DNA of 63,048 bases, filler included, from Octopus bimaculoides (lineage: Eukaryota): NCBI RefSeq assembly GCF_001194135.2. It is 4 parts of 4 records of this genome, joined end to end, with 100 filler letters (N's around TTAATTAATTAA, not from the genome) between each part and the next. Parts side by side here need not be neighbours in the genome. Positions count along the whole stretch, not along the records: positions 16,295 to 32,605 come from NC_068998.1; 3 more parts are not named here. One strand, given 5' to 3'. The notes beneath the pieces were generated by a model that made no database searches, was not told the origin of the DNA, and saw only the letters and a program-made list of their open reading frames with translations. Positions within the stretch are counted from its first letter, which is position 1. Each line of letters begins with the position of its first letter. Position numbers and translations under genes: made by a program. Of this stretch, positions 1 through 63,048 are shown piece after piece.

Positions 1-51
<51 letters not shown>

Positions 52-528
52 CCTGAAGGATAAACTACATATACATCACTTGATACTGTATTTGTTAATA
101 TTTTATAATAATTTTGACAAAAGAAACGCATTATAACGAATCTATATACATACATATATACATTATATATACATATACAGATGTGTGTGTGTGTGTGTGC
201 ATATGAAACAAAATCTTAAGGGTTTATACCTAACTTGTTCCACTGCTCAAAGGTATGTGCATGAAATTTTACACACACACACAAATACACATACACACAT
301 ATGCACACACATACAAACATACCCACATACATACATGCATATAATGTAGCTGAGCTACATTTCTGTGAAAGAAACACAATCACCAGCTGTTCCAAAATGC
401 CATCAAAATATGAAACCCCTTTCCTGTATGGTACAATGTTTTTGCATAAAGAATATACAAAGACATCTGTAGGAATGATTGATTACCCTGTGGCAATTCC
501 ACTGATATAGACTGTCTATACATTTTAG

Positions 529-625
529 CACAAAGAATATTCCAATCAAAACTTCAATCAAATGGAAATACAACACATTCGATATAGTCATCTGGGATAG
601 AAAACAGGGGAAGTTACTTTTCTGT
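529..625 (+). mobile_element. Degenerate fragment of an R4/Dong-type non-LTR retrotransposon restriction-like endonuclease
   Basis: IPIKTSIKWKYNTFDIVIWDRKQGK parallels the KCNHNRPDIMIWNREEK motif of the copy at 1758-2005. Confidence 0.45.
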
Positions 626-704
626 TATAACACCATTCATGTCTAAGATGTATATTTCATATACATATATATATATATACACACATACATAATGATAGAT
701 ATGT

Positions 705-735
<31 letters not shown>

Positions 736-950
736 NNNNNNNNNNNNNNNNNNNNNNNNNNNNNNNNNNNNNNNNNNNNNNNNNNNNNNNNNNNNNNNNN
801 NNNNNNNNNNNNNNNNNNNNNNNNNNNNNNNNNNNNNNNNNNNNNNNNNNNNNNNNNNNNNNNNNNNNNNNNNNNNNNNNNNNNNNNNNNNNNNNNNNNN
901 NNNNNNNNNNNNNNNNNNNNNNNNNNNNNNNNNNNNNNNNNNNNNTATAT

Positions 951-981
<31 letters not shown>

Positions 982-1036
982 TAGATAGATAGATAGATAG
1001 ATAGATATAGATAGATAGATAGATAGATAGATAGAT
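951..1036. repeat. (TAGA)n microsatellite
   Basis: Direct reading. Confidence 0.95.
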
Positions 1037-1319
1037 CCAATTCTTGATTAGCACTTTATTTTATTGACTCTGGAGCAGCCCAGAGGATGACAAGTTCAGA
1101 AACTATTGAAGTTAGAAAAACCAAGTTTTCTAATCAATTATCTCAGTTGTCAACAAAAGCTTTCTAACGAGCGAATTACTGATTTCTTATGGTGAGACTG
1201 AGAAGAGATCTTATGCAACTCAATGGAATTTTTTCTAAGAGTACGAGTTCTTCATTTTTGCTATATGTGGCGAAAGATATAAATGTATGTATGTATGTAT
1301 GCTATTATGCAGTTTTATT

Positions 1320-1410
1320 TCAAGATTTCTTGCCAATAGAGAAAGAGCCGGTTTCTAACCTAGACCTAAGACTACTACATCAGAATTTTAACATCAACAA
1401 CAGGGTATTT
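1320..1410 (-). repeat. Short interspersed repeat flanked by (CATA)n on both sides
   Basis: ctaggttagaaaccggctctttctctattggcaagaaatcttgaaataaaactg (minus strand) recurs on the plus strand at about 41000-41110. Confidence 0.75.
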
Positions 1411-1417
1411 TTGTGTG

Positions 1418-1448
<31 letters not shown>

Positions 1449-1526
1449 ATGTGCAGATTTGTATGTTTTGTTTTATGTATGTATTCNNNNNNNNNNTTAA
1501 CATCAACAACAGGGTATTTTTGTGTG

Positions 1527-1557
<31 letters not shown>

Positions 1558-1757
1558 ATGTGCAGATTTGTATGTTTTGTTTTATGTATGTATTCACATG
1601 CATATAGTTGCATATCAAGACATGCTCATATATATTTAAATGATAAACTTCTGGAAAGTTTTACAGATTTTTTTTTACAGTTCCAATGATGGATAGGATC
1701 TGTAGTCTTCAAATTAGCTTTCTCCTTTCTGGTTTTGAGGAGCCTTATTTCTCAAGA

Positions 1758-2005
1758 TTAGTATTTAGGTAGTGCATTACATATCCCAGGACCCCAATAA
1801 TTACAGGTATAAACCCGAACTTGCAATCTGGATGGAGTAACTGCAAGATTTCTCAATAGTTCAGCATAGGTATTCTCTTTTACCTTGATCTTCAGCTTTA
1901 TGTTAACATCTGTTGTGCAGCTAATTTCTCCAACTGTACACAATTTCTCTTCTCTATTCCAAATCATTATATCAGGTCTGTTGTGATTACATTTTGTGTA
2001 TATGT
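1758..2005 (-). mobile_element. R4/Dong-type non-LTR retrotransposon fragment (PD-(D/E)xK endonuclease)
   Basis: KCNHNRPDIMIWNREEKLCTVGEISCTTDVNIKLKIKVKENTYAELLRNL: the PD..E/D...K motif of REL-encoding LINEs. Confidence 0.75.
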
Positions 2006-2009
2006 ATTT

Positions 2010-2262
2010 ACGTGCAGGTGGCACGTAAAATACACCATTTTGAGCGTGGCCGTTGCCAGTACCGCCTGACTGGACTTCATGCCAGTGGCACGTAAAAGCA
2101 CCCACTACACTCTCGGAGTGGTTAGCGTTAGGAAGGGCATCCAGCTGTAGAAACTCTGTCAAATCAGATTGGAGCCTGGTGTAGCCATTTGGTTTCTCCA
2201 GTCTTCAGTCAAATCGTTCAACCCATGCTAGCATGGAAAGCGAACATTAAACGATGATGATG
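2010..2262 (+). mobile_element. RTE-type LINE 3' UTR fragment with (GAT)n tail
   Basis: Shares ggcacgtaaaagcacc...aggaagggcatccagctgtagaaac...catgc.agcatg.a...gatgatgat with the 3' end of the RTE copy at 10880-11775. Related minus-strand pieces lie at 6295-6480 and 10495-10550. Confidence 0.75.
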
Positions 2263-2308
2263 GTACTGCTGGAAAAGTATCTTATAGCCGGTTCTATTTT
2301 ATAAAGCA

Positions 2309-2364
<56 letters not shown>

Positions 2365-4374
2365 AAATTTCTACATTTTTGACATTCACAGTCATGAACT
2401 CAGAGAGAACCCTTATTAATCTATAAGCCATCATCACCCCTAAATCCCCGTTAAGTTGTTAGTATTAGAAAGAACTTTCATGTCTACATAAACCAATTGT
2501 GTTAACAACCTTAGAGTAATGGCAAAACAAACATACATATTTTCATAAAACCATTCAACTCATGTTTAACCTGAACAAATCAATATAAAGTAAATGTAAA
2601 AGTAAAATAATATGCAAAGACAAAAACAAAACCAAAAAAAATAAAATAAAATAAAATTCCAAGAATTCTTCAAATATTCAAAAGCAATGCTATATTCAGG
2701 AAATTCTTCAATTAAATTCCTCCAAGGTAATTTGGCCTCCCATATAATTTAATGATATTGAGTTCAGCTGTAACATGAACTATTATAACCAAGAACATAT
2801 ATTCATGATATGCTACTGATACAATTTTACACTATTTATGTCTAGCTACAGCTTTCTACATGATTTATAAACATAGCCGACTGACATTTAAGAGCTACAA
2901 TAGGCCAAATCAATTGTATTGGCCTACTGACTAAACTGGTTGACTTTCATATATCAACTGCTGCTACTGTAATGTATCTATGGCTGGGTAAGAGATCTAA
3001 TATGCCACCTGATTTCACATCACTAAGTGGTCTTTAGAGGCCTTTGGTATTGTCCACTCTGTTGGAAATGTTTTAGAGCATCCATATTTCTCCTGCAGAC
3101 ACTGACCTGCAGAGGTGGGTATTAGCTGCATCAACCTCCCCACACTGGGACTGCCTTCAAATATCATGGCCACTGTCTGTCCTCTCTGACTTATAAAAAT
3201 GTATTTAGCTCCAAAGGATCTGCACTATCTAGCCACAAATAAGAACTATGATGAAGTGCTACTTATTTATTCTGTATAAATATTTTATAAACTTGAATGT
3301 GGTTAAGAAGCTATAGCTGTGTGGTTATGGAGCTCATTTTGCAACCAAATGGTTTTGAGTTAAGTTCCACAGAATGGAACCATGGGCAAGTGGCTTCTGC
3401 TTTATCCTGGGCCAACCAAGGTATTAGGAGTAAATTTGAGTGTGTGTGTGTGTGCTTGCTTGTGTTTATCCTCCACCACTACTTGATAACTGGTTTGTTT
3501 ATATCCTTGTAACTTAGAAGTTTAGCAAAAAAGATGGATAAAATATGTACAAGACTTAAAATAAGTATTGGGCTTCATTTGCTCAACTAAACACTTCAAA
3601 GCAGTGCTCCAACATGGCAGCAGTTCAATGACTGAAACCAGTAAAAGATAAAAAACTGAAGTGCTCAGCTCAAATGTTACCATGAGTATTACCATGGCTT
3701 GGAGAAATCCTCACTTCAAGTCATTGAGATTAATCCTGCATTAACTGGAAAAAGCAAGTAATTCATTCTGTTTGAAATTACAGGATTTTAATTTCTTGAG
3801 ATGTTCTTTAAGCATCTACAGTTCTATGTTCTGGAACATTGGAGACATGTAAAGACTAGGTGGACAAGTTATTGGTCCATTAGCTCTGGAGTCAAATCGT
3901 TTTTTTCCTTGTTCTGTAGGTTTTTACTTGTGTTTCTAAGTTATATACTTAATACTATAAAAAAACTAGAGCCACTATAATTGTTGCTCTGCAATACACT
4001 GACAACTTATTTAGAAGGGAAATGACTTTTAACATCTTTCAAATATAGAGGGAAGCACATTGTGAGTCTTGAAGAGGTATTTATATCTATGTTTACAAAA
4101 AAATTATATATCAATAAGGATTGTAAGTCCCTAAACGCAATGTGCTTTATTAGCAATGTTGAACACTCTGAGTTCATGTAAAGGCAACTTGGATGAATAT
4201 GCTTTGTGGAACCCATAACTCTTCAGACTATAACCACAAGATGAATTGACCTTGACACAACCTAGAGCATTAGTGAAAGTAATCATTAGTTGGATGTATC
4301 TGTTTTCATCCTGGTTGAGTGAGTTACTCAGTCATTTATTCAATCAATCAATAATTACCCCCTTCACCACCATC

Positions 4375-5270
4375 CTCATCCTCATCTTTATTATAATCAT
4401 CATTTAATGTCAGTCTTCCATGCTGGCATGGGTCGGACAGTTTGATATGAGCTGGCAAGCCAGAGAACAGCAACAGGCTCCAGTGTATGCTTTAATATGG
4501 TTTTTACAGCTGGATGTCCTTTGCAACACCAACCACTTTATAGTGTCTACTGGTTGTTTTTTATGTGGCACCACCACCAGCGGGGTTGCCAAATAACTTA
4601 CAAGATGAAGACCTCTTAGCTGGGAGAGGGAGTGGAACTGAGGGAAGTGGCTTTGTGCCAGGTGAGAAGTTAGAATGTAATAGAGGGATAGGGATAGGTG
4701 CCTTACTAAGGAGGAGATTACTTGGCTACCCCAGTAGGAAAAGAGGAAAAAATGAGGAGAGGAAGGAGAGAGTTAGAGAGAATGACAGACAGTCAGAGAG
4801 AGAGAGAAATAGATGGTGTTGGATATGCACTGGAAGCTACCCACAGATAGCAGTGGGGGTGGAGTATAAGTGGTACAGAGGATATAGAGGGGTATGTTCC
4901 ATAAGATTGTGAAGGGAGATGTTCAGAGATGGGGAAGAGGTGACTGTAGCAAGTGCTGGTGAGAGAAACTGGATGGCTGGTAGTTTGGAGTATGGTAGAT
5001 ATATGAGGGTAAGGAGAGTGTGCAGAAAAGCATGAGAGGAGAAAGTGGAGGGGACTGTAGTGGGTAGTGATCATGAGTATTGGGATGGGAGGTTTTGGGA
5101 AGATGGATTGCAGGGGCGTTTTGACAAGGGACAGATTGTGTATAAGTGTGTGTGTGTGGGGGGGGAACAGGATGCATGGCCATATCTGCATGTATTGATG
5201 GTCACATTTTACTTAACTTGACATGTCTTTTCAAGCAGAGCCATTCACCACAAGTCTCAATCCCTTGTCA
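4375..5270 (-). mobile_element. RTE-type LINE 3' end with a long GA-rich internal stretch
   Basis: The RTE ORF-end motif at 5210-5270 and the 3' tail at 4375-4560 are homologous to 11270-11340 and 11570-11730; they are separated by purine-rich low-complexity DNA. Confidence 0.6.
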
Positions 5271-5477
5271 TCCCCTTTGTAGTCCTGGTCAAGGACACAA
5301 TACAGTACCAACAATAAGATGTGAATTTCTATTCAGCCAATCATTTATTTAGTAGATTATCCATTTACCAATCTGCTCCCTCTAATCAGTGTTATCAAAT
5401 CATAAACTAACATGGCAGACAGAAGACCTTATTAAATTTGTACCAGAGTAGATGAGTCAACAAATGTGTGTACATAC

Positions 5478-5627
5478 CGTGATGCAGATACATGGGTAAC
5501 CTTGAATTGGTTCCCTGGACAAATCATTGCCATAATCTCGCAATGATATTACAATTGGTTCCGTGGGAAAAGTGACATCAGCCAACTTCTTACGTTCTTC
5601 AATGTATACAAAAGCTTGGATATTTTG
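5478..5627 (-). CDS. FREM2: FREM2/ECM3-like exon (start of the post-Calx-beta conserved region), phase 0-0
   Basis: Acceptor tcatttatttgtag, donor gtatgt; 150 nt: QNIQAFVYIEERKKLADVTFPTEPIVISLRDYGNDLSREPIQGYPCICIT, matching FREM2-type A.VYIEE...ADVTFP..P...SL..Y......P..GYP.ICIT. Confidence 0.93.
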
Positions 5628-7353
5628 CTACAAATAAATGACACAATAGTTAATAAATTAAAATAGAATATAAAACCATTGTTCATGTAATTTCTAATGA
5701 AGCATAATGCTCATTACTTTTTTTGTGAAATAGAAGCAAAATTAATTAGTTCTTAACCTTAGTAATTCTACAGCAATTTATTTTAACATGTGACATACTA
5801 ATATGAAAAATAATACATGGATTGTTCATGTGTGTGTGTGTGTGTGTGTGTGTACATGTATATGTGTATGTTTGTTTGTGCATATATTAGGGCAAAGACT
5901 TTCCATAACCACTCCTTAACACCTACTTCCCTACTTCTACCAATATCCTCTGTGAATCAAATTTTAATGAAGCTCATTCTTTGCTGTTCTTTCTCTCTAC
6001 CTCCTTCCAAGCCCATTTGATGAACTGAGCACACTCTTCCTTACTAGCTATGTCCTTCAAACCTCTGCAACACTCTCATATTAAACCCTTTCTTCAATCA
6101 TTTCTCTCCAGAATCAGAACCCTCTGAGATTCTCTCCCTCCCTACATTTTTTCTTACAGTCACCAAATCAAGAATTTCCAGATGAGTGTCAACTATACAA
6201 ATCTCAACCAATCTGCAAGAGTTTCCAAAAGTATTGAGTATTACTCCTCTTTTCTTTTTTCTCTCTTACAAAATAAGAAAGAAATCGGTAAACTTCAACT
6301 CATTGCTGCTGCTGTTGTTATCATGGTCATCATTATCTTTCATATTGGTATGGATTGGGTAGTTTGACAAGATCTGATGGGGCTGAAGACAGCTTTAGCA
6401 CATTTTCTACAGCTGGATACCCTTCTTAATACCAACCACTTTACAGAGTGTTCTAGATGCTTTTTTCATAGCAACAACACTAATGAAACTGCCATGGAAC
6501 TCATAAGACTAAGATCTATTTTGACAATGTGGGGCTACAGTAGATTAAAAACGATTATCCCCCTCTCTCGCTTAATCTGATGATGGCTCTTGAAGATGCT
6601 GAACTCTCAACTCATCTTGCCTTGCTATTTCCATAGATTTTGGAGACTCAAAACAAATGCCAACAAGCTCAGAGACAAAAGAAATCGGTAAGGTGTAGTT
6701 ATCAACATAATACTCTTACGGTTGACTGTATAGATTTGTTCTTTAACTGGAGATCAGTCTTCACTGAGCAGACCTATGACTGAGGATGTTCTGATTGTGA
6801 CCACGCTAACTATTTTCCTGGCACATCAAGAACTACATTACCAGGTATGTGCTTTACTTTTCAAAATGGCATAGTGAGATTTGAAGGAGATTTTGGTGCT
6901 ATTTTTAGAGAACTAAACAGTTGTATAAATGCTTTATTTCTGATTTGCTTACTCACAGATCAATCATAATTGACCAGAACTATAATCAAATATGTTCTAG
7001 CCATGACCATCTGATCTTATCAAATACCTTGAGATAGTATGGCATGATTGTTTTGAGATATGGCTGCTACTTCTTGCAAATTGCTTGACCACATGTCTTC
7101 TCTATTGACTTCAGATGAATGAGTTTAGTCAAGTGTTTCTTGCTTTTGCTTCAATTAATTTTGAAAATAACAAAGAATTTAGTAAAATAACTTTTTCATT
7201 ATTAAGCTCAAGTTTGGAGCATCATAAATCAACATGAAATTTTGATGCAAAGTTTTAATTCAGATGACTTTAGAACAGAAAGATTTTATCTTAGAAGTGG
7301 TTTGGTATCAAAAGAGCTCTTGAAGATTGTCATGTGACATGTCAGCTACTAAC

Positions 7354-7484
7354 CTTTACTTCTGCTACCAAGTTCTGATCTGGTCTTAGATGAACAGTGA
7401 AGAATTCTTTCATTTCTTTCTCGTTATCATGCAAGACTTCAATCTCTATGATGTTGTGAGATACATTAACACTGAAGACAAGTT
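7354..7484 (-). CDS. FREM2: FREM2/ECM3-like exon (end of last Calx-beta repeat), phase 1-0
   Basis: Acceptor gtttccttttcag, donor gttagt; 131 nt: LVFSVNVSHNIIEIEVLHDNEKEMKEFFTVHLRPDQNLVAEVK, matching the FREM2-type EIEV..D..REM.E.FTVHL.PD.N..AE motif. Phases compatible on both sides. Confidence 0.92.
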
Positions 7485-8487
7485 CTGAAAAGGAAACATC
7501 CAAAAACAATGAGAAAATCATTTAAATGAGGTTTATTGTACAGTGCAAAGAGGAACCTCCTTAAAGGGAACATCATTAAAGAGATAATGCTTCCTTTTCT
7601 GAACGAGCTGTGTGTGTGTTTGTGTTTGTGTGTCTGTGTGGCCATATGTGAAGACATAACAGAAGAGTTAAGAAGTTCAGTTTGGAATATGCTGCACCTT
7701 AGGCAAGTATCTTCTATCATAGCCATGGGTGAACACAAAATTGTGTGTAAAACTAAGTAGATGGAAACTGGAAGCATATTCAATGGGTTGTTGTGATCAG
7801 AAGGCCAAACTTTACTACTCACAGTGTTATGCTGAGTCTGCCTGAAGATAGATGAGTTTGTAAAGTAGACTTTTACAGTATAATTAATTAACATTGTCAT
7901 TTATTTTAATTATATAATGAGCAAGTAACTTTACTGACTGATCAACTGTCAAAACTGACTAGAGATCCATTATCATATAGCTTTGCACGTGCATATGTGC
8001 CGGGTAAGTTATTATTAAGGAGACTTTTAAGGCACTGAGCTGGCAGAACTGTCAGCAGCCCAGATAAAATGCTTAATGGCATTTTGTCTGTCTTTACATG
8101 CTGAGTTCAAATTCTGTTGAAGTTGATTTTGCTTTTCATCTTTTTGGGTTGATAAAAAAAGTATCAGTTGAGTATAGGGGCTGATGTAATCAACTTCCTC
8201 CACTGTCCTCAAAAACTGTTGGCTCTGTGCCAAAATTTGAAACCACTATTAAGAAGGCATTGCCACAAGGAAACTAGGTTGGTATTGAAGAAAAATTGCT
8301 GTGTAGTACATGATTTAGTCTTTTCTGTACCGAGTTTAGCTTCTGCCAAGGTCAAGGTCAACTTAACTTTATCCTTCAGAAAAATGATAAGATAAAATAC
8401 CAATGAAAGTTTGGGGTTGACTGTGTTCCCTTCCTGAAAATTTCCAGTCATGTAACTATGTCAGAAATTATATATATAAGAAATTAC

Positions 8488-8670
8488 CTCTAGATATTCC
8501 ATTGTAATCTCTTCCAGCAATTGCTGAGCCATCTTCAGTGTGGACCCTTACCACAGATGTCTTGGACAGGTCACCATAGCGAGCTACAGGGATTCGAACA
8601 AATGCAACTTCTCCATACTCAAAGGGTTCTTTAACAGAAAACTCAATGTTTTCAAACTTGATGACAGGTT
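8488..8670 (-). CDS. FREM2: FREM2/ECM3-like exon (last Calx-beta repeat, N-terminal part), phase 1-1
   Basis: Acceptor tcttctttttcctttttcag, donor gtaatt; 183 nt: PVIKFENIEFSVKEPFEYGEVAFVRIPVARYGDLSKTSVVRVHTEDGSAIAGRDYNGISR(E). Shows the Calx-beta pattern F..EFSV.E...RIPV.R.GD.SK.S.VRVHT.DGSA..G.DY. Confidence 0.93.
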
Positions 8671-8729
8671 CTGAAAAAGGAAAAAGAAGAGATTATAACA
8701 GACACCTACCTGGATAGACAATGACAGAA

Positions 8730-8732
<3 letters not shown>

Positions 8733-8817
<85 letters not shown>
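8733..8817. repeat. (GA)n microsatellite just upstream of a FREM2-like exon acceptor
   Basis: Direct reading; reads (CT)n on the transcribed strand. Confidence 0.95.
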
Positions 8818-8820
<3 letters not shown>

Positions 8821-9300
8821 GAACAGAATGCCTTTAGTCACATTCCTTTGTGAATGTGAATGTCACCGGGTTTCCTACAGTTTTTTTGTCCTTTTAGGGT
8901 TGATGATAGAGACACTGGCAAAAGTGGAGCAAAGTGGTGTGTGTGTGAAAAGGTAAGACTATTACCCTCAGCCCATGCAAGTACTTATTCTATTGGTCTC
9001 TGTTGCTGTACTGCTAAGTTACAGGGATGTAACTACACCAACATCGGTTGTCAAATGGTGAAGGTGGGGACAAATACAGAAACAAGCACACAAGCACACA
9101 AATATATGTATATATATATATATATATATATACAATGGGCTTCTTTCAGTTTCCATCTATAAAATCCACTCACAAGGCTTTGGTTGGCCTGAGGCTATAG
9201 TAGAAGACACTTGTCCAAGGTGCCAAACAGTGTGGGGCTGAACCTGGAATCATGTGATGATTGGGAAGTAAGCTTCTTACCACAGAGCCATGCCTGTGAC

Positions 9301-9366
<66 letters not shown>

Positions 9367-9460
9367 TTAGGGATAAAAATCCAAATTTACAGGTAAAGAC
9401 TCAATTTAATTTAATTCATCAAAAATTAAAATTAAATTAAGTTTCACAGTATATAATATA

Positions 9461-9687
9461 TAAATATATAATTTAGAGAAAAGAACCACAGTTCCTGAAC
9501 TCATCCATGAAAATCCAGTCACATATAGAAAAATTACAAAGTAATAATTATTAAAATAATATTATTACTTTGTATTTTATTATAGTTCTTTTTAGTGTAT
9601 TTACTTATTAAATTTTTCTATACGTGACTGCAGATTTTCATGGATGAGTTCAGGAACTGTGGTTCTTTTCTCTAAATTATATATTTA
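9461..9687. repeat. Near-perfect ~75-bp inverted repeat (hairpin) in a FREM2-like intron
   Basis: 9461-9535 (atttagagaaaagaaccacagttcctgaactcatccatgaaaat...) is the reverse complement of 9611-9687 apart from a 2-nt indel and one or two mismatches; AT-rich 75-nt spacer. Confidence 0.9.
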
Positions 9688-10192
9688 TGTATATATATAC
9701 ATGACAGGCTTCTACACAGTTTCTCTTTAACAAACTCATTCACAAGGCATTCATCAGACTGAGGCTATTGTAAAAAAGACACAAGTTAATTCTGCAATGT
9801 CATATTTATAACAAGATTGTATCAGATAAGAAGAAGAAATATTTAATATTTCAAGTTCAGCCATTCTCATCTCATTATAGACACTTTATTCAAGTTTGTC
9901 GCAACACTAATATATATATACAAAAATAACCCATAATAATCCACATTTTGTCAGATTATTGAATATATGAATAATTTGTTATTGTTAATGTTAGACAACT
10001 TGTCACTTACACCTATAACCCTGCAGATGGCACTCCTCTGTCAGATTTATTATCGGTGAAAATTATATTGCATTAGTCTTCATAGTCTCATTGGTGTATT
10101 TTACTTCTACTTTCTGTTGTCACAGATACAATTATACAGCTGATGTAGCTCATTATTGTATGTTATATTATATTCTCTGTCTATCAGCCTGC

Positions 10193-10230
<38 letters not shown>

Positions 10231-10879
10231 ATATGTTTGTGTGCGTGCATGTGTATACATATATATATATATAGTGTGTGTGTGTATGAGTGTAATATCT
10301 ACATTTATTATCTATATCTATCTATCTCTCTCTCTATATATATATATATGTGCATATCATCATCATCATCATCATCAGACATTAAACAATGATGATGATG
10401 ATGATGATGATAATGATGAGAGCGAGATAGATATAGATAAATAAATATAGATATTACATTCACTCACACATGTACTATATATATACTATGTATATATAAT
10501 CATCAACATTATCATTTAACATCCATTTCCCATGCTGGCATGGGTTCAACATTATATAGATAAATATATTACCATTTAACTTTTACTTGTTTCACTCACT
10601 GGACTTTGGTCATTGTGGGACACTGCTTTGAAGGGTTTAGTCAAGCAAATCAACTAGAGTACTTATTTTTTTCATCCTTGGAACTTATTCTATCAACTTA
10701 ATTTACTGAACTGCTTAGTTACAAGGACATAAGCAAACCAACACCAGCTGTCAAGTGGTGGTGGTAGGACAAACACAGTCACACACACACACACACGTAT
10801 ATATATATATATATATGTATATATTGTTGTTTACTTTTGTACGTCCAACCTCTATAATTTTGTTTGCTCGAGTCCTAAT

Positions 10880-11775
10880 ACTGGGCCTCTCTCTCAGAGT
10901 GAAAGGCAGATTGTATGATGCCTGCATGTGAACAGCTATACTACATGGCAGTAAAACATCGACTGTGACAGCTGAGGACATGTATAGGTTTGAAAGAAAT
11001 GAAGCCAGTATGCTTCACTGGATGTGCAATGTCAGTGTGCATGTTTGACAATGTGTAAGCATCTTGAGAGAAAAGTTGGGCATAAGAAGTATCAGATGTG
11101 GTGTGCAAGAGAGATGACTGCACTGGTATGGTCATGTGATGTGTATGGATGAGGACAGTTGCGTAAAGAAGTGCTGATTTCTAACTGTGGGGGAAACCTG
11201 TGGTAGAGGTAGACCCAGGAAGACATGGGACAGGGTGGTGAAGCAAGATCTTTGAACTTTGGGCTTCATAGAGGCAATGACTAGTGACTGAGACCTTTGG
11301 CAATATGCTGTGCTTGAAAAGACACGTCAAGCCAAGGGAAATCATAGTCATGATTGATGCTGATGTCACACAACTGGCACCCGTGCTGGTGGTATGTAAA
11401 AAGCACCTTTGGAGTGTTGGGCCTCACAGAGGCAAAGTGTTGGGCCACATGCAGGCAATGACTGAGACCATTGGCATTATGCTGTGCTTGAGAAGGCCCA
11501 TCAAGCCAAACAAAATCGCAGTTGTGATGGATACCAGTGTCACACAAATGGCACCCATGCCGGTGTCACGTAAAAGCACCTATTACGCTCTCAGAGTGGT
11601 TGGCATTAGGAAGGGCATCCAGCTGTAGAAACCATGCCAAATCAGACTGGAGTCTGGTGTAACCTTCCAGCTTGCCAGCCCTGGTCAAACCATCCAACTC
11701 ATGCCAGCATGAATAATGGATGCTAAATGATGGTGACGATGATGATGATAATGATGATGATGATAATGATGATGA
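10880..11775 (+). mobile_element. 5'-truncated RTE-type LINE (RT C-terminus, duplicated 3' module, (GAT)n tail)
   Basis: GLSLRVKGRLYDAC..AILHGS...FERNEASMLHWMC...LREKLGIRSI....ER*LHWYGHVM.MDEDSCVKKC...GRGRPRKTWDRVVKQDL: typical RTE C-terminal motifs, with several stops. Confidence 0.85.
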
Positions 11776-11866
11776 TGAGATATAAAGATATAAGAAAATA
11801 AAATCATAATTCGAAAAATAAGATAAAACATTTAAATGTAATGTAATCAAATGCAAATAAACTTAC

Positions 11867-12031
11867 TGTCAGCAAGGTCAGTGAGCCTGATTGTGGTGAC
11901 ATTTCTTTTGCCAACTTTAGCTTTCTTCAGTGATGGACTCCAAGGATTGCCAAGCACCATATAAAATTCTTCTTCTTCTTCATGAATGTGGTCTCCCATT
12001 AGTTTGACAGCACACTGTTTCTCTCGTTCAC
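11867..12031 (-). CDS. FREM2: FREM2/ECM3-like exon (Calx-beta repeat, C-terminal half), phase 1-1
   Basis: Acceptor atgttttacag, donor gtaagt; 165 nt open: (G)EREKQCAVKLMGDHIHEEEEEFYMVLGNPWSPSLKKAKVGKRNVTTIRLTDLAD(K). Resembles the FREM2 Calx-beta segment GETEKPC...YEEVEELRLVLGTP...VGEQNETLIRIRDDADK (recalled, not searched). Joins in frame to exon 8488-8670. Confidence 0.9.
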
Positions 12032-12600
12032 CTGTAAAACATATTATCAATGCAATAAACTTTGAGTGTTGAAGACAGCAAAGTGGCAGAATTAGTAGCA
12101 TTTTGTTCATCTTTACGTTCTGAGTTCAAATTCTGCCAAGGTCGACTTTGCCTTTCAGAATTTCAGGGCTGATAAAATAAGTAGTGCTGGAGCACTGGGG
12201 TTGATGTAATTGACTTATCTACTCCCCTGAAGTTACTGGCCTTGTGCCAAAATTTGAAGCCAATAAACTTTGAGTACCATTTTTAGTTCTGTTAAGACAG
12301 TTAGTCCAAAGCTGATTTATTTATATTGAGTTGACAGTAATTAGTAAGGAATAAAATGCGATGGATTTAGTCAAAATAAAATGATTTCATCATAAACTGG
12401 GCTCTTACCATAACATGGAGTGGACACCACAGGTTAATAAGAAAACTCTATGGACAGTGTCCTTACTGGTTAGCATATTTAGTTATACCTATCTATCCCA
12501 CAAACTCAGTTAATATATTTTGTCTGTAGTTATAAACTATTGACCCTTGGGGATCCATATAAGAGTTTGCCATTAAAATTTATGTGTAACAAAATAGTTT

Positions 12601-12995
12601 ACTCTTTTACTCTTTTACTTGTTTCAGTCATTTGACTGCGGCCATGCTGGAGCACCGCCTTTAGTCGAGAAAATCGACCCCAGGACTTATTCTTTGTAAG
12701 CCTAGTACTTATTCCATCGGTCTCTTTTTGCCGAACTGCTAGGTTACGGGGACGTAAACACACCAGCATCGGTTGTCAAGCAATGGTGGGGGGACAAACA
12801 CACACAAACACACACACACATATATATATACATATATACGACGGGCTTCTTTCAGTTTCCGTCTACCAAATCCACTCACAAAGCTTTGGTCAGCCCGAGG
12901 CTATAGTAGAAGACACTTGCCCAAGGTGCCACGCAGTGGGACTGAACCCAGAACCATGTGGCTGGTAAGCAAACTACTTACCACACAACCACTCC
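12601..12995 (-). mobile_element. tRNA-derived SINE family A (window-local label), best-preserved copy
   Basis: Head ...tgtggtaagtagtttgcttaccagccacatggttctgggttcagtccc, (TG/TA)n middle, 3' ggcggtgctccagcatggccgcagtcaaatgactgaaacaagtaaaagagt. Other copies: 3300-3655 (+), 8975-9300 (-), 10570-10800 (-), 15085-15810 (+), 36560-37170 (+), 57860-58075 (-), 59479-59815 (-), and tails in block B. Confidence 0.9.
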
Positions 12996-14129
12996 TGCAC
13001 CTATACAATTCCTAATAATATTTAATTGTAAAAAGTATAGTAGGATTTTTTAAACATCAAATGGTTATGAGAGCCTGTCTGAGTGAAAGGGGTATCAAGA
13101 GTGCCCATAGGAAAAAGTGGTTGAGAACAACTAGTTCATAAAATAATCAGTGGGACAGGAGAGGGTTGGCACTTGTGACTTCTGCAGGCCCTCTCAGACT
13201 GGTGGTACTTAAGTTTTTAATGGCCAGTCAAATTATCTATGGGTCAATTTCTGTAGAAAAAAAAAGAAAGAAAATGAAGGTACAGGAAGGAACAGGAATC
13301 TTGTTTGGATTTGTGTGCACTTATGTTAAGCAACAGGTACACATGAGGAATTAAACTGAATTAAACTAACCAATTGCATTTGAGTCCAGTGCATGATTCA
13401 TAGCAAAAAAGAAATATGTGTGTATGTGTGTGTGTGTGTGTGTATTAACGAAATGACGATATCGTTTGAGTAGGTCTTAATTGTTTTCATCAACACCGTC
13501 ATCACCATCACCATAATCAACTTCACAACATCACTACCATGACCACCACCACTGCTAAACCCCCACCCTACCCCATTAATCCTACTGTCATCGGCAATGC
13601 TGCAGATAAGTATTTTGTCACTGCTGCTACTACTACTACTACTACCACCACCACCACCACTACTACTGCTGTCACCACTGCAATTCAAACAGGAGAACCG
13701 ATACTATGCAAGGAAGTTAATTACTATACATACTAATTACTTGCTTTTCTGTTCTCTGATTTTTTTTTTTGATTTTTTACCATATCATTATTTATTATTG
13801 CTGCTTTTGTAGTAATTGTTTAACCCTAGGCTAAATCTGATTCTGCTGATCCATGATTCCAGCCATGCTGTATATAATATGGAAGAAATTTAGCTGCTAT
13901 TTCTAGAAGGTCAAGCGACCATTTTAACAGCTCTCTAGTCACACTGTACTACAGCTATTACTACTGCTGCTACTGCTGCTACTGCTGCTACTGCTGCTAC
14001 TACTGCTGCTGCTGTTATTCTTTGCAACTTTTCACTTAATTTACTCTAATGATAAATATAAGGATATTGCATGCAAAATATGATTGCATTTCCTGTTGTA
14101 GTTGTCTTCTTCTTCTTCTTCTTCTTCTT

Positions 14130-14160
<31 letters not shown>

Positions 14161-15282
14161 TTATTATTATTATTATTACTATTATTCATATAGAATCTAC
14201 CAAAGGAAGTTGGTAACTTAATTTATTTGAGTTCCTGTAGTCACGGCTTTCAGTATTTGGCAAACTTGCGTTGGAATGCAATCTTTCCTGCCTAGACGAT
14301 AGGAAGGAAACTTGACACTAATTAACTATTTTGTTATTTGAACCAATAAGAAAGTTATTAATGACGACGAAGGTAATAACAATGATGACGATGATGATGA
14401 TTATGAGTTTTAGGATAATTATGATGATGATGATGATGATGCTGGTGGTGGTTATGTTTAAGCAATAAAAAAAAAAAATTTATTTTTATTTTTATAAAAT
14501 GGAACAAAGCCATACATTTTATTTTTTAAATCTATTAATTTTTACTAATTATTTGTTTTGTTGCCATTTTTGCTTTGTAGGGCAGTGTAATTGGTACAGA
14601 CTGGAGGAAGTTGGACTAGATTTCTTTAATAGTAATTTGGTTGCCTGTCTCATTGTTTTCTATTTAAATCTTGGTAGAATTAACTTAGAAAACATTCTCC
14701 AATCCCACCACCGGCAACACGTATGTATGTATGTATGTATGTATGTACGTATGTATGTATGCATGTGTGTATTTATATATATATATATATATATATACAC
14801 TTGTATGTATGTATGCATGTGTGTATTTATATATATATACATATATATATATACACTTGTCTGAGCTAATAAAGAAGACTTTGTTTAGCTGCCAGACCTG
14901 TGGACCTGTGAGAAATATAAGTCAAATCTCTCAAATAAATCCCTACTGTCTTTATAAAGAAAGGAGACATTTCATAGTATAGTTCTAGACATAAACAACA
15001 TACAGAATGGTTATAGCCAAAATGTTTTGATCATAGGTCTGCTTGGCTGGCTCTAACGTATGATTAAACAACAAATGTATATAGGCATGGCTGTGTGGTA
15101 AGAAGTTTACTTCCTCACCACATGGTTCCGGGTTCAGTCCCACAGTGTGACACTTTGGGCAGGTATCTTTTCCTATAGCTTCGGGCCGACCAAAATCTTG
15201 TGTCTTGTGAGTGGATTTGGTAGATGGAAACTGAAAGAAGCCCATCATATGTGTGTGTGTGTATGTGTGTGTGTGTGTGTGT

Positions 15283-15545
15283 GAAGGCGCATGGCTCAGT
15301 GGTTAAGGTGTTGCACTCATGATTGCGAGATCGTGGGTTTGATTCCCAGACTGGGCATTGGGTTGTGTTCTTGAGCAAAGCGCTTCATTTCACGCTGCTC
15401 TGTGATCATTTCGTCCTCTGACATGTGGCACCCATTGCACCTGTACAGGTAATGTTGATTTGATGGAGGGAGTGAGCTTATGTGCACACAAACATTTGAT
15501 CACTATAAACAAATCATCTCTGTGGTTCTTTGGGGAAAAATTGTC
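15283..15545 (+). mobile_element. tRNA-derived SINE family B nested in the (TG)n middle of a family A SINE
   Basis: gaaggcgcatggctcagtggttaaggtgttgcactc...gtttgattcccagac head; a second copy lies at about 57600-57850. Family A head (15085-15250) and tail (15600-15810) flank it. Confidence 0.75.
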
Positions 15546-16147
15546 AAACTTTCATATGTTGTCTAACAACGCGAGAGTCCATCGTATATATGTGTATATA
15601 TTTATGTATTTGTGTCTGCGGTTGTCACCCCACAACCATCGTTTGACAACTAATACTGGTGTGTTTATGCTCCGGTAACTTAGTGGTTCAGCAAAAGATA
15701 CCAATAGAATAAGTACTAGGCTTACAAAAAATAAGTCCTAGGGTTGATTTCTTCGACTAAAACTCTTTAAAGGGGTGCCCCAGTATGGCCACAGTCAAAT
15801 GACTGAAATGTGTAGAGTGTGAGGCAATTGTTGTTGTCACTAGGCCTAACTGATCATAAAGCCAATACCATCATGAGTGATATCCAGATTACAGGGGAGA
15901 AAGGCAAGCCACTTGGTTTGGTTAAAAAAAGACAATGAACAATGGCTAGAAGAATATTGACTGAAACCTAGTATCCTGTTGATCTGGCAAGCAGGTCACG
16001 TTTCTGTGAGGTGGAGCCAGTGTGCAATAGTGCAGTTGAGAGGAAGGCCCTGAAATGGAGCGCATTCTCTCCTGATGATCCCATAAGCTTGCTAGCATCT
16101 GGTATGTGGAGCTTCCAACTGGGAGCACTTGCATCTGCAAGTTGTTT

Positions 16148-16194
<47 letters not shown>

Positions 16195-16294
16195 NNNNNN
16201 NNNNNNNNNNNNNNNNNNNNNNNNNNNNNNNNNNNNNNTTAATTAATTAANNNNNNNNNNNNNNNNNNNNNNNNNNNNNNNNNNNNNNNNNNNN
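16195..16294. other. Synthetic scaffold spacer 44N-TTAATTAATTAA-44N
   Basis: The identical 100-nt construct also occurs at 32606-32705 and 56169-56268; the 12-mer is palindromic with stops in all six frames. Confidence 0.9.
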
Positions 16295-17020
16295 TATATA
16301 TATATATTCATATTTACGTGTTTAGGACAGCGAGCTGGCAAAATCGCTTAGCATTTCGTCCGACTTATGGTGCTAGGACATATTCACCCGACTGCGACTT
16401 TCCCGTTTATCTTCTCTGGGTAAAAAAAATTAATAAATAATAAAATTATTATCAGTTGAACACTGAGGCGGATGTAATCAACTCTCAGTCAAAATATTCC
16501 AAACTATTTAATGATCCATTCCCTCCTAGATCCACTTGTAGCGATAATTTGTTTACAGAGTTTCAGCCCAGACAGTTGAACTCAACATAAGCCAGGCAAA
16601 TATTTTGTTTACGACTACAAATTTACACCTCACCTGTATTTGAATACAGCAAGTAGCGAGTAGGAACGTTCAGTCCGATTAAATACTACAGACTCGCAAA
16701 TTCTTCTGTAAATTTACCGAATTATATAAATAATAGCTTAATGTATTGGCTCAAGGCCAGCAATTCCTATGTCGCCATGTCTCACCGATTACATTGATGA
16801 CGGGACATGGCATGAACTGAAAGAGGAAAACATCATGTTGATCTTGACATGATTGGACCTCTGAAGGCCGGATGAAATGTTACTATGCACATATTTCCAA
16901 AGCTCGAATAATTCTACCAGTATATCACCATTTTACAATAGATATACTAAGCAATATGTATAGAATATTATTCCATGACATATATTATAATTTCTTCTCC
17001 AAATTTGTTTTTACTTTTAG

Positions 17021-17109
17021 TCGAATACATTTGTTCGGTCCCTGGCTCAGACAAAGGTTCCCTTTTTGTGCTAATTTATTCGCCGGCCTATTTACGGCGG
17101 TGAAATGTG
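17021..17109 (+). CDS. Candidate exon 3, copy 1, of a small Cys-rich secreted/GPI protein family (phase 2-1)
   Basis: Acceptor ttttacttttag, donor gtaaga; 89 nt: RIHLFGPWLRQRFPFCANLFAGLFTAVKC(G). This is the only frame open in all three copies. Confidence 0.62.
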
Positions 17110-17378
17110 GTAAGATATTTTCATTAACTATTGTAGTTTTACGAGAATTAATAATGTTTCAAAGGATTGAATACATACAATCGTTATTTTGCACTAAATT
17201 TTATTACCTAATATTCCAGTGAACACCTATTTTCATTGAATGGATCTATTATCTGCAACGAAATTGGCTTTTCTAATGTTATGGTTATCACTTAATAATT
17301 CTCATTCAGTTAAGCATAACTATAATCACTGTGTATATTGCGAGTATGTATATAAATATTGTAAGTAATTTCAACGGT

Positions 17379-17748
17379 GAAGGCGCAATGGCTCAGTGGT
17401 TAGGGCAGCGGACTCGCGGTCAAAGGATCGCGGTTTCGATTCCCAGACCGGGCGTTGTGAGTGTTTATTGAGCGAAAACACCTAAAGCCCCACAAGGCTC
17501 CAGCATGGGATGGTGGCGAACCCTGCTGTACTTGTTCACCATAACTTTCTCTCATTCTACCTACCTGTTTATGATGTACCTGTATTTCAAAGGGTCAGCC
17601 TTGTCACACTGTGTCACGCTGAATATCCCCGAGAACACACGTGTCTGTGAAGTGCTCAGCCACTTGCACGTTAATTTCACGAGCAGGCTGTTCCGTTGAT
17701 CGGATCAACTGGAACCCTCAAAGTCGTCAGCGACGGAGTGCCAACAAC
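17379..17748 (+). mobile_element. tRNA-derived SINE family C in intron 3 of the Cys-rich genes
   Basis: A box GGCTCAGTGGTT, B box GTTTCGATTCC, ends cgacggagtgccaacaac. Orthologous copies at 19110-19478 (+) and 31813-32183 (-); independent copy at 34781-35163 (-). Confidence 0.9.
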
Positions 17749-18066
17749 ACTGTATGCAATTTCAAGTATTTAAAATGTCATTAGCAATAAGATATAAATT
17801 TGTTAAGTCGAATCAATTGTTAAATTTTAATTTTTGTTAATTTGCAAATCAATAGAAGTTGGGAACGTACCAAATTGAGGACAGGAAGATTACAATAATA
17901 AAAACGTGCATTTTATATATATATATATTTTTTTGTTACAAGTCATTTTTATTAACGCTCTTTGAAAAGTCAATAAATATAACGAACAAATTAATTGATC
18001 ACCTATTTTCTATTTATTCTAAGTAGAAAATTGGTTTAAGAACCAGCAGTTTTCTAGTTCTTCTAG

Positions 18067-18161
18067 GCAGAGTACTGGCTCAAGAAAATGCTTCTCCTTC
18101 GTTCCGCCTTGAGTCAATATGGATCCTATTATTGCTTCTAATAATATCGGTATTGTTGTGA
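18067..18161 (+). CDS. Candidate terminal exon 4, copy 1: GPI-anchor-type signal
   Basis: Acceptor ttttctagttcttctag; phase 1 continues from exon 3: (G)RVLAQENASPSFRLESIWILLLLLIISVLL*. Small-residue triad N-A-S, polar spacer, 14-residue hydrophobic tail, then stop; AATAAA at 18212-18217. Confidence 0.6.
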
Positions 18162-18751
18162 CGAATGCTGTCTCAGCTGATGCTTATGTATTTCACGTAA
18201 ACATATTCATAAATAAAAACTGATTTCAAATTCTGTATGGTTTCTTTCTTGAAGAACGTAACAATCACTTAAAGTACAGTCGAAATATGAAGAAATCTGA
18301 GAAACAAAACATGTACTAAATTATCCTTCAAATAACTGTACACTAAACCTATAATTTCAATGTAATATAGTGAAATATCATTCTTTCAGTATGCAATTCA
18401 TATCACCGACACGGAAAGTTAGTCCGAAATAACACGCTAAATTAAGAATGAAATAATATTCTGACGTACGTCTAAGAATTGAAAGTTTATACGTTTCAGC
18501 ACTGGGTTATGTTTATCTATGATAAACTTACCCCAAAGAATCAAAATTATGGGGATTAAAGTCATTAAATGAATGGATTTGATTCTANNNNNNNNNNNNN
18601 NNNNNNNNNNNNNNNNNNNNNNNNNNNNNNNNNNNNNNNNNNNNNNNNNNNNNNNNNNNNNNNNNNNNNNNNNNNNNNNNNNNNNNNTATATAGAATGTT
18701 ATTCCATGACATATATTATAATTTTATCTCGAAATTTGTTTTTGCTTTTAG

Positions 18752-18840
18752 TCGAATAAATATGTTCTATGCCTGTTTCAAAAGACACTTCAGTTTTTGT
18801 GCTAATTTATTTGCCGACCTATTTAAGAAGGACAGATGTG
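18752..18840 (+). CDS. Candidate exon 3, copy 2, of the Cys-rich family
   Basis: Acceptor tttgcttttag, donor gtaaga; 89 nt: RINMFYACFKRHFSFCANLFADLFKKDRC(G). Confidence 0.65.
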
Positions 18841-19802
18841 GTAAGATATTTGCATTAACTATTGTAGGTTTGCGAAAATTAATAATGTTTGAAAGGATTG
18901 AATACATACAATCGTTATTTTGCACTAAATTTTATTACCTAATATTCCAGTGAACACCTATTTACATTGAATGGATCTATTATCTGCAAAGAAATTGGCT
19001 TTTCTAATGTTATGGTTATCACTTAATAATTCTCATTCAGTTAAGCATAACTATAATCACTGTGTATATTGCGAGTACGCATATAAATAGTGTAAGTAAT
19101 TTCATGGGTGAAGACGCAATGGCCCAGTGGTTAGTGCAGCGGACTCACGGTCAAAAGACCGCGGTTTCGATTCCCAGATCGGGCGAGGTGAGTGTGTATT
19201 GAGCGAAAACACCTAAAACTCCACGAGGCTCAAGCAGGGGATGCTGGCGTAATCTCTGTACTATTTCACCACAAATTTCTCTCACTCTAACTTTCTGTTT
19301 CTGATGTACTTGTATTTCAAAGGGTCAGACTTGTCACACTGTGTCACGCTGAATATCCCCGAGAACACACGTATCTGTGGAGTGCTCAGCCACTTGCACG
19401 TTAATTTCACGAGCAGGCTGTTCTGTTGATCGGATCAACTGGAACCCTCAAAGTCGTAAGCGACGAAGTGCCAACAACACTGTATGCAATTTCAAGTATT
19501 TAAAATTTCATTAGCAATAAAATATAAGTTATTTGTTAAGTCGAATCAATTGTTAAATTTCTATTTTTGTTAATTTGCAAATCCATTGAAGTTGAGAATG
19601 TACCAAATTGAGGACAGGAAGATTACAATAATAAAAACGTGCATTTTATATATATATATATATATTTTTTGTTACAAGTCATTTTTATTAACGCTAATTG
19701 AAAAGTCAATAAATATAACGAACACATTATTTGATCACCTATTTTCTATTTATTCTAGGTAGAAAAGACGCTAAGGAATCAGCAATTTTTTAGTTCTTCT
19801 AG

Positions 19803-19816
19803 AGAGTATTGGTTGA
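19803..19816 (+). CDS. Candidate terminal exon 4, copy 2: GPI tail out of frame (ends ESIG*)
   Basis: Homologous to 18067-18161 but lacks the first 2 nt (GC) after the acceptor, so phase 1 reads (E)SIG*. An alternative upstream acceptor at 19758 gives (G)RKDAKESAIF*. Either way no hydrophobic tail is made. Confidence 0.4.
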
Positions 19817-20858
19817 ACAAAATGCTCCTCCTTCGATCCGCCTTGAGTCAATATGGATCCTATTATTGCTTCTAATAATATNNNNNNNNNNNNNNNNNNN
19901 NNNNNNNNNNNNNNNNNNNNNNNNNNNNNNNNNNNNNNNNNNNNNNNNNNNNNNNNNNNNNNNNNNNNNNNNNNNNNNNNNNNNNNNNNNNNNNNNNNNN
20001 NNNNNNNNNNNNNNNNNNNNNNNNNNNNNNNNNNNNNNNNNNNNNNNNNNNNNNNNNNNNNNNNNNNNNNNNNNNNNNNNNNNNNNNNNNNNNNNNNNNN
20101 NNNNNNNNNNNNNNNNNNNNNNNNNNNNNNNNNNNNNNNNNNNNNNNNNNNNNNNNNNNNNNNNNNNNNNNNNNNNNNNNNNNNNNNNNNNNNNNNNNNN
20201 NNNNNNNNNNNNNNNNNNNNNNNNNNNNNNNNNNNNNNNNNNNNNNNNNNNNNNNNNNNNNNNNNNNNNNNNNNNNNNNNNNNNNNNNNNNNNNNNNNNN
20301 NNNNNNNNNNNNNNNNNNNNNNNNNNNNNNNNNNNNNNNNNNNNNNNNNNNNNNNNNNNNNNNNNNNNNNNNNNNNNNNNNNNNNNNNNNNNNNNNNNNN
20401 NNNNNNNNNNNNNNNNNNNNNNNNNNNNNNNNNNNNNNNNNNNNNNNNNNNNNNNNNNNNNNNNNNNNNNNNNNNNNNNNNNNNNNNNNNNNNNNNNNNN
20501 NNNNNNNNNNNNNNNNNNNNNNNNNNNNNNNNNNNNNNNNNNNNNNNNNNNNNNNNNNNNNNNNNNNNNNNNNNNNNNNNNNNNNNNNNNNNNNNNNNNN
20601 NNNNNNNNTATATATATATATATACAGAGAGAGAGAGAGAGAGACCGAGATACTCTCTTTTACTCCAACATTTTTTAGTCATTTGACTGCGGCCATGCTG
20701 GTGCACCACCCGTACTCGACCCCAAGACATTCTTTCTAGGCGTAGTACTTATTCTATCCTTCTTGGTTCCCGAACCTCTATGTTACGGGGACTCAACACA
20801 CCAACATTGTTTGTCAGGCGATTATGGCTGGATAAACGCACACACACTTCTATACATA

Positions 20859-20898
<40 letters not shown>

Positions 20899-23085
20899 CA
20901 CACGCACACACATATATATATGTTTTGTGTGTCTGTCTTTTTTCCTTACCATCGCTTGACGAACAATGTTAGTGTGTTCATGTCCATGTAAATTAGGTGT
21001 TCGGCAAAGAGGTCGACAGAATAAGTACCAGACTTAAAAGGTATATGTGATGGGGTGGATTTGTTCGACTAAAGACCAACTTCTAATATGGCCCAAGTTA
21101 AATGAGTGAAACAATTAAAAGAATACATGAATCTAAGAATAATATCTCAGTTTGGTACTTGCATACATAGCTACATACAATAAATATTCAGCCAAAAGGC
21201 TACATAGAACCAACTCCTGCCCATTCTATCATTTGACAGATTAAATTTCGAGAACTTTATGGAACGGTCAGTCTCTTTCAAGTTTGGAATATTACAATAA
21301 TTAGTGACAGCGGTGAAGTCTTTAAAAGTTTGAAAATAAAGAATTCCAAACCAATCCCTGTAAATTTCTACCAGTTCTGAATAAAATAACTGTATACAGA
21401 CATAAAACACACGTGTGTGTCTGTGTGAGCGTGTTTTCGCATACTACGTGCACGATTTTCTACTTTGCTGTGAAGGGTACAATTAACAGACAATTGGTTT
21501 TCCTGGAAGACGCCCTAGGGCCAGAATATGATTAGTAATTTGTGTTATCTCCCAGGATCTGCCAACACTTCAAACGATATTTCTACTCGAATACAATGTT
21601 ATACTTTGTCAGAATGAAATATGGCCTTATGTTTCTTGAGGAAGAAACAGTAGGTTAATTATATCTAATAGTTTATGAATATCCCATAAATATAATACAT
21701 GGCAATGACACATTATAAAATGTAAATTTCACTTCACTTCTGTGACATAAAACAACATTGCGGCTTCGCGGGTGTTTTATATATAAGGTTACAGAATATA
21801 TGTTCATCCACTGCTCCATCGCGTGAATGCTTCACTTCTTAACGATCTTCTTGTTATAAGTAAGTAGATATAATTTCGTTCATACACACACACCCACACA
21901 CACACCCACACAAACACACACANNNNNNNNNNNNNNNNNNNNNNNNNNNNNNNNNNNNNNNNNNNNNNNNNNNNNNNNNNNNNNNNNNNNNNNNNNNNNN
22001 NNNNNNNNNNNNNNNNNNNNNNNNNNNNNNNNNNNNNNNNNNNNNNNNNNNNNNNNNNNNNNNNNNNNNNNNNNNNNNNNNNTATATATATATATATATG
22101 CACATATACACATGTTCTCATATTCTTGCGATGTGCGTACAGTCTTTCATTGATGTGTATATAGACACATGCGTGCTTAAATTGATTCTGTCCATTATTT
22201 CATCTGGTTCATTATGTGTACCGTTTCAGACGAGTGAATATCATTTGATGTTCCTGACTACTGAATTGCTGAGCGAAAAATCGTAGCAAAGTACACACTT
22301 TACTGACAGCAATTGCAGACACAATATTACCTCAGAATTTCGGCGACAAGCGCTCATGTAAAGCATTCAGAACTTTTGCAATCCCCGATAAATTATTGGC
22401 ACTAAATCCCGAGTAACGTACTGCCGAATAGACTCATAGATCTCTTTCGAACATACAACACGTGACTCTCATTCAATTACCCGGAGCAAATGGATCATAT
22501 TAACGAGTGGATATTATTCAATAACGTGTGATAATAAATAGGAACAGAAGAACTTAGCTGTTTGCAACAGTAAGATGACATTATTATTCATCAAACTACT
22601 GACTTGACGCAAAATTTCATACGGAAAATATTTTGCTTCTGAACAATCGAGGAAGGAGTGTGCCAACACGCAATTATGAGAGCAGAATAGAAATTGTAGA
22701 AACGAGTGAGCCAAGAGCAGAAAAATTGTAGAAAGTCAAAGTGAAGATTTAGGAAGTAGTTTACTGAACAAACAGCATTTAGAATGCAAGCTNNNNNNNN
22801 NNNNNNNNNNNNNNNNNNNNNNNNNNNNNNNNNNNNNNNNNNNNNNNNNNNNNNNNNNNNNNNNNNNNNNNNNNNNNNNNNNNNNNNNNNNNACTCGACC
22901 CCAAGACATTCTTTCTAGGCGTAGTACTTATTCTATCCTTCTCGGTTCCCGAACCTCTATGTTACGGGGACTCAACACACCAGCATTGTTTGTCAGGCGA
23001 TTATGGGAGGATAAACGCACACACACTTCTATACATACACACATACACACACACACACACACACACGCACACACACATACACACC

Positions 23086-23118
<33 letters not shown>

Positions 23119-25359
23119 GTATATTTTGTGTGCCTGTCTTTTTTCCTTACCATCGCTTGACGAACAATATTAGTGAGTTCATGTCCATGTAAATTAGGTG
23201 TTCGGCAAAAGAGGTCGACAGAATAAGTACCAGACTTAAAAGGTATATGTGATGGGGTCGATTTGTTCGACTAAAGACCAACCTCTAATATGGCCCCAGT
23301 TAAATGAGTGAAGCAATTAAAAGAATACAAGAATCTAAGAATAATATCTCAGTTTGGTACTTGCATACATAGCTACATACAATAACTATTCAGCCAAATG
23401 GCTACATAGAACCAACTCCTGTCCATTCTATCATTTGACAGATTAAATTTCGAGGACTTTATGGAACGGTCAGTCTCTTTCAAGTTTGGAATATTACAAT
23501 AATTAGTGACAGCGGTGAAGTCTTTAAAAGTTTGAAAATAAAGAATTCCAAACGAATCCCTGTAAATTTCTACCAGTTCTGAATAAAATAACTGTATACA
23601 GACATAAAACACACGTGTGTGTCTGTGTGAGCGTGTTTTCGCACACTACGTACAAGATTTTCTACTTTTCTGTGAAGGGTACAATTAACAGACAATTGAT
23701 TTTCCTGGAAGACACCCTGGGGCCAGAATATGATTAGTAATTTGTGTTATCTCCCAGGATCTGCCAACACTTCAAACGATATTTCTACTCGAATACAACG
23801 TTATACTTTGTCAGAATGAAATATGGCCTTATGTTTCATGAGGAAGAAACAGTAGGTTAATTATATCTAATAGAATATGAATATCCCATAAACATAATGC
23901 ATGACAATGACACGTTATAAAATGTAAATTTCACTTCACTTCTGTGACATAAAACAACATTGCGGCTTCGCGGGTGTTTTATATATAAGGTTACAGAATA
24001 TATGTTCATCCACTGCTCCATCGCGTGAATGCTTCACTTCTTAACGATCTTCTTGTTATAAGTAAGTAGATATAATTTCCTTCATACACACACACACACA
24101 CTCGCACAAACACACACACACACACACGCACCCACACGCATATATATATGCACATATACACATGTTCTCATATTCTTGCGATGTGCGTACAGTCTTTCAT
24201 TGATGTGTATATAGACTCATGCGTGCTTAAATTGATTCTGACCATTATTTCATCTGGTTCATCATGTGTTCCAGTTCAGACGAGTGAATATCACTTGCTG
24301 TTCCTGACCAGTAAATTGCTGAGCGAAAAACCGTAGCAAAGTACACACTTTACTGACAGCAATTGCAGACACAATATTACCTCAGTAATTCTGCGACAAC
24401 CGCTCATGGAAAGCATTCAGAACTTTTGCAATCTCCGATAAATTATTGGCACTAAATTCCGAGTAACATACTGCTGAATAGACTCATAGATCTCTTTCGA
24501 ACAAACAACACGTGACTCTCATTCAATTACCCAGAGCAAATGGATCATATTAACGAGTGGATATTATTCAATAACGGGTGATAATAAATAGGAAGAGAAG
24601 AACTTAGCTGTTTGCAACAGTAAGATGACAATAGTATTCATCAAACTACTGACTTGACGCAAAATTTCATACGGNNNNNNNNNNNNNNNNNNNNNNNNNN
24701 NNNNNNNNNNNNNNNNNNNNNNNNNNNNNNNNNNNNNNNNNNNNNNNNNNNNNNNNNNNNNNNNNNNNNNNNNNNNNNNNNNNNNNNNNNNNNNNNNNNN
24801 NNNNNNNNNNNNNNNNNNNNNNNNNNNNNNNNNNNNNNNNNNNNNNNNNNNNNNNNNNNNNNNNNNNNNNNNNNNNNNNNNNNNNNNNNNNNNNNNNNNN
24901 NNNNNNNNNNNNNNNNNNNNNNNNNNNNNNNNNNNNNNNNNNNNNNNNNNNNNNNNNNNNNNNNNNNNNNNNNNNNNNNNNNNNNNNNNNNNNNNNNNNN
25001 NNNNNNNNNNNNNNNNNNNNNNNNNNNNNNNNNNNNNNNNNNNNNNNCAGGAATTATAATACATAATACTACAGATTTCGATCTTATCCACTTCCTCAAA
25101 GTTTCCACACAAGTCATCCCCGATACAAATAAAAATCATATTTAGAATATGTGAAGTCTTCAAATTTTATAAAATATGCATTTAAATAGAGTACCTGAAT
25201 ATTTATTTCGACATATGAAACAATAGTAATAAAATTTGTTTGCATTCATTTCAAAGGAGTCCAATTTATGTCACACCATTAGAATTTTGCGCCACTCTAA
25301 TATATTTCAATTTTTTAAAATTTTAACAGTTGGAACTGAGTATGATTCGAGTAACAACG

Positions 25360-25393
25360 ATGAAATACTGTGTATGTATTCTTGTCTGTGTTC
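25360..25393 (+). CDS. Candidate coding exon 1 (signal-peptide start), plus-strand copy
   Basis: ATG AAA TAC TGT GTA TGT ATT CTT GTC TGT GTT C|gtaagt = MKYCVCILVCV, phase 1, strong donor. Its exon 2 would lie beyond the 100-N join at 26027. Confidence 0.5.
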
Positions 25394-25514
25394 GTAAGTA
25401 ACGTGTAATTTTTTTCATAAATTATTTTATGCGTAATATATGATTCTTTTCTCTCTTTCTCGACATTTATGTGTGTGAGAGAGGGAGTATGTGTATGTGT
25501 CTTTTGCTGTATAT

Positions 25515-25566
<52 letters not shown>

Positions 25567-26361
25567 GTGTATGTATGTATGTGTGTGTGTGTCTGTACAT
25601 GTTGTTGGGCGTGAGTGCATATGTGTGTATCACAAATACTGCTTTGAACCCCGACTTAGAGAAAGCAGATGTCTTGGATTCAGTCGCGTTTATTTGTTTC
25701 AATTTAGACACGATTTTTCAAGAACAGAAGGATGCATTACAAAGAATCATTCAGGTATGATTGGCCTCGCGACCAGCCCGAACCATTTAGATAGGGAGAC
25801 CGATTCGGACAAGGATTCTGGTCAATATTTGCGGTTTTGTTTTTGTTAATTTTTGAGAGTGGTGTGGTGTATTTTTAGTATTTCTTGCTCGTGAACGCAG
25901 TCGAGTTTATTTCAGATATTCTGGTTTTAAAAATCATTTCCGGCTAATCGTTGGGAGGAAGTTGGTGTTTTCTTCGCGGAGATTTGGTCTCTCTAATTAT
26001 TCTTGTTGATATTCTAATAAACAATTNNNNNNNNNNNNNNNNNNNNNNNNNNNNNNNNNNNNNNNNNNNNNNNNNNNNNNNNNNNNNNNNNNNNNNNNNN
26101 NNNNNNNNNNNNNNNNNNNNNNNNNNCAACCGGACGGAAATCACTCGTAGAGGGCACTAAATTGCTCATCAGTTATGACCCAAAATATTAATACTGATTT
26201 TCGCACAATTAACGGTAAAACTGTATTTCCTTGAGATTTCGTCCTCTATTACTCGTTGTTTATTTACAATGTATTTTTCATTTATGATAAATATATACAT
26301 TAATACATTCAATTATTAAAACTATGAATGAAAATAATCATTATAAAGAAAGCGAACTTAC

Positions 26362-26461
26362 TTGCACAATAATGTGTCAGGATCACGTATAGGATATACT
26401 CTCATAGTTTTATTACAAGTTTTCTTGGCCTGTTCGTAGCAAAATTCTGATACCGCAGCAT
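26362..26461 (-). CDS. Candidate exon 2 of the Cys-rich family (phase 1-2)
   Basis: Acceptor aaatttatag (weak pyrimidine tract), donor gtaagt; 100 nt open: (H)AAVSEFCYEQAKKTCNKTMRVYPIRDPDTLLC(N). Phase-compatible with exon 1 upstream on the same contig and with the 89-nt exon 3. Confidence 0.58.
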
Positions 26462-27505
26462 CTATAAATTTATTATTAATTCAATAGACATTTATGTTTT
26501 ATCGTTTTCTTTATTTCACTCATTGAAGAGTTGTTACGTATTGGTACTGACATTATGAATTTAGCACAAGAAATATTTCCGAACATGGAACACATGATAT
26601 ATGCTTATGTTTCCGAGACACTAAATATTAACGATTCCAATGAACCATCACACAAAATGTAAGCTGGTTCTGAATCAACGCAATCAGAAAGGCAAACAGG
26701 TACACATATTCATATATGTTTAAATGGGCTTCTTGCATTTTCCACTATCTCCAATTTTATTCATCGTTCTGTTGATGTAGTAGAGGAAACTGAACCAGTG
26801 TAGCACGTATTGTTTCTCGATCCTAGACGATGTTAATGAGGAGCAAACGTCTCAAATACACAGTCATACAAGTGCTTAGTGTTATAATTTGAAGGACGAT
26901 TTTGTTTAAATTTCGTTTTTGCGTTCATAGTTCGGATCTTTTATCATTTTTTGATCATACAACAACATTGGCAATAAGAAATCTGAGAGTTTATGGTCTA
27001 AGAATAAAAATAAAATGACAACTATATTGGTGTCGTCTTTTCCAAATTATTTATTAGAATATGAACAAGAACAATAAGAGAGACCAAATCTCCGCGAAGA
27101 AAACACCAACTTCCTCTCAACGATTAGCCGGAAATGATTTTTAAAACCAGAATATCTGAAATAAACTCGACTGCGTTCACGAGCAAGAAATACTAAAAAT
27201 GCATCACACCACTCTCAAAAATTAACAAAAACAAAACCGCAAATATTGACCAGAATCCTTGTCCGAATCGATCTCCCTATCTAAATGGTTCGGGCTGGTC
27301 GCGAGGCCAATCATACCTGAATGATTCATTCTAATGCATCCTTCTGTTCTTGAAAAATCGTGTCTAAAGTGAAACAAATAAACGCGACTGAATCCAAGAC
27401 ATCTGCTTTCTCTAAGTCGGGGTTCAAAGCAGTATTTGTGATACACACATATGAAGTCACGCCCAACAACATGTACAGACACACACACACACACATACAT
27501 ACATA

Positions 27506-27546
<41 letters not shown>

Positions 27547-27663
27547 ATACAGCAAATGACACAGACACATACTCTCTCTCACACACATAAATGTCGAGAA
27601 AGAGATAAAAGAATCATATATTACGCATAAAATAATTTATGAAGAAAATTACACGTTACTTAC

Positions 27664-27697
27664 GAACACAGACAAGAATACCTATACAGTATTTCAT
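27664..27697 (-). CDS. Candidate coding exon 1 (signal-peptide start), minus-strand copy
   Basis: MKYCIGILVCV + C|gtaagt. Spliced to 26362-26461 it gives MKYCIGILVCVHAAVS-EFCYEQ..., a plausible 16-aa signal peptide with A-x-S cleavage site. Confidence 0.58.
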
Positions 27698-29145
27698 CGT
27701 TGTTACTCGAATCATACTCGGTTCCAACTGTTAAAATTTTAAAAAATTGAAATATATTAGAGTGGCGCAAAATTTTAATGGTGTGACTAAATTGGACTCC
27801 TTTGAAATGAATGCAAACAAATTTTATTACTATTGTTTCATATGTCGAAATAAATATTCAGGTACTCTATTTAAATGCATATTTTATAAAATGTTTCTCT
27901 TTGAAGACTTCACATATTCTAAATATGATTTTTATTTGTATCGGGGATGTCGTGTGTGGAAACTTTGAGGAAGTGGATAAGATCGAAATCTGTAGTATTA
28001 TGTATTATAATTTCTCGTCTTGTTGCTGTTGCTGAAGTGAACTTCACGTTCTTTTGTGGTTACGTTTATAATATTCATTTCACAGTCGTATATGCTCTTA
28101 ATTCTAGAACCTCCGCTCCATTTTCAGAGCTTGCATTCTAAATGCTGTTTGTTCAGTAAACTACTTCCTAAATCTTCTCTTTGACATTCTACAATTTTTC
28201 TGCTCTTGGCTCACTCGTTTCTACAATTTCTATTCTGCTCTCATCATTGCGTGTTGGCACACTCCTTCCTCGATTGTTCAGTAGCAAAATATTTTCCGTA
28301 TGAAATTTTGCGTCAAGTCAGTAGTTTGATGAATAATATTGTCATCTTACTGTTGCAAACAGCTAAGTTCTTCTCTTCCTATTTATTATCACCCGTTATT
28401 GAATAATATCCACTCGTTAATANNNNNNNNNNNNNNNNNNNNNNNNNNNNNNNNNNNNNNNNNNNNNNNNNNNNNNNNNNNNNNNNNNNNNNNNNNNNNN
28501 NNNNNNNNNNNNNNNNNNNNNNNNNNNNNNNNNNNNNNNNNNNNNNNNNNNNNNNNNNNNNNNNNNNNNNNNNNNNNNNNNNNNNNNNNNNNNNNNNNNN
28601 NNNNNNNNNNNNNNNNNNNNNNNNNNNNNNNNNNNNNNNNNNNNNNNNNNNNNNNNNNNNNNNNNNNNNNNNNNNNNNNNNNNNNNNNNNNNNNNNNNNN
28701 NNNNNNNNNNNNNNNNNNNNNNNNNNNNNNNNNNNNNNNNNNNNNNNNNNNNNNNNNNNNNNNNNNNNNNNNNNNNNNNNNNNNNNNNNNNNNNNNNNNN
28801 NNNNNNNNNNNNNNNNNNNNNNNNNNNNNNNNNNNNNNNNNNNNNNNNNNNNNNNNNNNNNNNNNNNNNNNNNNNNNNNNNNNNNNNNNNNNNNNNNNNN
28901 NNNNNNNNNNNNNNNNNNNNNNNNNNNNNNNNNNNNNNNNNNNNNNNNNNNNNNNNNNNNNNNNNNNNNNNNNNNNNNNNNNNNNNNNNNNNNNNNNNNN
29001 NNNNNNNNNNNNNNNNNNNNNNNNNNNNNNNNNNNNNNNNGTTTGTGTGTGTGTGAGTGAGTGTAATTAATAAAAAACCAAAGGAAATAAAAAGAGTAAT
29101 AGCACAGCGTGAGGACCCGGTACATGCAAAAGTGAGATATTTGTG

Positions 29146-29195
<50 letters not shown>

Positions 29196-30966
29196 CGTGC
29201 GTGTGTGTGTGATTCTATATATATATATATATACATGTGCATATATATATGCGTATATATATATATATATATATGTGTGTGCGTGTGTGTGTATGTGTGT
29301 GTGTGTATGTGTTTGTGTGTGTGAGTGTAATTAATAAAAAAAACAAAGGAAATAACAAGAATAATAGCACAGCGTGAGGACCTGGTACATGCAAAAGTGA
29401 GATATTTGTGTATATATATATGTGAGTGTGTGTGTGTGTCTGTGTCTGTGTGTGTGTATGAACGAAATTATATTTACTTACTTATAACAAGAAGATCGTT
29501 AAGAAGTGATGCATTCACACGATGGAGCAGTGGATGAACATATATTCTGTAACCTTATATATAAAACACCCGCGAAGCCGCAATGTTGTTTTATGTCACA
29601 GAAGTGAAGTGAAATTTACATTTTATAATGTGTCATTGCCATGTATTATATTTATGGGATATTCATAAACTATTAGATATAATTAACCTACTGTTTATTC
29701 CTCAAGAAACATAAGGCCATATTTTATTCTGACAAAGTATAACATTGTATTCGAGTAGAAATATCGTTTGAAGTGTTGGCAGATCCTGGGAGATAACACA
29801 AATTACTAATCATATTCTGGCCCCAGGGCGTCTTCCAGGAAAACCAATTGTCTGTTAATGGTACCCTTCACAGCAAAGTAGAAAATCTTGTACGTAGTAT
29901 GCGAAAACACGCTCACACAGACACACACGTGTGTTTTATGTCTGTATACAGTTATTTTATTCAGAACTGGTAGAAATTTACAGGGATTCGTTTGGAATTC
30001 TTTATTTTCAAACTTTTAAAGACTTTACCGCTGTCACTAATTATTGTAATATTCCAAACTTGAAAGTTCTTGAAAGTTCTCGAAATTTAATCTGTCAAAT
30101 GATAGAATGGACAGGAGTTGGTTCTATGTAGCCTTTTGGCTGAATAGTTATTGTATGTAGCTATGTATGCAAGTACCAAACTGAGATATTATTCTTAGAT
30201 TCTTGTATTCATTTAATTGTTTCACTCATTTAACTGGGGCCATACTAGAACACGGTCTTTAGTCGAACAAATCGACCCGTCACATATACCTTTTAAGTCT
30301 GGTACTTATTCAGTCGACCTCTTTGCCGAACACCTAATTTACATGGACATGAACACGCTAACATTGTTCGTCAAGCGATGGTGAGTAAAAAAGACAGACN
30401 NNNNNNNNNNNNNNNNNNNNNNNNNNNNNNNNNNNNNNNNNNNNNNNNNNNNNNNNNNNNNNNNNNNNNNNNNNNNNNNNNNNNNNNNNNNNNNNNNNNN
30501 NNNNNNNNNNNNNNNNNNNNNNNNNNNNNNNNNNNNNNNNNNNNNNNNNNNNNNNNNNNNNNNNNNNNNNNNNNNNNNNNNNNNNNNNNNNNNNNNNNNN
30601 NNNNNNNNNNNNNNNNNNNNNNNNNNNNNNNNNNNNNNNNNNNNNNNNNNNNNNNNNNNNNNNNNNNNNNNNNNNNNNNNNNNNNNNNNNNNNNNNNNNN
30701 NNNNNNNNNNNNNNNNNNNNNNNNNNNNNNNNNNNNNNNNNNNNNNNNNNNNNNNNNNNNNNNNNNNNNNNNNNNNNNNNNNNNNNNNNNNNNNNNNNNN
30801 NNNNNNNNNNNNNNNNNNNNNNNNNNNNNNNNNNNNNNNNNNNNNNNNATATATATATATATATACGTATACATACATAGGAGAGGATTCACAAAATAAC
30901 AGGCAAAGACAGGTGGTGTAGACAACAAACAAACGTATTAGTTTAACCCTCGGGAGATGAAGACGT

Positions 30967-31002
30967 CTTTAACGTTTCGACTGTACGCTCGTCCACAGAA
31001 AG
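30967..31002 (-). ncRNA. Second minimal hammerhead-like motif (degenerate), inside a (TA)n-flanked repeat at about 30860-31075
   Basis: Minus strand CTTT-CTGTGGA-C-gagcgtacagtc-GAAAC-GTT-AAAG: perfect stem I and palindromic AACGTT helix III; core variant CTGTGGA and a partly broken stem II. Confidence 0.4.
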
Positions 31003-31483
31003 GAACACAGAAAGAAACAGGAGTGACAATAAGGAATGTGTAGTGGGTAGCGAGCCATCATAGCGAAACCTAATATATAAGGTATCAATTTCTAGACGTA
31101 CGTCACAATATTATTTCATTCTTAATTTGGCCTGTTATTTCGGACTAACTTTCCGTGTCGGTGATATGAATTGCATACTGAAAGAATGATATTTCACTAT
31201 ATTACATTGAAATTATAGGTTTAGTGTACAGTTATTTGAAGGATAATTTAGTACATGTTCTGTTTCTCAGATTTCTCCATATTTTGACTGTAGTTTAAGC
31301 GATTGTTACGTTCTTCAAGAAAGAACCATACGGAATTTGAAATCAGTTTTTATTTATGAATATGTTTACGTGAAATACATAAGCATCAGCTGAGACAGCA
31401 TTCGTCACAACAATACCGATATTATTAGAAGCAATAATAGGATCCATATTGACTCAAGGCGGATCGAAGGAGGAGCATTTTGT

Positions 31484-31497
31484 TCAACCAATACTCT
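31484..31497 (-). CDS. Candidate terminal exon 4, copy 3: GPI tail out of frame
   Basis: Same 2-nt loss as copy 2 (ends ESIG*); the hydrophobic IWILLLLLIISVLL* frame is still present in the DNA down to 31405 but out of phase. Confidence 0.4.
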
Positions 31498-32452
31498 CTA
31501 GAAGAACTAAAAAATTGCTGATTCGTTAGCGTATTCTCTATCTAGAATAAATAGAAAATAGGTGATCAATTAATTTGTTCGTTATATTCATTGACTTTTC
31601 AATAAGCGTTAATATAAATGACTTGTAACAAAAAAATATATATATATAAAATGCACGTTTTTATTATTGTAATCTTCCTGACCTCAATTTGGTACATTCT
31701 CAACTTCAATGGATTTGCAAATTAACAAAAATAGAAATTTAACAATTGATTCGACTTAACAAATTTATATTTTATTGCAAATGAAATTTTAAATACTTGA
31801 AATTGCATACAGTGTTGTTGGCATTCCGTCGCTTACGACTTTGAGGGTTCCAGTTGATCCGATCAACAGAACAGCCTGCTCGTGAAATTAACGTGCAAGT
31901 AGCTGAGCACTCCACAGACACGTGTGTTCTCGGGGATATTCAGCGTGACACAGTGTGACAAGTCTGACCCTTTGAAATACCAGTACATCAGAAACAGGAA
32001 GTTAGAGTGATAGAAATGTGTGGTGAAAGAGTACAGCAGGTTACGCTACCATCCCCTGCTTGAGCCTCGTGGAGCATTAGGTGTTTTCGCTCAATAAACA
32101 CTCACATCGCCCAGTCTGGGAATCGAAACCGCGGTCCTATGACCGTGAGTCCGCAGCACTAACCACTAGGCCATTGCACCTTCACCCTTGAAATTACATA
32201 CAATATTTATATGCATACTCGCAATATACACAGTGATTATAGTTATGCTTAACTGAATGAGAATTATTAACTGATAACCAAACCATTAGAAAAGCCAATT
32301 TCATTCAAGATAATAGTTCCATTCAATGAAAATAGGTGTTCACTGGAATATTAGGTAATAAAATTTAGTGCAAAATAACGATTGTATGTATTCAATCCTT
32401 TGAAACATTATTAATTTTCGTAAAAGTACAATAGTTAATGCCAATATCTTAC

Positions 32453-32541
32453 CATATCTCTCCTTCTTAAATAGGTCGGCAAATAATTTAGCACAAAAAC
32501 CGAAGTGACTTTTGAAACAGGCAAGGAACATATTTATTCGA
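32453..32541 (-). CDS. Candidate exon 3, copy 3, of the Cys-rich family
   Basis: Acceptor tttgcttttag, donor gtaaga; 89 nt: RINMFLACFKSHFGFCAKLFADLFKKERY(G). The last Cys is replaced by Tyr. Confidence 0.6.
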
Positions 32542-32705
32542 CTAAAAGCAAAAATAAATTTCGAGATAAAATTATAATATATGTCATGGAATAACATTCT
32601 ATATANNNNNNNNNNNNNNNNNNNNNNNNNNNNNNNNNNNNNNNNNNNNTTAATTAATTAANNNNNNNNNNNNNNNNNNNNNNNNNNNNNNNNNNNNNNN
32701 NNNNN

Positions 32706-34349
32706 TTATACCTAAGGCACTTAATATGATAGGAATTGTTTCTGTTTTTAGATTCCACATTCGAGTTACCTCTATATCCAGGTCTTTGCATTTTGGAAGA
32801 TTCTCCATTTCTTTTAGGGAAACGTTGTCATCTGCTGGTATTGATACATCAATTAAAAATCATTTTGTCCTTCATGATCTTTGACAACTATATCTGGTCT
32901 ATTGGCCTTAATTTCTCTATCTGTGTGTATTGGCATATCCCAGAGTATGTTTGCTTTCTCGTTTTCTGTGACCTTTTCTGGCGTGTGTTTATACCATCTT
33001 TTTTCTGTTGTTATTCCATAGTGTTGGCATAGCTTCCAGTGTATATATGCCCCAGCTCTGTTTTGTCTGTGAATATATTCCTTCTTAACCAGGACTGGGC
33101 AACCATAGATAATATGATTTATTGTCTCTTGTCTATCGCCACATATTCTACAGTTACTTGTTATGTTTCTTTTCATTATATGTTTTTGGTAATTTCTGGT
33201 GGGCAGTCTTTGGTCTTGTGCAGAAATTAAAAATCCTTCAGTCTCTGCTTTGAGTCCTGAGCTTCTCAACCATTGCTGGGATTTTTCTATGTCTATTTGT
33301 TTTTACCATGTAGCCCAGTATTTACCATGTAGGTGCTTTTCTTGCCATCGTTTTATCATGGTCCGTTGCTGTTCTAGTTTTAGTTTGGATTTCATTTGTT
33401 TTATAGCTTTTGTTGTTTCTTCTTCTTCTTCTTCTTCTTCTTCTTCTTCTTCTTCTTCTTCTTCTTCTTCTTCTTCTTCTTCTTCTTCTTCTTCTTCTTC
33501 TTCTTCTTCTCAATCTTCTTCTTCTTCTCAATCTTCTTCTTCTTCTTCGTATTTGTTAGGTAGTATGATTTCTTGTTTGTATTTGTCAGCTTCCTTAAAT
33601 ACTGAAAACAGTTTTTTGTTTTGCTCGTGTTTTGTGGCTATTTGTATTAGTTTTTCTTGCTTCTGAAGTAGGTATTTTTGCAGTCCTGTGGTGGTTATTT
33701 CATAATAGTTTTCCAAAGACCCCTACCACCTTCTGTACGTTATATATATAGCCTTTCTATGTCAGATTTTGGGTGGTGCATCCTAGATCCTGTCATTATT
33801 TTTCTTGTTTTCCTGTCTATTTCAGATAGTTCGTTTAGTGTCCAGTTAAGGATAGTGTAGCTGTAACTTATAACTGGGATGGCTAAAGTGTTAATACCTA
33901 TTATCTTCTTTTTAGCATTGAGCTCTGTTTTTAGTATTGATCTAACGCGTCTCTTTCTTTACTTTTTCTTTCATTTGTGTATGTTGTACCCTATCTAGTT
34001 CATTGATTCCTGAATATTTGTATGGCTGGCTTTCGTCTAATTCTTTTATTTCATTGGCTTTATCTAATGTGATGTTGCTACTCTTAACTAGTATTCATCT
34101 TTTCAGGGTTGCTTTGGCACATTTTTCTAATCCGAATTTCATATCCATTTCCTTGGTAAATCCATGTACTGTCTGTAGTAGTGTTTCCAGCTCTTTATCA
34201 TTTCTAGCGTATAATTTTAGGTCATCCATATATAAAAGGTGGCTGACTGTTTTGCCGTAACATTTGTATCCGCATCCAGTTCTATTTAGCAATTCAGTTA
34301 AAGATGTGAGTGCTAGGCGGAACAGGAGTGGAGAGAGTGTGTGTCGCCC
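32706..34349 (-). mobile_element. R4/Dong-clade non-LTR retrotransposon, 5'-truncated and decayed (RT, CCHC finger, REL endonuclease)
   Basis: GD.LSPLLF.LAL, LLYMDDLKLYARNDKELETLL...FGLEKCAK, GLKAETEGFLISAQDQ.LPTRNY, CRICGDRQETINHII.GC, HWKLC, NILWDMPIHTDREIKANRPDIVV. Cut by the scaffold spacer at 32705. Confidence 0.92.
33418..33548. repeat. (TTC)n microsatellite expanded inside the R4 ORF
   Basis: Direct reading; (GAA)n on the element strand. Confidence 0.95.
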
Positions 34350-34394
<45 letters not shown>

Positions 34395-35924
34395 ATCTCT
34401 CAGGAGATGTTAACGAGTTTATCAAGAAACTATTACTCGGAGATCAGAATAACTTTAACCTGATATGGAGATAAAAGGCACCAAAACTTTGAATACAGAA
34501 ACAGGCGCTGAAAAGCATTTGTACAAGAAAAGAGGGAACTGTCAAAGAAACTTAGAAGGATTGCATAAGAGAAACAAATGTCTTGGGATTTTAACTAATT
34601 GGCAGCATGTTACTAGGTAAGTATGTTCGCAAATCCAACTCTCCTATTATATATGCACATTGTATCCGTTGACAGACAAAAGACGCAGATTCTGGAGGTG
34701 TCCTTAATAGAACTAAAACCGATGGATGTGCCATTCATTTTCTTCACAAAATTAGAAAGGTTTTCGTTCATTATTGACAATAGGTGGCACTCCGTCGGTT
34801 ACGACGACGAAGGTTCCTTGTTGATCCGATCAACGGAAAACTTGCTCGTGAAATTACCGTGCAAGTGGCCGAACACTCCACAGACACGTGTACTCTTAAC
34901 GACGTTCTCGGGGAGATTCAGCGTGATACAGAGTGTGACACAGCTGGCCCTTGGAAATGCAGGTACAACAGATACAGGAAGAAAGAGTGAGAGAACGTTG
35001 TGGTGAAAGAGTATAACAGGGTTCGCCACCACCCCCTGCCGGAGCCTCTTGGATCTTTAGGTGATTTCGCCCAATAAACACTCAGAACGCACGGTCTGGG
35101 AATCGAAACCGCGATCCTACGACTGCGAATCCGCTGCCCTAACAACTGTGTCAAAGCGCCTCCACATTATTGACAACAGATAAACTGTGTCTGTAACTAA
35201 GTTAATTAATGAGTTATAATGATTTTAAAAAATCATATAATATAGACATATAACTTCTGTGTGTGTGATTGTTTGTGTGCGTCTGTTCGTGCGTGTGTGT
35301 ACATATGCATGTATTTGCGTGTTTTTTTTCTGACTTATCCACACCGCTTGTCAACGAGCACTGGTTTGTTTATGTCCCACAGCTTGACGCTTCGTCATGA
35401 AAGGCAACTAGAGCTTGTATCAATTCGTTCGATCAAAATATTAAAGGTGTCGCAGTCCAGTGATTGTAACCATTACAAGAATTTGTCTACCTGTCACTTT
35501 TCGAACATGACCTATTTTAGTTCAACCGATTGTTTTGCTCTCCCGGTGAAACATATCACCTAGTACCATAGGAATCCATTATTGATACAACAGAAACATA
35601 TCTAACGCAAAAATAATAACTGTAACAAGAATAATCAATAGAAAAGTGTAATTCGATACTAGAATCTATTTTCGCAAAGGACAACGATCAAAGTCCATTT
35701 CTTTGTTAAGAGTGTTAGAGCATGTATTTAATATATTTATTATATTTATTATATTTATTATTTACTCAAACGTCTATTGTTTTGGTTTACGCCTTCGAAG
35801 CATTCACATTCAATCAATTGAGAATTGTGTAGTGACTGACATCACAAACAGCGTTACTGTCTTCCTTAACATTGCACTTATTTTCGGTCATATGTTCTAC
35901 TCTCGAATTCCGCCTCCTCATCTA

Positions 35925-36285
35925 TCTTATCATTATCATCATCACCACCACCACCACCACCACCACCATCGGAGCTGCCGCCGCCGCCACCAACGCCGCC
36001 TCCACCATCACTACGACGACGACGACGACGACGAGGAAGACGACGACGACGACGAGCACCAACACCACCACGTGACTGTATTCATCGTTACTGTCATGAT
36101 CAACGACATGATTACTGACGTCATTATGATCATCTTCGTGATCGTAATCTTCATCATGTCCTCGTCGCCATCATCATCGTCAATGTTTGATCGACATCTT
36201 TACTCTCATCATCATCATCATCATCATCAGCATCAGCATCATCGACAACAACAGCAACAACAACAACTGCATCACGATCAACAAA
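35925..36285. repeat. Compound trinucleotide repeat (CAT/CAC/GAC/CAG/CAA)
   Basis: Direct reading. Similar low-complexity tracts at 43315-43500 (ATT) and 60990-61250 (CAT/CAC). Confidence 0.9.
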
Positions 36286-36720
36286 TGGTGGAATGAGAAA
36301 AAGGAGAATACACAAACTTAAGTTGGAATATTCAAATGAAATCGAATGGGAAAAGAGGATAAAGGAAAGAAAACCAAGAAAGGAAAGAAGAGTCACGCGC
36401 CCCTTGTTTTTCGAAGTCAGAAATAAATGAATGGTGTTCAAATCAGAATTACTATAACAGATGTAAAATAACTCAAGGGTGCTGGTACCTAAACGTTTAA
36501 GGTGCATCCTTAACCCGGAGGTGGTTTCCTCCGGTTTGATGAAATAAATTTGTACGAAGGCGCAGCAGTGGCTTTGTGGTTAGTAGGTTGCTTACCAACT
36601 ACATGGTTCCGGGATCAATCCCACTACGTGGGACCTTGGGCAAGAGTCTTCTACTATTACCTCGGGTCGCCCAAAGCATTATGAGTTGATATAGTAGACG
36701 GAACCTGAAATAAGCCCATC

Positions 36721-36760
<40 letters not shown>

Positions 36761-36919
36761 NNNNNNNNNNNNNNNNNNNNNNNNNNNNNNNNNNNNNNNN
36801 NNNNNNNNNNNNNNNNNNNNNNNNNNNNNNNNNNNNNNNNNNNNNNNNNNNNNNNNNNNNNNNNNNNNNNNNNNNNNNNNNNNNNNNNNNNNNNNNNNNN
36901 NNNNNNNNNNNNNNNNNNN

Positions 36920-36953
<34 letters not shown>

Positions 36954-37269
36954 TGTGTGTGTATATGTTTGTGTGTCCGTGCTTGCCCACCCCCACTTCA
37001 CTTGTCAACCGATGCTGGTGTGTCTACGTCCCCGTAACTTGGCGGCTCGGCCAAAGAGACCGATAGAATAAGTACTAGGCTTACAAAGAATAAGTCTTGG
37101 GGTCGACCTTCTCGACTAAAGCGGTCCTCCAGCATGCCTGCACTTAAATAACTGAAACAAGCGCAAGAATGAAAGAATATGTTTACATTCATTTAAAAAA
37201 TTCGGATGTGGGTTAAGTCAGTGTTTGGAGCTAAAAATAAATTGTGATCATTCGACTACGTATACTCTG

Positions 37270-38800
37270 TATCTCTTTGATCCATTTACATTCGGCGTGG
37301 GTCACTCCACCATGCTCTGCTTGATTGTCTGAAGTGTGCAATTGGTCTTCAGATCCCATATATGGCTACCTAACTTTGTAGCTTTATTTTTATCATTTTA
37401 TCATAGAGAAGTTTGGTTTTTTAAAAATACATCGCATAAGCAAAGGCAAATTTTCTGTCAGAAGCACTGCTGTGATTTTGGCGTTATAAATCGCTGATCA
37501 AGTATGTCAGTTTATCAAGAATTCCATGTTTCTAATCGAGCAGACAAGCCTCAGGTCCTTAACAGTTTCAAAGGAGTAAGCTCTTATTTGTGGCCTGCGA
37601 TTGATAATGTCTTCCATACTTGAGCAGCAGTCGTATGAAATTTTCAGTGGAAGTCTTGTAAAAACTTCGTATTTATGGCTAAGTGGGAAACGGCTATCTA
37701 CTCAGGTGAAGAATTTTTAGTTTTAACCTTTAAAGACAAAGTTGGTGTGATGGCGAATGACATTATTTTCCTTGCAACTTAGTGGTTCAGCAAGTTATAA
37801 CGAAAGAAGTACCACTTTTAAAAAGAATGTAGAGTCAATTAGTTTGACTAAAATTCTTGAAGGTTTTACCTCAGCATGGACGTAGTCTAATGACTAAGAC
37901 AAGTAAAAGATATCTTGTTTTCTTAGGATATATCTGTTAGGTCTGGACATCATAATAGCAGAGGATTGCTTGGAAGAAGAGAGATTAGGTATCCTGACGC
38001 CGATATTTCCTGTAAGGTTTTGAAACACTATATTGGGTGACAGGACCGCTTTTATGTATATGTGATTTTCTCATTTGGTTTATGACAGGGTTTATAAAAA
38101 CACGAGTTTAAGTCAAGAAAGACATTTGATAAATCAACTTTAGAGAGATTAGTGGTTGCAGTAATTTTTTTGCCTAATTGGCAACAAGTATGTCTATCAT
38201 AGTCATGCGATATACCCAACATATCGTCACCATTTGGATGGGAACATAGGTTTCAGCGTATCTAATATATGAGAACCTGCAAGATCACAGATGTCAGCAC
38301 TGTCATACGATCCCTTCAATACATCAAACAATTATGCTTTAGGTTTCTTAACTCGTGCCGAGCCCATGCTTATTAGAAGGGTTTTTCGCTCGGGCATGAT
38401 AAATTCCAGGTTTATATGGTCAATATTGACATAGCTTTTTGGCAAAATCATTCACCTTATCTTGCAATGATTTCGATATCGAATGATGTAAATCTGCTTG
38501 CTTTCAATTATTAGACCAATTCGCCGTCTCCTGTAGTTTAATAGTTTCCCTAACTTGTAATATGTCATAGTAATTTTCTGTCTGTTTTTTTTTTTTTTTT
38601 GCTACTAAAACTGTTTTGCTTCTCGAGGGGTTTAAAAGTCTACTGGTGGGCTTATTGCTAAAATTAGGTTTGTGATCTTTTGTGACTTCGCTTTTACTAT
38701 TTATTTCTTCGTTTCGTTTTTTTCTCTTGTTCCAACTTTTGCGTCATCTCCTTCTCGTCTTTCCCCAAGCTTTCTCATAGCGTCCTTTCTCATTTTTATT
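37270..38800 (-). mobile_element. Decayed Penelope-like element (RT plus GIY-YIG endonuclease), interrupted by a SINE fragment at about 37730-37910
   Basis: KDHKPNFSNKPTSRLLNP, FTSFDIE, FDVLKGSYDSADICDLAG, ITATTNLSKVD, KISYDCCSSMEDIINR, IYNAKIT, ATKLGSHIWDLK: motifs in the order expected for Penelope RT-linker-GIY-YIG, with many stops and frameshifts. Confidence 0.8.
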
Positions 38801-39007
38801 TCAAATAGACCAACCATGTGAGCATGAAATCTACCGATATACTGAGTTTCCACAGCATATAATTCATAGAAGATTGTATTTCAATAATGTGTATAATGAA
38901 TGGTATTTAAGTGTTGCTACGTAGAGTACTTATTTGTTGATCCTACTAATAACGGAACAGTCATTACACGCACACATACACGTATGTATGAATATATTTG
39001 GTTCTAC

Positions 39008-39050
<43 letters not shown>

Positions 39051-39860
39051 TATGTGTGTGCTATTTAGAAGTTAAAAAGCAAAATACGTAGCAGATGCAG
39101 GAGACATCTGTAGTACACTTTGATGCCTCTTGGGGTATTACAATAAAAGTGTCCTTTAACAGATACTAAACTTCCTCACATACTTTTTCCCATAATGCAA
39201 TCAATTCTATCACCTGCAATTATTGATAATTCACTGGCAGCTGTCATTTTAAATATATACCAGTCGGTAGTGATTAGAAACCATTCACAAACTTGATACA
39301 TATTTGAACATAAGGAGAATTTCAAATGAAACTCAGAAAAAAAATGTAGACTTACATTTCCAGAAGGCAGATACTTAAGTGGCTAACGGAAAATTGATCA
39401 TGCTCTTAAAAACATAAACTTACTGAAATCTTCAACAATATGTCAAAATGCAATGGAGAAATATTCTTTTCAATTATATTTTCTCATCTCCTTTTGTGTT
39501 TTCCGTAATATTTTCACTTTAATATATTTTCTGTATAGAAATCAAATGACATCGTCGAATGTTACATTTTCTAGAATAGCTTCAAGTAAGTTTGAAATAG
39601 TTGTACGTAATATTTAGACATACACTCAAACATATACGTATACACCCACATATATATATACAAGTTTATCTACATAAGTACATTTATGTACATAGAGACG
39701 CATATTCCGGCTAATACAAACATACATGTAAATTTTTATATGTATGTATATATAAAGAGCTACACGTATTTAGGTTTCTGTGAGTATTTACGTTTCTTTC
39801 TGCATATATGTGTATACATATACATATATGTGTATGTATGCTAATATCCATACGCTTGTA

Positions 39861-40080
39861 CTGTAACCCCTCGACTATCGCGGGTGTGTTACGTTCCAAA
39901 ACCTCCCACAGAAATAACTAAAATCTAAAAATTATAAATACAAATCGACCGCAGAAACCCGCGATATACTGAGAAATCCGCGAAATACTGAGAAATCTGC
40001 GATATAAATGTACATGCCAGAAAAATCCACTATATACTAAGTGAGCGATAGGTGAGCCGCGATATGGCGAGAGATTACTG
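39861..40080. mobile_element. pogo/Tigger-like MITE
   Basis: Imperfect terminal inverted repeats ctgtaacccctcgactatcgcgg / ccgcgatatggcgagagattactg, TA at the left flank, internal 3x ~18-bp ccgcgatatactgagaaa repeat. Confidence 0.6.
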
Positions 40081-40440
40081 CATATGTCTGTCAGTCTATT
40101 CATCTGCCTATACATATATGTACATACATATTTATGTACTTATGCATACATACAAAAATTCCTCATACATACGTACTTGCACACATACATATATACATAC
40201 ATACATACAAAATCCAATCCATCACTGGAACTGTAAAAATCTGTAAATCTTTCCAGATTGTTTTCATTTAAGTATATATGAACATGCATAGATATGTAAG
40301 TATATGCATGAGAAAACATACAAGACCAAAGACATACAAAACTGCACATATACACGCATACATACATACATACATACATACATACATACGTAAGTATGTA
40401 TACATACATGTATACATACATGTATACATACATGTATACA

Positions 40441-40965
40441 TGTGGTGGTTGTCTACTCCTTAAACAGAGTTTGACCACCTCCTGCACCTACACCTTAGCC
40501 CTTTCATGGCGTCTGATGTGGCTTTTTAAACCAGACAGTGTTTTGAAAAAACACCCACACAGATTGCACCTCTGATTTGCACTACCAATACCTGCAAGTA
40601 AGTTCTGCTCATTGTGGATCCTAACATGTCTTTTAAGACCCCCATTGGATTTGCAAACCCTCTGGCACACACCACATTCAAACGTGTGCACAGACATATA
40701 ATCAGAATAGCTGGGTGAGGTTTGTTTTCCATGGGTTCGCAGGTGAGATTTGAGGCCAGCCAAGGACAGACATGGTCTGTCACAGACTGTGCACACAAAA
40801 AGGTCCTTGTCATTCACCTTCTCAGTCTTCACCTTTTTCCTTAAATGTCTCTTGAGCCCTGCTTGCATCATCCTGGCCTCTTCAAATGCTTTCACTCCAC
40901 TCCACACCCTTGTTCGCCATCCATCTCGATCTGAAGCGAGGACTTCAATATCTTTTGGAGCCATT
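40441..40965 (-). mobile_element. 5'-truncated RTE/BovB-type LINE 3' end with an intact 158-codon ORF (40488-40964) holding three C2H2 fingers
   Basis: LASDRDGWRTRVWSGVKAFEEAR...KRHLRK is the BovB-like ORF end. Fingers: CTVC..HLRTH, CGVC..HVRIH, CNLC..HIRRH. Flanked on both sides by (TATACATACATG)n. Confidence 0.8.
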
Positions 40966-41753
40966 TATACATACATGTATACATACATGTATACATACAA
41001 AACACACTGTTTATGTTGTTGAAATTCTAATGAAGGAACATTGAATCTAGGTTAGAAACCGGCTATTTCTCTATTGGCAAGAAATTTTGAAATACAACTG
41101 AATGATGACATACATACAAACATACATACATGGATATACACACATACATACAAACATACATACATACATACATACATACATACATGCATGCATGCATACA
41201 TACATACTACATATATACATACATACTACATACATACATACATACATACATACATACATACATACATACATACATACATCTGTTGATTCAGTACAGGCGA
41301 TATATTACAGGACAGTATAGATTTTGTGTATTCTTTAATACATTACAGCTGAAAGGCCTCGACTTTCTGCATTCAGAATTTTTAGTTTTCAATCATCAGC
41401 TGGTAAAACCGAACGGGCTTTTATTTGAAATATCCTTTGTCTGAATAATTTTGGAAATATGAAATGAAAATCTAAAGTAAACACTTATCATGGCACTACT
41501 TTGTGTCATTTTATAGATATGTATGTGTGTATGTGTATATATGTGTTTAAACAGCTTTCTAGTGTTTTTACAGAAGACGTGTATTGGGATCCCAGAGGGC
41601 AGCCTTCGAATTTTTCTTTCCAAACACAATATTCCGCTCGTAATATTAATGGCATTTCTACTTGGAGTTCAACCGTTAGAAATGCTTAGTCATAAATAAA
41701 GCCCTATATGTACAAATATATATATATATATATGTGTGTAAGTATGCATACAT

Positions 41754-41803
<50 letters not shown>

Positions 41804-42553
41804 ACATAATGTATAAATAGTGAGAGAGAGAGAGATTCATGTATAATTGTAAACTTATACACAAGCGCAAATACATATATATTATATGCTGTGTACGGGG
41901 ATTATTAAAATAAATTTGCTATTGCAAACCCGGGCACGGGCTGTTGTTCTTTATGTGATTTAGAAAATGGGCATTTATGACAAAAAATAATGCTTTGCTC
42001 TAGAGAAAGCGTACGTCAATGCCATTACAGTGAGCATATGCGAATATCCCTGACTTATATTGAGGAAGTAACAGAGGGCCACATTTAAAGCAGCTTGATG
42101 AACACGAATTATAGCATGGAAAGTGCATCAGAATAAACTTAAGCAAAAAGAAAATGTATGAAAGTGTGCGTAAGCTCACATACACATATGCGCAGGGTCA
42201 CATATTCCTATGCGAATGCTTACATGAATGCACACATGCACAAAATGCCAGCACACACGATTACACACTCCTCTACACAACTTGAACACACATACAAACA
42301 AATAGACACATACACTTATACTTTCACACACACACAAGTGTGTGAAAGTGTATGTGTGTGTATCTGCTTGTTAGTATTTATGTGCGTACGAGTGTATATT
42401 CAATGTGTGTGCATATATATATGCACATTGAATATACACTCGTACGCAAACAAACATTAACACAGATACATATGTGGTATATGCGCATGTGTATATATAT
42501 ACGTATGTATATACATAGCTATATATCTCTACATGTATACATATACCTATATA

Positions 42554-42601
<48 letters not shown>

Positions 42602-42910
42602 NNNNNNNNNNNNNNNNNNNNNNNNNNNNNNNNNNNNNNNNNNNNNNNNNNNNNNNNNNNNNNNNNNNNNNNNNNNNNNNNNNNNNNNNNNNNNNNNNNN
42701 NNNNNNNNNNNNNNNNNNNNNNNNNNNNNNNNNNNNNNNNNNNNNNNNNNNNNNNNNNNNNNNNNNNNNNNNNNNNNNNNNNNNNNNNNNNNNNNNNNNN
42801 NNNNNNNNNNNNNNNNNNNNNNNNNNNNNNNNNNNNNNNNNNNNNNNNNNNNNNNNNNNNNNNNNNNNNNNNNNNNNNNNNNNNNNNNNNNNNNNNNNNN
42901 NNNNNNNNNN

Positions 42911-42957
<47 letters not shown>

Positions 42958-43328
42958 AATTTTGAAATAAAGCAAAAGATAAAGATGTAGATAAATAAGC
43001 AGATACAGAGAGTGGGGAGTGAGAGGATGTCAGAAAAACGCATGTCTGTAGGCGTTTCTGTGCCTCTCACCATGTGTATGTGAGTGTGAGTACGTGTGCG
43101 TACGTGTGTGTTATTGTGTTTCTTCTTTCATGTTGTGTGCCGGTAATAGGTTATCAACAGACCTACTTATTCCACTGATGTAACTATTCCTCATGCACGT
43201 ACAACGAGAATTCAACCTTTTGTTATTTTAAACAAGTAACGGCCATTGTTTACATCGTATATCATATACCTCATGTTATAGCTGAATATACTACCTTTTG
43301 AAAACAGGCACTATTATTATTATTATCA

Positions 43329-43372
<44 letters not shown>

Positions 43373-44497
43373 ATTATTATTATTATCATTATCCTTATTA
43401 ATATCATTATTATTATCATTATTATTATTATATTCATTATTGTTATTATCATTATCATCATCGCCGTCATCGTCATCATCATGTATTGTTGTTGTTATTG
43501 TATATTTAAATATTATATGTTGCTTCTCAGATATCCGTATTATACAAGCCTTCCTCAATGGCCCTGATATTCTTCAGGAAGTTGCTTTCATTATTTCCCT
43601 CAGCTCATACTTGAAACAGAATACGGTCTTTCAGCAATGCTAATGACATAATGTATTTAAACGTGCAGCTTATCTTTTACTATTATCTTTGAATCCCTTA
43701 CCATTCTTTGAATGACACATGTGGGATTCTGTTTAGTAAAAGATTTTTTATTCCATATTGTTTTCAAACGGCTGATGATTTTGGTTAAACTATCATAGCC
43801 TCGACTTATTTTATGAGATTATTTCATGCAGTTTACATTGCGTTCTTATTTAGGCACAAACCAGCATTTTTATGGAAAGGGAGCAATTCGATTTCATCGA
43901 CTCCCAACTTGACTGGTCCTATATTTCATTGACCTTGAAAAGATGAAAGCACCTTTTTTCCACATCAGCATTTGAGCTCCGAATGTAAGGAGTCGAAATA
44001 AATACCGCAAACCTTTTTTTTTTTTTTTTCTTGTTCTGACATTTTAACGACTCTGCATATTCCACACTTTCACAAGTCAGTATTCAAATTTATGTAAGGC
44101 GACGAGTTGGCTGAAAGCTCACCATTCCGAACAAAATGTTTTTGGGAATTTCGTCCGTCTTTACGCTGTGAGTTCAAATTTCCCCGTGGTCGACCTTGCT
44201 TTCATNNNNNNNNNNNNNNNNNNNNNNNNNNNNNNNNNNNNNNNNNNNNNNNNNNNNNNNNNNNNNNNNNNNNNNNNNNNNNNNNNNNNNNNNNNNNNNN
44301 NNNNNNNNNNNNNNNNNNNNNNNNNNNNNNNNNNNNNNNNNNNNNNNNNNNNNNNNNNNNNNNNNNNNNNNNNNNNNNNNNNNNNNNNNNNNNNNNNNNN
44401 NNNNNNNNNNNNNNNNNNNNNNNNNNNNNNNNNNNNNNNNNNNNNNNNNNNNNNNNNNNNNNNNNNNNNNNNNNNNNNNNNNNNNNNNNNNNNNNNN

Positions 44498-44578
<81 letters not shown>

Positions 44579-45892
44579 GTGTGTGATTTTAATACCAGAA
44601 CATGGAATTGTCAGGATTTATTAGAAATTACTATAATTGTTTCACTGCATCATTATCAGCTGGTGATTGCTGAATGTTAAATATACATTATACAACTTAT
44701 TGCACTGATATGCTTTAACACTAGCGCATCTTCAGGTAGGTGTCATTCAAAGTACTACGAAATCGTCTTTAGGTTTCTATCTACACTATGATGTTATTTT
44801 TCGTATTCTATTGAGAAAGAAAAAATACGAAAAGACACACATGAGAAAAAATACCCGAAATAAATGAATGGAAATGTATATGTATGTATATAAACTAATG
44901 TAAATATATATAGTTATGTCCGTATGTGTGAAATTCATTAAGTCTTTCGGACATGGGGATCCGTGTCAAAATTTACTCTCTACATGGGCTCCTGAACAAC
45001 AAAATAAAGAGTTGTACATATAGCTCCTGTGTAACAATTGCTGGCAAACTAATGGAGGGAATGAGCTGCGTCATCTTTTCCTAGGTGTGTTTTTCATTAC
45101 AGTTTGACCGAGAATCCGGAAGAGATGACGTTTAATCAATCCCCGCTATGGTGAAATTCAGCGTGAAAGATTTATTATTTAAATCTAAGAGGGGTGGCGG
45201 TGGAAAATTCCTGGCTTTGAGGGCATTGCGAAAGGTCTGGCCGGAGGCCCAATCTTCCGAGTTCTTTTACAGGGCTTAGAATAACTGAACGACCGCTGCA
45301 GTAAGTGTGTGAATTTGAAAGGGGAATATATTTAATAAAACCATAATCAATTGATCCTCCTGTATTTTCTTTTACCCAAAGCCAGAAACTTTTCCGCATT
45401 ATCTGGTACGTTTTGGCTTACAGGCTTTTTTTAAGGCCCAGCAGTAAATTTCATCGTATTAATATTACACCTCCAATTAGGGAACGAATAATTCTTCTTG
45501 GGATTGACAATTAAGGAATATCTGGGACGCATTTGTTAAGAAACAGAGGCCCAGTACAAGGGTTTGGCTGTAATCTTAGGTATTTACAGTGACACTAACA
45601 GACATATTTCAATCTATTTCATGGTTTTGATCGAAATATTTTTCAAGATTTGTAAAACTTCGCAAAAACTTAGTTTGTTGTGTGATAATATATAATTAAG
45701 AAAAAGGTCTGCAGAACTGTGTGTTTTGTGAAATGATATTTTTTTCATAATGTGCAAGGAAAATTATTAAATTTATTCCAATTATAATGGAAGAAGCAAG
45801 TGTATGTTATCTATGAATGAAGATGTGGAATATAATATTATGTATGTTTATACAGTGACAGAGAGAAAGAGTGAGAGAGCAACATATATATG

Positions 45893-45947
<55 letters not shown>

Positions 45948-46739
45948 AGAGAGAGGCTAAGAGGTTAGGTGCCTGCAGAGCCATTACTAGGCTGTACTTT
46001 CGATTCTCTTTTGAAGATCGTTTAATATGACAGAACCCTTTACTTTTTCTGTGAAACGTTTCATTTTTGCAATTACCATGTTCCTGAAATGGCGAAACTC
46101 TGCGCCCAGACAAAAGACGCCAATAAATATATTCAATTCCTTTATCATAGATTTAGCTTCATTCACCATTTTGTCTTCTCTCATAGTGGAATACATTCAT
46201 AAATGATACTTATATATAACTTTGGTTTTGTTCCCTTTCTATATCTGTTTCTATAAAATTGAAATGTCTCTTTCTAAGTGATTATTGTCTATGGTAGAAT
46301 GTTTATGTTCATTGAATAATTCCTCCCATTATTCGAGCTTTCTGCAACCTGATCTCATTTATTCACGTCGCATTTCTGAGAGAAACAGCTGACTTTGACA
46401 CTTTAATTATCTCTCTTGTATTATTTGCACCAGCATATGTAAGCTATTAAATTCAAAACAATAATCATCATCACATTCGTCTCCCAACCTATGTGGCGGT
46501 ACACTCTAAATGACTTGCTGCTTAATTTAATACACATCAACACTCTACAAAAAAAAAAAAGAATTAATACATTCATACATACTACTCTCGTACATATAGC
46601 CTTAGACAATATCCATCACGTCAACATCATTCTTTGTTTCGTGTCATTTCCCCATCAATATGTACTATTTCCTAATTTGTCTCCTCTCTATGGGTCTCTA
46701 ACAATATACATGTACATTTATGCATACATACACTTCCTT

Positions 46740-46770
<31 letters not shown>

Positions 46771-49700
46771 NNNNNNNNNNNNNNNNNNNNNNNNNNNNNN
46801 NNNNNNNNNNNNNNNNNNNNNNNNNNNNNNNNNNNNNNNNNNNNNNNNNNNNNNNNNNNNNNNNNNNNNNNNNNNNNNNNNNNNNNNNNNNNNNNNNNNN
46901 NNNNNNNNNNNNNNNNNNNNNNNNNNNNNNNNNNNNNNNNNNNNNNNNNNNNNNNNNNNNNNNNNNNNNNNNNNNNNNNNNNNNNNNNNNNNNNNNNNNN
47001 NNNNNNNNNNNNNNNNNNNNNNNNNNNNNNNNNNNNNNNNNNNNNNNNNNNNNNNNNNNNNNNNNNNNNNNNNNNNNNNNNNNNNNNNNNNNNNNNNNNN
47101 NNNNNNNNNNNNNNNNNNNNNNNNNNNNNNNNNNNNNNNNNNNNNNNNNNNNNNNNNNNNNNNNNNNNNNNNNNNNNNNNNNNNNNNNNNNNNNNNNNNN
47201 NNNNNNNNNNNNNNNNNNNNNNNNNNNNNNNNNNNNNNNNNNNNNNNNNNNNNNNNNNNNNNNNNNNNNNNNNNNNNNNNNNNNNNNNNNNNNNNNNNNN
47301 NNNNATCTCTGAGCGAGATATAAACAGTAGCAATATATATATACACATATATACACATACGCTTATATATCTGTATGTATGTGTGTATGTAAGTGCCTGT
47401 ATATATGTATTCGTGAATATAAATAATTTTTCTTTGAGATTTATCTAAATTCGTCTTAAGAGAGTCGAAGTAGGTCACTAAAAAGATAAGACTAAATATG
47501 TAAGGAGACCACCCGGTGTTTGTAAATATGTGCTTAAGTTGGTGTGGTACCCGAGCTGTCGATGCACACAGCCAAGTGTGTGAATCTATTTACCTAAATA
47601 TTCGCAGACAGAGGATATTTAGAATGTCTTACAAATCCTCACTGTGCCGCTTAAATATTGTACAGAATTCACAGATATGCTGATATTAACGTCTAATTCA
47701 TGTATGATTCATATAAAGCATAGATGATACAAATGTAATGTAAATTTGAGCCTGAATTGAAGTCTTTTGGGGGGTTTCATCCGTATATGTCCCCAATATT
47801 GTTTGAGACAATTAAAGAAGTAGTAATTACGTACTAAGATAATCTTTTAAATTCTAGAAGTAATGGAACCATGTTGTTTGAAAAAACTTGTAAGTGTTAA
47901 TACTTTGTAGTTTTATTAACTTTTAAACAGTTTAATTTAGCTTTAATCGTAGCAAAGTTTCATAATAATAATTCATTGCAAGTATAATTTTTTAGTTCCT
48001 ATTTAATAAATTCAACGTTTCTATCAGTTACTGGTAAGTATACATTACAGCTTGCAAGGGTAATGTATATGTAATATATAGAGTATGTAGTATTTTTATT
48101 ATTAACTTTGAATTAGGAAATGATGTATTTCACTCATAATTATGTTATTCGTTAAATTAAATTCAACCGCGTTTTGTTTTGGAGAGAATTGGAATAAAGC
48201 TTTCACTTTCTGTTATTATAGTAGTAACTATGGAAGACTGATGGGATTATTATTTGTTTGGACTTAAAGATTGGTCGCTATTTAGTATATGATTTAGTTA
48301 TTGTAGTTTTACTATTGATACCGATACAAATACACATAGATTTATGTGTTTGAATGTTCTGTTTTTCCTTTTTTGGTATGTTTGCTCCCAAACAACACTT
48401 CTTTTAGTGCTGTTGACACCGCCCGATTGAATGGTACTGCCCATGTGTCGAAACCATAATGATATCCGTGGAGCAGCTGATGATGGAGGCATGTGGGATT
48501 GTTGTTATGGCTGTTCTTGTATAACACATACTTTTGATATAACAAAAGAAAAAGGAAATAGAGATTGGGAAGTTAATAATTGTTTATTATCAATAGCAAA
48601 TTCACTATCTTCCCTTACAGCTGTTCCAATTAATAATCATAAATATATGAGTTTATGGATCCATAATATTAGACTGAAGGATACGGTTTTAGATTTGTGT
48701 TGTTATACGTTCGACAGAGGAGGTTACGGGTTGATCGGAGATAAAATAGAGCAAGTAAATAGAATTAAAAAAAGAAATGAATAAATTAAGTAGAAATGAT
48801 AGAGGAAATTTAAATATAAATAATCTAAGTTTATAGTTAATAAAAGAATGAAATATTCGTTTATAAAGTATAGAGTTATGAAAATTTGTATATATGTGTG
48901 TACGCACGTATACACATGCATATATATATGTGTGTGTGTATTTGCATTTGTTATCTATCACNNNNNNNNNNNNNNNNNNNNNNNNNNNNNNNNNNNNNNN
49001 NNNNNNNNNNNNNNNNNNNNNNNNNNNNNNNNNNNNNNNNNNNNNNNNNNNNNNNNNNNNNNNNNNNNNNNNNNNNNNNNNNNNNNNNNNNNNNNNNNNN
49101 NNNNNNNNNNNNNNNNNNNNNNNNNNNNNNNNNNNNNNNNNNNNNNNNNNNNNNNNNNNNNNNNNNNNNNNNNNNNNNNNNNNNNNNNNNNNNNNNNNNN
49201 NNNNNNNNNNNNNNNNNNNNNNNNNNNNNNNNNNNNNNNNNNNNNNNNNNNNNNNNNNNNNNNNNNNNNNNNNNNNNNNNNNNNNNNNNNNNNNNNNNNN
49301 NNNNNNNNNNNNNNNNNNNNNNNNNNNNNNNNNNNNNNNNNNNNNNNNNNNNNNNNNNNNNNNNNNNNNNNNNNNNNNNNNNNNNNNNNNNNNNNNNNNN
49401 TATATATATATATATATATATATATATGATAATTTTCGAATATGTTCGTTATTGGCACGGGGTTCATACGGATTTTGTTAATTAACCGCTTTCACCTTTG
49501 TGTTTAAGTGAAAAGTTGTGGTTTGGTCACTTTTACTGCTATGTCAGCATGCCAGTATGCTTCTTAGTACCCTTAATAATCAATACGCGCGCGCGCGCAC
49601 ACACACACGCGCGCACACACACGCATACACATCCACACGCTCATTGCTGATAGGGACAGTATATTTCATTTTGCTGCCACGGCATATTATCCACTATACT

Positions 49701-50213
49701 AAAGGTTTGTAAATCAATAGTATGTCCTACTTTGCATTACCAGTTCTTTGTTTACACCTTCAAAGTGCATTTTTACAGTTTCTACAAAATTTAGAGCCAG
49801 AAATGGAAGTCACGACATTTTGTACAGCAATACGTTTATGTAAACCGTCCAATCAAAAATGGATAAATAGGTATTGGATGTATAAAGATATTCTGAAGTT
49901 ATTGGTCGTTCTTCAGCAGCACACCTAACTAAGTTATTGGGGGCGAATACATTGCTTAAAGTGACACTATTGGGTGGAAAATATGTACATATTAAATATA
50001 CTCCTATGAATTGGTACGCACTTATTCATTATTGCAACCATAATATACTACCGAACATATGAAATGCTTATAAGGGTTATGTCTCATTCTTTGTGTTAGT
50101 AGTGCGTTGTATATNNNNNNNNNNNNNNNNNNNNNNNNNNNNNNNNNNNNNNNNNNNNNNNNNNNNNNNNNNNNNNNNNNNNNNNNNNNNNNNNNNNNNN
50201 NNNNNNNNNNNNN

Positions 50214-50772
50214 NGAACTTGAGGCAATCCAACGAAGCTACACAAAGAAGATAGTCTCTATGCAGCTTATAAGCTATTGGGAAAGACTCTATTCCTTTGA
50301 GCGTAGACGAGAAAGATATGCCATAATATACATCTGGAAGATCCTCGAAGGAATTGTCCCAAACTTTGGCATTGAAAGTTACGCAAATAAAAGAACTAGA
50401 CGCCATTGCATAGTGCCAAAGACTCCAAATTTGCCATCAAGATGTAGGACAAGATACTGCAATAGCCTGGGCTTCAGAGGTCCACAGCTCTTCAATATCC
50501 TCCCGAAGGACCTGAGAGACCTGCATGTGGTGGATGTAGGTGTCTTCAAGATGAGGCTGGACCTCTTCCTGTCAGGTGTCCCAGATGAACCAACTTCACG
50601 GCAGGAGGTGCAGATGAGAGCAGCTGCATCAAACTCTCGTTCACCAAATGTCAATTCCTGAAGTAAAATTTGTGAAGCAAAATTGTGTAGCAACACCAAA
50701 TGGCGGTGCCCCAGCATGGCCACAGCTCATGAGCTGAAACTAGATAAAATGAAATGAAATGAAAATGAAAAT
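50214..50772 (+). mobile_element. CR1/L2-group LINE 3' end with (GAAAT)n tail
   Basis: LEAIQRSYTKKI...ERRRERYAIIYIWKILEG..PN...GPQLFNILPKDLR....FKMRLDLFLSGVPDEP....RAA.SNS, followed by a 3' UTR and gaaat repeats. Confidence 0.85.
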
Positions 50773-50999
50773 ATATATATGCCATTCAAGTTTAAGAGTC
50801 ATTGGACCCGTTAATTTTTTAATGGTGATAGTAGTAAATATAATCGGTACATATATATTAAGAGTGTTGTCGTAATTGCATAATCTCATTGAAACACTGA
50901 TAGAGCATAAATACGATGTACCTTATACCAGCAGTGAAAATTCTGTCGTTAATATCAGAAACGGTGTATATAGAAATAATTCTAACGACAACTTACATG

Positions 51000-52630
51000 C
51001 TTCCCATTATATCATTTATAAAAGAACAGATCCCACGACAACTGTAAACAGTAATCGAACCTGCAACGGCGATATTTCAATTTTTTCACCAAATAGTTCC
51101 TTTAACCTTTCACCTCTGACTCTCTCAAGCAAGACCGCCCTGTAATCCTCGGTACATTCCCTCCCTCATAACTTGACTAATTACACTTTTCATTTTTGTA
51201 ATCTTTCCATCTCTACACTCTTCTTATAGTTTATCATCGTTCGGATGTGTTTTCCTTTTGGTACCAACTCCTGTTTTCCGTCGTTATTCTCTCCTGATGT
51301 TCCTGGTATTGGTGTCCCATCCTTCTCCGTATCTCTCTTACTCTTTATTGTGTCTATTTCTCTTCTCTATTCATTTTCTTTCTGCGCACTTCCCTCCTCC
51401 TCCTCCGTAATTTTCCTTTTTGGTATCTCTGGTCTTTCGCATTGAATCTCCTCTATATTTTCTTTTCTCTTTTTCTGTGGACTTTTGGGTGGTGAATTAT
51501 TTTCTTCTTTCTTTTTCCAAGTGTATACTTTTCTCCTACATTTTCTATCTTTTTTGCTTACTTGCATTTCTACCTCCGCTCTTTGTTCCTCTTCCTCTTT
51601 CTGTGTCTCTTATTCTACTTCCTTTTCTTGTTACTGGGGACACCTTGCTTTCATGTGTCCCCTTATTCCACAAAGAAAACATACCCGCGATCTTCCTCCC
51701 ACCACTATTCTCAACCTTGCTTCGTCCGGCAGAATCAGTTCTTCCGCAATCTTGTGGAGGTCTGGCAAACTTATATGGACCAATACCTCTAGTCCATACC
51801 CCAAGCAGTTTACCTCCGTAATTCTTGATATTTTTATTATCTCGGTATCCTACTCATCAATTTCTAGGAGAACTCTACCTATTCTTACTTTGACCGCACG
51901 TTTGCCACAGTAAGTCGGTAGCAGCGCCCACTCTGCTGATCTCAAAGGCACAGTGGAATACTCCCTCGCTTCTTCTTCACTCACGAAGCGTACCTCCACT
52001 GTGCCGTATTTCCTTCCTCTAGTGTAGTACGTCACTACGTTCTTTATTTCTCTGAGGCACTCCTCGACCGTCTCCACCGCTGCTATTTCCACCTTTTTTG
52101 TTGCAATTTTCAATGTTCTATACACAATTGTTACTTTCTTCGTTATTCCTGTAACTTCTTGGGGGCAGGGGGCATCAACCTCAGGCTATCTCCCTCCTTT
52201 CTTAATAAATAATTGTATTTTTTGATGTCTTTCTCCTGCAATTTAATTTCTCTGACTCGCAGCATAACTGTCCGCTTGCATTGGTATACTTTCCATATTA
52301 TTCACGACTTCCCCCATAAATGGGGAAGAAAATTAAAAAACGGTAACAACAAGTTTAACAAGTAACAACAATCCAACAATTCTATAAATAACAGTTAAAG
52401 AAAAACGGTACTCACAAGGAGCGTATACATTTCCAACTCACTAACGACAACGCCGACGTCCTCTCAACGATTAACTAGAGATGAATTTTAAAATGAGAAT
52501 ATCTGAAATGAACTCGACAGCTCTCAGAAATGAGAACATTATAAATAAACCCGGCCGCTCTCAAAAATTAAGTAAAACAAAACGGGAAAATAATCCAGAG
52601 ACCTTGTCCGGTACATGATCGATCTCAAAA
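51000..52630 (-). mobile_element. Decayed L1/Tx1-type ORF1 (gag-like) element with 5' UTR; no ORF2 seen
   Basis: SYAARV start, RRM-like segment (KYGTVEVRFVSEEEA...KVRIGRV), zinc knuckle CFLCGIRGHMKARC (C-x2-C-x4-H-x4-C), then a Glu/Lys-rich tail; several stops and frameshifts. Confidence 0.7.
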
Positions 52631-52892
52631 GGTGGGCGTAGGAAATTTAGTAACAGTAATAAATAGCTTATCCTTATCTAATACAACGCAAAGTTAACAA
52701 ATTCACCATTCAAAATAGTTTCAAATGTGGAGGTAATAATAAGGTCTACTCAGGAATTTTTAAATGAATAGTATCAGACCCTTTTGGTTTTCTCTTCTCT
52801 TAAATTCAGGCCTTCCTTTAGTATTCCTGTTGTTTCAGATCGATGTATAGATGTGTGTATATATGTAAGTATACTGTAAAGTATTAATATGT

Positions 52893-53150
52893 ATGGCGTA
52901 GTGGTTAAGAGCGCAGGCTACTAACTTCAAGATTCTGAGTGCGATTCAAGGCAGTGACCTGAATAATTAATAATAATAATAATAATAATAACAACAACAA
53001 CATCGAAAAATATCTTAGGAATGAGAAACCAGATTCGAAATTTTCCCAAGACACCTGATGAAGGCTGGAGGGTATATCAGCCGAAATGTTGTTTTAACAA
53101 CAAACAAGATGAGGACAAATATTTGTCAAATGTAAATAATGTAAATAATG
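52893..53150 (+). mobile_element. tRNA-headed SINE-like element with (AAT)n spacer and hammerhead-like 3' part
   Basis: A box TGGCGTAGTGGT, degenerate B box GTGCGATTC, (AAT/AAC)n, CTGATGA-stem-GAAA motif, tail aatgtaaataatgtaaataatgt. Confidence 0.65.
53051..53094 (+). ncRNA. Minimal type I hammerhead-ribozyme-like motif (degenerate)
   Basis: ACAC-CTGATGA-A-GGCTG(gagggtatat)CAGCC-GAAA-T-GTT-GTTT: perfect 5-bp stem II, stem I 3 of 4 pairs, loopless helix III. Confidence 0.55.
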
Positions 53151-54716
53151 TATATAACATATATATTTAAACATATACTAGTGTTATTCAATTTCTGAAC
53201 TGTTTTACTCTAAGGTAGAGACGCGAGTAAAGTAAGAGAAATGAAAATAAAACTTTGGAAACTGCCTAAAAGGAAATAATTGCGAAAGACTTGAAAGTCA
53301 ACGTAATATCGTAATCATGTAAAGTAAAGTAAATATATAAATAATTCAGAATCCCTGTCCAGTGCAGGATCGATCTCAAAATATAATGAGTTCGTGCCAG
53401 TCACGACGCAAAACATTCTTGAATGTTTCATCTGAATTAAACCAGTGGTTCTTGAGTGGAGCTAATAAAACTTTTCAGAAGGAAATAAAATTATATTATG
53501 AAAATCTAAATATCATTGTTTTAAAGGCAATATATGCACAAATCTACATTTTATGTATTAAATATTAAGTGGTTTATTTTAGAAACTGCACAACCATACA
53601 GGAATGGGAGCTTCACATCAGAGACGCAATGTGTCTTTTCTTTGGACGATTTTGACTTAAGGCAGTAACATTTTGAAAAACATGAACTGAATTGTTAGCG
53701 CCTTGTATGCACACATTTTTATATAAATATAAGCCTTCTTGAATTTCGCTTAGGTTCAGAGAAAGAGTTGATTCCTAAATGATTAATGAATAGTCTATAT
53801 TGATATGTTTTAATATGTATGGGTCCCTGTGATTTGTGCATGTGTGTAGTACATATGCATATGTATGTACCTATGTAATTCTTTGTATATATGTGTGTAT
53901 AAGGGTGAATATGTGTATATGCAAGGATCTGCGTTGTTAGTTACTAATTAAATGTATTAGTTTAAAATATTACTTAAACAACAACGCAATTTCATTGATT
54001 CGCATGTATAGTGTTTAAAACGTTTATATTATCGGCTTCAAATTTTGCGTCGGGGCAAGAAATTTTTGTGGGATGAGGGAAGTCGATTACATCGACCCCA
54101 GTACATAATTAACATTTATTTTAATGATCACGAAATGATAACTGTCAAGTTTGGCCTCGACGAAATTTACACTCAGAAGCTCAACAGAAATGAAATGCCA
54201 CTACTTATTTTGTCCGGCCCAATAACGATTCAGCCAGCTCGCCTCATTAAATATATCTATACTGTTNNNNNNNNNNNNNNNNNNNNNNNNNNNNNNNNNN
54301 NNNNNNNNNNNNNNNNNNNNNNNNNNNNNNNNNNNNNNNNNNNNNNNNNNNNNNNNNNNNNNNNNNNNNNNNNNNNNNNNNNNNNNNNNNNNNNNNNNNN
54401 NNNNNNNNNNNNNNNNNNNNNNNNNNNNNNNNNNNNNNNNNNNNNNNNNNNNNNNNNNNNNNNNNNNNNNNNNNNNNNNNNNNNNNNNNNNNNNNNNNNN
54501 NNNNNNNNNNNNNNNNNNNNNNNNNNNNNNNNNNNNNNNNNNNNNNNNNNNNNNNNNNNNNNNNNNNNNNNNNNNNNNNNNNNNNNNNNNNNNNNNNNNN
54601 NNNNNNNNNNNNNNNNNNNNNNNNNNNNNNNNNNNNNNNNNNNNNNNNNNNNNNNNNNNNNNNNNNNNNNNNNNNNNNNNNNNNNNNNNNNNNNNNNNNN
54701 NNNNNNNNNNNNNNNN

Positions 54717-54755
<39 letters not shown>

Positions 54756-55318
54756 CACCGCATTTTTCGGCATATAAGCCGCGGTCTTTTTCTAAAAATC
54801 TGACCCTTAAAATCACTGAGCATCCTTTATGGTGAAGGTCAGGTTTGAGGTTCAGCTTTGGACCTTGGTATGCCCCTTGTTTAACAATAGAAACAACTCA
54901 GCTGTACACGATGTGCACAGATATTGTACATGCTACATGTACTCATTCTCTATCCCCACACCCTGTAATTATCAGTACTTGGATTCGCGGTTTTCCGGGG
55001 AGCTTTGTTGAATACGTCTGGAGAGACACTGCTCAATGCACTTACCAGTAATTATGTTTACTTTCTACTTAATCTCAGCACTACACATCTTAGCGTTTCT
55101 ACTTCCCTAAACATTGCGGCTTCATTGATAATTTAACCCTAGGGGCAATGCTTATGAGTAAAATGAGCTCATAATGCCGTAATCAAAGTTTACTTACCGT
55201 AACATGCACTTACCATCTTCGCTTACCAAACCAAAACAATGGAAGTAGCGCCCCCACTCGTGTGGCTTTGAAACTAACATGCAACACTGGCGCAGATTTT
55301 GAACTCGCCTTCACTTAC

Positions 55319-55507
55319 TCACGACTGTACTGGAAACCACACATGTTTCCGTATGGTTATCTTTGAAACTACCAGAATGCCATAACACTTTAGACATGGG
55401 ATATTCTATAAGTGACTGATAATTCGTTAAAATACTGGCTGTGGTAAAGCAAACCACATTTGCATAGGCGTTTACAGATTTCCAACCAGTAACCGTTGTT
55501 ATATTTC
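55319..55507 (-). CDS. Possible orphan internal exon of an unidentified gene
   Basis: Acceptor ttacttattgatacag; open phase-1 frame GNITTVTGWKSVNAYANVVCFTTASILTNYQSLIEYPMSKVLWHSGSFKDNHTETCVVSSTV; two overlapping consensus donors (gtgagt, gtaagt). No homology recognised. Confidence 0.3.
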
Positions 55508-56882
55508 CTGTATCAATAAGTAACAGTATCGTATAAATAAAACAAATCTTCAATGAAGCACGAGACAACGTAAGTGATAACGAAAATGGAGAGAGAGAAA
55601 GAGGGTGAGAGAGAGGCGGCGAGCTGGCAGATGCGTCAGCACGCCGGGTGAAATGCTTAGCGGTGTTTCACCTGTCTTTACGTTCTGAGTTCAAATTCCA
55701 CCGAGGTCGAATTTGCCTTCATACTTTCGGAGTCGATATGTTAAGGAGCAGTTGCGTACTGTGGTGGATCTAATTGACTAGTCTCCCTTCCCCAAAATTC
55801 CGGGCCTTGTGCCTAGAGTAGAAATGAATTGTCCCCTGTATGTGACTGCTTATTCAAGAGTTCTTCACATGATTTGAAGGTAACATACATAGAGGCGGGG
55901 AATATATATATACCGGATGGCATTACATCTGGCGCTCTACCGACACTGTTAATTTGCTTGTTAGGTGTTTTTAAAAGGAGTTTTCGAATTTCTTTTCCCT
56001 TACAAAAAGAACGAAACAGAAATCAGATGATTTCAGGAGATCAATTACCGTTGTTTTCATGACATATTCTTACATACACACTCACATACAAACAAACAAA
56101 CATACATACATATGTACATATATGTATATATATATATATATTTATGCATATATATATATATATATATANNNNNNNNNNNNNNNNNNNNNNNNNNNNNNNN
56201 NNNNNNNNNNNNTTAATTAATTAANNNNNNNNNNNNNNNNNNNNNNNNNNNNNNNNNNNNNNNNNNNNTTTTTTTCTTCCCGCGATCCCTTTTGATCCAA
56301 ATCATCCCCCCCCCCAAAGCTCTACTTTGTAATTTGTCCATTTTCTGTATTTAGCCCTGTGTGGCTATAATAAAAAGATATCTATATATCCATCCACCCA
56401 TTTATAGATACATCCTCTACTCCTTCGATCGAAATCCACCGGTTTGTTCATACGTTCGCCCGTCTATCCATCCATCCATTCATTCATTCATCTATCCATC
56501 TATGCATCTATTCATGCATGTATGCATGCATCCATCATCCATCTTTCAATCCATCGTAAATCTATCCTCACGCACACGTATGCACACCCAACACACAAGC
56601 ACACATGCGCACGCACGCACACACACAGAGTTACACATACACATACAGTCACAAAGCCATGCATACACACTCACACAAAATCACAAATGTTTATCTAGTT
56701 TCATTCATTAATAGATGCAAACGATTCAATACTAACTTGGTTGAGGCATATATCAAAGTGATAAGTCTTAATTAGTCGTTTAGCGAAAGGAAAAAGTAAT
56801 CGAAAGCTGGCCATACATTCAATGAAAGCCAACGTGAAGTGGTCAGTTTATTCGACTTTTCTCTTATGCACACACAAACAAA

Positions 56883-56940
<58 letters not shown>

Positions 56941-57350
56941 NNNNNNNNNNNNNNNNNNNNNNNNNNNNNNNNNNNNNNNNNNNNNNNNNNNNNNNNNNNN
57001 NNNNNNNNNNNNNNNNNNNNNNNNNNNNNNNNNNNNNNNNNNNNNNNNNNNNNNNNNNNNNNNNNNNNNNNNNNNNNNNNNNNNNNNNNNNNNNNNNNNN
57101 NNNNNNNNNNNNNNNNNNNNNNNNNNNNNNNNNNNNNNNNNNNNNNNNNNNNNNNNNNNNNNNNNNNNNNNNNNNNNNNNNNNNNNNNNNNNNNNNNNNN
57201 NNNNNNNNNNNNNNNNNNNNNNNNNNNNNNNNNNNNNNNNNNNNNNNNNNNNNNNNNNNNNNNNNNNNNNNNNNNNNNNNNNNNNNNNNNNNNNNNNNNN
57301 NNNNNNNNNNNNNNNNNNNNNNNNNNNNNNNNNNNNNNNNNNNNNNNNNN

Positions 57351-57572
57351 GAGCTGGCAGAAACGTTAGCACGCCGGGCGAAATGCTTAGCGGTATTTCG
57401 TCTGCCGCTACGTTCTGAGTTCAAATTCCGCAGAGGTCGACTTTGCCTTTCATCCTTTCGGGGTCGATTAAATAAGTACCAGTTACGCACTGGGGTCAAT
57501 ATAATCGACTTAATCCGTTTGTCTGTCCTTGTTTGTCCCCTCTGTGTGTAGCCCCTTGTGGGTAGTAAAAAA
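57351..57572 (+). mobile_element. SINE family D
   Basis: gagctggcagaaacgttagcacgccgggcgaaatgcttagcggtatttcg...gagttcaaattcc...ggggtcgattaaataagtaccag. Other copies: 8030-8240, 12110-12265, 16325-16490, 44095-44205, 55615-55830 (+); partial minus copies near 43860-44000 and 54060-54200. Confidence 0.85.
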
Positions 57573-58082
57573 ATAACACACACATACACACACATGAAGG
57601 CGGATGTCTTACTGGTTAGTGTGTTGCACTCGCGATTATACGAACATAATTTTGATTACCAGATCGTGCGTTGCATTATATTCTTGAGTAAAGCACTTCA
57701 GTTCAGGCTACTCTGCGTCATTTCGTCATCTGACATGTGGTAAATAGTGTACCTATACAGGTAATGCCGATTTGATGGATGGAGTGAGCTTATATCTACA
57801 CACACATTTGACTACTATAAACAAATCAACTGTGCGATTGTTCAGCAAAAAATTTGATCCTTTTACTTGTTTCAGTCATTTCACTGCGGCCATGCTGAAT
57901 CGCCGCCTTAAAGGGCTTTTAGTCGAAGAAATCGACCGCAGAACTTATTCCTTGTAAGAATAAGTAATCATTCTATCGCTCAGTTTTGCTGACCGCAGAA
58001 TTACAGGGACGTAAACACACCAACATCGGTTGTCAAACGATGGTGGTGAGACAAACACGGACACAAAGACACACGCATACAA

Positions 58083-58162
<80 letters not shown>

Positions 58163-58163
58163 G

Positions 58164-58905
58164 AGAGACATTCAATAACAGTACTCTAGAGTAAAGATAA
58201 TTTGCCAACATAACCTGGCAGTCCTGATTAGGTCGAATGTTACTGTTATTTAGCCCCAGGAAACATCGTCTCCAGCTAGCTATGCGACACATTATATGCG
58301 TCCTTATATTTTAGATGAAGTTTAGCATCCTCACTCAGCACAAAACAATATCTGTGTATCGCGATTTCTGAGTTATTTCCCTCATCAACATAGAATAACC
58401 TTTCGGTTAGACGTGACGCTGCTAAATTCTTGTGCTGAGTGGGGATGCTAAACTCCCTTGTTCGAAAATATAAGCCAGCTGGAGACGATGTTCCCTGGGG
58501 CTTAATAACAGTAAGATTCGTCCTAACCAGGACTGCCACGTTATGTTGGGAAATAATCTTTACTTTAGAGTACTGTTACTGAATGTCTCTGGCTGGGAGA
58601 TTTACAAATAGTAATTTTCTGTTTTATTAGATCAGTGAGTGTATGTCACTTTGAAAATTATATATTTCGAACAAAAATTTAGCAGCGTCACCACTAGCTG
58701 TGCTCATGAAGAGAACTAACCCAGAAATCGCAATACACGGATATTGTTTTGTGCTGAGTAGAGATGCTAAACTCTCTTGTTCGAAAAGATAAGGACACAT
58801 ATAATGTGTCGCATAGCCAGCTAGAGACTATGTTTCCTGAGGCGAAATAGCAGTAACATTCGTGCTAACCAGGACTGCCACGATAGATTGGCAAATAATC
58901 TTTAT
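58164..58905. mobile_element. Foldback/MITE-like element with ~170-190 bp inverted arms (58164-58590) plus an adjacent inverted partial copy (about 58660-58905)
   Basis: agagacattcaataacagtactctagagtaaag... at 58164 is the reverse complement of ...ctttactttagagtactgttactgaatgtctct ending 58590. The left arm plus spacer recurs in inverted orientation downstream. Confidence 0.75.
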
Positions 58906-58942
58906 TCTCTCTCTACTCTCTCTCTCCCCCTCTTTCTGTGTC

Positions 58943-59003
<61 letters not shown>

Positions 59004-59673
59004 NNNNNNNNNNNNNNNNNNNNNNNNNNNNNNNNNNNNNNNNNNNNNNNNNNNNNNNNNNNNNNNNNNNNNNNNNNNNNNNNNNNNNNNNNNNNNNNNN
59101 NNNNNNNNNNNNNNNNNNNNNNNNNNNNNNNNNNNNNNNNNNNNNNNNNNNNNNNNNNNNNNNNNNNNNNNNNNNNNNNNNNNNNNNNNNNNNNNNNNNN
59201 NNNNNNNNNNNNNNNNNNNNNNNNNNNNNNNNNNNNNNNNNNNNNNNNNNNNNNNNNNNNNNNNNNNNNNNNNNNNNNNNNNNNNNNNNNNNNNNNNNNN
59301 NNNNNNNNNNNNNNNNNNNNNNNNNNNNNNNNNNNNNNNNNNNNNNNNNNNNNNNNNNNNNNNNNNNNNNNNNNNNNNNNNNNNNNNNNNNNNNNNNNNN
59401 NNNNNNNNNNNNNNNNNNNNNNNNNNNNNNNNNNNNNNNNNNNNNNNNNNNNNNNNNNNNNNNNNNNNNNNNNNNNNNTGTTTCAGTCATTTGACTGCGG
59501 CCATGCTGGAGCACCGCATTTAGTCGAGCAAATCGACCCCAGGAATTGTTCTATCGGTCTCTCATGCCGAACCGCTAACTTACGGGAACGTAAACACACC
59601 ACCATCGGTTGTCAAGCGATGTTGTGGGAACAAACACAGACAGACAAGCATATACACACACACACACACACGC

Positions 59674-59720
<47 letters not shown>

Positions 59721-60014
59721 CATATATACGACGGGCTTCTTTCAGTTTCCGTCTGCCAAATCCACTCACAAGGCTTTGTTGGGCCCGAGGCTATAGTAGA
59801 AGACATTTTGCCCAAGTTGACACGCAGTTATTATTTACGTCTGCATGTACATGTATGTATATACAGGCAGCAATTGGCGTCTTGGAAATCTATAGCTGAT
59901 GATACTGGTTTTCACCAACTGGAATCCACTGCTTGACGATGACTTGTTATTGGCTTAAACGATTCCTTCATTTCTGTTTGTTATCTTTGCTCCATTCACT
60001 CTTATAGTCGCTTT

Positions 60015-60704
60015 GGATCCTGTTCAAAACGGGGGCACCAGTTTTCATTTATGTTTTATGTAGTGTTTTTGGTACCGAAAGACTTTCAAACTTCGTATAC
60101 TTATTTATTTTGTGTTATAGAACAGAAAAAAAATTTTGTATTCGAATTTATTTCATGTAAAAAATTGTCTTATTTCGATAATTTCAACCAATCACTGACA
60201 AGTATTCAGATGTTTACACTTACTCCCCTGGCAGTTTAAGCGGTGTAAAGCGTATTTAATCTCCATTTATAATTTCGTTAACATTTGCCTGAACTGTATG
60301 TGTACAACATTTGCTTTTTTCATTTTCTTTCACGCGTGTTTATTTCGTTAACATCTGCCTGAACTGTATGAAAGGTTTATTAGCTACTGCCTAACCCTAA
60401 CCCTACTGCCAATATGCTTCAGCCATTTTTTTGACAAGGAAATAATAATTTTATCACCGCCAGAATCGTTTGAGAATCGTTTGTTTACGTAGTCAGCACT
60501 TAATGAATTCGGCTGAATGGACGTCAGTCATTGGTTGAAATTACAGAAATACGACAACTTTAACATGAAATAACTTGCGATGTACGTTTTTTTGTTAAGA
60601 AGACTAAAAGAAAAAGATGTTTTATATGACACATTCTACCAGTGTCCCAAGTTTCAAAATGTTTCGTTAAGAAAATACTGGTGCCCCCGTTTTGAACAAG
60701 ATCC
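60015..60704. mobile_element. Non-autonomous DNA transposon with 28-bp TIRs and 8-bp TSD (Merlin-, hAT- or P-type)
   Basis: TIR ggatcctgttcaaaacgggggcaccagt (60015-60042) vs 60677-60704 with 1 mismatch; identical GTCGCTTT at 60007-60014 and 60705-60712. Confidence 0.9.
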
Positions 60705-61028
60705 GTCGCTTTTCATATGAATTGCTTGTTAGACAGGACCGATAACATGTATTTAGTTACTATTATAGAAAAATGTTAATTTTGCAGAAGGTATTCCACG
60801 CAGAAATGACACCCGTCATTTTTGACCAGCACTATGCTAACGTAACTAAGGAAACGTAAATATTTGCAAAAATAAAGAACTACAGAAAGAAACAAAAGAA
60901 AGTTAGAGCACAGTTGGAAGGAAATCGACTGCGACAAAGAAAAAGGGAGAGAAATCATTGCATCACGTACACAACCACCACTTTGACATTTACCACCACC
61001 ACCACCACTACAATCATCATCATCATCG

Positions 61029-61080
<52 letters not shown>

Positions 61081-61724
61081 AATCACAATCATCATCACCG
61101 TCGACGTCGTAGTCATCATCAATCTCAGCTCCGCCAATGCTTTCATTATCACCATCACCACTACCCTCATCATCATCGCCACCCACACCGACTCCCTCGT
61201 CCGCCTAAAAGCAACCACCAGCATTATTAGCAGCCATTACAAAAAGACTGATGGCCTGCTGTATAAACAGGCCATCATAGTTATTGTTTACATAACTTGC
61301 ACGAGAGATCAGATTGTGCGAGAATTTTCAACGCAGAGGCAATTAAGTATGAAACGACGCGTGCAACCATGGAAAGCTTTTGAGGTGGTGAGGAGGGTGT
61401 GTATGAGCTTGAGACGGAATGAGTGAGTGCTTGTGGGAATGAAAAGTGAATAGTGAATATTTGTACATCTATAAGTGCATTTATGAATGCATATGTGCAT
61501 GTCCGTCTGTCTTTGTTTAAGTGCACATGCATGTATGTATGTATATATATATGTGTGTGTGGGTGTGTGTGTGCGTGTATGTGCGTGCGTGTGTATGTGT
61601 GTATAAGTGTACGCATATTTATATATGTGTGTGTGTGTGTTTATGCATTATACAAATGCAGGTATATATACATAGACAGACATATATGTGTGTATATTTA
61701 TTTGGGTATGTATATACGTAAGTA

Positions 61725-62950
61725 CAAGTGTTCCTTTGAAATTAAATCAAAAGTGGGCATAACTCTTGTATTAAATGGTATAGGTCATAATCATTGCCGT
61801 TATTGTTAGAGTAACTCACTCTCTGTAGTAACTCTTCTTCATCGCTGACAAAAAAATGGGTTCCAAATAGAAGGAACGTGCTATCATTAGGTTCTTGAAG
61901 AAGGAAGCGTGCAGGCTGTCCGACACCAAGAGAAGAGACGACAGGTTGTCTACAGAAATGATAGCATTGACAAGAGCAATGTGCACGAATGGATGAAGAA
62001 GTTTAATGAAGGAGAAACCAACCTTGAAGACAAACCACACTGCGGGAAACCAGCAACTGCGATAACTGACATGAATCGCCGGCGTGTAGACCAATCAATT
62101 TACGTGGACTGACGATTCACAATCCACAAGCTTGCAGCACAACTGGACTGTGGTCACAATGTGGTCACATTGTATTACAGACGAAAACATTGGGTATTGG
62201 AAAGTGTGCGCAACCTCTATTATTGTCATCCGATTTAAAGTTGAGAAGAGTGGAAACTTGTTGTAATCTTTCGCAAGCGTTTGAAGCCATTGGAGACTGA
62301 GTGACAAGGGATGAAATGTAGCCGTATCATTCCGGAAACAAACGCCCATTCCTTCGAATGGCATCACACCCCTTTTCTAAGGTCTAAGAATTTCAATAGC
62401 TAGCGTTCGGCATAAAAAGTTATGGTGACTGTTTTCAAAAATCTCAATAGTGCCATTATTCTCGAATTTCTGGAACGTGACTTTATTGACAAAAGCAAGC
62501 GTATACTGAAGCACTTAAGAAGCTAAGAGAAGTGTTTAAGAGGAAGTGACCGAAAAAGAATGTCAATGCGAGACCATACACATCTTTCGCAACAAATCAG
62601 ACAATCGGCCAGTCGGGTAGGTCAGCGTACAAATCTGCACTGGCGCTCTCCGATTTCCAACTGTTCGGTCCAATGAACGACAATCTTCGGAGACAACAAT
62701 CTGATGATGTAGATGGGGTGAAATTGGCTGTGAAGAAGTAGGCACAACAGTATGCAGCTTAGATTTTACAAGGAAGATTCAAGAGTCGAGTTCATCAATG
62801 CTGAAAATGCAACGCTTTTGATGGTGACTGTGCAGAATTGTACCTATATGTACAGAAAGAACTGCTCTGTCAACTTGTATAATTTCAAAGATCTATACCG
62901 GATAGTAAAAACGTTATACCCGTTTTAATTAATTTTATAGAACTCTCACA
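61725..62950 (+). mobile_element. Decayed mariner transposon (transposase pseudogene)
   Basis: ERAIIRFL, VHEWMKKFNEGETNLEDKPHCGKP, SDFQLFGPMNDNLR...DDVDGVKLAVKK, ...FDGDCAE; many stops; weak terminal inverted similarity at about 61728-61770 and 62910-62950. Confidence 0.85.
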
Positions 62951-63048
62951 AGTGTGTTTTATGTGTGTATGAGTGTGTGTTTGAATGCACATGCATACAT
63001 GCATACATACATACATACATACATACACACATATATATGTATTTATAT

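Follow-up and report, generated by a model that had tools for sequence, protein, structure and literature searches.

Ly6/uPAR proteins are small and GPI-anchored, with an LU domain of 8–10 cysteines in a beta-sheet three-finger fold. In snake PLA2, three-finger toxins and conotoxins, exon evolution is accelerated and the cysteine framework is kept. [quoted passage not shown] Here, we analyzed a piece of NC_068998.1 (window positions 16,295 to 32,605) from a window of Octopus bimaculoides DNA (63,048 nucleotides in total, assembly GCF_001194135.2), and compared it with proteins that public octopus annotations list only as 'uncharacterized'. We consider it very probable that about three tandem paralogues from a family of small-protein genes are partly contained in this badly assembled piece, and the best explanation as a whole is a four-exon gene model. 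Exon 1 would provide the start codon and most of a signal peptide, the following 100-nt exon the rest of the signal peptide and Cys1-3, the 89-nt exon Cys4-6, and the last exon a hydrophobic tail at the C-terminus, preceded by a short linker.

The initial annotation had proposed four exon types with canonical AG/GT sites and the phases start/1, 1/2, 2/1, and 1/stop, and all were confirmed where it had placed them, including two exon 1s, three exon 3s, and three exon 4s. Exon 1 of copy D2 (27664..27697, minus strand, 34 nt) starts with ATG, encodes MKYCIGILVCV plus 1 nt, and ends at a GTAAGT donor; its homologue in the O. bimaculoides reference genes g2/g3 is annotated as the start exon, and another in-frame ATG lies 18 nt further upstream (MIRVTT-). 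The D1 copy (25360..25393, plus strand, 34 nt, MKYCVCILVCV, donor GTAAGT) is on the strand opposite to D2 and has no exon 2 assembled downstream. Intron 1 (26462..27663, minus strand, 1202 nt, phase 1) is unbroken in one contig; a TG/CA microsatellite was observed inside it. Exon 2 (26362..26461, minus strand, 100 nt, phase 1 to 2, between TTTATAG and GTAAGT) was assembled only once, equals exon 2 of g2/g3 in length and phase, and encodes HAAVSEFCYEQAKKTCNKTMRVYPIRDPDTLLC, which comprises the last part of the signal peptide, Cys1-3, and a YP..PD motif. The three copies of exon 3, each of 89 nt between TTTTAG and GTAAGA, encode RIHLFGPWLRQRFPFCANLFAGLFTAVKC in A1 (17021..17109, plus strand), RINMFYACFKRHFSFCANLFADLFKKDRC in A2 (18752..18840, plus strand), and RINMFLACFKSHFGFCAKLFADLFKKERY in A3 (32453..32541, minus strand). 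The proposed six-cysteine spacing C-x7-C-x16-C-x8-C-x7-C-x12-C is complete only with exon 3 of A2, which retains all three of its cysteines; it fails in A1, the most diverged exon 3 copy, where Trp replaces Cys4, and in A3, where Tyr replaces Cys6.

The exon 4 copies likewise stood up only in part, as A1 is in register with exon 4 of the reference genes g1, g2, and g3, whereas A2 and A3 are frameshifted relative to the family. The coding part of A1 (18067..18161, plus strand) encodes GRVLAQENASPSFRLESIWILLLLLIISVLL followed by a stop codon, with AATAAA at 18212-18217, 50 nt past the stop. Exon 4 of A2 (19803..19881, plus strand), cut by a gap at 19882, is without the family's first 2 nt, and use of the same acceptor leads to ESIG and a stop at 19814-19816; its tail frame is open. 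The same 2-nt deletion is found in A3 (31405..31497, minus strand), where the homologous acceptor gives ESIG and a stop at 31486-31484, splicing to an AG 4 nt further on would recover VLVEQNAPPSIRLESIWILLLLLIISVLL and its stop, and AATAAA lies at 31354-31349, 50 nt past that stop. Spliced products are thus 105 aa long with the A1 tail and 78 aa for A2 and A3, in agreement with the earlier estimate of about 78–105 aa depending on the tail; VYPIRDPDTLLCNR is an example peptide of the window copies. Signal peptides and GPI signals were called with sequence rules. By tail hydropathy, the A1 tail is GPI-signal-like (N-A-S, a 7-residue spacer, and 14 hydrophobic residues), and this series of small-residue site, spacer, and hydrophobic tail is in frame in A1, while the A2/A3 tail is reached only via the AG 4 nt downstream. 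The exon set is far beyond chance, since 20 GTAAG pentamers occur in the piece, counting both strands, and 6 of them are the proposed donors, the proposed frame of exon 3 is the only one open in all three copies, and the composite protein aligns to a known octopus protein with an E value of 1e-33.

That protein was found by searching the exon 2 peptide against 1.84 billion representatives (full-HMMER search), which returned four octopus clusters. It is O. bimaculoides XP_052830353.1 (P0005; XP_052830353.1-5, LOC128249853, 106 aa, annotated as 'uncharacterized protein'), which shares 53% identity with the exon 2 peptide over its residues 12-45, and 46% identity with the composite over 105/106 aa with one gap (BLASTP). 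The family alignment has six near-invariant cysteines and the motif YP..PD..C.R. All homologues found were octopus proteins, which supports the earlier proposal of a lineage-specific, multi-copy family of secreted or cell-surface disulfide-rich proteins. Three tandem genes (g1, g2, and g3, including LOC128249853) form the reference locus L001 on chromosome CM046618.1, with exons of 37, 100, and 89 nt plus a tail exon, and with the same phases as in the window; the annotation of g3 includes a tail-skipping product. Multi-module relatives also exist, namely LOC128249887 (203-233 aa, 3 modules), LOC128248155 (540-546 aa, about 9 modules), and CAI9735841.1 from O. vulgaris (293 aa, 4 modules). LOC128249887 (locus L002) directly follows the single-module genes and has one pair of 100-nt-type and 89-nt-type exons per module, a symmetric phase 1-1 unit.

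The piece consists of nine contigs (16295-18587, 18688-19881, 20609-21922, 22083-22792, 22893-24674, 25048-26026, 26127-28422, 29041-30399, and 30849-32605), with N gaps that include 28423-29040 and 30400-30848. Exon 1, intron 1, and exon 2 all lie within contig 26127-28422 and each exon 3–intron 3–exon 4 pair inside a single contig, so the linkage of exons 1-2 and of exons 3-4 on single contigs holds as originally described; the gap that cuts exon 4 of A2 is the only one touching an exon or a within-unit intron. The repeat units are ordered A,A,B,C,B,C,D on the plus strand and U,D,C,B,A on the minus strand. Unit A1 (16959..18491, plus strand) runs from the last part of intron 2 through exon 3, intron 3 (which carries a SINE-like insert at 17377-17742), and exon 4 into the 3' flank; A2 (18688-19881, plus strand) and A3 (32605-31076, minus strand) are its other copies, and the A units are mutually 90.6–94.2% identical (self-BLAST). 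The intergenic units B and C occur twice each on the plus strand within 20714..24674 (B at 20714-21922 and 22893-24124, C at 22090-22792 and 24140-24674), with third copies on the minus strand (B at 30399-29421, C at 28422-28128); their divergence is low and even, without an exon-like hypervariable tract. Unit D1 is 95% identical to D2, and the single-copy unit U (26127..27044, minus strand) includes exon 2 together with 235 nt from the beginning of intron 2. Overall, about three repeat units are assembled in a jumbled, pseudo-palindromic arrangement and the contig order of the scaffold is unreliable, while the reference cluster of O. bimaculoides lies on one strand.

A layout of this kind raises the question of whether exons 1-2 and exons 3-4 come from two different genes and the composite is chimeric. 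The exon 2 to exon 3 join spans different contigs in every case. The contig chain (A to B to C to D to U) also has exons 3-4 ahead of exons 1-2, so that joining them requires another tandem unit, absent from this assembly; reading through the exon 2 donor leads to an immediate stop. We nevertheless regard a chimera as very improbable, because the composite is colinear with LOC128249853 across the exon 2/3 junction (C-NRI) and through the C-terminal hydrophobic tail, and because a 100-nt exon is joined to an 89-nt exon with identical phase in each of the three reference genes; both points also support the composite junction of the initial annotation. Furthermore, units U and A match consecutive parts of the single reference gene g1 in equal orientation (84% for U 26251-26366 against the start of intron 2, and 74–80% for unit A against L001 893-1987), and each half alone would have an odd cysteine count (3 + 3). 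An improbable reading, though less so than a chimera, is that the three copies and the palindrome are assembly artefacts, with one gene, seen as haplotypes or as repeats that were collapsed and then re-expanded, in place of a tandem family at this locus. The short contigs, the estimated sizes of the N gaps, the mirrored unit order, and contig ends that break at TA/TG microsatellites all speak for it, but copy-to-copy divergence (4–6% in introns, 8–28% in exon 3, plus indels) exceeds, in our judgement, what is expected of haplotypes, and the chromosome-level assembly of O. bimaculoides contains a true same-strand tandem array with genes about 7.7 kb apart.

The window copies could also be decaying pseudogenes, in which case the gene model would be right as ancestry and nothing functional would be made here. 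This we consider unlikely, but appreciably less so than an artefact. In its favor, every 3' half carries a critical departure from the family consensus (Cys4 in A1, the 2-nt deletion in A2, and both the 2-nt deletion and Cys6 in A3), a single exon 2 is assembled, and none of ten exact composite sequences was found in a collection of 15 billion proteins. Yet none of the 11 splice sites and neither of the start codons is damaged, every coding frame is open, and the tail-less A2 product with its six cysteines would be a plausible secreted isoform, comparable to the tail-skipping product of g3. Moreover, neutral decay predicts equal divergence of exons and introns and a dN/dS near 1, while the intron that separates exons 3 and 4 diverges several times more slowly than exon 3 and the first part of exon 4. 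Exon 3 differs by 26–28% against 4–5% in its intron (23/89 and 25/89 vs. about 22/521 differences, Fisher p ~1e-9), a 5–6 times higher divergence that is mostly non-synonymous. Its dN/dS values of 2.3 and 4.0, each computed from 89 nt, do not reach significance individually, A2 and A3 differ in exon 3 by 7 non-synonymous and 0 synonymous changes, and dN/dS in the wider family is 0.4–1.25. The fast divergence of exon 3 and the exon 4 start suggests that the exposed surface of the domain is under diversifying selection or is selectively shielded from gene conversion; changes on the A1 branch are W>S biased (11/19), which is compatible with biased gene conversion too.

Regarding the fold, the mature domain (about 60 residues) is predicted to fold as a three-helix bundle with six cysteines. 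The AlphaFold models (pLDDT 87.9 at full length; module pLDDT 89.7, pTM 0.74) place module helices at residues 2-18 (with a break), 28-39, and 44-56, and this confident all-helical prediction supports the earlier suggestion of a helical cysteine-rich module. A DUF19-like identity was not supported, as three composites and 20 family sequences gave no DUF19 match at E ≤ 10. [quoted passage not shown] Slightly less than even weight is given to the alternative that it is an independent, octopus-specific helical cysteine-rich fold, whose RGM_N signal stems from cysteine spacing and helical composition. Consistent with such independence, Foldseek found no match in PDB for either model, to RGM or otherwise (the method being weak on 60-residue helical domains), and hhalign against RGM N-terminal domains, the sequences of which were checked against PDB chains, gave a probability of 17% over 31 columns (Cys3-Cys5). 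In addition, neither P0005 nor the three window composites (the latter searched at E ≤ 10) matched any Pfam family, single-module proteins did not match RGM_N, one Cys-fixed shuffle reached 15 bits on RGM_N where single modules score 15–20, only Cys3-x8-Cys4-x7-Cys5 agrees, no RGM_C domain is present, and the Frizzled-8 CRD is next among PDB profile matches at E 0.1. On the other side, RGM_N was matched by 6/10 real modules vs. 1/10 Cys-fixed shuffles, the four-module protein P0003 scores 37.9 bits (cut-off 24.2), the RGMB N-terminal domain is the top profile match among 177,635 PDB sequences (E 0.032), the hhalign P value is 0.0015, and both are three-helix (as predicted for the module), six-cysteine domains in proteins with GPI-type tails. 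Two other families were considered and rejected: the Frizzled CRD has 10 cysteines and gave no Pfam Fz match, only PDB profile matches at E 0.1–0.2 over 27 columns, and Ly6/uPAR does not fit six cysteines, an all-helical model, and the lack of a Pfam UPAR_LY6 match.

Under the four-exon model, the precursor would enter the ER, the signal peptide would be cut after Ser16 (A-V-S|E), and three disulfides would lock the bundle. In the canonical form with the A1 tail, a GPI anchor would be attached near Asn82-Ala-Ser and the binding module would sit on the outer cell surface; the family protein is probably membrane-tethered. The 2-nt deletion of A2/A3 would lead to a tail-less secreted 78-aa form, or to pseudogenes. 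[quoted passage not shown] As BMP/GDF ligands are bound by that domain, our best guess at a function, offered with low confidence, is that the module traps ligands or serves as a co-receptor.

Compared to the RGM N-terminal domain (PF06535; human RGMA/B/C; PDB 4UHY, 4UI0, 4UI1, 6Z3H), which spans about 60–70 residues with six cysteines, the window family has an identical Cys3-x8-Cys4-x7-Cys5 spacing and a common [FY]C..L..Y..C motif, and the GPI-signal-like tail of A1 parallels the GPI-anchored proteins of which that domain is part. They differ in the Cys1-2, Cys2-3, and Cys5-6 spacings (x4/x22/x21 in RGM vs. x7/x16/x12), the position of RGMB Arg100 is Ala in the window copies, and the RGM_C or partial von Willebrand D domain with its GDPH autocleavage site is absent from the 78–105 aa product, and the Pfam searches gave no RGM_C match. 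The multi-module relatives have the same module of about 63 residues, albeit 3–9 of them instead of one, and more often retain a basic residue after Cys5; the C-termini of P0002 and P0003 have a hydrophobic tail similar to the window's. Closest is LOC128249853, with a signal peptide, the x7/x16/x8/x7/x12 cysteine spacing, the YP..PD..CNR motif, and a hydrophobic C-terminus after an APPS-x-RLES linker, and the introns and flanks of its neighbor g1 are 74–84% identical to the window. The window copies are distinct from these genes in that their exact product is absent from the records, exon 1 has one codon fewer, the SINE-like insert is present in intron 3, a 44-nt extra segment precedes exon 4, A1 and A3 each have one cysteine less, and A2 and A3 lack 2 nt. 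The resemblance to Ly6/uPAR is one of lifestyle, drawn from general knowledge (small size, a signal peptide split by a phase-1 intron, a GPI-type tail, and clustered fast-evolving paralogues), as a beta three-finger fold with 8–10 cysteines contrasts with the all-helical prediction and six cysteines of the window family. Finally, venom families keep their cysteine framework while a cysteine is lost in two of the three window copies, but what they and recognition gene families have in common with the window is a set of tandem paralogues in which the mature-peptide exon outpaces the adjacent intron, mostly by non-synonymous changes.

Self-BLAST was used to resolve the repeat units of the AT-rich piece 16295-32605, which consists of nine contigs divided by N runs, with two gaps (28423-29040 and 30400-30848) beyond the six named in the initial annotation, and whose contig ends mostly carry TG/CA and TA microsatellites. 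Unit A was found at 16959-18491 (+), 18688-19881 (+) and 32605-31076 (-) with 90.6-94.2% identity, unit B at 20714-21922 (+), 22893-24124 (+) and 30399-29421 (-), unit C at 22090-22792 (+), 24140-24674 (+) and 28422-28128 (-), unit D at 25052-26026 (+) and 28012-27045 (-), and unit U as a single copy at 27044-26127 (-). That B is followed by C, and C by D and then U, is proven by sequence inside single contigs; for the order A to B, all of the supporting evidence lies across gaps. Along the scaffold the units read A, A, B, C, B, C, D on the plus strand in the left half, followed by U, D, C, B, A on the minus strand in the right half, and the layout is therefore a pseudo-palindrome. The O. bimaculoides reference cluster occupies a single strand whereas this scaffold uses both, and a mis-scaffolded tandem array is more likely than a real inverted duplication. 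Rfam gave sub-threshold matches only, on TG/TA repeats; mir-297, mir-3149, mir-1277, sno_ZL1 and SCARNA7 (20793-20986, 22973-23162, 24027-24201, 29177-29304) coincide with or adjoin tracts of TG/CA and TA simple repeats and were dismissed as artefacts.

Each of the exons claimed in the initial annotation was found in its place, with canonical sites: exon 1 (34 nt, donor GTAAGT) at 27697-27664 (-) and 25360-25393 (+), the single-copy exon 2 (100 nt) at 26461-26362 (-), exon 3 (89 nt) at 17021-17109 (+), 18752-18840 (+) and 32541-32453 (-), and exon 4 starting at 18067, 19803 and 31497 in A1, A2 and A3, the three exon 3-exon 4 copies. The claimed donors make up six of the 20 GTAAG pentamers in 16295-32605. 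No contig boundary interrupts intron 1 or any of the three intron 3 copies, the sole interference of gaps with the gene models being exon 4 of A2, which is cut at 19882. Splicing reproduced the products that had been proposed (105 aa with the A1 tail, 78 aa with A2 and A3), and AATAAA is located 50 nt past the stop codon in A1 and A3. Both exon 1 copies have an upstream in-frame ATG (MIRVTT-) 18 nt before the start (27715-27698 (-), 25342-25359 (+)), which would make the signal peptide 22 residues long; since it is missing from two tandem O. bimaculoides reference genes, g2 and g3, the ATG chosen originally is the homologous start. A search for additional exons was negative in the 664 nt of unique sequence preceding A1 and in the 235 nt that follow exon 2, and so was a divergence scan of units B, C and D.

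ORFs of 85-126 codons span exon 3 into both flanking introns (16872-17222 (+), 18573-18953 (+), 32340-32597 (-)) and are misleading in an ORF track; divergence between copies clusters in and just around the 89-nt exon, not along these ORFs. Intron 3 of all A copies holds a SINE-like insert of ~360 nt with a tRNA-like head (17377-17742 (+), 19118-19472 (+), 32175-31820 (-)), which an O. vulgaris locus of 89 kb matches four times (77-82%); ARAGORN predicted no tRNA, this head included. Directly 5' of the exon 4 acceptor lies a 44-nt segment (18022-18066 in A1, same place in A2 and A3) that occurs in the window copies but not in the O. bimaculoides genes, is flanked by two near-identical acceptor motifs, and has diverged by 18-20% between A1 and A2/A3 versus 4-5% in the rest of the intron. 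Reasoning from the sequences, in-frame TAGs exclude an acceptor upstream of exon 4 as the coding start, and they likewise rule out this segment as coding.

In the window's own contig chain, unit A with exons 3-4 precedes units D and U, which carry exons 1-2, and the exon 2/exon 3 join cannot be shown from 16295-32605. Word-indexed protein searches returned no match with the composite protein spliced from exons 1-4, only itself with XP_052830353.1, and nothing with the family alignment, though XP_052830353.1 is one of its rows, a limitation of the index and not an absence. The exon 2 peptide (26361-26468, -) was searched against 1.84 billion representative proteins and yielded four octopus clusters. 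The composite and the 106-aa O. bimaculoides protein XP_052830353.1 ('uncharacterized protein LOC128249853') are colinear throughout; their alignment, with a single gap, 46% identity and E 1e-33, covers the exon 2/3 junction (..C-NRI..), the identical cysteine spacing and the tail (APPSLRLES plus hydrophobic end). On chromosome CM046618.1 (locus L001), three tandem genes (g1, g2 and g3) lie on one strand, ~7.7 kb apart, each with exons of 37, 100 and 89 nt in phases 1, 2, 1 and a tail exon, a plan shared with the window. The start of g1 intron 2 shares 84% identity with unit U (26251-26366), and further along g1 the end of intron 2, the third intron, exon 4 and the sequence 3' of it match unit A at 74-80% with orientation kept; both halves of the composite thus map to one gene in a chromosome-level assembly, which argues for the join as strongly as anything available short of RNA data. 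Exact look-ups of the products (ten composite variants) and of the window ORFs found none on record, and octopus family protein P0001 has no locus on record.

The window copies therefore add new, unannotated members to an octopus family that is annotated yet uncharacterised, and are not a new kind of system. Public annotation labels the family 'uncharacterized' only, with no domain assigned, and searches of the literature for octopus GPI or cysteine-rich proteins, for RGM (repulsive guidance molecule) together with octopus, and for the LOC identifiers found nothing on it. The idea of a lineage-specific secreted or cell-surface disulfide-rich family is supported, and the homologues and gene plan extend it. 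Across an aligned set of 20 sequences, six cysteines are near-invariant and the motif YP..PD..C.R[LI]..[YF]..C recurs, and several members repeat the module: LOC128249887 (203-233 aa, three modules), directly after single-module genes in locus L002, LOC128248155 (540-546 aa, about nine modules) and the O. vulgaris protein CAI9735841.1 (293 aa, four modules). Exons were read for one multi-module gene, LOC128249887, where every module takes up one exon of the exon 2 type and one of the exon 3 type; as this pair measures 189 nt in phase 1-1, modules can multiply in frame. The first exon of this gene (MKIIICIFFLICG) occurs twice in O. bimaculoides, at L002 18243-18281 and 21925-21963, 3.7 kb apart, in keeping with the numerous isoforms annotated for it. 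For g3, the 123-aa product could be reproduced only by skipping the hydrophobic-tail exon in favour of a distant terminal exon at L001 21253-21398, which may point to alternative C-termini as a family trait or to an annotation error. Given the presence of this product in the reference annotation, the family may normally make proteins both with and without an anchor. Between the window and the O. vulgaris locus L003, SINE copies are the only shared sequence.

Divergence between the copies is concentrated in exon 3. In a three-way alignment of unit A, this exon differs at 23/89 positions between A1 and A2, 25/89 between A1 and A3 and 7/89 between A2 and A3, versus 3-6% in two flanking parts of intron 3 (Fisher p about 1e-9 for A1-A2 and A1-A3, statistics that rest on 89 nt), with somewhat raised divergence in the 30-50 nt flanking the exon and no comparable tract in units B, C and D. 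Exon 3 thus behaves as a distinct evolutionary unit, with limits roughly at its splice sites. Only the frame proposed originally is open in all copies, the changes fall mainly at codon positions 1 and 2, and dN/dS reaches 2.3, 4.0 and an undefined value (7 non-synonymous, 0 synonymous); in the wider family it ranges from 0.4 to 1.25. Relative to g1, identity is 61-67% for the window exon 3 and 78-80% for the adjacent intron; among g1, g2 and g3 the exon is better conserved than the intron. The GC content of exon 3 is 46% in A1 (17021-17109) and 34-35% in A2 and A3. Together with a bias of A1-branch changes from AT to GC (11/19), this excess is a hint that an unseen paralogue donated sequence by biased gene conversion.

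Lesions in the 3' halves could be read as marks of pseudogenes. Exon 4 of A2 and A3 is missing its first two bases relative to g1, g2, g3 and A1, so that with the homologous acceptor both end in ESIG* and lose the tail, Cys4 is Trp in A1 and Cys6 is Tyr in A3, and none of the three 3' halves is fully canonical. The tail frame of A2 and A3 is nevertheless open, and an AG 4 nt downstream would restore it. Neutral decay cannot account for an exon that diverges faster than its intron, and we consider it rather unlikely that the window copies are pseudogenes. The exon 3 pattern can instead be explained by diversifying selection, or by an exon shielded from gene conversion that homogenises the introns, and in either case it would provide a compact example of such evolution in a non-venom gene.

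For structure prediction, AlphaFold was run on XP_052830353.1 with a 21-row alignment that included the window exon peptides (mean pLDDT 87.9). The module alone (pLDDT 89.7, pTM 0.74; helices 2-18 (kinked), 28-39 and 44-56) is predicted to be a three-helix bundle with six cysteines. The helical character suggested initially was thus confidently predicted; the DUF19-like suggestion was not supported, as the composites had no DUF19 match and no family could be given to them. Neither the composites nor XP_052830353.1 had any Pfam match, Foldseek searches of the PDB with the full-length and the module model both came back without a meaningful match, and a PDB sequence search with the mature composite returned only a chance match to CD72 (E 0.26). 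Membership in Ly6/uPAR and in the Frizzled CRD was also tested and rejected.

The four-module protein CAI9735841.1 passes the Pfam model RGM_N (PF06535, the N-terminal domain of repulsive guidance molecules) with 37.9 bits versus a gathering score of 24.2, and RGM_N is the sole Pfam family matched by more than one of 20 family sequences (8 matches). It was matched by six of ten real modules (15-20 bits) versus one of ten Cys-fixed shuffles, so cysteine spacing makes part of the signal. A module profile searched against the PDB had the RGMB N-terminal domain as its top match (E 0.032), followed by the Frizzled-8 CRD (E 0.1), and hhalign against the human RGMA/B/C N-terminal domains, whose sequences were verified against PDB chains, gave P 0.0015 and a probability of 17% over Cys3-x8-Cys4-x7-Cys5. 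We judge the chances that the module is homologous to RGM_N to be evenly balanced.

With gene structure, family membership and modularity shown, sequence rules allow a product to be sketched. A 16-residue signal peptide (n-region MK, h-region YCIGILVCV, c-region HAAVS) would be cut at A-V-S|E, the module would form three disulfides and carry an N-K-T glycosylation sequon, and the A1-type tail would act as a GPI signal, with Asn82-Ala-Ser, the spacer PSFRLES and, by hydropathy, 14 hydrophobic residues to the C-terminus. The most likely role is that of an extracellular binding module at the cell surface, secreted if the tail is lost. Exons of 34-100 nt, read without tools, have yielded a real gene family that ORF-based views overlook. 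This family is clustered, modular through its phase 1-1 exon pair, fast-evolving and seen so far in Octopus only, which makes it a candidate cephalopod-specific cell-surface or secreted recognition system.

The RGM N-terminal domain is described as a three-helix domain with three disulfides that binds the type-1-receptor epitope of BMP2/GDF5, with two residues at the beginning of helix 3, Arg100 and Leu103, taking part (PMC7354924). In our numbering, with the register confirmed by the N120 sequon, these RGMB residues stand at +1 and +4 after Cys5, where many multi-module repeats have Arg/Lys and Met/Phe/Leu, whereas the window copies have Ala and Phe. By analogy with RGM, a BMP/GDF ligand could be the binding partner, which we hold to be improbable. 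A broader and similarly speculative scenario would have the octopus RGM N-terminal domain freed from its two-domain context and expanded into clustered, fast-evolving modules, single or repeated and GPI-anchored or secreted, that serve as co-receptors or decoys and so modulate BMP/GDF (TGF-beta family) signalling; in that case the window would hold young paralogues diversifying their binding surface, with a 2-nt indel in the tail exon as a switch between anchored and soluble forms. If the weak link to RGM_N is true, it would open lineage-specific regulation of TGF-beta-family signalling to testing, and these modules would represent the first BMP-binding domain of the RGM type outside RGM proteins.

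Follow-up and report, generated by a model that had tools for sequence, protein, structure and literature searches.

Introduction

Time and again, toxins and soluble regulators have arisen by a switch from an anchored to a released protein. CD55/DAF can be either GPI-anchored or soluble, depending on a splice variant with a shifted reading frame at the C-terminus. The paralogues FCGR3A and FCGR3B (Fc-gamma-RIIIA/B) differ in anchoring through small C-terminal changes, and the RGMs are GPI-anchored. To our knowledge, the founding mutation of such switches is seldom visible.

We analysed a 63,048-nucleotide stretch of Octopus bimaculoides DNA (the window), in which three copies of a small gene lie in one piece (positions 16,295 to 32,605, NC_068998.1). 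Among them is an unannotated gene with very high expression, described here for the first time; the octopus protein family to which it belongs is uncharacterised. We propose that the steps of an anchored-to-released switch are legible here in neighbouring paralogues and related species, namely duplication of a splice acceptor, exonisation of a splice signal as a stop codon and later decay of the untranslated tail. A search of the literature on octopus GPI proteins and tandem duplication found nothing on this six-cysteine family.

Results

A six-cysteine octopus family

The genes belong to a family of uncharacterised octopus proteins with a signal peptide and six-cysteine, RGM_N-like domains. 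Members are LOC128249887 (XP_052830408, 233 aa) and LOC128248155 (XP_052824892, 540 aa) of O. bimaculoides and CAI9735841 (293 aa) of O. vulgaris; exon B′ of the window matches XP_052824892, XP_052830408 and CAI9735841 (phmmer matches in octopus proteins, E = 5e-7 to 5e-5). The alignment gives the window genes and the family a common pattern, C-x7-C-x16-C-x8-C-x7-C-x12-C, with YP..PD..C.RL..Y..C. Against a family profile built from 13 repeats, exon B′ scores 27 bits, and exon A of copies 2 and 3 scores 15.2 and 14.5 bits (0/300 shuffles as high for each); copy 3 lacks Cys6. Exon A of copy 1 scores 1.7 bits, a value equalled by 13 of 300 shuffles, and fails when taken alone. The frame used for exon A is the only one that is open in all three copies. 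Whereas the window genes have one domain, the annotated octopus six-cysteine proteins have 3–9.

The exon architecture is also that of the family: the signal-peptide exon and exon A both end in phase 1 and exon B, between them, in phase 2, and a tail exon follows. The copy 2 phases are confirmed by RNA junctions at 18752 and 18840. LOC128249887 has the same phases in its signal-peptide exon, B and A (...TGC CCT G/gt), followed by a tail exon with a single acceptor (ttcttcag/GAGATATG...). In the annotated members this final exon is entered in phase 1 right after Cys6 and encodes an N-[SA]-x-P motif and a hydrophobic tail. The LOC128249887 tail reads C-PGDMPADNSVP-CIVTLNSILLAVLQWAIF, with N and P spaced from Cys6 as in copy 1 (C-GRVLAQENASP...), and 18067..18161 of copy 1 matches the family tail exon in position and phase. 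The hydrophobic tail that the first-pass annotation had pointed out is thus a genuine family feature, the counterpart of a coding exon in annotated paralogues, and not a chance ORF.

A relation to RGM exists only for the family as a whole and is a distant one, since family member P0004 passes Pfam RGM_N (PF06535; 37.9 bits against a cut-off of 24.2) and the window composite of B′ and A gives no RGM_N match in Pfam. Among the relatives, P0002 scores 10.4 for RGM_N and P0003 has no match. RGM_C has no match in P0002–P0004, which are all repeats of the N-like domain only. The top PDB match of the repeat profile is the RGMB N-domain (4uhz_B), over ...D..FC.aLRaY.gC.......C, at a weak E of 0.075. 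Pfam found no match in the window peptides. Word-indexed searches with the copy 2 peptide, the hypothetical copy 1 C-terminus and a 126-aa composite did not find the window proteins in the protein collection, and looking up the 116-aa read-through ORF as an exact product returned no record.

Layout of the cluster

Small genes of this family form a tandem cluster, partly mis-scaffolded, of which the piece contains fragments (Table 1). Exon X reaches a depth of 12,000–47,000 in RNA run X12, against ~48 in its flanks. Exon Z1, from our reading of the sequence, would encode MKYCVCILVCV-HA/A in frame with B′; it is similar to MKIIICIFFLIC and MKDCISICLLIAG of annotated paralogues and ends in the identical phase. 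The 5′ exons of copies 1–3 lie outside the piece or in gaps, where the draft assembly leaves them hidden. Exons X, Z1 and B are tied to exon A of the copies by homology and by 25 nt of upstream exon in RNA (...KIDIYYC/N). The end of this upstream exon as read from RNA (AAATCGACATATACTACTGCAA) and a loose end (TTTGATTTCTTAACTACATTCTTA) are absent from the window, even at three mismatches.

The two sides of the gap at 18588–18687 are not continuous, and no coding comparison spans it. A 637-nt RNA contig starts 95% like 16741–16912 and ends exactly as 18688–18781; the 371 nt between match nothing in the window, so that at least ~540 nt are missing at the gap. The missing content includes the copy 2 homologue of 16741–16956.

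Two candidate exons were rejected. ‘Z2’ (~25704–25750) breaks the Z1–B phase, and its minus-arm copy has a stop; the stretch 17219–17360, between exon A and a SINE, is interrupted by stop codons in every one of the three frames and is conserved in the manner of an intron. Scans of the piece for tRNAs and Rfam families found no match.

Table 1. Positions in the window of exons, acceptor units and the assembly gap.
Feature	Position	Strand	Remarks
Copy 1 exon A	17021..17109	+	(N)RIHLFGPWLRQRFPFCANLFAGLFTAVKC; donor G/gtaag; second half of six-Cys domain; Cys4 to W
Copy 1 unit 1 (duplicated acceptor unit)	18024..18066	+	ancestral AG moved to 18022-23
Copy 1 unit 2 and tail ORF	18067..18161	+	(G)RVLAQENASPSFRLESIWILLLLLIISVLL, stop; GC 18067-68; stop 18159-61
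3′UTR common to all copies	18162..18215	+	RNA coverage stops ~18213; AATAAA 18212-17
Assembly gap	18588..18687	.	between copy 1 3′ flank and copy 2 intron upstream of exon A
Copy 2 exon A	18752..18840	+	(N)RINMFYACFKRHFSFCANLFADLFKKDRC; Cys4–Cys6 intact
Copy 2 last-exon coding part (unit 1)	19759..19793	+	acceptor AG 19757-58; (G)RKDAKESAIF; TAG 19791-93
Copy 2 unit 2 and tail remnant	19803..19881	+	without GC; 3′UTR in observed mRNA; depth ~190,000; gap from 19882
Exon X, further copy	21740-21859	+	
Exon X, probably 5′UTR exon of family gene	23942..24061	+	donor TTATAA/gtaagt
Exon Z1, predicted start codon and signal peptide	25330..25393	+	MKYCVCILVCV; phase-1 end /gtaagt; sequence reading
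Exon B′ (first domain half)	26362..26461	-	(H)AAVSEFCYEQAKKTCNKTMRVYPIRDPDTLLC(N); borders ag/../gtaagt; in frame with Z1
Exon Z1, second copy	~27660-27725		minus arm
Exon X, further copy	29482-29601	-	
Copy 3 unit 2 and complete tail remnant	31405..31497	-	out of frame, within 3′UTR
Copy 3 last-exon coding part	31507..31541	-	upstream acceptor; (D)REYANESAIF; TAG 31507-09
Copy 3 exon A	32453..32541	-	(N)RINMFLACFKSHFGFCAKLFADLFKKERY; Cys6 to Y

A two-nucleotide difference behind the acceptor

In the three-copy alignment, copy 1 has GC at 18067–68, directly 3′ of the acceptor AG at 18065–66. These two bases (alignment columns 1194–95) are missing from copy 2, whose exon would begin at 19803, and from copy 3, at 31497 on the minus strand. 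That the copies differ by these 2 nt, as first noticed from the sequence, is borne out by independent contigs of O. bimaculoides DNA: run X1 has an exact copy 1 contig across 17992–18132 and a second contig with 2 nt missing at 18067. Read with the phase-1 G of exon A (17021–17109), copy 1 continues as GRVLAQENASPSFRLESIWILLLLLIISVLL to the TGA at 18159–61, and it is the only one of the three copies with the tail (...NASPSFRLESIWILLLLLIISVLL, stop) in frame. By a crude heuristic of our own, this tail divides into NAS, PSFRLE and SIWILLLLLIISVLL, that is, small omega residues, a polar spacer and a terminal hydrophobic stretch.

The acceptor at the indel would give copies 2 and 3 the ending ESIG, and an upstream acceptor gives GRKDAKESAIF (copy 2) or DREYANESAIF (copy 3). 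The upstream site had been described as AG in copies 2 and 3 but AA in copy 1. Position 18022 is indeed G in the former and A in the latter, but copy 1 does have an AG, displaced by one base (18022–23). The tail region is identical between copies, and its persistence out of frame can be followed in full in copy 3 but in copy 2 only to 19881, where a gap begins.

Copies 2 and 3 are spliced to the upstream acceptor

Expression of the locus is known from one RNA sample, X12, in the form of short contigs, which drop rare isoforms. Both copy 2 and copy 3 are transcribed there at very high depth: exons reach ~2–5×10^5 against 100–200 in introns, and copy 2 exon A has a k-mer depth of 200,000–490,000. 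Twelve contigs link 18752 to an upstream exon ending ...ATCGACATATACTACTGCAA. At the other end of exon A, 18840 is joined to 19759 with GT..AG intron ends, in five contigs and seven loose ends. Translation of copy 2 stops at TAG 19791–93, with a product ending ...CGRKDAKESAIF. The corresponding copy 3 junction is present in an RNA contig (...ATG/ATAGAGAATACGCTAACGAATCAGCAA). The endings GRKDAKESAIF and DREYANESAIF, which the first-pass annotation had listed as an alternative, are therefore the ones made; its ESIG ending is not seen, all spliced contigs of copies 2 and 3 taking the upstream acceptor. In these contigs splicing does not restore the hydrophobic frame, and the observed C-termini are hydrophilic and tail-less, without the GPI-type layout (...GRKDAKESAIF, stop).

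Since translation of copies 2 and 3 ends ~10 nt upstream of the indel, the indel lies in their 3′UTR. The proposal that the 2-nt indel caused the loss of the tail is contradicted by these junctions.

Copy 1 behaves differently. Its exon A is found in one X12 contig only, at a depth of ~1400 (~0.3–0.7% of that of copy 2), and this contig is odd, continuing into other sequence. No spliced RNA contig reaches 18067, and at a likeness of at least 90% none is spliced over 18038–18081. The idea of copy 1 as the working membrane-tethered partner finds no support in the RNA, and, with Cys4 lost and the upstream AG shifted by one base, its function as an anchored form is doubtful; it is either a decaying gene or one active in an unsampled tissue. 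The broader claim, that one family yields tethered and released forms, holds up in that tail-bearing and tail-less forms both exist; copy 1 is a doubtful example of the former.

The exons are absent from RNA runs X25, X32 and X43–45 (the last being 2026 raw-read runs), and 15 older RNA runs of the species contained none of the locus words.

The upstream acceptor is a tandem duplicate

The upstream acceptor stems from a tandem duplication of ~43 nt comprising the original acceptor and the start of the exon. Units 1 and 2 are identical at 30 of 44 positions, a score reached by none of 5000 shuffles. The stop codon of copies 2 and 3 is formed by the old pyrimidine tract and its ‘tag’, which are now exonic. 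Contigs of related species and other paralogues, the latter known from other runs as 30-nt loose ends and mismatch lists, carry a single acceptor unit, with the tail frame preserved; the two length changes seen in them, +6 and −12 nt, are each divisible by three. The G at 18022 and both bases at 18067–68 are present in related-species and paralogue contigs. Copies 2 and 3 and related species B share the G at 18022.

With two units in place, acceptor choice might be regulated within one gene, so that tail-less and tail-bearing forms arise by alternative splicing wherever unit 2 is intact (copy 1 and a species-B contig). Both units have good pyrimidine tracts, copy 1 exon starts at 18058 and 18067 both enter the tail (other acceptors give short or unrelated ends), and in the species-B dual-unit contig, with GT at 18067–68, unit 2 stays in frame even though 12 nt are deleted. 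However, dual acceptor use is not seen in RNA: copies 2 and 3 show the upstream site only, and among the joints listed at a likeness of at least 98% no second one leaves exon A. Copies 2 and 3 may make minor use of the downstream acceptor, but we consider regulated splicing unlikely as the explanation of the locus.

Divergence and decay

It is quite improbable that the copies are simply decaying duplicates whose tail ORF is an accident of a T-rich 3′UTR, with no distinction between anchored and released products. AT-rich DNA easily yields Leu/Ile-rich ORFs, and our crude GPI filter lets through 2 of the 267 ORF ends that occur naturally in the piece and 0.18% after shuffling, so that a GPI layout alone is weak evidence. 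Cys4 is missing in copy 1 and Cys6 in copy 3, and the identity of the tail between copies could reflect gene conversion, not constraint on a protein. Against this, the tail exon has a coding counterpart in annotated paralogues, with which it agrees in position, phase and N-x-x-P motif, relatives carry in-frame indels, and copy 2 combines an intact domain with very high expression. Exon A differs by 26–28% between copy 1 and copies 2/3, introns by 5–6% (Fisher p ~5e-9), and exon A has a pN/pS of 2–3. Exons that diverge faster than introns are not a product of neutral decay. Copy 3 is expressed despite its missing Cys6, and normal folding is thus not required of every expressed copy.

The weakest reading, which we regard as highly improbable, takes the GC indel behind the downstream acceptor as the switch itself, with copy 1 GPI-anchored and copies 2 and 3 secreted by frameshift (ESIG): the indel is real and present in DNA contigs, and the downstream acceptor puts only copy 1 in the tail frame, but every spliced contig of copies 2 and 3 takes the upstream acceptor, their stop precedes the indel, no spliced contig covers the copy 1 acceptor region, and copy 1 exon A is nearly silent and without Cys4.

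Discussion

Duplication of the acceptor, taken as a whole account of tail loss, is in our judgement the probable explanation. The splice junctions, stop codons, duplication, family membership and conserved exon phases are shown by the data; from them we infer the order of events. A family gene would consist of five exons: X (5′UTR), Z1 (signal peptide), B, A and the last exon. Exon B would supply Cys1–3 and exon A Cys4–6 of a six-cysteine domain of ~55 residues, a putative distant relative of the RGM N-terminal domain. Some 30 residues would be encoded by the last exon, which is entered in phase 1: small residues around N-[SA]-x-P, then a short polar spacer and a hydrophobic stretch at the very end, a layout that resembles a GPI-attachment signal. 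From this layout, tail-bearing forms are predicted to be GPI-anchored.

In the lineage of copies 1–3, a segment of ~43 nt would have been duplicated in tandem, running from the pyrimidine tract through the acceptor AG to ~27 nt into the last exon. The upstream unit is the one to which copies 2 and 3 are spliced, and this makes the former pyrimidine tract and its ‘tag’ exonic, with an in-frame TAG 11 codons past the last cysteine. The product would be a single-domain protein of ~70 residues without omega region or hydrophobic tail, presumably secreted. The tail, by then 3′UTR, would have lost its 2 nt afterwards; in this order the loss is a consequence of the switch and not its cause. Copy 1 keeps the tail in frame behind the downstream acceptor, but its upstream AG has moved by one base, its domain is without Cys4, and its RNA is scarce and aberrant.

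We put forward only tentatively, as possible rather than probable, a wider reading: that an octopus-restricted expansion of GPI-tailed, RGM-N-like proteins gave rise, via the 43-nt duplication of a 3′ splice site, to a tail-less single-domain peptide with extreme expression in one tissue and under diversifying selection. If true, an anchored protein would have been recruited as a secreted effector (venom, mucus or reproductive), with the intermediates preserved next to one another: genes with one acceptor, genes with two acceptors and an intact tail, and genes with two acceptors and a decayed tail.

Compared with RGMa/b/c, the octopus family gives partial matches, over ~25–30 of 70 positions; it repeats the N-like domain and is without the RGM_C or autocleavage part. 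Within the family itself, copies 2 and 3 have an 11-residue hydrophilic end via the duplicated acceptor, in contrast to the tail of their annotated six-cysteine relatives.

A parallel with snake three-finger toxins from Ly6/uPAR ancestors had also been drawn. The analogy stands for the mechanism but not for the fold: the domain is not LU, and among known domains the N-terminal one of RGM comes closest to it. UPAR_LY6 has no match in the window peptides or in relatives P0002–P0004, and the cysteine spacing is unlike that of the LU domain (8–10 Cys, CCxxxxCN before the omega site). As in the Ly6/uPAR system (2023, PMC10421932), an anchored small cysteine-rich family has released paralogues, and exons diverge fast within a tandem cluster. 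Unlike that system, only the acceptor and the exon start were duplicated in the octopus copies, and the stop comes from exonised splice-site sequence. We do not extend the toxin role of Ly6/uPAR-derived proteins to the octopus genes.

The switch is a further case of the already known anchored-to-secreted kind. CD55/DAF and FCGR3A/B are vertebrate immune genes with unrelated domains, whereas in the octopus a duplicated 3′ splice site has made the switch a fixed difference between paralogues.

Organization of the locus

The piece at 16295-32605 (NC_068998.1) is AT-rich animal DNA with numerous assembly gaps, and alignment identified in it three copies, roughly 90% identical to each other, of a two-exon unit. 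Exon A, which encodes the second half (Cys4-6) of a 6-Cys domain and has a single open frame only in all three copies, is followed by an intron, in which a SINE-like, highly repeated element lies, and by a last exon. The element (roughly 370 nt, one per copy: 17375-17745, 19105-19480 and, on the minus strand, 31830-32190) has a k-mer depth of at least 10^6 in DNA runs (flanks about 20-60); its head is tRNA-like by eye, and ARAGORN and Rfam give no call for it. Depths far above the surroundings also occur at 16415-16534 (about 1000-1700, DNA runs) and 23182-23245 (about 12,000-15,000, RNA run X12), which are probably pieces of other dispersed repeats.

Table. Coordinates of the gene units and exons
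Feature	Position	Strand	Evidence or reading
Copy 1	16957-18587	+	alignment of the three copies
Copy 2	18688-19881	+	alignment of the three copies; end lost to gap
Copy 3	31050-32605	-	alignment of the three copies
Exon A (89 nt), copy 1	17021-17109	+	each unit
Exon A (89 nt), copy 2	18752-18840	+	each unit
Exon A (89 nt), copy 3	32453-32541	-	each unit
Exon X (120 nt), probable 5'UTR	21740-21859, 23942-24061	+	X12 depth 12,000-47,000; GTAAGT donor
Exon X (120 nt), probable 5'UTR	29482-29601	-	X12 depth 12,000-47,000; GTAAGT donor
Z1, predicted start-codon exon	25330-25393, downstream of X		MKYCVCILVCV; ends in phase 1
B' (100 nt), Cys1-3 half of domain	26362-26461	- (minus arm)	reads AAVSEFCYEQAKKTCNKTMRVYPIRDPDTLLC

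The 5' exons of copies 1-3 themselves fall outside the piece. B' is in frame with Z1 and its end phase is that needed by exon A. Exon X at 23942-24061 holds two short upstream ORFs, ATGTTCATCCACTGCTCCATCGCGTGA and ATGCTT...TTATAA (ending exactly at the donor), and an internal TATATATAA stretch.

The gap at 18588-18687 lies between the 3' flank of copy 1 and the intron of copy 2, and no reading frame compared spans it. A 637-nt RNA contig starts with 16741-16912 (95%) and ends with 18688-18781 (exact), its middle 371 nt being placed nowhere in the stretch; therefore at least about 540 nt are missing at this gap, the flanks of which are not contiguous, and the upstream region of copy 2 is homologous to that of copy 1. 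A second gap, at 19882, takes away the end of the copy 2 tail. Inverted pairs (I1-I12, 16959-32603) make the piece a large imperfect palindrome, copy1-copy2-X-Y-X-Y-Z / centre 26028-27049 / Z'-Y'-X'-copy3', in which the gene 5' parts (X, Z1) of the two arms face each other, gaps occur at every joint and B' is confined to the centre. This arrangement is probably a mis-scaffolded tandem gene array and not a true inverted duplication.

Acceptor choice and C-terminal endings

The first-pass annotation had interpreted a 2-nt indel as a possible switch between a GPI-anchored (copy 1) and a secreted (copies 2 and 3) product. The indel is real: in the three-copy alignment, copy 1 continues from acceptor AG 18065-66 straight into GC (18067-68), a dinucleotide missing from copies 2 and 3, and both states occur in DNA contigs of run X1 (one exact copy-1 contig, one with '2 left out' at 18067). 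The endings read from it were also reproduced. Via acceptor 18065-66 and with the phase-1 G from exon A, the copy 1 ending is GRVLAQENASPSFRLESIWILLLLLIISVLL*; for copies 2 and 3 it is ESIG* via the downstream acceptor and GRKDAKESAIF* / DREYANESAIF* via the upstream one. At position 18022 of the upstream acceptor, copies 2 and 3 have G where copy 1 does have A, but copy 1 carries an AG displaced by one base (18022-23), and its use would produce another ending, of 29 residues.

The transcripts argue against the indel as cause. The RNA evidence consists of short contigs from a single older run, X12; the exons were not found in X25 and X32 (same study), in X43-45 (three 2026 raw-read runs) or in the other runs listed. 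Copy 2 yields a very abundant spliced RNA, with X12 k-mer depths of 2-5x10^5 in exons and 100-200 in introns. At the 5' joint of its exon A (18752; 12 X12 contigs) the upstream exon ends ...AAAAAATCGACATATACTACTGCAA and the frame continues from ...KIDIYYC into N. At the 3' side, 18840 is joined to 19759, the upstream acceptor (GT..AG; 5 contigs, plus 7 loose ends), and no second joint out of exon A at ≥ 98% likeness was present among the joints listed for X12 contigs. A copy 3 contig, in which ...ATATG is joined to ATAGAGAATACGC..., uses the upstream acceptor again. The products of copies 2 and 3 thus terminate in ...CGRKDAKESAIF* (TAG 19791-93) and ...YDREYANESAIF* (TAG 31507-09), and both the indel and the hydrophobic ORF are 3'UTR there. 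For copy 1, no spliced RNA contig over 18038-18081 was found at ≥ 90% likeness; the sole contig over this region is unspliced (depth 103).

Exon A of copy 1 occurs in a lone 150-nt X12 contig (depth about 1400; 17015-17109 + 21740 / 23942 / 29601). It carries 6 intronic bases (TTTTAG) to the left of the exon and continues rightward into TCCTGTGACATAAAAC..., the start of exon X; farther left is unrelated sequence, TTTGATTTCTTAACTACATTCTTA. Both unexplained junctions have AC before them in the genome, not AG, and stops occur in every frame. Read-through transcription into the following gene, rearrangement of a paralogue or chimera formation in the library could each account for this contig.

The domain and the tail in relatives

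Word-indexed protein searches with the gene's peptides gave no match. Exhaustive phmmer with B' matched O. bimaculoides XP_052824892 and XP_052830408 and O. vulgaris CAI9735841, each of them with a signal peptide and with the 6-Cys domain repeated 3-9 times; the first half of this domain is matched by B' and the second by exon A. Against a profile of 13 repeats B' scores 27 bits and exon A 15.2 (copy 2), 14.5 (copy 3) and only 1.7 (copy 1); 0/300 shuffles equalled the score of copy 2 and 0/300 that of copy 3. Cys4 is replaced by W in copy 1 and Cys6 by Y in copy 3. One relative scores 37.9 bits with Pfam RGM_N (cut-off 24.2), and the top PDB matches of the repeat profile are RGMB N-terminal domains (E = 0.075), which suggests a distant and partial relationship to RGM_N.

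XP_052830408 ends ...C-PGDMPADNSVPCIVTLNSILLAVLQWAIF, CAI9735841 ...C-PQDLPEPNSAPCIVTLNSILLAIPVWSIF and copy 1 ...C-GRVLAQENASPSF..., with N and P at equal distances from Cys6 in all three. In LOC128249887, the locus of XP_052830408, exon phases are those in the window and the tail has its own last exon, with one acceptor and phase 1 entry. A single acceptor unit and an in-frame tail likewise occur in DNA contigs from three related species and from further same-species paralogues; their two length differences (+6 and -12 nt) are each divisible by three, and they keep G at 18022 and both bases at 18067-68. On these comparisons the hydrophobic tail is the normal C-terminus of the family. LOC128249887 also has its signal-peptide exon (MKIIICIFF) twice (11243-11269 and 14925-14951 of the locus), which agrees with its annotation, where the six isoforms include alternative first coding exons.

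Divergence between copies

When copy 1 is compared with copies 2/3, 26-28% of the sites in exon A are different, against 5-6% in the introns (Fisher p about 5e-9); in the last exon the figure is 18% for the first 85 nt and 0 for the next 120 nt (Fisher p about 1e-4). The coding segments (17021-17109, 18024-18110) diverge about five times faster than the introns around them, and among comparable copies no difference occurs in the following 120 nt, which hold the hydrophobic tail and 3'UTR. Exon A has a pN/pS of 2-3, and all 7 changes that separate copy 2 from copy 3 are non-synonymous. The pattern is consistent with diversifying selection acting on coding sequence while gene conversion evens out the rest. 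Pseudogenisation, the alternative offered in the first-pass annotation, is disfavoured, as neutral decay would not yield such exon-over-intron divergence.

Discussion

The 44 nt around the upstream and downstream acceptors are identical at 30/44 positions, a score reached by 0/5000 shuffles, and the two regions are tandem duplicates. When the upstream acceptor is used, the downstream copy's old pyrimidine tract and its 'tag' are read as ...ATT TTT TAG, which is the stop codon; as this precedes the indel, the 2-nt deletion of copies 2 and 3 sits in already untranslated sequence.

The GPI layout proposed for copy 1 passes a crude filter, but the filter also accepts 2/267 ORF ends from the piece itself and 0.18% of those obtained by shuffling, and taken alone the layout proves little. 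The proposal that one family yields tethered and released forms stands in part: the tail is normal in relatives and copies 2 and 3 lack it, but GPI anchoring and secretion are what we infer from this. The likeness to snake three-finger toxins lies in the route, since the duplication-then-stop suggested for the octopus gene resembles the one favoured for those toxins, in which the C-terminal exon was duplicated and a stop codon followed (PMC10421932).
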